Below are positions 1 to 32,000 of a stretch of DNA of 32,000 nt, in pieces. Position 1 is the stretch's first letter; every line of letters starts with the position of its first letter. Source of the stretch: Candidatus Lokiarchaeum ossiferum (GTDB taxonomy: Archaea > Asgardarchaeota > Lokiarchaeia > Sigyniarchaeales > Promethearchaeaceae). The stretch is from the NCBI GenBank assembly GCA_025839675.1, contig CP104013.1, positions 3,360,001 through 3,392,000 on the forward strand. Direction: 5' to 3'. The translations under genes and the position numbers were made by a program. Below the pieces are notes generated by a model. The model had not been told where the DNA came from. It saw nothing but the letters and a program-made list of their open reading frames with translations, and did no database searches.

Positions 1-2
1 AT

Positions 3-482
3 ACGCTTAAAGGTGATTTATTATCCATTATTGCTTTCATTTGTTGGGGTAGCTATACCGCATTTTCGAAACCTTTAGCTGTCAAAATTAAACCAAAATA
101 TCTCACAACGTCAGTTCTTATGTTTGGGGGGATATTCTTGTCTGGAATTTCAATTGGAACAGGATTATTTGATCAAGTTAATCAATTAACAACCCTCCAA
201 TGGGTTGTTTTGCTTTATCTCGGATTTATCTGCACAGGATTAGCTTATTTACTTCACATGATTGGACTTAGCGGTCCAGAAGTCAAATCAGAATATATTG
301 CGTATTTTACCCTGATTATGCCCATTATTTCAGCTTCTTTCAGTATTTTATTCCTGGATGAACAATTTAGTTGGCGTATCGGGTTGGGAACGTTTTTCGT
401 ATTTTTATCCGTTATCATAATCCAATATAAAAGAAGAAAACCTTTATCTCAGGATGATAATGCATCAGAATTTCAACTATAA
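3..482 (+). CDS. DMT/EamA-family membrane transporter, C-terminal portion (5' end outside window)
   Basis: The frame is open from the window edge (TLKGDLLSIIAFICWGSYTAFSKPL...) into the listed ORF, with the stop at 480-482. It has successive hydrophobic helices and an EamA-repeat-like pattern (WVVLLYLGFICTGLAYLL ... PIISASFSILFLDEQFSWRIGLG). Confidence 0.6.
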   Translation, partial: TLKGDLLSIIAFICWGSYTAFSKPLAVKIKPKYLTTSVLMFGGIFLSGISIGTGLFDQVNQLTTLQWVVLLYLGFICTGLAYLLHMIGLSGPEVKSEYIAYFTLIMPIISASFSILFLDEQFSWRIGLGTFFVFLSVIIIQYKRRKPLSQDDNASEFQL

Positions 483-503
483 AAAAAATAAAAGATTTCT
501 TTC

Positions 504-1247
504 TTAGTTCTTATTTTTTATTTCAATTGTAATGTTTTTTGTGGAGAGATCTACCATTTTCACCAAAAGGGCGACTCTGGTCTCAGGATTTAATGCATTC
601 CAAAAAGTATCAATGTTTTGTGTAATGTCGTCGAATATCTCTACGACAAAAGGTTCGCCATAAAATGATGGAAGAGGATTCCCATTCGATTTATAGGTCG
701 TGATTGCATGCCCCAGACCTGGAATTGACTTTTTATAATTATAATAATGTCGCAATGCATATTCAGGTTTATTTTGAAATGACTTCAAAATTGACAAGGT
801 GTAACCAACATGTTTTGAACTTGAATATCCAATACCTGAAATTCGGGGGGTAAAATTTGGAGGATCCGGTTCATATTTCCTCATATTTAAAGCATCCTCG
901 AAAGATTTTCCATTTTGTAAGGCTTCATAAATTGTTTCCGTTTGATCTCCATTCGAAATAATGTGCCAATCTTGGAGATGTTTGATCGGAAAATAAATTA
1001 TTAATGAAGGATCAGTTAATTTTGATTCGTCAAAGGCTTTAGTCCGTACAAAATTTTGCTCATCTTGATAGAAGACACGATTTTGACTATTAACTGATCT
1101 TCCGCCAATCCAGTAGATTTGAATGAGGGATTGCCCATTCGGAGATCTTCCAATAATCAATCCTCGACCAGAATAGGCATTGGCTTTAAGAGATTTGAGG
1201 TTAGTAATTGGATTTTCATTAAAGATATGTTGTTCTGGAAAACTCAT
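504..1247 (-). CDS. purO: IMP cyclohydrolase, archaeal PurO-like
   Basis: 247 aa ORF. It carries PurO-family hallmarks in order: YSGRGLIIGRSPNG, GGRSVNSQNR, DPSLIIY, ISNGDQTE, YEPDPPNFTPRISG. Confidence 0.7.
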   Translation of the reverse strand: MSFPEQHIFNENPITNLKSLKANAYSGRGLIIGRSPNGQSLIQIYWIGGRSVNSQNRVFYQDEQNFVRTKAFDESKLTDPSLIIYFPIKHLQDWHIISNGDQTETIYEALQNGKSFEDALNMRKYEPDPPNFTPRISGIGYSSSKHVGYTLSILKSFQNKPEYALRHYYNYKKSIPGLGHAITTYKSNGNPLPSFYGEPFVVEIFDDITQNIDTFWNALNPETRVALLVKMVDLSTKNITIEIKNKN

Positions 1248-1332
1248 GAGAATTTAAAGTAAATATCAATATGTATTAGACTTTATTATGATGGAAAAAA
1301 AAGATCGTTGTAAATAGTTTTCTAAAACAGAA

Positions 1333-2508
1333 TTATAATTTACCCAAAACAGCCAGTTTGAGGATTTTTTTGTAGCGTTCGCTTTCAATTAAATAGAGGA
1401 TCGAGGGAGAAATAAAATCAACCGCTTGGAATACACGGCGGATTTCTTGAGCAAATCGAATTTTCTCGGGATCGATGACAAAGTCCGAAGCCCGCGCTGA
1501 TTGAACTGTTTCAATCCACTTCACGGGATTTTTTTGTTCCATAATCCCATCCAAAGCATAAATTCCTAAATCTGTTAATCCTGCAGCTAATAATGCACTA
1601 GCCTCCATTTTATACAATTTAGGATCCGTTTGAACTGCTCGAACATCTGCGACTCCCAGATTTGTTATGCCTAATGTAATGGAAGCTTTTTCTGCTCCAT
1701 ATTTTTCCACAAATTCTTTGGCATAGACATGTATCAAATGCCGATAATCCTCATGAGATACAATCCCTTTCGATGCAGAAACATAATCTGTGTTAAAGAT
1801 CATATAGTTGATTTGATCCCAATCCACTGTTGAAACCGGCACTGTCATAAAATCTTGAATCCGGAAATCACCATCAACATGGTCCTCATAAGCTAAGGGT
1901 AATGCAACCGCAATTGCCTTCGTACCGTATTCATGCATCATTTCTTGCATCGCGGTAAATTTTGCAAAGGAAGCTTCAAATCGTTCTTTATTCATGTTCG
2001 TTTTGACCGTTTTTATAAAGCCATTGATACCCGCCAGCTTGTCCAATCCCGTTTTTTCTTTTATTTTTTTCCAAATTTTCTTCTTTTTCCGTTTTGATTT
2101 CACTTTATCTGTTTCCTTGCGGATTTTCTCGGCGATTTTTGCTTCTTTTGGATCGGTAGGGGGTTCTAAATCTACTAATACTCCTTCGGGGATCGCGAAA
2201 CCATGATCTTTATACCATTCCAAAAGATTTTGGACTAAAGCATGGAATAATTCGACCGTGATTTCATTGGCATAATAGCCATCTTCCACATCCAGTAAAG
2301 GCCATGGAATCATATGTCCCTCAATTCCTAGGTCGCGGAATTTTTCCATCATTTGTAGAAAATCTTCCCCTTCCAGATCCTTTGGAAGAATTCTCATTGC
2401 GCAATAGGTCCCTGTTTTTGCCAGTACGTCAATTGCACCCTTCTCTATCATTTGGTGTGGGGTTAAAAATTCCACAGGAAAAATTATTCGATTAAATTGT
2501 TCAACCAT
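1333..2508 (-). CDS. Hypothetical protein, enzyme-like (possibly a TIM-barrel hydrolase-like fold), with an internal lysine-rich insert
   Basis: 391 aa intact ORF with an ATG start. I recognise no diagnostic motif. Residues ~121-157 are extremely basic (KEAKIAEKIRKETDKVKSKRKKKKIWKKIKEK). The antisense ORFs at 1994-2206 and 2304-2495 are shadows. Confidence 0.55.
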   Translation of the reverse strand: MVEQFNRIIFPVEFLTPHQMIEKGAIDVLAKTGTYCAMRILPKDLEGEDFLQMMEKFRDLGIEGHMIPWPLLDVEDGYYANEITVELFHALVQNLLEWYKDHGFAIPEGVLVDLEPPTDPKEAKIAEKIRKETDKVKSKRKKKKIWKKIKEKTGLDKLAGINGFIKTVKTNMNKERFEASFAKFTAMQEMMHEYGTKAIAVALPLAYEDHVDGDFRIQDFMTVPVSTVDWDQINYMIFNTDYVSASKGIVSHEDYRHLIHVYAKEFVEKYGAEKASITLGITNLGVADVRAVQTDPKLYKMEASALLAAGLTDLGIYALDGIMEQKNPVKWIETVQSARASDFVIDPEKIRFAQEIRRVFQAVDFISPSILYLIESERYKKILKLAVLGKL

Positions 2509-2539
2509 GTTAAATTAAGCCTATATTTATTTTGTGAAG

Positions 2540-3460
2540 TTAGTTTTGCAACCAAAAAAGGATCCGAGCCATGAGAGGGGCTTGATTTCCAGCGAATTCA
2601 TGACCTCCTTGATCAAAAACCATACAATTAACATCAGGTAATCGCATTTGAAACTTATTATGCTCAAAATTTTCTTTGAACAACACAACATTATCGTTTT
2701 TTGAATGGGCAAGAAAAATACGATTTCCATATGAGACTTCCTCCTTGATTTGACACACTGGGGATTCTTCATGAAATGCGGTTAAGAATGCTTCTTCGTC
2801 AGGAATGTGACGTACAACTGATTTGTAAAGCATGCGTTTAAAAAAAGACCCTTGCTTGAAGTGTTGTTCAAACATGACTCGCGAATCATGGGGGGCACAT
2901 AGGGCAATAATTTTCCCGACCCGTTCTTCATGAAGAAGTTGCGATAAAACCATAGAACCTCCAAAGGAAGCTCCGATAGCGAAAATATGTTGTTGATCCA
3001 CTCCGATGTGATTATATACCCATTCAAAGGCGAAAGGAACATCTTGGTAAACCCGATGAACGAACGATTCACTCAAAGTTTTCAAAATATGTGGTTCTCC
3101 TGCTATTCGAGAATTTCCAGAAGCACGAAAATCATACGCAAAAACTCGATACCCTGCAAGGCATAAAGAACTTAAAAATACTTCAAAATTATAATCTTGG
3201 GCAAATCCTCCGAGTCCATGAAAGAAAATGATACTGGGAGCGGTTTCGGGAGTCACATCAGAAGAATATATGTAACCTTGCAATTCGCGACCATCATCCA
3301 TCAAGATTTTCTCTTGTTTACGCGTAATTTGTTGGGATTGCACCCAATGTTGCTTATTTTTTTCTATTCTTCGGATTCGCATTCCATGAAATACAGATTT
3401 TTGTAACTTTTCTATCAATATTCCACTGAGTATCCCCCCCAAAAATGAAATCAATGCCAT
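2540..3460 (-). CDS. Alpha/beta-fold hydrolase with N-terminal membrane anchor
   Basis: 306 aa with an N-terminal hydrophobic helix (MALISFLGGILSGILI). It has an oxyanion-type FFHGLGGF, a nucleophile elbow GASFGG (GxSxG), and a late GGHEF histidine. Confidence 0.75.
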   Translation of the reverse strand: MALISFLGGILSGILIEKLQKSVFHGMRIRRIEKNKQHWVQSQQITRKQEKILMDDGRELQGYIYSSDVTPETAPSIIFFHGLGGFAQDYNFEVFLSSLCLAGYRVFAYDFRASGNSRIAGEPHILKTLSESFVHRVYQDVPFAFEWVYNHIGVDQQHIFAIGASFGGSMVLSQLLHEERVGKIIALCAPHDSRVMFEQHFKQGSFFKRMLYKSVVRHIPDEEAFLTAFHEESPVCQIKEEVSYGNRIFLAHSKNDNVVLFKENFEHNKFQMRLPDVNCMVFDQGGHEFAGNQAPLMARILFWLQN

Positions 3461-3541
3461 ATTCTTACTTTTTTACTTATCTTTATTTCCTAATAAGCTC
3501 ATTCATAATATTATAAGAAAAATTATTAATGGGAAATGTAA

Positions 3542-4648
3542 ATGATAATAGAAACAAAACTAGGAAAAAAAACAATCTCAGAAATTTGGCAAGTTCCAAT
3601 GGCTATACAAAAATCTGTTTTCCAAAAGCAAAATCGCGCCCTTATACGTGAGATTTCCCGAGGAATAATTAGTAGTGGATGTGTATCTATCTATATCTTT
3701 GGTTCTGGTACGAGTTATCACGCGGGATTGGTGTCAACCTATTGGTTTTCTCAACTTGCAAAGTTTCCTACCCATTGTGAATTAGCGCCTGAATTTCCTT
3801 ATCTTATTGAACCCATCATAGCTCCAAAGCATGTTGCGATATGTATCAGTCAATCTGGAGAATCCGAATTAACTGTATATTCTGCTCAAAAATCAAAGGA
3901 CAAGGGGGCCCATGTTATCGCTATCACTAATAATGAGTCCAGTACAATTACAAAGATTGCAGGCCATCGGACTTTGGTTACCCAAGCAGGTCCAGAAGAA
4001 AGTATTTTAGCCACCAAAACTTACATCTCTGAATTGGCTGTGTTAGCGGCTTTAGCTATTGATTTGGCTTTCTTGCGAAAAAAAATCTCAGATGATGAAT
4101 ACAATTCTATCTGGGATGAGTTTAAAACAGTCCCCAAATTAATTGAACTAACTTTGCCTCTTTTTCATAAAGAAATTCGCACAATTGCCCCATTTTTCAA
4201 GTTTTCTCGAAATTGTTTTGTTATTGGAGCGGGTCCTGATTATGCTAATTGCATGGAAGCCGCTTTAAAATTAAAGGAAGGTGCTCGAATTTTTTCTCAA
4301 GCTTTTTCTACTGCTGAAACACCTCATGGTCCTATTACTCTTCTTTCAGATCCTCGGGATGCGTTTGTATTATGTATCATTCCGCGACCTGAAGCGGAAT
4401 CCCGACATAAAGATATTGTAAAATTGATTTCTCGATTAAAAAAACGTGGTGTAACTATTTTAGGCATAAAAAATCCTATCGATGACACACTTGACTTGGA
4501 TATTGCAATAGATATTCCAAAATGCAGCGAAATTTTTCACCCTCTCTTTTCCATTATTCCTGTACAGCTTCTCGTAGTAGAAATTGCCACTATCCAAAAT
4601 ATTGATTGCGATCGCCCAAAAGATCTTTCTAAAATATCGTCTCTATAG
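3542..4648 (+). CDS. Double-SIS-domain sugar-phosphate isomerase/deaminase (GlmS isomerase-domain-like, no glutaminase domain)
   Basis: 368 aa. Motifs seen: IFGSGTSYHAG, CISQSGESELT, a second SIS half (VIGAGPDYANCMEAALKLKE), and a GlmS-type C-terminal tail DRPKDLSKISSL. The stop is followed immediately by T6. Confidence 0.75.
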   Translation: MIIETKLGKKTISEIWQVPMAIQKSVFQKQNRALIREISRGIISSGCVSIYIFGSGTSYHAGLVSTYWFSQLAKFPTHCELAPEFPYLIEPIIAPKHVAICISQSGESELTVYSAQKSKDKGAHVIAITNNESSTITKIAGHRTLVTQAGPEESILATKTYISELAVLAALAIDLAFLRKKISDDEYNSIWDEFKTVPKLIELTLPLFHKEIRTIAPFFKFSRNCFVIGAGPDYANCMEAALKLKEGARIFSQAFSTAETPHGPITLLSDPRDAFVLCIIPRPEAESRHKDIVKLISRLKKRGVTILGIKNPIDDTLDLDIAIDIPKCSEIFHPLFSIIPVQLLVVEIATIQNIDCDRPKDLSKISSL

Positions 4649-4654
4649 TTTTTT
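4649..4654 (+). terminator. Oligo-T tract directly after the SIS gene stop (archaeal-type terminator candidate)
   Basis: TTTTTT at 4649-4654, followed by CGTTTT. Confidence 0.3.
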
Positions 4655-4676
4655 CGTTTTGATTTTCAATGGATTT

Positions 4677-4721
4677 GACTGTGATCGCCCTAAAGATCTT
4701 TCTGAAATATCTTCTTTATAG
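4677..4721 (+). pseudogene. Orphan degenerate copy of the last 14 codons plus stop of the upstream SIS gene
   Basis: The 45 nt at 4677-4721 match 4604-4648 at 39/45 positions. Read in its own frame it gives DCDRPKDLSEISSL*, versus DCDRPKDLSKISSL* in the gene. It has no start codon and lies in a different frame from the gene. Confidence 0.6.
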
Positions 4722-4771
4722 CTATTTCATGATAATTTTCTAAATGAGCTTAAAAAAATAAATTAAAAAAG

Positions 4772-6541
4772 TTATTCCCTGGACTGATCCCAGCCCCCAT
4801 TTGCTCGAATCTCTCGTATTTTTTGATTCGCCATATTCTTCAAAGATACATAGTCTACTTTCTCCGAACGATTGAGGGGCATATCATTGTACTCTAAAAT
4901 AATAATGAGGGATGGCCGTTTATAAGCGGCTAATCCCTTGGAAACCGTCTCAACTTCTTCGATTGTAATAGATTTGCCCTTGCGTTTCTCGACAAAGGCA
5001 ATGATCCCCTCCCCGAAGACTTCATGGGGATAGCCAATTAAACCAACTGTCTCGACCTGCTCTTTAAGATTGTCCATCAGAAAACTTTCCACTTCTGGAG
5101 GGTAAACATTGAATCCTTTTGGTTTAATCATTAATTTCGCCCGACCCACAAAATGTAGACCCTTATCATCATAAAACCCTACATCCCCCGTATAACACCA
5201 TCCATCCGTTGAAATCGTCTTTCGTGTATTTTCTTCATCATTTACATAACCCAAAAAGACTTGAGGTCCTGAAAAACAAATTTCTCCGACTTCCCCCTTT
5301 GAAAGTTCGCTACCCGAGGTGCCATCCGGTTCCATTTTTTTACGAATCGTTATTGGAGTAATCGGCATGGCGTAGCCGATTCCTTCAACAATATCATCCA
5401 CACTGCTGTCAATGGGGGTGTATGTTGCCATACCTGATAATTCTGTTAATCCTAGCCCCGATCCCATTTTGGGTGACATAAGATTTAATTTTTCTAAAAA
5501 GGGACGCGACACAGATTGGCCTCCATAAATGGCGAATTTTAGAGAAGAAAGATTATAAGTATTATAATTGGGTAATCTCCATTCTAAATTGAAGAGCGCT
5601 GGAATTTGACCCAGTGCTGTGACCTTATATTTTTGAATAGCTTCTAGGCTTAAATCGGGTTTGAATAAATCCAGAACAATTGCTTTGCCACCGAAGAAGA
5701 AGGTCGTGATCAATTGTTCTGCTTGTCCCCCGACATGGCTCGGAGGCAAGTTAACGAGCATAATCAAATCTTCATAGTGCATATCGAAACCCCAACCCAT
5801 GCATAAATTTTGGGCTGTGATCCCTTGATGCGATAGTAAGGCTGGTTTAGGATATCCGGTGGATCCTGTCGTATAAATTACTTGGCATCCATCTGTTTCC
5901 TGCACATTACTATGATATTGGTTATATTTTGCTGTTAATTCCGTCATTTCAGCTATTTGAGATTTCTTAAATAGATCTTGAGCAGATTTAGCAAATTCCC
6001 AAGCCGAAATAATTTTTTCTTCTCCAAATTCTTCTATCAGTTGATCTGGCTTGCTGAATTGTACAAAGTATTTGACAAAATCCACGTTATCCCGAATAAT
6101 TTCTGTCATTGCGGCGAAATCTGCTACATCTGTTTCTCCTAAATGAAAGTACATTTTCGCTTTAACCAATGTCAAACATCGTACAACTTCAGTTGGTTTT
6201 AATCGAACATCTAAGGGAACATGGATCGCCCCTATTTTGAAACACGCATATTCTAAAAAGATATGTTCGGGGAGAAAAGGCAGAGATGTTGCGATGAAGT
6301 CACCCTTCATAATCCCTAGATCGATTAGCTTCAATGCTAGCGCGGTGGAGTGATCGTCAAATTCCTTCCATGAAAATTCTTGTCCCGTGTTGACAGAAAC
6401 AAATGCAATTTCCTTTGGTTTTTCTTTAGCCCATTTTTCTACTGCTTCATGCACTAAATGGCGGTCAAAATAATCATCTTCATATATTTTCCATGAAATC
6501 ATGGGTACCCCGTGTTCATATTGTGGTTTAATCAATGTCAT
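4772..6541 (-). CDS. AMP-forming acyl-CoA synthetase / adenylate-forming ligase
   Basis: 589 aa. It has the AMP-binding signature YTTGSTGYPKPA, downstream GLTELSG, and YTGDVGFYDDKG ... GRAKLMIKPKGFNVYPPEVE. Its start lies 8 nt after the PIG-L gene stop, so the two are probably operonic. Confidence 0.85.
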   Translation of the reverse strand: MTLIKPQYEHGVPMISWKIYEDDYFDRHLVHEAVEKWAKEKPKEIAFVSVNTGQEFSWKEFDDHSTALALKLIDLGIMKGDFIATSLPFLPEHIFLEYACFKIGAIHVPLDVRLKPTEVVRCLTLVKAKMYFHLGETDVADFAAMTEIIRDNVDFVKYFVQFSKPDQLIEEFGEEKIISAWEFAKSAQDLFKKSQIAEMTELTAKYNQYHSNVQETDGCQVIYTTGSTGYPKPALLSHQGITAQNLCMGWGFDMHYEDLIMLVNLPPSHVGGQAEQLITTFFFGGKAIVLDLFKPDLSLEAIQKYKVTALGQIPALFNLEWRLPNYNTYNLSSLKFAIYGGQSVSRPFLEKLNLMSPKMGSGLGLTELSGMATYTPIDSSVDDIVEGIGYAMPITPITIRKKMEPDGTSGSELSKGEVGEICFSGPQVFLGYVNDEENTRKTISTDGWCYTGDVGFYDDKGLHFVGRAKLMIKPKGFNVYPPEVESFLMDNLKEQVETVGLIGYPHEVFGEGIIAFVEKRKGKSITIEEVETVSKGLAAYKRPSLIIILEYNDMPLNRSEKVDYVSLKNMANQKIREIRANGGWDQSRE

Positions 6542-6549
6542 ATCCTCCT

Positions 6550-7491
6550 TTATTTAAGAAACTCCTTTAGAACTCGTTTTGGTGGAATATATGCTCCGGG
6601 AAATAATTCCTTTAATTCTTGAGCTGAAGGTTGGCGACCATACTCGCATAACTCAAAAGCTTCTGCTTTTTTGATTTTTTTATTTGGAAACCCTTTCTTC
6701 CATAGTTTTCTGTAATCTGAAATAATACGGGAAAACACTGAAATAATCAACATTTCCAAGACTTCTAAACGGTTTTGAACATCATAATCCTCGGGAATTT
6801 GATCCTCAATATTCATGGTCCAAGGTAACCAATCCATCATCTGACTTTCATGATTAATTAAGGCGGCACCTTTCCGCTCATACTCGTCAGTAATGTCGAG
6901 CATCACATTCGGTATGAAAGGGTAGGGTTTTTGAAAATCATCATAAGCATAGCAAATCACGGGCATCTTCCGAGTTTTTGAAATTGGAGTACCGGGACAA
7001 TAATGAGGAACTATCAACATATAACTCGCATCCATAACTAATTGACTGGTATAGCGATGATCGCGGTGATAATCGTTCGGTCGGTGAGTGATAACCAAAT
7101 CAGGATCAAATTCACGAATGATTCTGACTACCTTTTCGGTTTGTTCCCGATTGACATACACATGACCATCATCAATATTTAAGGAAGAATACTCCGCTCC
7201 AAGGATTTTTGCTGAAACTAAGGCTTCTTTTTGGCGAATTGCTGCTAATTCAATTTGATCTTTTTCATAATGTCCTAAATTTCCGTTTGTAACAGAAATA
7301 TACTTGACTTTATGGCCTCGGGATGTGAGCTTATACGCTAAACCTCCGGTTAGAAGGTCTGCATCATCAGGATGGGCACAAATGACCATCACCTTCAAAA
7401 TTGTTTTTGTATTTCCCTCACGAGGATAAATCCAAGAGCAATTTAATGGCCAAATTTGGTCATCATACTCATATTCACTCATAGATAACAT
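6550..7491 (-). CDS. PIG-L/LmbE-family N-acetylglucosaminyl deacetylase
   Basis: 313 aa. Motifs seen: VICAHPDDADLLTGG and HRPNDYHRDH (the zinc-binding His/Asp motifs of the PIG-L family). Confidence 0.75.
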   Translation of the reverse strand: MLSMSEYEYDDQIWPLNCSWIYPREGNTKTILKVMVICAHPDDADLLTGGLAYKLTSRGHKVKYISVTNGNLGHYEKDQIELAAIRQKEALVSAKILGAEYSSLNIDDGHVYVNREQTEKVVRIIREFDPDLVITHRPNDYHRDHRYTSQLVMDASYMLIVPHYCPGTPISKTRKMPVICYAYDDFQKPYPFIPNVMLDITDEYERKGAALINHESQMMDWLPWTMNIEDQIPEDYDVQNRLEVLEMLIISVFSRIISDYRKLWKKGFPNKKIKKAEAFELCEYGRQPSAQELKELFPGAYIPPKRVLKEFLK

Positions 7492-7519
7492 TTCGTGAGA
7501 TCAGAAAATAAATCCTTAT

Positions 7520-8698
7520 ATGAACCAACTTCGAGATTCAATTATGGAAGAACATAAAATTGATGAAAATTCAGATGACGTTCCAAATTTAATTTCTAAA
7601 AATCAATGGAATTCTCCTCGATTACGATGGATTGATCAAGTTCGAGGAGCAATAATGCTTGGATTAGTTCTTACGGTAGCTATTGATGTTGAAATCGAAA
7701 GCGGTTCTGTACTAGAATTCTTCCTTGCTCATGCAGGACGCGAAGCCACCTATATGACTCTGTATGATGTGGGGGCGGCGGCTTTTATTTTTATTATAGG
7801 ATTATCCATGGGTATTGCCTTTAAAAAACGCCAAAAAAGTGTTGGAATTCAAAAATCATTAGTTCATATAGGGATCCGCTTTCTGGCTTTATTCGCGGTT
7901 GGATTTTTAATTGTCATGGCGGATGGAGGGCTAATGCAAGAACGTGATGACCTTATTGTGATTCGATGGGACGTTGTCATTAGCATCGCAGTTACGTATT
8001 TGCTAACAACTCCGTTTTTGTTCATTAAGAAAGTACACCTCAGGTTTCTAGTTGGATTATGCTGGGCAAGTTTATATCAAGTATTGCTCCTTACGACTGG
8101 ATTACGGGCGTATGCAATTGCATCCAATCATGGAGGCATATTTGGAACGCTTTTTGGATATATCGCGATAAGTGTTATGGCATCTGCCATCGGGGAATAT
8201 CTGTATTTTGACTCCACTATTGAAGAAGACAAGAAATATCAGCATGTGCTCATCTTAGGAATATTTTTCCTTGTTTTGGGTGTTCTCATCGCGTTTATTC
8301 CGGGGATGGAAGCGGCCAAACGACAAGTATCATTAACTTACGTTATTATTTCTTGTGGGGTGACTATATTGGGGATGAATATCTTTATATTTTTTGATCG
8401 GAAGAAGAATTTGGAATTATCCTATTTGCGTGCTTATGGGGTTAATCCTTTTCTGATGTACTTTTTGGCCGAGATTCCCAGTTTTCTGATTGAACAGTTT
8501 ATTGGCACAGATCTGGGGATCACTCCGGAAATTATTGGAAATTTAATTTTGACAGTGATTTTACTGGGGGTTACTTCATTTATTGCAATTTTCACTTATA
8601 AAAAGAAAAAAATTATTCCAACCGAGAAAATCGCAGGTCTCGGATTTGTGTTTTTGGTAATCCTTGTAATTATTTTGCTATTGACGGGAAATCTATAG
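7520..8698 (+). CDS. Polytopic membrane acyltransferase-like protein (HGSNAT/DUF1624-like)
   Basis: 392 aa with about 10 hydrophobic helices. The N-terminal RLRWIDQVRGAIMLGLVL resembles the R-L-x-x-L-D-x-x-RG signature of the heparan-alpha-glucosaminide N-acetyltransferase-like family. It is followed by a YDVGAAAFIFIIGLSMGIAFKKR-type segment. Confidence 0.5.
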   Translation: MNQLRDSIMEEHKIDENSDDVPNLISKNQWNSPRLRWIDQVRGAIMLGLVLTVAIDVEIESGSVLEFFLAHAGREATYMTLYDVGAAAFIFIIGLSMGIAFKKRQKSVGIQKSLVHIGIRFLALFAVGFLIVMADGGLMQERDDLIVIRWDVVISIAVTYLLTTPFLFIKKVHLRFLVGLCWASLYQVLLLTTGLRAYAIASNHGGIFGTLFGYIAISVMASAIGEYLYFDSTIEEDKKYQHVLILGIFFLVLGVLIAFIPGMEAAKRQVSLTYVIISCGVTILGMNIFIFFDRKKNLELSYLRAYGVNPFLMYFLAEIPSFLIEQFIGTDLGITPEIIGNLILTVILLGVTSFIAIFTYKKKKIIPTEKIAGLGFVFLVILVIILLLTGNL

Positions 8699-8746
8699 AA
8701 TTTTTTTTAAGTAATCTAACAAAATTGATAAAATCTTAGGATAAAC

Positions 8747-10351
8747 ATGAAAAATCTTACTTTAAAAAAAAAAAAGAGCCGAGTTTATATAAGCATGGCG
8801 CTTTCCTTTCTATTTCTAGCTTTAATCCTTCTAGCTATTTTGATTCCAGTGATTTTTTTTGAATATGTTCGAAACAATGTTCTCACGTATTTTTTCTTTG
8901 GCTTAGAATGGAGAATTTCAACGATTCTGTTATTTCTCTTTCTTTTTTGCCTTGGAATTGGACTTGTCGGCTTCAAAACTTCAATAAAAGGAATCAATTC
9001 TCCGAAATTCGAAACAAAGATGAAAATCCCTTCCACTCCATTTGTGTGTGTGGGATTACTCTTGATCCTAGGAATTGCAAGTACATCATATTATGTTCCA
9101 TCATTGGGTGCAAATTCGGGACTTTCTCAAAAATATGGGCCATATCTCGGATTTCATGGGGATAATGAAATGATAATTGCCTGGGATTCATCCTTATCCG
9201 AACCTGCTTTGCTTGTGTATGGAACGGAACCTGAACATCTGGATTTGGATCAAGAAAGTACTGTAGAACCATGGTCTTTGAATGACAAAAATTTCCATCA
9301 CTATGTGATTTTAACCAATCTTACTCCCAATTCCGAGTACTTGTACAAAATCCCCCTCTTTAACAAAGAAATCTATCATTTCAAGACTGCTCCTCTCCCT
9401 GATTCGGGCGAACCGACAGTATTTACTATCGTGGGTGATATTCAAGGAGGATTTGCTGGGGAACGAGAGATGGTTTCTCAGATGGTCCAAGATCCCGATG
9501 GAATGGATTTTACTTGCATTGCGGGTGATTTAGTTAATGGAGATGATGTTCCTGCTCATTGGGCAACTATATTCCATAGTAAGGGCTATGGGCGCATCTC
9601 GGCTTCCGTACCATGGATGAATGTTCCTGGGAATCATGAACAATCTTGTGAAAATGAAAACTGCGGATTTCGTGAAAATTACAAATTGTTTTTTCAATAT
9701 AAATATCCCAGCAATAAAGTAAGTTTGCCCAATACACCTGATTATGGGTTATATTACTCATATAACTATTCCAATGTCCATATGGTTGCATTGGATAATT
9801 TTGATAATAATTCTTATTCTCAAGTGAATAACTATCCTCAAGGTTCATTTCTGACCACCGCCCAATTGGAATGGCTGGATCAAGATTTGACACGAAATAC
9901 GGATATGTGGAAATTTGTTTATATGCATGTTCCCATGTATTCCACTGGTGATTATGGCTCGAATCGCATACTTATTGATCAACTCGAACCTATTTTTGAA
10001 AAACACCATGTTGATGCTGTATTTTATGGGCATGATCATCATTTTGAATCATTCTATGTCAATCGGAGTTCTACAAATGGAACTTATCATTTTGTTGTTG
10101 GAACGGGGGGGGCAGGAACGGATGATTTAACTGATAGAACAGAATTAGGTGATCGTGCATGGACCGGAAAATTTCTTAATGTCAGTGAAGGTGAATATGA
10201 TACAACTCAAATGTATGGGTCCGAATATCAGTTATTTGGAGAAATGACTTATTGCTATATGAAAGTAAAAGTCGTTGGCACCATTGCTACTTTTTCCGCA
10301 ATTCGAAGTTCCGATGGTTCTTCCATTGTGGAGTTTGTTATATCCAAATAG
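8747..10351 (+). CDS. Membrane-anchored calcineurin-like metallophosphoesterase, purple-acid-phosphatase-like
   Basis: 534 aa with about three N-terminal TM helices. These are followed by a PAP-type N-domain and the five phosphoesterase motifs in order: VGDIQGG, AGDLVNGDD, PGNHE, MHVPMYS, GHDHHFE. It has many NxS/T sequons. Confidence 0.8.
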   Translation: MKNLTLKKKKSRVYISMALSFLFLALILLAILIPVIFFEYVRNNVLTYFFFGLEWRISTILLFLFLFCLGIGLVGFKTSIKGINSPKFETKMKIPSTPFVCVGLLLILGIASTSYYVPSLGANSGLSQKYGPYLGFHGDNEMIIAWDSSLSEPALLVYGTEPEHLDLDQESTVEPWSLNDKNFHHYVILTNLTPNSEYLYKIPLFNKEIYHFKTAPLPDSGEPTVFTIVGDIQGGFAGEREMVSQMVQDPDGMDFTCIAGDLVNGDDVPAHWATIFHSKGYGRISASVPWMNVPGNHEQSCENENCGFRENYKLFFQYKYPSNKVSLPNTPDYGLYYSYNYSNVHMVALDNFDNNSYSQVNNYPQGSFLTTAQLEWLDQDLTRNTDMWKFVYMHVPMYSTGDYGSNRILIDQLEPIFEKHHVDAVFYGHDHHFESFYVNRSSTNGTYHFVVGTGGAGTDDLTDRTELGDRAWTGKFLNVSEGEYDTTQMYGSEYQLFGEMTYCYMKVKVVGTIATFSAIRSSDGSSIVEFVISK

Positions 10352-10403
10352 TTTTTTATTGTGAAAAAATCAACCCTTAATAAAAAAACCGTAATGAAAA
10401 ACC

Positions 10404-11942
10404 ATGCGTGTAAGAAATCGAACATCAATCAAAATAAAAACAATTTTCACCATTTTGTTAATCTTTTCGCCTTTTACCTTCTTCACAGCTCTTGGAATCC
10501 GGGTTGCAAGTATTTATGATGACATGTTATCATTCCAATATGAAGTAGGCCAACCAAATCCCGATGAAGATTTTCTCTATCCAACCGCCAATTATACGCG
10601 CATGAATGCAATGGCGCGTGTATATGATTATTTATATCAAAAAAATCATCTGCCCTTAAATTTTACCGCGACCTGTGACTATGTTGATGAAAATTATACC
10701 GAAGTAGCGAGTTATCAGTTTTCTGATAATGGGGCACTTTGGACGGGCATTCCCATGGCCGGATGGGTGTTTCATTATGTCGCAGCTCAAAATGAAGGGA
10801 ACGTAACAGATATTGCCTACGCTCTTGAGGTGATTCAACGTATGGTAAATGGATTTTCCATGCTGATGATCGTACCTAATGGAGGATTGGGACCGGAATA
10901 TTCTGGAATTCTGGCTCGAGGTTGGGCAGGTCCCGAACATAAAGATATTCATCCCTCTCTTTTTCAAGATCATATTCGGCATTTTAACGGTACGGGAGAT
11001 TATAGCAATTATCGATGGCGGGGGCATACTTCAAATGATGAATATGCAGGATTCTACCTCGGATTAGCTGTATGTCTGAAATATGTTGAAGATCCTTATG
11101 TGCAAACGACTGTGGGATTAATTGTTGAACAACTCGCCAACTATATGCGACAAACTAACTTTTTAGGGATCAATGGACCCGGCGGACCAAGTGGTGTAGA
11201 GCAAAAGGCACGGGTTTATACGGGAGGTTATTGGGTCTCCCTTTTATTAAAAATGGCTGCGATGGTAAATCCTGAAGAATATGAAGAAGACTATTATCAT
11301 TATGTGGCCGCAGAAATGGGGTCTTTGGCTGCTGCCGAATCGGCAGATACCGAATCCATGGCGAACTATTATGCTTACAATTTCGCTCATTGTGTTGTAT
11401 TTGCATTTTTGTTATTGGAAGGAACCGAAACCAAAATTGGACAACATTACTACAATCACTATTTCGATTCTTTGCGTACTTATACTCAATATCATCGGAA
11501 TCCATGGTTCAATGTCATTTTTCTAGCCCTATCTGCAAAACCGGGAGATTATCCTATTATCGAACGAGATATCGAAGATCAGTTGTTGCGGATGCAGATC
11601 AATCATTTTCCAGATCGCCATTATCCAACCTTGCCTGTTCCAGATTCCTATGAACGGAATATGGAAATCCCTGCTATTGAAGAAGACTTGAAGGATCACA
11701 ATTGGTGGACCCTTTACAAACTTTTATTTATTGAAACAGACTGGCAAGAAACCTACTATACGAAACCCTTAACAGTAGAATATATGCGTTCTTCCCACTT
11801 CATTTGGGAGAAAAATCCTTGGGAATTGGGGAGTAGTAGTAATAATACCTTACATGAAGAACCAGGTGCGACGTTTTTCACGCCTTATTGGATTGGAAGG
11901 GCTTTTGGGTTTATTCAACCAACAGGAATACGGGTGATTTAA
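10404..11942 (+). CDS. Uncharacterised signal-anchored extracytoplasmic protein, family A (paralog of 20786-22372)
   Basis: 512 aa with an N-terminal anchor (IFTILLIFSPFTFFTALGI) and many NxS/T sequons. It shares blocks with the other copy: SDNGALWTG, IVPNGGLGPEYSG, RHFNGTGDYSNYRWRGHTSNDEYAGFYLGLA, LLLKMAAMVNPEEY, NYYAYNF, HRNPWFN. Confidence 0.7.
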   Translation: MRVRNRTSIKIKTIFTILLIFSPFTFFTALGIRVASIYDDMLSFQYEVGQPNPDEDFLYPTANYTRMNAMARVYDYLYQKNHLPLNFTATCDYVDENYTEVASYQFSDNGALWTGIPMAGWVFHYVAAQNEGNVTDIAYALEVIQRMVNGFSMLMIVPNGGLGPEYSGILARGWAGPEHKDIHPSLFQDHIRHFNGTGDYSNYRWRGHTSNDEYAGFYLGLAVCLKYVEDPYVQTTVGLIVEQLANYMRQTNFLGINGPGGPSGVEQKARVYTGGYWVSLLLKMAAMVNPEEYEEDYYHYVAAEMGSLAAAESADTESMANYYAYNFAHCVVFAFLLLEGTETKIGQHYYNHYFDSLRTYTQYHRNPWFNVIFLALSAKPGDYPIIERDIEDQLLRMQINHFPDRHYPTLPVPDSYERNMEIPAIEEDLKDHNWWTLYKLLFIETDWQETYYTKPLTVEYMRSSHFIWEKNPWELGSSSNNTLHEEPGATFFTPYWIGRAFGFIQPTGIRVI

Positions 11943-11944
11943 TC

Positions 11945-13816
11945 ATGGTGATAATAGATGCGAAAATTCTATCGAAGGAGGAAATTGAGACACTAAATGC
12001 TCCTAATTCCTCAAAATTAAAACTCAAATGGGTATTTTTATCTATCGGGATTATTTTATTCATCCTTGCCATCTTATTCTATGTATTTGCCTGGAATATT
12101 GCCTTCCTTGCAATCGATATTACATATAATCGGGAGACCTTTAGCCTCAATCTCTCTATTCTTTTTGCTTCCGTTCTTCTGACTGCAAGTTTGCTTGTTA
12201 TCTCTCAAGTCTGGATGAATACCAGTAATTATAGCGAAAATTCACTTCATCTGGAAAGATTCTCGGAAAACATTGAAACTCCTCTTTACAATGGTAAAGT
12301 TGATCGAAAGATGGAGGAAGTGGATCAAATCCAGTTCCGCCACTATGTAACCAGTCGGTTTATCGCAGCCATTATAATTCTATTATTAGCAGCCATCAAT
12401 ATGTCTGTATTTGGCACTGCCATTGATGATGAAAATCATCTGGGGAGTTGGTTTTTTCTGGGGGGACCCTCAATGTTCTTTCCTATGAGTGCTTTCATGT
12501 TCTTAGTCGCTCTTGGTTTATTGGGTTATACCTTATTTTCGACAGCTATCTTTACTTTTACGAAAACGAAACATTTCTATTTGATTGAAGAACGACGAAT
12601 TTTTATTCCTTTGATGACCGAGATTCCTCGTGAAAATATCCGAGGCATCCGTATAACCAATGCAAAAACGGGGCCAAAGTACTTTTGGATCATACTCGCA
12701 GGGTTTAATTTGATCCTTTGTTTTACAGATGGCTTATATTTTCTAACTAATGAATTTGCTTTTGGATCGGGATTAATTGTGGGAAAATTTTATATCCTTA
12801 CGGGAATTGGACACTTAATTGCGATTGGGATTTTAGTGTTCAAACATCAAAACATGTTGGAAATAGTAACAAACGATAAAATCTATGAACTTTACTTCTC
12901 CACCCCCGCAGCTCCCATGGTAAAAGATGGAATTTTAGCTTTGTTTAACTTATACCCTCCAATTAACTCTACATCGATGCTTCCAAAAAAATTCTTACGG
13001 GATGGTCGCAATTTGGTTACAGGGCTATTCTTTTTACTATGTGCTATTCTTAGTGCTGCATTGTATCGTGGAGCAGGTGTTCCAGTAAGAATTCCTCTCT
13101 ATATTTTTGGGGCCGTTTTAGTGGTTCGGGGAATTAAAGAGGATTTTACAAACAAAAATGGGCTTCAAATTGAAAAAAACGAGGAAAAACAAACACTATA
13201 TCTGAAAAAACGATTTGGATGGTTCCAATCGAACTATAAGTTTTCAAATTTTGCTTCTAAATCCTTACAAGTAGAGTACCAGATGAAAAAACTAAATACT
13301 TTTGATGTGCTAATGGGAATTTCCTTCGGATTTGTTTTGGGGTTAAATCTTTGTTCCTTTTTCTATATCGTACCCAGTAATTCACTTGCAAGCGGGATGA
13401 AAGTGTTTCACATCATTGGATCTATTATTTTGTTCTTCATTGTTATTGCAGTGATGATAATGCCAACCAATTCTTTGATAATTGAGAACAAATTTTTATC
13501 GTACTCCTATCCAATTCCAGGAATACTATCAGAAGCCCAACAAAAAACCATGGAAGGGAAAAATATCTTTGAACGATTGTTCCTCAGGTGGAAAAATGTA
13601 TACATTTATCATTCGGAAGGATTCTGGTATCGCATTGCATTGATTGTAATGAGTTTCTTCTTTGGTATGATCTTTTATGGACAATATGTTGCCTCTTTTG
13701 GAATTTGGTTTGTTCCATTGATCTTATTAATTGTGTTGATTGGATATTTTATTACTCGAGAAATAGTCCAACGAAGAAAACAAAACCCTTCCATACAAAA
13801 ATTACAGGAAAACTAA
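11945..13816 (+). CDS. Uncharacterised polytopic membrane protein, family B (paralog of 19304-20782)
   Basis: I place the start at ATG 11945, which is 2 nt after the family-A stop and has GGGTGAT 8-14 nt upstream. The listed 11888 start would overlap the upstream gene. The protein has at least 12 hydrophobic helices. Two soluble loop modules are shared with B' (ERRIFIPLMTEIPRENIRGIRITNAKTGPKYFWIIL; KQTLYLKKRFGWFQSNYKF...LNTFDVLMGISFG). Confidence 0.65.
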   Translation: MVIIDAKILSKEEIETLNAPNSSKLKLKWVFLSIGIILFILAILFYVFAWNIAFLAIDITYNRETFSLNLSILFASVLLTASLLVISQVWMNTSNYSENSLHLERFSENIETPLYNGKVDRKMEEVDQIQFRHYVTSRFIAAIIILLLAAINMSVFGTAIDDENHLGSWFFLGGPSMFFPMSAFMFLVALGLLGYTLFSTAIFTFTKTKHFYLIEERRIFIPLMTEIPRENIRGIRITNAKTGPKYFWIILAGFNLILCFTDGLYFLTNEFAFGSGLIVGKFYILTGIGHLIAIGILVFKHQNMLEIVTNDKIYELYFSTPAAPMVKDGILALFNLYPPINSTSMLPKKFLRDGRNLVTGLFFLLCAILSAALYRGAGVPVRIPLYIFGAVLVVRGIKEDFTNKNGLQIEKNEEKQTLYLKKRFGWFQSNYKFSNFASKSLQVEYQMKKLNTFDVLMGISFGFVLGLNLCSFFYIVPSNSLASGMKVFHIIGSIILFFIVIAVMIMPTNSLIIENKFLSYSYPIPGILSEAQQKTMEGKNIFERLFLRWKNVYIYHSEGFWYRIALIVMSFFFGMIFYGQYVASFGIWFVPLILLIVLIGYFITREIVQRRKQNPSIQKLQEN

Positions 13817-13820
13817 CAAC

Positions 13821-15407
13821 ATGGAAAATAATTCCCCAAATCCTAGAATTTTGAATGAAAAAGAGTCAGATTCAAAAGGTTGGAAAACGATCCTCAAGGA
13901 TTTTAAGCCCATTTTGTATTTTATCCCCCTAATTCTTCTAATTAGCTCTGATGAAGCGACTCTTCTAGTAAATGAGGTGATTATTGTAGTCTATTTTAAC
14001 TTAGAAAGTAACCTTACCATGTTTGGTGCTTTACTTGGTTCTTCTCAAATTGTTAAAGCAGTCTCCCTTCTGATCTTTGGTTATCTTGCTGATAAATTTC
14101 AACGAAAAAAACTTTTATTATTTTCCTCTCTCGGTTGGGCGATAACGGATATTTTAATTGGGTTTTCGCGCTCCTTTGCGGGATTATTCATATTTCGGTT
14201 ATTAAGCTCTGCATGTTCTGGCGCAGCAGCATCAGTAATTCTAAGCCTACTCGCTGATTCGTTCTCCAGTGATGATCGTGGATTGTCCTTCGCGATATGG
14301 ACCATGATCAGCACAATTGGGGTAGCAATTGGAGGAATACTTTGTACCGCTTTCAATAAAGTGAAAGTAGATTTTGACGCAGATGCGGATGATTTCATCT
14401 CTCGAATTCAAAATATTCGTGGTACAAATTCCCTCGAAATAATCCGACAATCTTGGCAGACTCCCTTTCTTGTATTTGGTTTAATTGGAATTGCATTCAT
14501 TATTCTCGCGATGTTTTTCAAAGAACCGAAACGTGCTGCGAAAGAAAAAATGCTCGCTACAGTATTGGCTCATGAAAATGTTGATTATAACAAGTTTTAT
14601 TCCATTAAATTTTCAGATTTAAACCATATTTGGAAACGAAAAACCAATTTCTTTCTCATTATCAATTTTGTTGATACAATTTTAGCTGGAATGATTGTTG
14701 GATTTCTTATTATGTGGATATCCGTAGATATGGGCTTTGATGTAAATAATGCTTCTTCAATCGGATATTTATTGCTATTTCTGGTTCCAATTATCGCAGG
14801 TCTCGTATGGGGGAATTTTTATTGGCCTAGAAGAGCGGATAAGGCTGTGAAAGCTGGAAATTCTACAGCCCGTGTAAGAATGGCCACATTTCTAGGGTGG
14901 GTTCATCTACCCTTCTTATTCGCCGGATTTGCTATTATCCCAAATTATCAAAACTTAACGCTGTTTAAAGGGGCACTGCAAGCCAATCCTATCACCTTTG
15001 GCATCGGACTGGTCGTTATGGGATTATTGATCGGGATTGGAATGTCTTTTGAAATGGCTGTGGGGCCGCTTCATTACTCTGCAATGGTAGATGTGAATCT
15101 TCCTGAGCACCGTTCTACTATGATCGCCGCAGCATCTTTCATGGATGCCATCGGTAGAGCTCTTGGAACTACATTGGGTGCAGTGATCATGGATTATTTC
15201 CTAAATGTTCGCCAGAGTCCCAGTCCAATTTCAGAAACCCTCCTATTTTCCTTACTCACCTTTGGTATTGGATCAGGATTACTTTGGCTCCCAATTTATA
15301 AATATGCAAAAGGAGATTTTGCAGAAATCGCAGCGATTTTAAAAGAACGAAAAATCCAAATTGAAATAAACTATAGGATGAATAGAAAGGAAACTGATAC
15401 TTCATGA
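13821..15407 (+). CDS. Major facilitator superfamily transporter
   Basis: 528 aa with about 12 TM helices and an MFS motif-A-like GYLADKFQRKKLLL between TM2 and TM3. It starts 4 nt after the family-B stop. Confidence 0.75.
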   Translation: MENNSPNPRILNEKESDSKGWKTILKDFKPILYFIPLILLISSDEATLLVNEVIIVVYFNLESNLTMFGALLGSSQIVKAVSLLIFGYLADKFQRKKLLLFSSLGWAITDILIGFSRSFAGLFIFRLLSSACSGAAASVILSLLADSFSSDDRGLSFAIWTMISTIGVAIGGILCTAFNKVKVDFDADADDFISRIQNIRGTNSLEIIRQSWQTPFLVFGLIGIAFIILAMFFKEPKRAAKEKMLATVLAHENVDYNKFYSIKFSDLNHIWKRKTNFFLIINFVDTILAGMIVGFLIMWISVDMGFDVNNASSIGYLLLFLVPIIAGLVWGNFYWPRRADKAVKAGNSTARVRMATFLGWVHLPFLFAGFAIIPNYQNLTLFKGALQANPITFGIGLVVMGLLIGIGMSFEMAVGPLHYSAMVDVNLPEHRSTMIAAASFMDAIGRALGTTLGAVIMDYFLNVRQSPSPISETLLFSLLTFGIGSGLLWLPIYKYAKGDFAEIAAILKERKIQIEINYRMNRKETDTS

Positions 15408-16888
15408 AAGTCTCATTTGGAAAAACGATTATTACACCACAAAATGGTGGCCATGGTGTGCCGATGGCCGGTTATACTCGACTATTTTTTGCTCAAGGGA
15501 AACTAGATGATATTTTCGCTCGAGGTATGTTGATAGAAGAAAATACAAAAGAAAGCGATCCGAAACGACTTCTCGTGATCAGTCTGGATCTGTTAAAAGT
15601 CCCTTTGGCAATTAGTGAATATATTAAAATAAAAATTCAAGAACAAACAAATTTTGGGGACAATTCAGAGCAAATTTTAATTCATGCGACCCATACTCAT
15701 TCTGCACCTGATTTAACGGGAGAATTTTATTGGCCAGGGTCTTCCTTAAATGTATTTCGTGGCATCATGTTTGGGGCTAATAGAAATGATAGATATATTG
15801 TATTTTTCACCCACCGGATCATTACCATGGTTCGTCAATTAATTCTTGATCTCACACCCTCGAAAATCGCGCAAGCGACTCACCTAATAGAAGAAAATAT
15901 TGTGATCAATCGTCGAAATCCGCTTAGAAAATCCAAAATTCCCCTCTGGTTGCTTGTATTTAAAAGAATTGATAATGATCAAATTTTTGGCATCCTTGGT
16001 AATTATGGGATGCATCCGACATCCTTATCCAATCGGAATGATAAATTGTCTGCAGATTATCCAGGAAGGTTTTGTTATCATATCGAATCGGAAACAGAGA
16101 ATAAAATTCATGCAATTTTCATTACGGGGGCTGCCGGGGATCTTAATCCGATTACTACCTGCGGTACCGATTTTGAAACCCTTGAAAATGATCCAAAGGC
16201 TCGAAAAACCGTATATGATCAGCTCGGAACTTACACGCATACAAAGAAGCTAGGCTTTTTCTTGGGAAATACAGCTTTGCAGGTGGCACGTGCCGTCAAT
16301 AAAGATGATTATTTTGATATAATTAGGATTCGCGGTTTTACCAAAGCAATTTCCATAATCATTGAAGATAAGCAGCCTTATGTCTATAAATGGGGGACAT
16401 GGTTGACAAATAAGCTGGTTTTTTATCTCAAACGACTTTTTTTGTTTCCAATGGCCCTTAAACATGCAAGTGGGCAAGACCCCAATTTTCCAGCAATGTA
16501 TTTAACCTACGATTCTAAGAAAAAAAAGGTCAAGGATCGCATGAAAGTGAATACATTGCTTCAATTATTGCATTTAAAACTATATAAGTCTATTAATCCT
16601 TCTGATGTTTTAAAAATAAATCTCATTGGAGTTCCAGGGGAGGTTTTCGAAGATTTAGCTGAAAAACTTATTCATATACAACCTGAGATGACCTCAAATA
16701 ATCATATATTCCAGAATTCCAATGATTGGGTGGCATATTTATTTGAACTAAAAGATTATATTGGACAAGGCGGATATGAACCGATTGCTTCTGCTTCACC
16801 CCATTGTGGACAAGAAATCTTGAAAAAATTCAAAATGTTTTTTAATGAAATTCAAGTCGAAATCGAAAAGATATCATTTGATATATAA
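15404..16888 (+). CDS. Neutral/alkaline ceramidase-like hydrolase (N-terminal catalytic domain family)
   Basis: 494 aa. The order GKTIITP...GVPMAGYT...ARGMLIE...RLLVISLDLL...ILIHATHTHSAPD...VINRRNP...YGMHPTSLSNRNDKLSADYPGRF matches my recollection of the neutral ceramidase catalytic domain. The ATGA start overlaps the MFS stop. Confidence 0.6.
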   Translation: MKVSFGKTIITPQNGGHGVPMAGYTRLFFAQGKLDDIFARGMLIEENTKESDPKRLLVISLDLLKVPLAISEYIKIKIQEQTNFGDNSEQILIHATHTHSAPDLTGEFYWPGSSLNVFRGIMFGANRNDRYIVFFTHRIITMVRQLILDLTPSKIAQATHLIEENIVINRRNPLRKSKIPLWLLVFKRIDNDQIFGILGNYGMHPTSLSNRNDKLSADYPGRFCYHIESETENKIHAIFITGAAGDLNPITTCGTDFETLENDPKARKTVYDQLGTYTHTKKLGFFLGNTALQVARAVNKDDYFDIIRIRGFTKAISIIIEDKQPYVYKWGTWLTNKLVFYLKRLFLFPMALKHASGQDPNFPAMYLTYDSKKKKVKDRMKVNTLLQLLHLKLYKSINPSDVLKINLIGVPGEVFEDLAEKLIHIQPEMTSNNHIFQNSNDWVAYLFELKDYIGQGGYEPIASASPHCGQEILKKFKMFFNEIQVEIEKISFDI

Positions 16889-17794
16889 TATTTTTTTCAT
16901 TCTTTTCCAAGCAAAAATCGCCATCATCGGAGAACAGATCAAAATAATGGGTTGGTACCAGAGAAAATGAAGGAACATATACCTTATGCTAATTAATCCT
17001 GCAATAAGGGCAGTGAAACAAATAGCAAATAATATACCCCACTGGAATTCTTCAAATTTTGCATAAGTGGGAACATTATCCGCTTCCTGTTCTGGTATAT
17101 TCAAAACTCCATAGTAGATCCAGGCCGCTATCAAAATCCCAATTATAATGGACCAAAATCCATCACTTAAAAAGTGATCGCCTTCAAAAACTCTTCCTAA
17201 CGCCATTAAGATGGCATATCCTATGGTTAAGATAAAAACGGGAACTATTATTCCTTTTCTTTTGGTTCCAAGTGAGATAAATGCGATAACAACTAGAAAA
17301 ATGGCCACATTAGTATGTCCGGATGTAAAAGATCCGTGACTTAAAGCCTCAGTAAAACTTAATTTACCAAAAATCCACATATGGGAATACATTGAAGGAT
17401 CATCCGCTACTACTCCAGGGCGAGCCCGTGCAAAAAGGACTTTGAAGCCTCGGTTGATTATTGCTAGTACCAAAATTACCGCCAGCATAAATCCAGAATA
17501 TTTTCGACTTGAAATGAGTTTGTCTTGCATTTTTGGGATATAGGAAACTAAATAGACGCCTAATGATAAGAGGATCAGAATATATGAGAAATCTTGCCCC
17601 CCAAAACGATCCCCATCAAAAAGTGTCCTATCAAAGAAATTGGCATACGCCGATAGAAATGGGCTAGAAGCCGTCATTGACACAAACGATTCAGATATTC
17701 TCAGATCATAAATTCCAAGAAAAATTGATCCGAGTATTGCAATCCCTGTTAAAATAGGAAGAAAAACCCTTACCATAGTTTTTTTTTCACTCAT
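16874..17794 (-). CDS. PAP2-family lipid phosphate phosphatase (copy 1)
   Basis: 306 aa integral membrane protein. It has the three PAP2 motifs KVLFARARPG, SFTSGHT and GRVFEGDHFLSDG. Its 3' end overlaps the convergent ceramidase-like gene by 15 nt. Confidence 0.8.
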   Translation of the reverse strand: MSEKKTMVRVFLPILTGIAILGSIFLGIYDLRISESFVSMTASSPFLSAYANFFDRTLFDGDRFGGQDFSYILILLSLGVYLVSYIPKMQDKLISSRKYSGFMLAVILVLAIINRGFKVLFARARPGVVADDPSMYSHMWIFGKLSFTEALSHGSFTSGHTNVAIFLVVIAFISLGTKRKGIIVPVFILTIGYAILMALGRVFEGDHFLSDGFWSIIIGILIAAWIYYGVLNIPEQEADNVPTYAKFEEFQWGILFAICFTALIAGLISIRYMFLHFLWYQPIILICSPMMAIFAWKRMKKILYIK

Positions 17795-17838
17795 TAATAT
17801 AATGGAGATTTTATTTGGTTATAAAATTAATATTAAAT

Positions 17839-18405
17839 ATGCAAATAATTACAGAATCGGGGTATCAAGAGGCTGCAAGTTCGTACGCTCATTTGTTTGA
17901 AATCAGCACCCCCTCTGCTATGATGATTGAAAAAGATCTTTCCTGGCTAGTACGGGATGCAGTACCTCAAGGAGGAACTTTAATGTTAGGAGATTTATTA
18001 GTCGTTAAACATGCATCTAAAGTGGTTGAAACGCATCCGTTTCCAGAATGGGTGATTCAGCTCCACCGTATTGGGAAAAAATCTGGAAAAGTGTATGCCA
18101 TTATACCTAAATTAACTCCAAAACAAATCAAGCGCTTCAACCGGAAGGATTCTTTCCGAAGGAAAGAAAAAACTATTGAATCTTTAACCGCTCTTTCCCC
18201 TGAAGATTTTCTTGCGATTGAATATCAAGAAGGAATATGCATTAAAATTCCAGCAAACGTTCCCCATGAATTCATAAGTGTGGTTGGCGAAGGGGAAGAT
18301 GTTCCCTATTGCCAAGTATTTGAGCCGAATTTTGCCCCCATGGCAGATTTAATGAAGTTTGATGTAACCAAATTCTATGATCTCGATTTTGAGTTGCATT
18401 TCTAA
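17839..18405 (+). CDS. Small hypothetical protein, possible cupin-like beta-barrel
   Basis: I prefer ATG 17839 over the listed TTG at 17815. It has weak cupin-like elements (ETHPFPEWVIQLHRIG; ICIKIPANVPHEF) separated by a basic loop (KQIKRFNRKDSFRRKEK). The function call is weak. Confidence 0.45.
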   Translation: MQIITESGYQEAASSYAHLFEISTPSAMMIEKDLSWLVRDAVPQGGTLMLGDLLVVKHASKVVETHPFPEWVIQLHRIGKKSGKVYAIIPKLTPKQIKRFNRKDSFRRKEKTIESLTALSPEDFLAIEYQEGICIKIPANVPHEFISVVGEGEDVPYCQVFEPNFAPMADLMKFDVTKFYDLDFELHF

Positions 18406-19286
18406 TTATTTTTTTCTTTGTTGAGAATCTTCTTTTCATAACGAGGAATTCGGAAGATAATATAATAAAACAAAGCATTGATGATATAAACCATTCCGAA
18501 AGCCCATAGTACATCACTTGCATGGTGAGCTCCCACTACAATTCTTCCAACACCAGTTAAAATTCCCAAGATGATACTAATTGTTAATCCCGCCCATTTA
18601 AACACCGAAAAAAGTTGAATTTTTGTTTCTTTCTTTCCTTTTTGAACAATTCTTGCCCAGAATTTCGGATGCATAAAAATGAAGAAGAAAATGACAAACA
18701 CTGCAACAACAGATACGTGACCTGAAGGGAAGGATTTTCCAGCATCAATTAACGAGGGATCCTTGAGGAATGCGGGTTCCCATACTGAATAAAAATCCCA
18801 CATCTCTGGATCTGTGCTATTTGGCCACAACATGGTTTGTCGAGGACGGGGCCGCCCGTAGAGATCTTTAAATATGACATTAACAAAGATCACCACACCT
18901 GTAAACGCGGAGAAGAACGCATAGCTCCCATAAATCAGCAGGTAACCTAATTTTTTGTAGTTAATCGCTCCAATAATAATCATTGGGATCAAAGTAACAT
19001 AAAGGAAGTATTCAAAGATATCATTATACTCATTCAGAAAATACCATGGTTGTACATTTTCTAAGTAAAAGCGTTCCCCTACCGGTAAACTCTCATCATA
19101 GAAAAGGTCGGTTATAGCTTTATCAATTTGTCCATCATTAAATTTTAAAATAATAGTGCCCACCAGAAGAATGATCCCAAAAAGTATAAAAAACCGATAT
19201 TTTCTCATCCAATTCTTTATGTTCTTCTTAATTGGTTCAGTTTCCAATTTTGCGTTTTCTGATTTTTCTGTTATTGCTCTCACCAA
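18402..19286 (-). CDS. PAP2-family lipid phosphate phosphatase (copy 2)
   Basis: 294 aa membrane protein with PAP2 motifs KDLYGRPRPR, SFPSGHV and GRIVVGAHHASDV. It starts 17 nt after the B' stop. Its 3' end overlaps the cupin-like gene by 4 nt. Confidence 0.8.
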   Translation of the reverse strand: MVRAITEKSENAKLETEPIKKNIKNWMRKYRFFILFGIILLVGTIILKFNDGQIDKAITDLFYDESLPVGERFYLENVQPWYFLNEYNDIFEYFLYVTLIPMIIIGAINYKKLGYLLIYGSYAFFSAFTGVVIFVNVIFKDLYGRPRPRQTMLWPNSTDPEMWDFYSVWEPAFLKDPSLIDAGKSFPSGHVSVVAVFVIFFFIFMHPKFWARIVQKGKKETKIQLFSVFKWAGLTISIILGILTGVGRIVVGAHHASDVLWAFGMVYIINALFYYIIFRIPRYEKKILNKEKNN

Positions 19287-19303
19287 GGATTTAATTTCTA
19301 TAA

Positions 19304-20782
19304 TTAAAAAATAGCAGTTATTAGTGTTAGTAAAACAATTATTGCAAACCCAAAAATTCGAAAAATACTTTCCTTTTTCAACGATGGAAGGAACAAGCTC
19401 TTTTTCAACGTGTGAAAATCCCCTACTGAAATGAATTTTGTAGTAGGGGGATATATTTGATATGAATCTTGAGAATTTCCATAATTAAAAACAAGGTAAT
19501 TTAGTGGAATTAACAGATAGATGAAACACCCACAAATAATTACACCCCACATAATCGTCGTAAGTATCAAATCCACCAGGATTAATCCATTGAATATATT
19601 GAGAAATCGCCAACTCCAAAGAAATTCAAGCGTTGACAAATAAACCAATAATCCCATTCCAAGGATATCAGTAAAGTTTACACTTCGGAATTGAGTTTTT
19701 CTCCATAGACCATTTTTTAGATCAATATCACAAAATCGGATGGATGTCCAATATCGACCATTTTTTACTCTATATTTAGATTTTTTCTGATGCTGATCAA
19801 TTGTCACTAGGGTTTCTTCGGAAAGATCGTTTTGGAAGGCTTGTAATAGAACGTAAGCTCCAAAAGTCAATCCAACCATGGAAAGATCGGTTCCCCATAA
19901 AAATTCCGCGGAAGTACCTATGATCGATGCGATTAAAACAATCATACTAAAAATGATTCGAAAATAATTTCGTTGCTTCCCTTGTTTGCCCCCTTTTGAA
20001 TCATTTTGATTGCGAAACACTTCCCACAAATTCTCTTCAGTTTCTGATGGATCAATATAGAGATCCAAAAGTTTGCAAACTTCTTCGGAGATTTCTTGAT
20101 TTTTTTTCATGGGGAAAAAATTTAAAATATATTTCTTCCATTCCGAATCGAAGGTTAACTGATGGTTTGGGTATAATAAGATGAAAATTGCCACCAGTAT
20201 ATCTATAAGTGCAGTAATTACCATCATGGTGGGGAGGATTTCATCTTGGGCGAGGGGTTCTCCGAACAGTGGAATTCCAAATTGCAAAATTCTTACTGCC
20301 ATCGGAATGAACAGAAGAATCCAGGTATGTTTAAACTTTAAACCAGTGTTAGTATATTTAATTTGGTTAATATCGGGGAGATTTATCTCAGAAAAAGTGG
20401 GAAACACGAGTTTTCTCTCTTGTATCTTGCATAAAGAACCGTTGTTGGCGATCTCAATTTTCTTCATAGAAAATAGGCAATATATAAGCATAAATATCCC
20501 CACAATAAGCGGAATTAATCCAACTGTATAGAAGAAAGAAACCCCTCCCAGAAAGACGGCAATTCCTTGCCCAATATATTCGCCTGTTGTAGGATGTTCA
20601 GGATGCCCAATTAAATTTCCAAGTAGGTTGTAATCTAATATTCCAACTATAAAAAGAGCAAGTCCTGCAAGCAAATAACTCCATGGAAGAGAGACAAAAT
20701 GAACTGTTTCTCCTTTCATCTCTTGCTTTTCATACGTAATGTGATTTTCCTTTAATTGAGGTATTGAAGGTTCGCGTTGCAT
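19304..20782 (-). CDS. Uncharacterised polytopic membrane protein, family B' (paralog of 11945-13816)
   Basis: 492 aa with many TM helices. It shares loop modules with B (IQERKLVFPTFSEINLPDINQIKYTNTGLKFKHTWILL; KKSKYRVKNGRYWTSIRF...VNFTDILGMGLL). The ATG lies 3 nt after the A' stop, with GGAGGGAT upstream. Confidence 0.65.
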   Translation of the reverse strand: MQREPSIPQLKENHITYEKQEMKGETVHFVSLPWSYLLAGLALFIVGILDYNLLGNLIGHPEHPTTGEYIGQGIAVFLGGVSFFYTVGLIPLIVGIFMLIYCLFSMKKIEIANNGSLCKIQERKLVFPTFSEINLPDINQIKYTNTGLKFKHTWILLFIPMAVRILQFGIPLFGEPLAQDEILPTMMVITALIDILVAIFILLYPNHQLTFDSEWKKYILNFFPMKKNQEISEEVCKLLDLYIDPSETEENLWEVFRNQNDSKGGKQGKQRNYFRIIFSMIVLIASIIGTSAEFLWGTDLSMVGLTFGAYVLLQAFQNDLSEETLVTIDQHQKKSKYRVKNGRYWTSIRFCDIDLKNGLWRKTQFRSVNFTDILGMGLLVYLSTLEFLWSWRFLNIFNGLILVDLILTTIMWGVIICGCFIYLLIPLNYLVFNYGNSQDSYQIYPPTTKFISVGDFHTLKKSLFLPSLKKESIFRIFGFAIIVLLTLITAIF

Positions 20783-20785
20783 GGT

Positions 20786-22372
20786 TTAATATCCCTCCAA
20801 GTATCCGTAATATTTCAGCATGTAATACGGGAGTGTATATGCCGCACCCGCATATTGTCTGATTGTGCTCGTAGTATTGAAAATGTTGACTCCATCTTCT
20901 TGGTATGGATTGCGATTCCATGAAGACGTAGTAGGATTCATCATTTCGATCGTGGCTGGTTTTAAATACCTCTCGCGAAATATTGCATCTTGTAACCCAT
21001 ACGTAAGCCACTGATACGTCGACCCAAAGGCGGTATTATCCACAAAATCCTTCCATTTTGCAATATTGGGATCAATGGTTGTCCAATCCCCCCCTAATTC
21101 ACTTCGGGCAATTGTTTGATTTCTTCCTCCGCATGTGGTATCTAAAGGAACCAAATTGAATTCATTGAATCGCCACAGTTGATCTAAGATATCCCATCGA
21201 ATATCATCTACTTTAAAAGATGCTTGTTTTTGAGATAAACTCGCTGCAGTAAGATAAACTGCATTTAAAAAGCCATTCCGATGTCCTCGATAGCTCGAAT
21301 AGGTTTTAGCTTGGAAATTTTGAAAATAGAGATCCACTAATCTTGGATCGTCTTCAACTAAAAATAAGCCCAAAACGACCATATTCTCGAAATATTGACT
21401 GTAATAATTGTCTATGTTGTCCATTTTATTTACAAACGGTGTCCGATTTACTTTTCGTTCTTTCACCAAGAAATATTGAAACAACTGCTCATATCTGACA
21501 TTTTCGGGATCTACTCGCATAGCCATCTTCGTGAGAAGCAATTTCCATTGAGAATAGCATGGAACCTGGAGATGAACTCCATTTGGTTTCCCATCGCCAG
21601 TCATTTCTTGCCAAAAACTACTTAAAAACCCTTCCATGGCTTGTAAAATGATCAATCTGGTTATTTCTTGCACTTCGGGCACATCCTGAACCAGCATCAA
21701 AGTGGCTGCAAGTCCCAAGAAATAGCCTCCTAATTCATCCTTACTCGTATAGAGACGAATTCTCCAGTCTGAATATTTCCCGGTGCCATTGAAGTGGCGA
21801 AATCCCTCATCAAAAATCCAAGTATAATTTCCATCAAAGCGTTGATCTGGGGAAGCATAAAAACGACCTATCGAAGTTCCCGGAAAATTTGGTCCCAAAC
21901 CTCCATTCGGAATTTCTATTAACAATCGTAGACCATAAAGCATTTTTTGCACTAATAAAAGCGCCTGGGCTTTTTCTTTCCCTTCAGGCAAAGAAGCATA
22001 ATCATAACACGCCGCCACCAGATTTTCAGAAGTGTGTAAAGCTCCATTATCGGTTCCATCATAGCTGATTATTTCCCCGGTAGATACATTTTTCACAAAT
22101 GATTGACTCAAATTCATCTTAAGGTGTTGTTCTTGGAATAATTCAAATTCGCGTCCAATATCTTCTAAGCGACTGAGATTGATAACACTTAATGGGTAAA
22201 AATCTACAGTTTCGGGAGGTGTTTCCATATAATCTGTTAAATCCGGTACTAATATACCCAAATAAAATGCAAAGTAAAATCCCCCAAAAATCAATGGGAT
22301 TAAAATCAGGGTGCTTTTCATAATTTTCCGCAGTTTATTCCACTTTTTATTTTGGATTTTCATTATCTTCAC
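20786..22372 (-). CDS. Uncharacterised signal-anchored extracytoplasmic protein, family A' (paralog of 10404-11942)
   Basis: 528 aa with an N-terminal anchor (STLILIPLIFGGFYFAFYLGILV). Shared blocks: TDNGALHTS, IEIPNGGLGPNFPG, RHFNGTGKYSDWRIRLYTSKDELGGYFLGLA, LLLTKMAMRVDPENV, NYYSQYF, HRNGFLN. Confidence 0.7.
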   Translation of the reverse strand: MKIMKIQNKKWNKLRKIMKSTLILIPLIFGGFYFAFYLGILVPDLTDYMETPPETVDFYPLSVINLSRLEDIGREFELFQEQHLKMNLSQSFVKNVSTGEIISYDGTDNGALHTSENLVAACYDYASLPEGKEKAQALLLVQKMLYGLRLLIEIPNGGLGPNFPGTSIGRFYASPDQRFDGNYTWIFDEGFRHFNGTGKYSDWRIRLYTSKDELGGYFLGLAATLMLVQDVPEVQEITRLIILQAMEGFLSSFWQEMTGDGKPNGVHLQVPCYSQWKLLLTKMAMRVDPENVRYEQLFQYFLVKERKVNRTPFVNKMDNIDNYYSQYFENMVVLGLFLVEDDPRLVDLYFQNFQAKTYSSYRGHRNGFLNAVYLTAASLSQKQASFKVDDIRWDILDQLWRFNEFNLVPLDTTCGGRNQTIARSELGGDWTTIDPNIAKWKDFVDNTAFGSTYQWLTYGLQDAIFRERYLKPATIEMMNPTTSSWNRNPYQEDGVNIFNTTSTIRQYAGAAYTLPYYMLKYYGYLEGY

Positions 22373-22640
22373 TTTGATTTTTCAACGGTTAAAGAGCAAG
22401 AACTCGTAGATCAAACTATGCACTTGAAAGATATAAATCTTCGATTTACCTAGGCTGAAAGCTCAGATATAAGTGAAAAATGGATAAACCCATCCTTTAT
22501 GAGTATGAACAAACCCAAACCATTTGAAATACAATTAGTAATATATTACGCTTTTAAATTGTGTGCACGAAAAGAATCAATTGAACCTAATGGATAAATC
22601 TTATTTCGGTGACACAACTGAAGGAAAAACAAGAAGAAAT

Positions 22641-23285
22641 CTAGAAATCTTTCCCAATTAAAATACCTTGAATTTGTCCATCCAGAATCTCGATTTTTGT
22701 ATCCATCATCCCTACGTTTGGCCAATCGTTTGTAAGTAAGTAATCAATCTCAAAATTGTCTAATATTGCGGGAATGCATTGGGTTAGAATCCCTCCATGA
22801 CTCACTACAACAACCGTTTGATGGGATGTGGTTAATACTGATCGTAACCCGGATTTCATACGATCTAGAAGAGTGTAATAGTTTTCGCCATCCAGAAATG
22901 ATAAATCTTTTTGACCTTGATTCCAACCATTCCACACTTCCATAAAAGAAGAATAAATCTCTTCAGAAGGGGGATGTTTTTCCAAATCTCCTACGTTTAG
23001 TTCACGAAATGATTCAACAACTTCAATCTGAGCATGAGTTGTATTACTGATCCAAGTTGCCGTCTCCCAAGCACGTTTTAAAGGAGAAGAAAAAATGAAA
23101 TCGATCTGCTTATCTTTCAACTTTTCCGCGATTTTTTTAGCTTGGAAAATTCCTTGTGGAGTTAACGATTTATCCACGATTTTGTATGAAAATTCGCCAG
23201 TAAGATTTACGTATGATTCTCCATGACGAACAAAAATAATTCTCATCATAATTTCATTTTCACCATTACATTCCTCATTTTTCAT
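22641..23285 (-). CDS. Histidine phosphatase superfamily protein (phosphoglycerate-mutase-like)
   Basis: Motifs seen: RIIFVRHGES (RHG), FSSPLKRAWETA and VVVSHGG. The true start may be the internal MM at about 23249 rather than 23285. Confidence 0.75.
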   Translation of the reverse strand: MKNEECNGENEIMMRIIFVRHGESYVNLTGEFSYKIVDKSLTPQGIFQAKKIAEKLKDKQIDFIFSSPLKRAWETATWISNTTHAQIEVVESFRELNVGDLEKHPPSEEIYSSFMEVWNGWNQGQKDLSFLDGENYYTLLDRMKSGLRSVLTTSHQTVVVVSHGGILTQCIPAILDNFEIDYLLTNDWPNVGMMDTKIEILDGQIQGILIGKDF

Positions 23286-23325
23286 TGAGCAAGTTTTAAT
23301 TATTAAGAATTAACCAGTGAATTCG

Positions 23326-23958
23326 TTACCATGAATTCCGATGAATGTGATTATCTAATTGTAATTCATGTTGAGAAGGAAGCTTTATCCCTTTTTTTGG
23401 ATAACCTAAAGCAAGAATACATGGAATTTCATACTCCTTTGGAACTCCTAATATTTCTTTTAGGACCGCGGAAGAATTAGGAATCCTCGTGACACCTTGA
23501 ATTCCTTCAGATGCAGCAGCTAATAGAATATTCTCGATGCATAGCCAAATTGATGCAAATTCATTTAGATCTGATAATTCTTTTGGCTCTAATAAATTGT
23601 GATCTTGAAAAAAACACGGAATAATTAATGCTCCGGCCGTTAAAATCATTTTTGCTTGAAGCGGAATGGCATGAAGAAACATTTCTACTTGAAATTCATC
23701 GATTAATCCCCAATCATCCACAAGTGCCCTTGCATTTTGCGATTTCAAAAGATTTTCTCCCCTTTCCCCCACAAGTCCTTTGCGAACTTCTTGATCAGAA
23801 ACAACAATAAAATGCCAATTGCGTAAGTGATCATTGGAAGGTGCTTTCATACCTGCTGAGATAATTTTCGTTATTATTTCATTACTTACATTCTTTTCCT
23901 CAAATTGCCTTACAGTTCTTCTCGAGTCAATTATAGAATAGATATCTGATTTCCTCAT
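23326..23958 (-). CDS. Nitroreductase-family flavoprotein
   Basis: RRTVRQFEEKNVS ... APSNDHLRNWHFIVVSD is typical of the nitroreductase fold. I prefer the ATG at 23958 (MRKSDIYSIIDSRRTVRQF) over the listed longer ORF that runs to 24042. Confidence 0.7.
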   Translation of the reverse strand: MRKSDIYSIIDSRRTVRQFEEKNVSNEIITKIISAGMKAPSNDHLRNWHFIVVSDQEVRKGLVGERGENLLKSQNARALVDDWGLIDEFQVEMFLHAIPLQAKMILTAGALIIPCFFQDHNLLEPKELSDLNEFASIWLCIENILLAAASEGIQGVTRIPNSSAVLKEILGVPKEYEIPCILALGYPKKGIKLPSQHELQLDNHIHRNSW

Positions 23959-24137
23959 TATGGTTCTATATAGAACTATTTCATATAAAAATTTTTTCAT
24001 TGGAGTTAAAAATCCATAATTATGGAAATAATTAAACCTCAAAAATATGTTCTTCCCTATTCTTTATAATCACATAAGCAACTCCAGGAAATTAACTTGA
24101 TAAAATATGCTTTCTAATTTCCTCAAAATGAAAAAGT

Positions 24138-24146
24138 AAAAAAAAA
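24138..24146 (-). terminator. Oligo-T tract (T9 on the minus strand) downstream of the por operon
   Basis: A9 on the plus strand at 24138-24146, which is T9 on the coding strand 19-27 nt after the porB stop. Confidence 0.4.
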
Positions 24147-24164
24147 TCATTAAATGTGTGCCAT

Positions 24165-25274
24165 TTAATATGGGGACAAATCCGAATTCATGATTTGATA
24201 CCCGGAACTACGTACAATCGCCGATTTCAAGAATTGATGCCCAATGTTCACTGTGGATCCATCTCCACCGAAATGAATGATGTAAGGCACGGTTTGCTTG
24301 ATCCCTTTGTTCTTCATGATCCGATACGCGGTTGAAGCGGCATCGGCACAGGTAGCTCCACTCTCGAAGAGTTGGTGCATCCAGGATGCTTGCCACGAAG
24401 AGACATCATCTTTGCTGGTTGCGACTTCTAAACAACACGTATTGTTGAAATAGAGAATGTCTTTTCCTGCCACCATATCGGCCGCTGATCCGACTTGATT
24501 AATGACCATCCCTGCACCGCAGCCCGGGCAAAGACCGTGGCCTGGATTTATATGATGTTGGTCTTTCACTTTCACCATTTGGACTGCATACCGCAAGACT
24601 TTGTCATCTCCGCCGAAAGCTTGCAAGAGCTTGTTCAGGTTGGTATTGCGAGCCTTGACTTGAGTCATGATTTCGTCAATATTTTTCTCTAAAAATTCGG
24701 GTTTCAAGAGATGGCGGAATTTACCTTGGGATTTGATGAGATCTAAGACCTTGTCTTCATCCGTGGCGATATATTCGCCGTTGGCTTCATCACCCTTGGC
24801 CATGCCAGGAGCCTTATTGTAATAGTAGGTAGGCGTGCCGTCCTTCACCTTCATAGTGATTAGAGGCCAGTAGCCCGATTCAGTGGCGAGTTTGGCCACC
24901 TTTAGGGTGTCTTTTCCAGCATGTCGCCATCCTCGAGGACATGGGGCGTAAATTTGGATAAAGGCTCCCCCCTCTGTTTTCATAGCATCCATTACTTTGC
25001 CCATTAAGTCCATCGGATAAGCAATGTTAGCTGTTGCGAAATAAGCACTTTTATGACCTAACATAGAAAAACCGGGAATGAAGTCTTCTTTAATACCTAT
25101 CTTACCTTTGACTTTTTCGCCACCAGGACCTGTGGTAGTGCTTGCTCCGAATGGTGTGGTGCCCGATTCTTGAATTCCGGTATTCATAAAGGCTTCATTG
25201 TCGTACGAAATGTATAGGACGGAATGACGTTCTTTCCGTGCTAAAATATCTTCCATTTTAATTGTTGTTGTCAT
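24165..25274 (-). CDS. porB: 2-oxoacid (pyruvate-type):ferredoxin oxidoreductase beta subunit (TPP-binding), with circularly permuted motif order
   Basis: I place the start at ATG 25274, with GGTGAT upstream, 13 nt after the porA stop; this gives 369 aa. It contains YDNEAFMNTGIQ, CPRGW, QGKFRHL, PGHGLCPGCG, NNTCC and GGDGS. All are PorB hallmarks, but the usual C-terminal half comes first. Confidence 0.8.
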   Translation of the reverse strand: MTTTIKMEDILARKERHSVLYISYDNEAFMNTGIQESGTTPFGASTTTGPGGEKVKGKIGIKEDFIPGFSMLGHKSAYFATANIAYPMDLMGKVMDAMKTEGGAFIQIYAPCPRGWRHAGKDTLKVAKLATESGYWPLITMKVKDGTPTYYYNKAPGMAKGDEANGEYIATDEDKVLDLIKSQGKFRHLLKPEFLEKNIDEIMTQVKARNTNLNKLLQAFGGDDKVLRYAVQMVKVKDQHHINPGHGLCPGCGAGMVINQVGSAADMVAGKDILYFNNTCCLEVATSKDDVSSWQASWMHQLFESGATCADAASTAYRIMKNKGIKQTVPYIIHFGGDGSTVNIGHQFLKSAIVRSSGYQIMNSDLSPY

Positions 25275-25287
25275 GATAATCACCTGC

Positions 25288-26511
25288 TTAAAAGCGAACC
25301 TCCCACATTTTGTCCTTAGTTTCGCGGACACCGAGATAATCGTAGAGGCGTCCTTTGTTATCAGAGACCTTTTCCATTTTCTTGGCGGCATATTCGATTT
25401 CATCCTTGGTTACATCACGTCCACCGAGTCCTACAATAAGAGAGCGAAGAACGACAGGAAGGCCAAAGAGGGCACTGGCAACGGATTTGCCTACTGGAGG
25501 TAAGATACCAGAGAGGTCATCGTCTTTTTCAAGAATAACAATTTTTTCAATGCCATGATCTTCCACGAGTTTACGGAGTTGGGCGGCAGGGAACGGTCGC
25601 CATGATCGGAGTTTGATCATACCAATACCGTGCTTTTCGAGACCCCAGCTCAAGATGTTACCACACATGGAACCCATAGTGAGAATAACGGTCTTGGAAG
25701 GGTTATCGAGGTTGTATTCTTCAATCAGATGATAAGAGCGTCCGGTCATCTTTTCAAAATCACGGAAAGCAGTTTCCATATGACCAAAGACTTCTTCCTT
25801 GGCTAAATCTTGACCTAATCGTCCTTCAGCAAAGTAATCAGGGGTGACAATGCCACCCCAAGTACCGGTGTTTTCAGGATTCAAGTGATGGCGTGGTTTT
25901 TTCGGAGTGTATTTTAACACATCGGCATCAGGAATGGCCATAAACTTTTGGGCGCTGTGGGAAATAATAAATCCATCGTGCACAAATTGGGTTGGGAAGA
26001 GGGAATCTTCACTAATACGGGAAGCAATAATGGAAGAGTCATAGGTTTCCTGCACGTTTTCGGACACAATAACATTCCAGCCCATATCAATAAGGGTGAA
26101 TTCCCATGAGTTCCAAATGGACAAGTTGGGAGAGTTAAAAGCACGAGCTGAGATTAACATAGTTAAGGGTACTCGCCATCCAACAGCCATGGGTAGACAT
26201 TCGGTCATTAATAATAATCCTTGGGATGCAGTGGCCGAAAAAGTTCTAGCCCCTGCAGCACAAGCAGCAGTGCTGAATGCACATGCGGCTAATTCAGATT
26301 CAACGTTAACGAAAGCAGCTTTTAATTTTCCATGGTTAACAACATCGGAAAGACCTTCAACGGATTGAGTTTGGGGTGTAATGGGGAAGGCGCAAAGCAC
26401 GTCTGGGTCTGTTTGAGCAACACCACCCGCAACGGCATAATTTCCTGTCATAGTTAATTGAACAGGTTCTTTAATTTCCTTAAAGAAAGGATTCATTGGT
26501 TGTACTGACAT
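25288..26511 (-). CDS. porA: 2-oxoacid:ferredoxin oxidoreductase alpha subunit
   Basis: 407 aa. Motifs seen: MTGNYAVAGG, FPITPQTQSVE, VESELAACAFSTAACAAGARTFSATASQGLLLM and DGFIISH. Substrate (pyruvate versus other 2-oxoacids) cannot be assigned from sequence alone. Confidence 0.85.
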   Translation of the reverse strand: MSVQPMNPFFKEIKEPVQLTMTGNYAVAGGVAQTDPDVLCAFPITPQTQSVEGLSDVVNHGKLKAAFVNVESELAACAFSTAACAAGARTFSATASQGLLLMTECLPMAVGWRVPLTMLISARAFNSPNLSIWNSWEFTLIDMGWNVIVSENVQETYDSSIIASRISEDSLFPTQFVHDGFIISHSAQKFMAIPDADVLKYTPKKPRHHLNPENTGTWGGIVTPDYFAEGRLGQDLAKEEVFGHMETAFRDFEKMTGRSYHLIEEYNLDNPSKTVILTMGSMCGNILSWGLEKHGIGMIKLRSWRPFPAAQLRKLVEDHGIEKIVILEKDDDLSGILPPVGKSVASALFGLPVVLRSLIVGLGGRDVTKDEIEYAAKKMEKVSDNKGRLYDYLGVRETKDKMWEVRF

Positions 26512-26524
26512 TATATCCTACCTC

Positions 26525-27505
26525 TTAGCATTTCATTTTCATCGTGAGTGCTTTATGCACTTCGCCGGTTTCTTTATCTTTTTTGCCTGGACAAACAGTC
26601 ACACAGGATTCACATCCTTTGCAATGGAATTCATCCACTCCAATGACATACATCTTACCATCACGTTCTTCACGGGTGATGGCTAAATCAGGGCAAATAA
26701 AGACACAATTTTGACAATTAATACAATATTCTGGGTGAAATTGGGCAACGGCCACTCCCCATGCACCTGTGTTAACACGGGCAGATCCACCATCAATAGC
26801 GCTGGTGTACCATACTCCGGCTTTGTCTAATTCTTTGGTCCCTAATAATCCTAAGGCAATATGGCTCCAATCTTTTTTATAGTCTGTTTCCAAACTAAGT
26901 TTAACACTTTCATCACATGGATAAACAGTTGTAGCGTCTGGGACGGTTTTAATTGCATCCATGTTTTTTTGAGCGATTTTTGGATTAAATTGTTCCGCAA
27001 CCGCATCAGCCAATTGATCAATACCAAAGATTTCAGGAGCCACTTTAACTAAAGCGCCTAAAATTAAGGTATTGGTAATATTTCGTCCGAGAAATTCCAA
27101 GGCGATATTGGTGGCATCAATTAAGGCAATGTTAATCGCTGGTGGATTATTTTTTCCGATGATTTCACGAATTTCTTCAATAGGGCGGCAGGTATTAATG
27201 ATTAAATAGCCCCCAGGAACAATTCCTGCAGTGCAATCTACATCGAATAATAAGCTATCATCTAATACTGCGACGTATTGAGGACTATAAACTTGTTCAT
27301 TCGTTCTTACTTTTTCATAGTCTTTCGACATTTTTGCGAATGACAAAACGGGTGCACCCATCCTTTCGGCTCCGAAGTTAGGCATACATGTACCTAATCC
27401 GTCAAAAGCCATCATACAAAGTTGGGCTGCTGTGACTGCGCCTTGTCCTCCTCGTCCGTGGAAACGGACAAGGTATCGGGGGGCGTCTTTTACATTTTCG
27501 GTCAT
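26525..27505 (-). CDS. porG: 2-oxoacid:ferredoxin oxidoreductase gamma-delta fusion subunit
   Basis: 326 aa. The N-terminal gamma domain has FHGRGGQGAVTAAQL. The C-terminal delta domain has two 4Fe-4S ferredoxin motifs (CINCQNCVFICP and CKGCESCVTVCP). Gene order G(D)-A-B is the canonical archaeal por order. Confidence 0.85.
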   Translation of the reverse strand: MTENVKDAPRYLVRFHGRGGQGAVTAAQLCMMAFDGLGTCMPNFGAERMGAPVLSFAKMSKDYEKVRTNEQVYSPQYVAVLDDSLLFDVDCTAGIVPGGYLIINTCRPIEEIREIIGKNNPPAINIALIDATNIALEFLGRNITNTLILGALVKVAPEIFGIDQLADAVAEQFNPKIAQKNMDAIKTVPDATTVYPCDESVKLSLETDYKKDWSHIALGLLGTKELDKAGVWYTSAIDGGSARVNTGAWGVAVAQFHPEYCINCQNCVFICPDLAITREERDGKMYVIGVDEFHCKGCESCVTVCPGKKDKETGEVHKALTMKMKC

Positions 27506-27572
27506 TATAAATCAACACTCTTTTAATGAAAAAAGAAATTGAATGTCGCGTTTTGAAAATTTTTGAATCCTT

Positions 27573-27626
27573 AAGTATTTTCTTAAAGTCGGTGAAAAAG
27601 ATAAAAAATACTTTTTTAAAGTCGGG
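27573..27626 (-). promoter_or_regulatory. Two tandem BRE/TATA-like elements upstream of the por operon
   Basis: On the minus strand, CCGACTTTAAAAAAGTATTT (distal) and CCGACTTTAAGAAAATACTT (proximal) match at 17/20 and are spaced 33 bp apart. They lie 68-121 nt upstream of the porG ATG. Confidence 0.4.
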
Positions 27627-27774
27627 AAAAGGAAAAAAAAGGACGAAAAAATTACCAAAGACTTACAGCTAAAATCTAATGTTTTGGATTTTAAATGAAT
27701 TAGGATGGTTTTTTGTCGCAATTGAAATATCTTAATGGAAAAAAATTTAAAGTATTTGAAGTTTAACCGAAATT

Positions 27775-28119
27775 TTACCGCAATTTTGATTTCCAATAAT
27801 CCGGATCATAGCCGTTGGAGATGAAATCGTCCCCATCTAATCGAAAAATGACGAATGGGGAAGCCATACGAGTATTTAACTTATATTTACTTTGAATATA
27901 TGTTTTAATGGCTTTTTTTTGAACGAGATCTAGTTTATCCAAGTACATTAAATTGAAATTAAACTTATTATCTTGAAGAAAACTAATTCCCTTTTTACAA
28001 TAAACGCACGTTGTTAAGGAAAAATAAAATATTTCTACCCTTTGCTGTGTTTTTTGCTCATTTTTTTTTTTTTCCCATGGCAACTCAGGGAGAATATCTC
28101 GTGTAAGATCATATTCCAT
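27775..28119 (-). CDS. Glutaredoxin/thioredoxin-fold CxxC protein
   Basis: 114 aa. It has the pattern IFYFSLTTCVYCKKGISFLQ (beta strand, CxxC, helix), then SPFVIF...G. It contains an A13 run (T13 on the plus strand, 28061-28073) encoding EKKKN. Confidence 0.6.
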   Translation of the reverse strand: MEYDLTRDILPELPWEKKKNEQKTQQRVEIFYFSLTTCVYCKKGISFLQDNKFNFNLMYLDKLDLVQKKAIKTYIQSKYKLNTRMASPFVIFRLDGDDFISNGYDPDYWKSKLR

Positions 28120-28261
28120 ACAAAGATTTTAGTAGATTTCCCAAAAAAACTTAAGGTTTCGAAAAAAAGGAAATTTCACAAATCTCCCTATAATCTCCAA
28201 GCAATGTCATGTCTCCACTAATCGTAAAAATATCTTCTTCTTCTTACTCTTTCCGACGGTC

Positions 28262-29230
28262 TTATTGGAAAATGGGGATGTTAAAAATCTGCCACATGGG
28301 TTTTTGTTCCTTATTGACTTTGTCAATAGCACGTTTAACAGGGGGATAAAGTTTGATTAAATCTGAAATTTCTCCAATGACACTTTTTCCATCAGTGACT
28401 TTATGAATTAAAGAAGAGCAGAGTTCAGTTGGGGCATTCAAATAAATCGCTTCGGTTAAAATAAGTTTTTGATATAATTCAAAGGTTTGCCGTCGATAAG
28501 CTGAAAACAGGTTTTCAATGGTATCTCCAAATTCACAGTATCTATCAGCATCAGTCACTCCATAGCCAATGTCTTTTGGAAGAATATCTCCATAGATTTC
28601 TTCAAACTTCTGTCCCAATTCATTTGCTAAATCAATTAGGATTTGTTCAACCAAGTAACTCAATTTCATTTCAACATGCGTCAGTACTGCCACGATTATT
28701 TGTTGTCCTTTACTAAATCGTAACTCGCTGCTTCCTGATCGAATAAGATTCAATCCTTTTTTCCATCCCATATTTTCGGCGAACGAATTGATTGCACTCA
28801 GTAACCCTGATACCAAATTTTGGTTGACTGGACATTCTTTAATTTCGCCGTATAATTCAAAATGAAAGAGACAAAGCCCATTTTGAGCAATAATATAGAC
28901 TTCTGGGATCTCTTCCTTGTGGGGTGTCTGAAGCGAAAAATTTTGGGATAGTTCCGAAGGCTTTAATTTGATTTTGTGATTTACGGGTTTGTTCAGACCG
29001 TTGTGTGAGATAGTTGGTAAATTGTATCGTTCCTGTAGACTTTCCATGATTTGACCGAGATAATTATAATATTCTAAAAATTCGGTATAACTCATTTCAG
29101 AATTAGATTGGTTGAAAATCAAGTTTTGAAGTGCTAAATCTTGTTCAGTGGATATAATCGAAAACGATTCAAGATCTTTGTTTTTAATCGCCCATTTTAT
29201 TCGATTAGTTTTTTCCAAATCTAATTCCAT
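28262..29230 (-). CDS. Hypothetical protein with central longin/roadblock-like core; candidate GTPase partner
   Basis: 322 aa. Residues ~108-213 have a beta-beta-alpha-beta-beta-beta-alpha pattern judged by eye (VYIIAQNGLCLFHFEL / NLVSGLLSAINSFAENM / LNLIRSGSSELRFSKGQQIIVAVLT / LSYLVEQILIDLANELGQKF). It is divergent from the GTPase gene. Confidence 0.5.
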   Translation of the reverse strand: MELDLEKTNRIKWAIKNKDLESFSIISTEQDLALQNLIFNQSNSEMSYTEFLEYYNYLGQIMESLQERYNLPTISHNGLNKPVNHKIKLKPSELSQNFSLQTPHKEEIPEVYIIAQNGLCLFHFELYGEIKECPVNQNLVSGLLSAINSFAENMGWKKGLNLIRSGSSELRFSKGQQIIVAVLTHVEMKLSYLVEQILIDLANELGQKFEEIYGDILPKDIGYGVTDADRYCEFGDTIENLFSAYRRQTFELYQKLILTEAIYLNAPTELCSSLIHKVTDGKSVIGEISDLIKLYPPVKRAIDKVNKEQKPMWQIFNIPIFQ

Positions 29231-29363
29231 TCTAACTATATCATAAAATTCACCCTAATATTTCTTCTGTCGCGTATTTCTGAGGAAAAAAGTACCTAAA
29301 AGTGATCTCATATGTGTCTTAGGATTAGAGGTGTAATCGTAGTAAATCTTGATGGAATTCTTC

Positions 29364-29380
29364 GACCTTTAAAAAAGTAA
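29364..29380 (+). promoter_or_regulatory. BRE/TATA box of the GTPase gene; implies a leaderless or very short-leader mRNA
   Basis: CGACCTTTAAAAAAGTA is centred about 26 nt upstream of ATG 29398. The core is the same as in the por upstream repeats. Confidence 0.45.
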
Positions 29381-29397
29381 TTTGAATAAATTCTTGT

Positions 29398-29949
29398 ATG
29401 TCTTCCATAGCACCATGTAAAATAGTTATCGCAGGAGATGGGGGTACAGGAAAATCGACATTGATAACCTCCAAAAATACAGGAAAATTTAAATTGGGGT
29501 CGAATATTACCATAGGTGTTGATTTTGCTTGTATGGATATTGCATTTCGGGAATCAAAATATCCCTTTTTAATTTATGACCTTGGAGGTCAACAGCGATT
29601 TCAGTTTTTACATGATTCATATATTACCGGTACCAAAGGGGCCATAGTTTTATACGACTTGACACGTGAAAAAACCTTTGATAATATATCGACCTGGTTG
29701 GCTTTACTTCATAAAGAAAATCCTGCCATGCCCATTTTATTAGCTGGATCAAAATGTGATTTAGTTCAACCGGAAGACATTTCTGATTTTAAAAAGCGAT
29801 GGAACACACTATTTCGATCTCAAGCCCCTAAATCGAATGTTATTGGTCATCATTTTATTTCTTCTAAATCGTTTGAGGGAATTGAGGATTTGTTTACTAA
29901 AATTGCAAATGAAGTCCTCCCCTCTTTCCTTCCAGTCACTTGTGCTTAA
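29398..29949 (+). CDS. Ras-superfamily small GTPase, Rab-like
   Basis: 183 aa. G1 is GDGGTGKST, switch I is ITIGVDF, G3 is DLGGQQRF, G4 is GSKCDL, G5 is SSKS. Confidence 0.85.
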   Translation: MSSIAPCKIVIAGDGGTGKSTLITSKNTGKFKLGSNITIGVDFACMDIAFRESKYPFLIYDLGGQQRFQFLHDSYITGTKGAIVLYDLTREKTFDNISTWLALLHKENPAMPILLAGSKCDLVQPEDISDFKKRWNTLFRSQAPKSNVIGHHFISSKSFEGIEDLFTKIANEVLPSFLPVTCA

Positions 29950-30337
29950 CGGAAATAAGATAAGTTAACAATAATTCAGAACTTGAATGTTTTAGGTTCA
30001 ATTTATTTCTCATTCTTTAGAAAATCTACTCTACCTTTGATCCAACTTTTAATGTGAACCTAGAAATAACTCATTTTAGTTCTTTGGAAAAATTTTTCAT
30101 ATAATTGAAACAACATAATCTGGCTAAAAACCCAAAAAATCAAAAAATCATTTTCTTCCTTGAGTTTTAGATTCTTGGATATATTCTCTAGAAAAAACAT
30201 AACATTTTTCTGATAATATTCTAAAAAAACTTGAAAAAGGTTATTCGAGAACAAATGCTTTTTAATCTAAAAGACATTTCATAGATTTAAACCTTAACTA
30301 ATCTTTATAGTTATATCACAAAGGTGAAAATAAAATC

Positions 30338-31234
30338 ATGGCATTAGTAGAATTGGTACCAAATTTCTCTGAAGGGAGAAGACAAGATGTTATAGATAAA
30401 ATACTTGCAGCTATGAAAGAAGCAAGTACAGCCAAAATAATTGATTCGCGAGCAGATCCAGATCATAATCGATTAGTTGTCACAATTGTTGGAGAACCTG
30501 AAGAAACGTTTAAAGCGGGGTTTGCAGGAATTAAAACAGCCGCAGAATTAATAGACATGGATGAACATCAAGGTGAACATCCTCGGGTAGGTGCTACCGA
30601 TGTAGTTCCTTTTGTTCCTGTTACAGGAATTACTATTGAAGAATGTACGGAATTAGCAAAACGCTTAGCCAAAAAAGTTTCTGATGAATTAGGGATTCCT
30701 ACTTATTTATATGAAGCAGCTGCAACTCGGCCGGATAGAGAAAATCTTGCAAATATACGTAAAGGGCAGTATGAAGGATTAAAAGAAGCAATTAAAACTG
30801 ATCCTGATCGAAAACCCGATTTTGGACCTAGCGAATTACCCAAAGCAGGAGCAACTGTTATTGGTGCTCGAGAATTCTTAATTGCTTATAATATTTATTT
30901 AAATACCGATGATGTTGAAATTGCAAAAACAATTGGCAGAAATATTCGGCATAAAAATGGAGGTTTTGCATACTGTAAATCCATGGGATTCGCAACAAAG
31001 CCATATGTTCAAGTATCGATGAATTTAACCAATTATAAAGAAACTCCTATGGCGATGGTAGTAGAGACTGTACGAAATGAAGCACGACGATATGGTGTTG
31101 CAATTACAGAAACAGAAGTCTATGGGATGATTCCCGTTGATGCGCTCTTAGATGCTGCAGAATATTATTTACAGCTCAATGGAAAGTGGAATCGTTCTCA
31201 AATCATAGAAAAGAAATTAACGGAAATGGAATAA
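30338..31234 (+). CDS. Glutamate formimidoyltransferase (FTCD N-terminal-domain homolog)
   Basis: 298 aa. The N-terminal LVELVPNFSEGR signature, HPRVGATDVVPFVP, and GGTGA 13 nt upstream of the ATG support the call. Confidence 0.8.
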   Translation: MALVELVPNFSEGRRQDVIDKILAAMKEASTAKIIDSRADPDHNRLVVTIVGEPEETFKAGFAGIKTAAELIDMDEHQGEHPRVGATDVVPFVPVTGITIEECTELAKRLAKKVSDELGIPTYLYEAAATRPDRENLANIRKGQYEGLKEAIKTDPDRKPDFGPSELPKAGATVIGAREFLIAYNIYLNTDDVEIAKTIGRNIRHKNGGFAYCKSMGFATKPYVQVSMNLTNYKETPMAMVVETVRNEARRYGVAITETEVYGMIPVDALLDAAEYYLQLNGKWNRSQIIEKKLTEME

Positions 31235-31235
31235 G

Positions 31236-31868
31236 GTGAATAGTTTGTTAAAAGATTTGACAGTAGAAGGATTTATTCAAGAACTCGCATCTGATAGTGC
31301 TGCACCTGGAGGAGGTTCTGCAGCTTGTTTGGCGGGGGCTTTGGGTGCCGGATTGGGGGCGATGGTTTCCCGTTTAACAATAGGAAAAAAAGGGTATGAA
31401 GCATTAGAACCTTTTTTTAAAGAGAAAATTGTTGAACTTGACGAACTCCATAAAGAATTAACTGACTTGATTGATAAGGATGCAAACGCGTTTAATGGTG
31501 TAATGGCTGCTTTTAAGTTACCCAAAAATACTGATGAAGAGAAAGCGGCTCGATCAGCGAAAATTCAAGAAGAGTACAAAGTTGCTGCTTTAGTTCCTAT
31601 GACGACAGTCCGTGCGTGTAAAAAAGTGTTAGATATTTTACTCGAAATTGGAACCAAGGGAAATAAAAATGCCCTCTCTGATGTAGCCGTAGGTGCATTA
31701 AATGCTTTAACTGGATTGAAAGGAGCTGCGCTTAATGTAGAAATTAATCTTCCTTCAATTAAAGATGAAGCATTTAAATCAGAAATGACGCGAGAATTAG
31801 CTGAAATTATGTCCAATTTGGATTATAAGATTTCTAATCTTGTGATAGAAATTCGTGATCTCTTTTAA
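31236..31868 (+). CDS. Formimidoyltetrahydrofolate cyclodeaminase / methenyl-THF cyclohydrolase-like protein
   Basis: 210 aa with a GTG start 1 nt after the upstream stop. It has SDSAAPGGGSAACLAGALGAGLGAMV, typical of the all-helical cyclodeaminase domain. Confidence 0.75.
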   Translation: MNSLLKDLTVEGFIQELASDSAAPGGGSAACLAGALGAGLGAMVSRLTIGKKGYEALEPFFKEKIVELDELHKELTDLIDKDANAFNGVMAAFKLPKNTDEEKAARSAKIQEEYKVAALVPMTTVRACKKVLDILLEIGTKGNKNALSDVAVGALNALTGLKGAALNVEINLPSIKDEAFKSEMTRELAEIMSNLDYKISNLVIEIRDLF

Positions 31869-31890
31869 TAAAAAAAAGTTCTGATCCGTC

Positions 31891-31899
31891 TTTTTTTTT
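31891..31899 (+). terminator. Oligo-T (T9) terminator candidate after the cyclodeaminase gene
   Basis: TTTTTTTTT at 31891-31899, 23 nt after the stop. Confidence 0.4.
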
Positions 31900-32000
31900 A
31901 TCTTACTTATGAACCCTATTCGTAAAGGAATTAAAGGATGTTGAATTTGGTTTAGCTATAGTTATCTGTAATTTGTTGTGATTAAAATGAGCAAAAAATT

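Follow-up and report, generated by a model that had tools for sequence, protein, structure and literature searches.

Which task do two unassigned gene families, A and B, perform in an Asgard archaeon when they stand side by side at both ends of a 12-kb block of lipid- and phosphate-related genes? Among known archaea, the Asgard group stands closest to eukaryotes; to our knowledge, its surface and membrane biology has hardly been explored. The block lies in Candidatus Lokiarchaeum ossiferum, within a stretch of 32,000 nucleotides analysed as a whole (hereafter the window; genes NEF87_002860-70). An earlier note on this DNA regarded the block as a candidate envelope-lipid system, bracketed by a mirror-image duplication of an A-B cassette. 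Our analysis leads to a different emphasis. At somewhat less than even odds (roughly 0.45), we propose that A is an enzyme acting on glycans at the cell surface, that B serves it as a dedicated membrane partner and that the substrates are phosphorylated glycoconjugates. With similar confidence we consider A-B and, separately, A'-B' to be Asgard-specific two-protein membrane modules. The literature searched contained no publication on the pair.

Organisation of the locus

All ten genes were found where the earlier note had placed them, and its spacings match the coordinates exactly. On the forward strand, a metallophosphoesterase of the purple-acid-phosphatase type (MPE, 8747-10351) ends 52 nt upstream of A (NEF87_002862, 10404-11942). 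B (NEF87_002863, 11945-13816) follows after 2 nt and an MFS transporter (13821-15407) after another 4 nt. The start of the gene of a ceramidase-like Zn amidase (15404-16888) overlaps the stop codon of the transporter gene by 4 nt (ATGA). On the reverse strand, A' (20786-22372) and B' (NEF87_002869, 19304-20782) are separated by 3 nt, and PAP2b, the second of two PAP2-family phosphatases (18402-19286), lies 17 nt downstream of B'. The centre is filled by PAP2a (16874-17794, reverse strand) and a small ORF (NEF87_002867, 17815-18405, forward strand), with convergent overlaps of 15 and 4 nt. No inverted repeat joining the two arms was found at the DNA level.

Protein A: an anchored (alpha/alpha)6 barrel

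The AF2 model of A (pLDDT 94.1, pTM 0.92) comprises a helix at residues 7-47 followed by an (alpha/alpha)6 barrel, the architecture of a type-II signal-anchored protein. A and A' each possess one N-terminal TM segment. N-X-S/T sequons occur at about twice the expected frequency (7 against 3.2 in A, 8 against 3.4 in A'), and three sequons of the family are kept in 37 to 49 of 50 homologues. In Foldseek searches with A, GH9 ranked best (E 5e-4), followed by GH76, GH146 and AGE epimerases, all of them (alpha/alpha)6 carbohydrate enzymes; at TM-scores of 0.3-0.44 and identities of 8-11%, this is a likeness at the level of the fold only. A is predicted to face outwards, and an activity on carbohydrates is presumed from the fold class of this weak match.

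The earlier impression that A and B cannot be assigned was justified, as neither maps to a characterised family in Pfam, NCBIfam or the PDB. Sequence searches with A in these three collections returned nothing; 50 members of the family gave no Pfam match at E up to 1, and the profile of their alignment (A1) retrieved no PDB entry. Membership in GH9 is not supported at the level of sequence: neither A nor the 50 members match Glyco_hydro_9 at E up to 1, and the A1 profile has no PDB match. GH76 fares no better: there is no Glyco_hydro_76 match, Foldseek E values are 0.02 or worse, and hhalign of A1 with a GH76-like protein encoded next to A in one locus (L004) showed no relation (probability 0.1%). 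UniProt names A an 'Alginate lyase domain-containing protein', which is an automatic label only; a toroid of the alginate lyase or chondroitin AC lyase type is disfavoured by the lack of any Alginate_lyase or Hepar_II_III match at E up to 1 in 50 members, and no lyase appears among the best 50 Foldseek matches.

A and A' are true paralogues (BLASTP 30% identity over 552 columns, E 2e-56). Alignment A1, built from 50 A homologues, contains 24 invariant columns and a conserved Pro23 in the anchor helix; it includes A', which therefore keeps all family-invariant residues. The searches retrieved 74 Asgard homologues and, at E up to 1e-3, 1055 clusters in the superfamily as a whole. A is the Asgard branch of a superfamily with more than 1000 uncharacterised clusters, which could become a new carbohydrate-active enzyme family. 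D212, Y322, N366, E339 and R172 are conserved throughout; among distant relatives, D212 is present in 86 of 86 sequences and Y322 and N366 in 83. Some of these relatives carry dockerin, ConA-like or Metallophos domains, and in one fusion protein (P0166) a distant A-like domain is joined to Metallophos.

The overall toroid fold of A is that of GH9 endoglucanases and exo-glucosaminidases, GH76 alpha-1,6-mannanases, GH146, AGE-type epimerases and toroid polysaccharide lyases. As in these enzymes, the N-termini of helices carry conserved residues, namely acidic ones, Tyr, His, Asn and Arg. Unlike them, A combines the barrel with a type-II membrane anchor and a polytopic partner.

Protein B: a putative polytopic partner with duplicated modules

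B is a protein of about 12 TM segments in which a module of four TM helices and a cytoplasmic beta-module is internally duplicated (hhalign probability 91.8%, E 7.5e-7). Its topology follows the positive-inside rule, with K/R counts of 38 and 2 on the two sides of the membrane. The AF2 model is of moderate quality (pLDDT 73, pTM 0.70), and the conserved outer loop (residues 158-177) is poorly modelled. Few polar residues are conserved in the family. B and B' are true paralogues as well (BLASTP 20% over 415 columns, E 3e-12), but B' is devoid of the first TM hairpin of B (alignment A3).

The TM hairpin and cytoplasmic PH-like beta-module of B are also found in EROS/CYBC1, the ER chaperone of NOX2, and in the bacterial bPH proteins YdbS and YdbT, with which B would share the role of dedicated partner of another membrane protein. 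By comparison, B contains the module twice, with a second hairpin interrupting each copy, and in addition the conserved outer loop. EROS is the best Foldseek match of B, although not a significant one (E 0.15, probability 0.82, TMq 0.16). Assignment of B to bPH_2, YdbS/YdbT or EROS was rejected: 19 members gave no Pfam match at E up to 1, the bPH and EROS families included, the profile search against the PDB was empty, and NCBIfam gave no match either. Neither a transporter signature nor a signalling output domain could be recognised in B.

Pairing, spread and age

The A-then-B coupling is kept far beyond this genome. In Asgard loci, 31 of 38 A genes are directly followed by B on the same strand, with gaps or overlaps of a few nucleotides; of the seven exceptions, four coincide with contig ends. 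The adjacency spans loci labelled Lokiarchaeia, Hodarchaeota and Sigynarchaeota. Three A genes of one MAG have no B, so A can exist alone. Identity matrices of A and B are correlated (r = 0.873, a value reached in 0 of 2000 permutations), and the nearest neighbour agrees between them for 22 of 31 pairs. The two proteins thus co-diverge, in keeping with a complex, be it physical or functional. As many as six A paralogues occur in a single MAG, and each has a B of its own.

The idea of a local mirror-image duplication does not survive this comparison. A/B and A'/B' represent distinct subfamilies of ancient origin that have orthologues of their own, and across genomes A pairs with B and A' with B'. 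Orthologues of A' at 54-72% identity occur in five loci (L033, L036, L034, L013, L037) and are followed by those of B' (32-42%). In P. syntrophicum the two A-B pairs are about 30 kb apart, while in L013 pairs stand in direct tandem.

A-B is best described as a strongly conserved, co-evolving pair, with up to six copies per genome, outside the sequence families of Pfam, NCBIfam and the PDB. Two cultured species, L. ossiferum and P. syntrophicum, make the pair accessible to tests, which could show how such cells assemble or recycle the glycoconjugates of their surface and whether any of this machinery foreshadows eukaryotic ER/GPI processing.

The surrounding genes

Pfam supports the domain calls made earlier for the recognisable genes, all above gathering scores. 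MPE combines a Metallophos domain (E 1.9e-20, 74.6 bits, gathering score 21.5) with the N-terminal domain of purple acid phosphatases (Pur_ac_phosph_N, E 6.6e-9, 36.7 bits, gathering score 30), in agreement with the purple-acid-phosphatase type. It has three N-terminal TM segments and 7 sequons, and its catalytic domain is predicted to lie outside. The transporter matches MFS_1 (E 1.4e-29); its NCBIfam matches are generic and all below cut-off. PAP2a (E 1e-22, 80.7 bits) and the second phosphatase (E 4.4e-19, 69.0 bits) both exceed the PAP2 gathering score of 27.2, which places them in the PAP2 superfamily, and they are paralogous to each other, as had been suspected (E 2e-7). Both remain far below the cut-offs of substrate-specific NCBIfam models (PgpB, LpxF). 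MFS and PAP2 are generic families.

The ceramidase-like protein matches Ceramidase_alk (PF04734, 43.7 bits against a gathering score of 32.1). Compared with PDB 2zws, it keeps A-T-H-T-H-S-x-P and H-x-T-S, and with them the N-terminal Zn ligands. Only residues 6-250 align to PDB ceramidases, corresponding to the N-terminal domain. It is not a full-length neutral ceramidase: the NCBIfam model ceramidase_neut gives 22.8 bits against a cut-off of 1200, and the C-terminal domain is missing. Its sequence contains no signal, TM segment or sequon, and a cytoplasmic location is predicted. The small ORF is likewise soluble, so that the earlier statement that every recognisable component acts at the membrane or its outer face does not hold. 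The description of this ORF as 'cupin-like' is unsupported, with no Pfam, NCBIfam or PDB match.

Upstream, at 4772-8698, are genes of a FadD-like acyl-CoA ligase (4772-6541, reverse strand), an LmbE/PIG-L-family deacetylase (6550-7491, reverse strand) and a polytopic GWT1/DUF1624-like acyltransferase (7520-8698, forward strand), as identified with Pfam and NCBIfam. The deacetylase contains a PIG-L domain (E 2.4e-30); in NCBIfam it comes closest to a BshB1-like model, with 109 bits (cut-off 182). The acyltransferase matches GWT1 only marginally, with 34.1 bits for a threshold of 29.6, and carries the name DUF1624 in UniProt. PIG-L and AMP-binding homologues adjoin an A-B pair in P. syntrophicum, and these upstream neighbours belong to the same conserved gene set. 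The window further encodes a NagB-II/GlmS-C-like SIS protein and an alpha/beta hydrolase. In sum, the genes that can be recognised in it encode hydrolases, transporters and an acyl-CoA ligase; the scan, which covered 8747-22372 and flanking genes, recognised no glycosyltransferase, lipid synthase or flippase.

Which of these neighbours travel with A-B? MPE homologues adjoin A-family genes in 7 loci spanning three subfamilies, and MPE is the sole neighbour to recur widely next to A. It is only in Lokiarchaeum and Promethearchaeum that A-B has PAP2a, the small ORF and the ceramidase-like gene in its company. In Promethearchaeum, the ceramidase-like gene adjoins A and the PAP2a orthologue lies beside the small ORF; the small ORF is conserved next to PAP2a in L009 and L010. 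About 50 kb of P. syntrophicum hold, in rearranged order, PIG-L, the small ORF, PAP2a, AMP-binding, ceramidase-like, MFS, PAP2b, MPE and His-phosphatase genes together with A, B, A' and B'; the set is conserved again in part in MAG HM1_B6_4 (L006, L033). This co-occurrence of lipid and aminosugar genes in only two related genera could be inherited synteny. None of the labelled MFS matches outside the window is adjacent to an A-B pair. Elsewhere the neighbours are ABC transporters (an ABC ATPase in 9 loci, and ABC-2 permeases), GDPD, HEAT-repeat and MFS_2 genes.

A model for A-B and its alternatives

In the mechanism that we favour, A would be tethered by its single N-terminal helix and a short stalk, with an N-glycosylated barrel outside the cell. 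Its pocket (D212, Y322, N366, H364, R172, H82, D108) would perform acid/base chemistry on a sugar, which would make A a hydrolase, a lyase or an epimerase. B would act as a non-catalytic partner of about 12 TM segments, the bulk of which would be formed by two cytoplasmic split beta-modules of PH-like type; its only sizeable outer element would be the best conserved motif of the family, G-x-W-x-F-L-G-G-x-S-x-F-Y. We suppose that B binds the TM helix and juxtamembrane region of A one-to-one, holds the active site at the membrane surface and couples it to the cytoplasmic side. The recurring outward-facing MPE, and here two PAP2 proteins, suggest a phosphorylated surface glycoconjugate, possibly lipid-linked, as substrate. 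The MFS transporter may import fragments, on which the cytoplasmic amidase, deacetylase and acyl-CoA ligase would then act, and the flow would be one of turnover or salvage, not synthesis.

Part of the earlier proposal is compatible with this model: glycan processing fits the carbohydrate-enzyme-type fold of A, but nothing ties A-B directly to a lipid substrate, as no glycosyltransferase or lipid synthase was recognised among the genes scanned. In its full form, in which the whole 12-kb block remodels an amide- or phosphate-linked lipid or glycolipid, or recycles a polyprenyl-diphosphate carrier after glycan transfer, we judge it unlikely. The genes are real and tightly spaced on both arms, the same families lie within about 50 kb in P. 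syntrophicum despite rearrangement and partly in HM1_B6_4, and PAP2 enzymes dephosphorylate polyprenyl diphosphates and lipid phosphates. However, the block is not conserved as a unit: outside the two genera A-B lacks PAP2, ceramidase-like and this MFS as neighbours, the amidase is predicted to be cytoplasmic and scores far from true neutral ceramidases, no lipid synthase, flippase or glycosyltransferase was recognised among the genes scanned, and neither A nor B displays a lipid-specific feature. About equally improbable is an analogy with SusC/SusD of polysaccharide utilisation loci, with A-B pairs as substrate-specific capture and sensing units for foreign polymers. Outside the cell, A would attach to or cleave glycans or glycolipids that come from partner bacteria or detritus; B would use its cytoplasmic modules to signal or to gate uptake, and nearby transporters and cytoplasmic hydrolases would complete the catabolism. 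SusC/SusD are also adjacent, co-diverging pairs with several paralogous copies per genome and differing neighbours; the likeness is organisational, without homology, and folds, membrane system (a single archaeal membrane for A-B) and taxa differ. The multiple paralogues, the variable, transporter-rich neighbourhoods, the catabolic genes of the window (ligase, SIS protein, deacetylase, alpha/beta hydrolase) and the dockerin on a distant A relative agree with such units. Yet B has neither signalling output domain nor transporter signature, the short stalk of A suits membrane-proximal rather than bulk polymer substrates, and ABC and MFS neighbours, common everywhere, may be coincidental.

Still less probable, in our opinion, is that A is a structural or adhesive surface protein whose toroid serves as binding scaffold, with B as membrane chaperone or anchor and unrelated housekeeping neighbours. 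This would agree with the weak EROS match of B, the absence of sequence matches of A to any catalytic family and the poor conservation of most of the block with A-B. It is difficult to reconcile with the retention of D212, Y322, N366, E339, R172, H82 and H364 in otherwise dissimilar relatives of other architectures, a typical active-site pattern, and with the recurrence of MPE beside A and the one fusion of Metallophos to an A-like domain.

Relation to eukaryotic glycolipid remodelling

Metallophos, PIG-L, GWT1-like, PAP2 and Ceramidase_alk proteins of the window belong to the same broad families as components of eukaryotic GPI/ER remodelling (PGAP5/Ted1/Cdc1, PIG-L, PIG-W/GWT1, the Dol-PP phosphatase of the PAP2 family and neutral ceramidase). 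PGAP5-type enzymes take phosphoethanolamine off GPI glycans (PMC10704324), and GPI synthesis has been reported to originate from Asgard archaea (PMC12872458). Against this parallel, the highest scores of the PIG-L protein are with cytoplasmic deacetylases of the BshB1 type, the comparisons made revealed no GPI-pathway counterpart of A or B, and no PIG-A, PIG-M, mannosyltransferase or transamidase gene was found in the window. The boldest interpretation is a long shot: A-B might be an Asgard invention in which a polytopic protein with EROS-like modules brings a glycan-active ectoenzyme of a new class to lipid-linked or surface glycoconjugates, and each cell would use several specialised copies to shape its surface and its protrusions or partner contacts. 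The B module might then share ancestry with the ER membrane chaperones of eukaryotes, and PIG-L, GWT1-like, Metallophos and PAP2 proteins part of a pre-eukaryotic GPI-like glycolipid remodelling pathway.

Gene starts

Three gene starts deserve mention. For A', the deposited start differs from the GTG used here, since the sequence collection contains no exact copy of our A'. The small ORF is annotated by NCBI with 188 aa, compared with 196 aa here. The frame of B opens at TTG 11888, and the ATG at 11945 yields a product of 623 aa identical to the NCBI annotation.

The block and its two arms

All open reading frames that an earlier note had delineated in this block (about 8747-22372) are present where it placed them, with the spacings and overlaps it described. 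The block spans locus tags NEF87_002860 to about NEF87_002870, every one labelled 'hypothetical protein' by NCBI, and the A product is 100% identical to NEF87_002862. Pfam agrees with the domains that had been recognised: Metallophos with a purple-acid-phosphatase N-domain in the metallophosphoesterase (MPE) upstream of A, MFS_1, an N-terminal ceramidase domain and PAP2 in two genes. The left arm consists of A (10404-11942, plus strand) and B (11945-13816, plus strand), and the right arm of A' (20786-22372, minus strand) and B' (19304-20782, minus strand). Their proposed paralogy is borne out by alignment, end to end for A and A' (30% identity, E 2e-56) and over ~415 columns for B and B' (20% identity, E 3e-12); the two PAP2 proteins are also related (E 2e-7).

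The mirror-image arms, however, are not the duplication for which the earlier note took them. A recent inverted duplication is ruled out, as the arms share no DNA-level repeat, A and A' are only 30% identical and closer orthologues exist elsewhere. Orthologues of A' occur at 54-72% identity in six loci of other genomes (L033, L036, L034, L013, L031 and L037), and the B proteins paired with them are those closest to B' (32-42% identity). Since the paralogues sort so consistently, the arms represent two ancient subfamilies, each with its own orthologues. In P. syntrophicum the two subfamily pairs lie ~30 kb apart, and in L013 two A-B pairs stand in direct tandem. The gene order at L013 (8330-16340) and L029, both in Promethearchaeum MAGs, is MPE (minus strand), A, B, A', B'; the pair between the divergent MPE gene and A'-B' belongs to a third subfamily, ~44% identical to A.

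Conservation of the A-B pair

B homologues come next after A, separated from it or overlapping it by only a few nucleotides, in P. syntrophicum MK-D1, in one MAG each of Hodarchaeota and Sigynarchaeota, and on a metagenome contig. When one genome per species was scanned, 32 loci emerged. All belong to Asgard isolates or MAGs, one of the latter bearing a Bathyarchaeota label, and a single MAG can hold as many as six A paralogues. The coupling of A and B thus reaches beyond L. ossiferum: B lies directly downstream on the same strand in 31 of 38 non-redundant A genes. Four of the seven exceptions lie <1.7 kb from a contig end, and the three true solos come from a single MAG. Furthermore, A and B co-diverge, as the pairwise identity matrices of A proteins and their adjacent B proteins correlate with r = 0.873, a value reached in none of 2000 permutations. 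The pairing is real. Its paired, multi-copy organisation recalls SusC/SusD, by analogy only, and literature searches by topic or locus tag found nothing on this gene pair.

The MAG with the solos is Promethearchaeia BLK3-3.bin.73 (L027, 10001-14566; L028, 10001-14935). At L027, A is followed by two open reading frames without B-family match which, by eye, have a TldD/PmbA-type appearance.

Protein A

The earlier note could not assign A and B, and both fall outside the sequence families of Pfam, NCBIfam and the PDB. Neither A, A' nor 48 homologues (n = 50) matched Pfam even at E = 1, and A matched nothing in NCBIfam, or in the PDB as a single sequence or as a profile. An AlphaFold model built with the 50-sequence alignment (pLDDT 94.1, pTM 0.92) predicts a long N-terminal helix (residues 7-47), which serves as membrane anchor and short stalk to an all-helical barrel. 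Foldseek matches in the PDB are all (alpha/alpha)6 carbohydrate enzymes, save one terpene cyclase: GH9 cellulases and glucosaminidases (best E 5.4e-4), GH76 mannanases, GH146 and AGE-type epimerases. With TM-scores of 0.3-0.44 and identities of 8-11%, the modelled likeness is one of fold class and does not imply family membership; A resembles (alpha/alpha)6 glycoside hydrolases, lyases and epimerases in fold but fails every sequence-level membership test run. A weak GH76-like gene adjoins A divergently in Sigynarchaeota (L004, 8642-9838), and homology of A to this gene is ruled out (hhalign probability 0.1%).

The basic N-terminus, the single transmembrane segment and sequons that are enriched ~2x, three of them kept in 37-49 of the 50 homologues, indicate an extracellular barrel. 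The family alignment has 24 invariant columns, including H82, D108, N159, R172, S210, D212, Q243, Y322, E339, R365, D392 and D404, and Pro23 in the anchor helix is nearly so. In the model, several conserved residues lie at or beside the N-terminal ends of helices, and together they may form a catalytic funnel.

Searching 1.84 billion cluster representatives with a profile recovered 1055 relatives of A at E up to 1e-3, of which 506 also pass 1e-10; all that carry names are 'hypothetical', mostly from Promethearchaeota. Among 86 distant relatives, D212 is retained in all 86, Y322 and N366 in 83 each, E339 in 75, R172 in 68, and H82 and H364 in 62 each. Two architectures support an extracellular, carbohydrate-related role: P0166 (998 aa, JGI metagenome) fuses a distant A-like domain (46-353) to a Metallophos domain (484-643), and P0222 carries a dockerin and a ConA-like domain. 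No B partner was seen beside the distant relatives P0161 and P0168, whose gene context was inspected.

Protein B

B, B' and all 19 family members are unmatched in Pfam, and B and B' are likewise unmatched in NCBIfam and in the PDB, there also as a profile. Homologues were found in Asgard data only, in searches of limited reach; a profile search for remote relatives, bounded by candidate pre-selection, returned the close Asgard set. The model, of moderate quality (pLDDT 73, pTM 0.70), predicts ~12 transmembrane helices that form hairpins, with beta-strands after each hairpin. Loops on the side of the termini and beta-modules hold 38 Lys/Arg residues against two on the opposite side, which places the beta-modules in the cytoplasm and leaves only ~65 residues exposed outside. 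The best conserved motif, D-D-E-N-H-L-G-S-W-F-F-L-G-G-P-S-M (residues 158-177), lies within this exposed part.

Residues ~136-323 and 354-529 of B are homologous (hhalign 91.8%, E 7.5e-7), and B is therefore an internal duplication of a TM-TM-beta4-TM-TM-beta2 unit; B' is devoid of the first hairpin. The sole fold hint, not significant at E 0.15, is EROS/CYBC1, a chaperone combining a transmembrane hairpin with a PH-like domain; the likeness of B to EROS and bPH proteins is confined to architecture. Conserved polar residues are few, which would speak against an enzyme or a typical transporter.

Gene neighbourhood

Only MPE recurs as a neighbour in different subfamilies and lineages. It adjoins A-family genes in seven loci, co-directionally in Lokiarchaeum and divergently in Promethearchaeum; the P0166 fusion echoes this adjacency. 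The ceramidase-like gene, PAP2a with the small open reading frame, PIG-L and the FadD-like ligase are found with A-B in these two genera only, which retain the same gene set in shuffled order. In other lineages A-B is flanked by ABC ATPases and permeases, GDPD, HEAT-repeat proteins, MFS_2 and acyltransferase-3. The 12-kb block is thus only partly a unit. The ceramidase-like protein retains the Zn-site motifs of its N-terminal domain, is far from true neutral ceramidase and is predicted to be cytoplasmic. PADLOC gave no meaningful matches, by which a defence system is ruled out, and no RNA genes were found in the window.

The conserved set also extends past the block. In the closely related MAG HM1_B6_4 (L033, 5437-9208), an alpha/beta-hydrolase gene and the gene of a 391-aa protein without Pfam match are the immediate upstream neighbours of the A' orthologue and share its strand, with GDPD and PIG-L genes ahead of them; in the window the same two genes (1333-3460) are ~18 kb from A'. 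Four further genes lie upstream of the block and together hint at a link between it and the handling of aminosugars and acyl groups: a GlmS-isomerase-half/NagB-II-like SIS protein (3542-4648, plus), a long-chain acyl-CoA ligase-like (FadD-like) protein (4772-6541, minus), an LmbE/PIG-L deacetylase with a BshB1-like protein as best NCBIfam match (6550-7491, minus) and a GWT1/DUF1624-like polytopic acyltransferase with a marginal GWT1 match (7520-8698, plus).

In P. syntrophicum (CP042905.2), an EMC3/TMCO1-family gene (DUF106, Oxa1-like insertase; L001, 11973-12635) lies directly downstream of B, followed by several conserved, uncharacterised genes (333, 326, 312 and 285 aa), which reappear in MAGs of Promethearchaeum.

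Functional interpretation

We favour, with a probability of roughly 45%, a reading in which A is an outward-facing sugar-active enzyme kept near the membrane and B is a membrane partner dedicated to it and present in stoichiometric amount. Docking of A by B would involve the anchor helix and the conserved loop on the outer side, and the PH-like modules of B could connect A to the cytoplasm. Fold, topology, adjacency and co-divergence rest on the analyses above, while the complex, the catalysis and the substrate are inferred. The ecto-phosphoesterase that accompanies A-B, joined in this block by the PAP2 enzymes, suggests that the substrates are glycoconjugates with phosphate groups and possibly a lipid link; products may be handled by the MFS transporter and by cytoplasmic amidase, deacetylase and ligase. 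Among the scanned genes, those recognisable encode hydrolases, transporters and an acyl-activating enzyme, with neither a glycosyltransferase nor a lipid synthase recognised; in our view this points to turnover or salvage over biosynthesis. On this reading both proteins are new, A as a predicted ectoenzyme family and B as its obligatory membrane partner.

The integrated envelope-lipid or carrier-recycling system of the earlier note appears unlikely, given the confinement of the ceramidase-like gene and of PAP2a with the small open reading frame to two genera. We consider a PUL-like unit that captures and senses foreign polymers, analogous to SusC/SusD, equally unlikely. A non-enzymatic surface protein with its chaperone could invoke the EROS-like architecture of B and is set against the residues conserved among the relatives of A; this appears quite improbable.

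GPI-like remodelling is conceivable, given the reported Asgard origin of GPI-anchor synthesis (Nature 2026; PMC12872458) and the trimming of phosphoethanolamine from GPI glycans by PGAP5-type metallophosphatases (PMC10704324). A strict GPI-pathway reading of the upstream genes was not adopted, since PIG-L has its best score as a BshB-like deacetylase and the GWT1 match is marginal.

Open reading frames beyond the right arm

Two long minus-strand open reading frames (24165-25403 and 25288-26511) overlap by 116 nt and adjoin a gene (26525-27505) whose product carries POR and ferredoxin domains. By eye, the products of the two overlapping frames look like 2-oxoacid:ferredoxin oxidoreductase subunits, and the overlap is probably an over-extended start of the downstream frame.

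Follow-up and report, generated by a model that had tools for sequence, protein, structure and literature searches.

A circularly permuted PorB in Candidatus Lokiarchaeum ossiferum, with the predicted ThDP motif divided between the two chain ends

To our knowledge, GDG-x(~26)-N is the recognition signature of all ThDP enzymes, and it is regarded as an indivisible unit. Whether the chain can nevertheless be broken within it is the question raised by a gene of Candidatus Lokiarchaeum ossiferum, found in a stretch of 32,000 nucleotides that we call the window (contig CP104013.1, positions 3,360,001 to 3,392,000). A sequence-only reading of this stretch had proposed that the gene encodes PorB, the beta subunit of pyruvate/2-oxoacid:ferredoxin oxidoreductases (PFOR, OFOR), in circularly permuted form, with the GDG...DN motif split between the C and N termini. 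The analysis below leads us to put at about 0.85 the probability that the permuted PorB is a functional beta subunit, the counterpart of PFOR domain VI, in an OFOR of PFOR type encoded by three genes, and that the rearrangement had a single origin. No earlier description of a permuted PorB was found in the literature searched, in keeping with the initial suspicion that the form is undescribed.

The frame itself is as first read: a direct check recovered the open reading frame at 24165–25274 on the minus strand, its stop after residue 369 and all of the quoted motifs, namely YDNEAFMNTGIQ at aa 24–35, CPRGW at 112–116, QGKFRHL at 183–189, PGHGLCPGCG at 244–253, NNTCC at 277–281 and GGDGS at 336–340. 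The ATG at 25274, 13 nt past the porA stop (TAA 25288–25290), is indeed preceded by a Shine–Dalgarno-like element. A longer frame of 412 residues, reaching back to 25403 and overlapping porA, was rejected as being without homologue support, because the N-termini of the family align at MTTTIK/MSxxERNIIK. The features are as follows.

26525..27505, minus strand: porCD (fused gamma and delta, 326 aa), first gene of the operon; Pfam POR 19–186, Fer4 254–307
25288..26511, minus strand: porA (alpha, 407 aa; POR_N and PFOR_II, from Pfam and NCBIfam), directly upstream of porB
25280..25285, minus strand: Shine–Dalgarno-like AGGTGA, with a 5-nt spacer to the ATG at 25272–25274; the start matches homologue N-termini
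24165..25274, minus strand: complete coding sequence of the circularly permuted PorB (369 aa plus stop), from the open reading frame and the two-stretch swapped alignment
25233..25274, minus strand: N-terminal tail, aa 1–14 (MTTTIKMEDILARK), a family-specific cap
24627..25232, minus strand: C-terminal ~60% of canonical PorB, aa 15–216, equal to profile positions 118–294 (hmmsearch 166.5 bits; phmmer); holds a strand with D25-N26-E27, the TPP/substrate loop, C112-PRGW, QGKFRHL and the former C-terminal helix
25194..25202, minus strand: D25-N26-E27, second ThDP/Mg half-motif, 25 residues from the N terminus
24939..24941, minus strand: Cys112 (CPRGW), predicted proximal [4Fe-4S] ligand; invariant, aligns to the CPxGW Cys of 9bt4_C and 5c4i_C
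24573..24626, minus strand: junction, aa 217–234 (LQAFGGDDKVLRYAVQMV), between the two profile-aligned pieces, leading from the former C terminus to the former N terminus
24210..24572, minus strand: N-terminal ~40% of canonical PorB, aa 235–355, equal to profile positions 7–118 (hmmsearch 86 bits; phmmer); holds PGHGLC249PGC252G, NNTC-C281 and G337-D338-G339 with the next helix
24519..24530, minus strand: Cys249 and Cys252 (CPGC), predicted proximal [4Fe-4S] ligands; invariant, align to CxGC of PorB structures
24432..24434, minus strand: Cys281 (NNTC-C), predicted fourth proximal [4Fe-4S] ligand; invariant, aligns to the TGC Cys of PorB structures
24258..24266, minus strand: G337-D338-G339, first ThDP/Mg half-motif, invariant in the family, 30 residues from the C terminus
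24165..24209, minus strand: C-terminal tail, aa 356–369 (SSGYQIMNSDLSPY), and stop, a family-specific cap

Order of the two segments and position of the break

When searched against solved structures with phmmer, aa 238–355 of the window PorB aligned to residues 6–115 of M. acetivorans PorB (9bt4_C; i-E 8e-15), and aa 15–143 aligned to residues 115–241 (i-E 9e-30). The identical swapped pattern was observed for the oxalate oxidoreductase (OOR) beta subunit, 5c4i_C, and the NCBIfam PorB model NF008819 matched in two stretches (215.6 bits, under its 405-bit cutoff). No colinear full-length alignment to canonical PorB was obtained; every profile or pairwise alignment splits in two, in swapped order and far above chance. 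Canonical positions ~118–294 (the strand with DNE, CPxGW and QGxFxHL) come first and ~7–118 (PGHxxCxGC, NxTxC, GDG and its helix) last. Together with the conservation and intact ligands described below, these alignments confirm the Lokiarchaeum PorB as a genuine circular permutant, its predicted ThDP motif divided between both ends of the chain, as had been proposed.

The break could be placed closely. Against a profile of 47 canonical relatives it lies at positions 118/119, the two pieces overlapping by just 0–6 positions, and it falls in the helix-to-strand turn within the GDG-x(~26)-N motif. A meeting of the new termini at the TPP site had been raised as a point to test. Such a meeting is improbable, since in the structural model the break lies at the end of a helix and strand pair, distant from the cofactor as judged from the fold and the lengths of its elements. 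A linker had also been proposed between the halves. One is present, although at ~18 residues at most (aa 217–234) its non-homologous part is shorter than the ~25 residues suggested, the 54 residues that separate FRHL from PGHG being mostly counterparts of the C-terminal helix and the N-terminal segment of canonical PorB. That spacing is 54 residues in all 120 of the 120 family members, and the summed termini of 14 canonical relatives have a median of 49. The junction was modelled at pLDDT 83–90.

The residues expected to bind the cofactors are conserved on both sides of the break. In 36 sequences, down to 53% identity, Y24, N26, E27, C112, C249, C252, C281 and G337-D338-G339 never vary, and D25 is conserved in at least 90%; C280, beside Cys281, varies (S/C). 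Furthermore, GDG 337–339 and D25-N26 align to the ThDP motif residues of 9bt4_C and 5c4i_C. The permuted PorB is a natural, selected case of a chain broken within the GDG...N unit with every ligand retained, and it lends itself to work on folding, on how cofactors are inserted and on how far alpha/beta folds tolerate permutation. Changes of chain order have been described between ThDP classes, where PP-PYR-CFX (transketolase/E1) is set against PYR-CFX-PP (decarboxylases/AHAS) (bioRxiv 10.1101/2021.03.21.436335). Here too the order changes and the active site of PYR and PP is preserved, but the class-level shuffle moves whole domains and leaves GDG...N contiguous, whereas PorB is broken inside the PP domain, within the ThDP motif.

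Fold, operon partners and substrate type

An AlphaFold2 model of the permuted PorB is a compact single domain (pTM 0.86, mean pLDDT 79.9), in which low confidence is confined to aa 29–58, aligned to the conserved MNTGIQ... loop, and aa 185–193. The Foldseek top matches were PorB of 9bt4 and OOR beta (probability 1.00), with TM scores of 0.40–0.49 that are not permutation-aware because Foldseek aligns sequentially; the suggestion that the folded domain is essentially canonical PorB is therefore based on the two strong half-alignments and the confident compact model. The N-terminal tail was modelled at pLDDT >90 as a strand (2–6) and a short helix (7–11), its family majority-residue fraction being 0.63, whilst the C-terminal tail prolongs the post-GDG helix (H346–362) and forms no strand.

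Considering this arrangement, the chain would run from the Mg-binding Asp-Asn strand through CPxGW and the former C-terminal helix, across the ~18-residue junction, to the cluster cysteines and finally the GDG loop and its helix, short family-conserved caps having been added at both new ends. ThDP-Mg would be held by Asp338, near the C terminus, and Asn26, near the N terminus, and the proximal cluster by C112, C249, C252 and C281. With PorA and PorCD, the permuted PorB may oxidise pyruvate or a similar small 2-oxoacid with CoA to acyl-CoA, CO2 and reduced ferredoxin, which could feed the hydrogenases and formate dehydrogenase of syntrophic, amino-acid-fermenting Asgard archaea. Activity, substrate and cofactor content are those that we infer from sequence.

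PorCD combines a POR domain with two [4Fe-4S] ferredoxin motifs and matches the NCBIfam PorC/PorD and OOR-delta models (NF045790 over residues 47–313). For both halves of PorB and for PorA the best solved relative is M. acetivorans PFOR (PDB 9bt4; PorA, PorB, PorC, PorD), with E values of 4e-47 overall for PorB and 4e-54 for PorA; over the aligned halves the two PorB proteins are ~35–45% identical. The ThDP residues, the four Cys positions, CPxGW, MNTGIQ and the alpha PITPQT are common to the two enzymes. However, the M. acetivorans PorB is colinear, running from an N-terminal CxxC through GDG, DN and CPxGW to the C terminus, whereas the window PorB is rotated at residue ~115, and gamma and delta are fused in the window operon only. 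In that last respect the Moorella thermoacetica OOR (PDB 5c4i/5exd/5exe) is the closer parallel, as it likewise has three subunits with a fused gamma–delta (its 'delta'). The OOR beta subunit is similarly close (E 5e-45) but colinear, and the NCBIfam OxalOxred beta and delta models both match in the window operon. Classical four-gene archaeal POR/VOR operons (P0127; DSAG12_00252-255 and 00455-458 in the cultured Promethearchaeum syntrophicum MK-D1) have the same subunit set and a COG1013/arCOG01601 beta subunit. They supply the nearest canonical beta sequences (~40–42% identity, P0127 being the closest among the best 150 representatives), although their gamma and delta are separate and their beta colinear, and the permuted clade is monophyletic on a long stem.

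PorA matches the M. acetivorans PFOR alpha subunit at 187 bits, against 110 bits for OOR alpha, and it carries FPITPQT, with a Thr, where OOR alpha has YPIRPYT, with a substrate-site Arg; these features suggest an operon of PFOR type. Imachi et al. annotate the MK-D1 operon as pyruvate:ferredoxin oxidoreductase, EC 1.2.7.1, and its KEGG-based annotation (K00169/K00170/K00172) is likewise PFOR (PMC7015854).

It is a real though lesser possibility that the enzyme is a functional permuted OFOR for another 2-oxoacid (2-oxobutyrate, branched-chain, aromatic or oxalate), or else that the permutation and caps are not neutral and alter cofactor loading, subunit docking or oxygen tolerance. The NCBIfam beta models score similarly on the permuted PorB (PorB 216, VorB 191, OOR-beta 183 bits), and the OOR alpha, beta and delta scores of 134, 183 and 82 bits all miss their cutoffs of 500, 590 and 230; equivalog scores this far below cutoff, partly through the permutation itself, make for a weak substrate assignment. 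The fused gamma–delta resembling the OOR delta subunit, the long stem branch to the permuted clade, and the conserved caps and fixed-length junction are also consistent with this reading, as is the lifestyle of Asgard isolates, which subsist on 2-oxoacids derived from amino acids and have several OFOR paralogues (PMC7015854). Against another substrate stand the PorA scores, the Thr in PITPQT and the KEGG-based PFOR assignment in MK-D1; furthermore, no sequence feature indicates any specific alternative.

Combining the moved chain ends, the conserved caps and the gamma–delta fusion, one can go further and propose that this is the first natural permutation inside a ThDP PP domain, that it is not neutral, and that it gave a mechanistically distinct OFOR to the ancestor of many Asgard archaea. 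We consider this unlikely. If true, differences would be expected in cofactor loading or retention, subunit assembly, oxygen sensitivity or 2-oxoacid substrate, and a distinct OFOR would be a core enzyme of the syntrophic 2-oxoacid metabolism on which models of eukaryogenesis draw.

Oxidation of 2-oxoacids is central to proposed Asgard physiology, and the permuted operon carries a PFOR assignment in the first cultured Asgard archaeon. Pfam gives only a partial TPP_enzyme_C match of 25 bits to the permuted PorB and NCBI labels it 'hypothetical', so automated Asgard reconstructions can record a PFOR-type complex as missing the catalytic beta subunit. An HMM built specifically for the permuted form would mend this annotation.

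Distribution and route of origin

The order read in this one genome is present in related genomes: we found it in 137 species-representative genomes, one of them the closed genome of MK-D1. Among these, 80 loci were fetched, Thor-, Hermod- and Hod-labelled MAGs included, and in all 80 the family aligns as a colinear single HSP over aa ~5–366. porA lies directly upstream of the permuted porB wherever the fetched locus reaches, and in nearly all of these porCD in turn precedes porA; three loci (L027, L035, L052) have small gene insertions in the operon. The family comprises more than 120 full-length clusters at 90% identity (357–369 aa) and diverges to about 52% identity with gene order and junction length kept. 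Among the best 150 of 1.84e9 representatives, 105 have the canonical order and the permuted order belongs to the Asgard family alone (P0121, P0122), any other relative in which both halves are present being canonical, so that permuted PorB appears to be restricted to Asgard archaea within the databases searched. Six candidates for independent permutants or split genes (P0210, P0192, P0180, P0172, P0217, P0189) proved to be truncated or frameshifted canonical genes starting '...GDGG'.

In a tree calculated after the sequences had been de-permuted, the permuted clade is monophyletic in 100 of 100 bootstraps on a stem of 0.46, which at the sequence level shows a single origin of the rearrangement; the method (neighbour-joining on numpy distances) does not settle the sister group of the clade. 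Permuted PorB is a clean clade-specific marker, and its distribution could help to date events within the phylum. The rearrangement arose once, and the probable mechanism is that two porB copies or halves were fused head to tail and in frame.

The sequence-only reading had seen at both termini decayed remnants of the segments that normally follow or precede them, the footprint of a tandem duplication with later trimming of both ends. Our results do not bear this out: the tails score negatively at the expected canonical positions. In ungapped profile scoring at every offset, the C-terminal tail (aa 356–369) ranked 80–290 of about 300 offsets and the N-terminal tail (aa 1–14) gave just a 3-bit, shifted match to the canonical profile, whilst profile–profile alignments of the tails by themselves (hhalign, anchored and unanchored) reached probabilities of 0.2–0.3%. 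Nor were N-C-N or C-N-C intermediates present among the best 150 representatives; apparent 'NCC' and 'CC' architectures were merely split alignments of a single C-part.

Duplication and trimming is a plausible route. The other is fission and re-fusion, in which an ancestral porB was split at the helix–strand turn and its halves were later fused, C-half then N-half. The lack of detectable remnants in the tails, and of intermediates among those 150 relatives, is what this scheme would lead one to expect, whilst a junction about as long as the summed canonical termini is predicted by both. Yet no canonical PorB was found split in two genes at this position, the short single-half matches being truncated or frameshifted gene calls, and natural permutations have more often been documented to arise through duplication and trimming. 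We therefore regard fission and re-fusion as doubtful.

Selection, expression and assembly

For pairs with unsaturated dS, dN/dS was 0.06–0.08, which at the level of codons shows purifying selection on the permuted porB. The MK-D1 orthologue, which could be pinned down via an adjacent histone gene, is DSAG12_00808; in this cultured relative of the window organism it is transcribed at 286 RPKM, beside 372 for alpha and 314 for gamma/delta (Supplementary Tables 3 and 4 of PMC7015854). The values in that table span a narrow range, so a figure of ~290 is to be read as transcribed like its neighbours and not as high expression. With the invariant ligands, these data uphold the original view that the four cluster cysteines and both TPP/Mg half-sites are intact and that the gene looks functional.

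A rearranged pseudogene, persisting as a relic beside canonical paralogues, is accordingly very improbable. Canonical copies certainly exist: MK-D1 has two more OFOR operons, each of four genes and with its own annotated PorB, and in a Hel MAG a canonical porB lies 3 kb from the permuted operon. Truncated or split permuted copies are also found (a 116-aa frame at L059; P0297/P0298), and the 'hypothetical' label would suit a relic. However, wherever a locus reaches upstream, the permuted gene is the sole beta-subunit gene of its conserved operon of three genes, its metal and cofactor ligands are invariant under the low dN/dS, and its modelled fold is compact and confident. A canonical porB elsewhere had been thought damaging if the permuted copy proved to be silent; in MK-D1 the permuted copy is transcribed on a par with its alpha and gamma/delta partners. 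Given the two canonical four-gene operons of MK-D1, the permuted enzyme need not be the main PFOR.

Collapse or mis-joining of a porB–porB tandem by an assembler could in principle produce an apparent C-half/N-half frame, but this is effectively refuted by the identical 369-aa frame and porA junction on at least six contigs from several independent runs (contigs >0.2 Mb and >1 Mb), by the recurrence of this order in 136 species genomes from many projects besides the closed MK-D1 chromosome, by the single unbroken HSP in each fetched locus, and by the persistence of order and junction length despite the divergence of the family. The window PorB itself differs at one position (S364P) from the database representative named Ca. 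Lokiarchaeum ossiferum, 368 of the 369 residues being identical.

Gene, start and rotated motif order

The third gene of the POR operon encodes a beta subunit in which the canonical C-terminal part comes first and the N-terminal part last:

24165–25274 (−): permuted porB ORF, 369 aa
25274 (−): ATG start codon, 13 nt past the porA stop codon
ahead of ATG 25274 (−): Shine-Dalgarno-like AGGTGA, with a 5-nt spacer

In phmmer alignments, both highly significant, aa 238–355 match residues 6–115 of M. acetivorans PorB (9bt4_C) and aa 15–143 match residues 115–241. The beta subunit of Moorella oxalate oxidoreductase (OOR) aligns in the same swapped, two-part manner, and compared with all solved relatives the motif order is rotated. 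The circular permutation proposed in the sequence-only reading is thus borne out; each motif quoted there lies at the residue given, and the Shine-Dalgarno-preceded start is present as described. A longer frame of 412 aa, overlapping porA, receives no support from homologue N-termini.

On a profile made from 47 single-subunit canonical relatives, the break falls at positions 118/119, between '...GDGGTYDIGLQALSGALER' and 'GDDILYVCYDNE...', and therefore cuts the GDG...N motif in the turn that joins its helix to its strand; the two aligned pieces overlap by only 0–6 profile positions. The NCBIfam models for PorB, VorB and OOR-beta each match in two stretches, all far under their cutoffs, and Pfam yields only a 25-bit TPP_enzyme_C fragment. 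NCBI names these proteins 'hypothetical', and the names given by the JGI and Prokka/KEGG annotations are PorB or VorB, with no further remark. The suspicion that no permuted PorB had been described appears to hold: neither a permuted PorB nor a permuted PFOR domain VI turned up in the full-text literature searched, in which subscription journals are sparsely covered. The sole 'circular permutation' discussed for thiamine diphosphate (ThDP) enzymes is a whole-domain order difference between enzyme classes (bioRxiv 10.1101/2021.03.21.436335). The enzyme family and circular permutation are each well known; what is unusual is a selected break inside the ThDP motif that a major archaeal lineage has fixed, and it lends itself to experiment.

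Distribution and a probable single origin

The permuted PorB is real. The exact protein occurs on at least six independently assembled contigs from several sequencing runs, with an identical porA–porB junction, and shares 368/369 residues with a protein that carries the name Ca. Lokiarchaeum ossiferum, on a contig of 6.27 Mb. Full-length homologues form more than 120 clusters (357–369 aa, 52–80% identity) from Promethearchaeota (Asgard) assemblies. With one genome scanned per GTDB species, the search for this order in other genomes found a colinear relative in 137; among these are cultured Promethearchaeum syntrophicum MK-D1, whose chromosome is closed, Ca. Harpocratesius and MAGs with Thor-, Hermod- and Hodarchaeota labels. 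All 80 loci fetched gave a single unbroken HSP over about residues 5–366; wherever these loci reach upstream, porA precedes the permuted porB, and fused porCD precedes porA in nearly all.

Small gene insertions occur in a few loci: a cold-shock-protein-like gene on the opposite strand between porA and porB (L052, 5127–5372 (−)), an unknown 518-aa ORF separating porCD from porA (L027, 3009–4565 (+)) and a similar gap of ~2.4 kb (L035). The contig of one Asgard permuted operon (L032, DATKTW010000155.1) has been deposited in a MAG under the label 'Candidatus Nanopelagicaceae bacterium', most likely through misbinning.

The sequence comparisons point to one permutation only, either at the base of a large share of the Asgard lineages or inside it, because an exhaustive search of 1.84 billion representatives places the permuted family in one or two 50%-identity clusters and, among the best 150 hits, only P0121 and P0122 are permuted; 105 have canonical order and the others are fragments or single-half matches. 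The single-half hits inspected as possible separate permutations were truncated or frameshifted canonical genes. When the sequences are de-permuted and aligned with the canonical profile, a neighbour-joining tree recovers the permuted members as one clade in 100/100 bootstraps, on a long stem (0.46) and with its sister group not resolved. The family has since diversified, as a pair of permuted paralogues in a single Hel MAG shows (P0034 and P0122, with a common locus-tag prefix). The closest canonical relatives are encoded in classical gamma, delta, alpha, beta operons, so two changes, the gamma–delta fusion and the beta permutation, set the Asgard enzyme apart from them.

Within the family, a ~13-residue insertion (…PGMAKGDEANGEY…) at aa 154–166 (about 24777–24815), between the beta-hairpin and the QGKFRHL region, is confined to the Lokiarchaeum/Promethearchaeum subclade and absent in Hel/Thor/Hermod-type members. 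In L059, a 116-aa ORF (3596–3946 (+)) ending ...GGDGSIYDIGFQFLKAALIRTSTLVEMLEYLKNQK repeats only the last ~102 residues of a permuted porB (55% identity to aa 256–357); it is found 2.5 kb beyond the full gene, on its downstream side, and resembles a pseudogene or a truncated paralogue. In a Helarchaeota MAG, a permuted porB belonging to the P0122 subfamily appears as two adjacent gene calls of 223 and 104 aa (P0297/P0298, ACTSR3_09440/09445); this copy is probably frameshifted or a pseudogene.

Place of the break and fate of the termini

With the family alignment as input, AlphaFold2 gives a model of one compact domain (pTM 0.86, mean pLDDT 79.9) that is poorly defined only at aa 185–193 and at aa 29–58, which match the conserved MNTGIQ... 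loop in PorB alignments. Its best Foldseek matches are PorB of 9bt4 and OOR beta (probability 1.00); the TM-scores are only 0.40–0.49, as expected, because a sequential aligner superposes just one half of a permuted protein. The N-terminal end is modelled as a short strand (2–6), a short helix (7–11) and a nine-residue strand (17–25) ending at D25-N26, the C-terminal end as a strand (331–336), the GDG loop and a 17-residue helix (346–362). The PP domain is described as six helix-turn-strand repeats, with GDG...N as repeat 4 (bioRxiv 10.1101/2021.03.21.436335); on that description the break would lie in the turn of repeat 4. The idea that the new termini might meet at the TPP site fares poorly, as the lengths of the modelled elements would place them at the sheet end that lies opposite the cofactor, roughly 25–30 Å away from where the diphosphate binds.

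Nor do the termini look like the decayed duplication remnants that the sequence-only reading took them for. The 14-residue tails (aa 1–14 and 356–369) are conserved in the permuted family (majority-residue fraction 0.63). At its expected positions in the canonical profile the C-tail scores negatively, ranking 80–290 of about 300 offsets, and it is helical rather than strand-like in the model; the N-tail, tried at every offset, reaches only about 3 bits in a shifted register. Alignments by hhalign anchored on GDG or DNE have near-zero column confidence in the tails, tail-only alignments reach probabilities of 0.2–0.3%, and neither N-C-N nor C-N-C intermediates were found among the best 150 representatives. 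With 54 aa between FRHL and PGHG, where summed canonical termini have a median of 49, the junction shows head-to-tail joining of essentially complete termini, which is predicted alike by duplication with trimming and by fission followed by re-fusion.

Function, expression and neighbourhood

By every sequence criterion available, the permuted PorB appears functional. Y24/N26/E27, G337-D338-G339 and the predicted cluster cysteines C112, C249, C252 and C281 are invariant in 36 sequences diverging to 53% identity, in keeping with the earlier claim that the four cysteines and both halves of the ThDP motif are intact; FRHL-to-PGHG spacing is exactly 54 residues in 120/120 family members, and dN/dS is 0.06–0.08 among Promethearchaeum species with unsaturated dS. 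The next gene after the permuted porB of MK-D1 (L002, 7645–7902 (+)) encodes an archaeal histone of 85 aa whose N-terminal tail is rich in lysine (MKNMAKKKAAPKKKAATK...), and this identifies the operon as DSAG12_00808–00810, adjoining DSAG12_00807 'HMf-1'. These genes are listed as pyruvate:ferredoxin oxidoreductase in the metabolic reconstruction, with RPKM of 286 (beta), 372 (alpha) and 314 (gamma/delta) (Imachi et al., PMC7015854, Supplementary Tables 3 and 4). Two more, four-gene gamma/delta/alpha/beta operons in MK-D1 are transcribed at similar levels, and in a Hel MAG the permuted operon has, 3 kb upstream of it, a porB of canonical order that is truncated where the contig ends (L058, 1–839 (+)); canonical and permuted copies therefore coexist. 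A canonical copy beside a silent permuted one had been named as grounds for doubt, yet the permuted copy is not silent in MK-D1.

The substrate is perhaps an even bet, because all equivalog cutoffs are missed. The PorA of the window scores 187 bits against M. acetivorans PFOR alpha versus 110 against OOR alpha, it has PITPQT where OOR alpha has PIRPYT, and KEGG-based annotation of MK-D1 assigns PFOR orthologues to the permuted operon; these comparisons favour a putative pyruvate or small 2-oxoacid:ferredoxin oxidoreductase that would work like its canonical relatives.

Between the canonical porB and the permuted operon of L058 lie a 478-aa cysteine-rich Fe-S-type ORF (1292–3234 (−)) and a 141-aa ORF; in L059 both genes recur after the permuted porB (Fe-S-type ORF at 1375–3317 (−)). 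Immediately upstream of porCD in the window, a 114-aa glutaredoxin/thioredoxin-like ORF (27775–28119 (−); CxxC; Pfam Glutaredoxin, E 3e-4) is kept at about 50% identity in Promethearchaeum loci (L002 2588–2926, L004, L006, L007), and may be a redox partner or a mere neighbour. Two divergent genes just upstream of the operon, at 28262–29230 (−) and 29398–29949 (+), are of the 'eukaryotic signature' kind typical of Asgard archaea, and the pair also lies beside the MK-D1 operon (L002, 966–1532 (−) and 1597–2580 (+)). One of the two encodes a small GTPase of the Ras family (Pfam Ras, E 3e-30), the other a protein of 322 aa whose Sybindin/longin-like match is weak (E 5e-4). At E ≤ 0.001, Pfam gives no match for two big adjacent ORFs at 19304–22372 (−), one of 492 aa that is apparently a multi-pass membrane protein and one of 528 aa. 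The G+C content of the POR operon (24165–27505) is 43.9%, against 37.1% for the 32-kb window.
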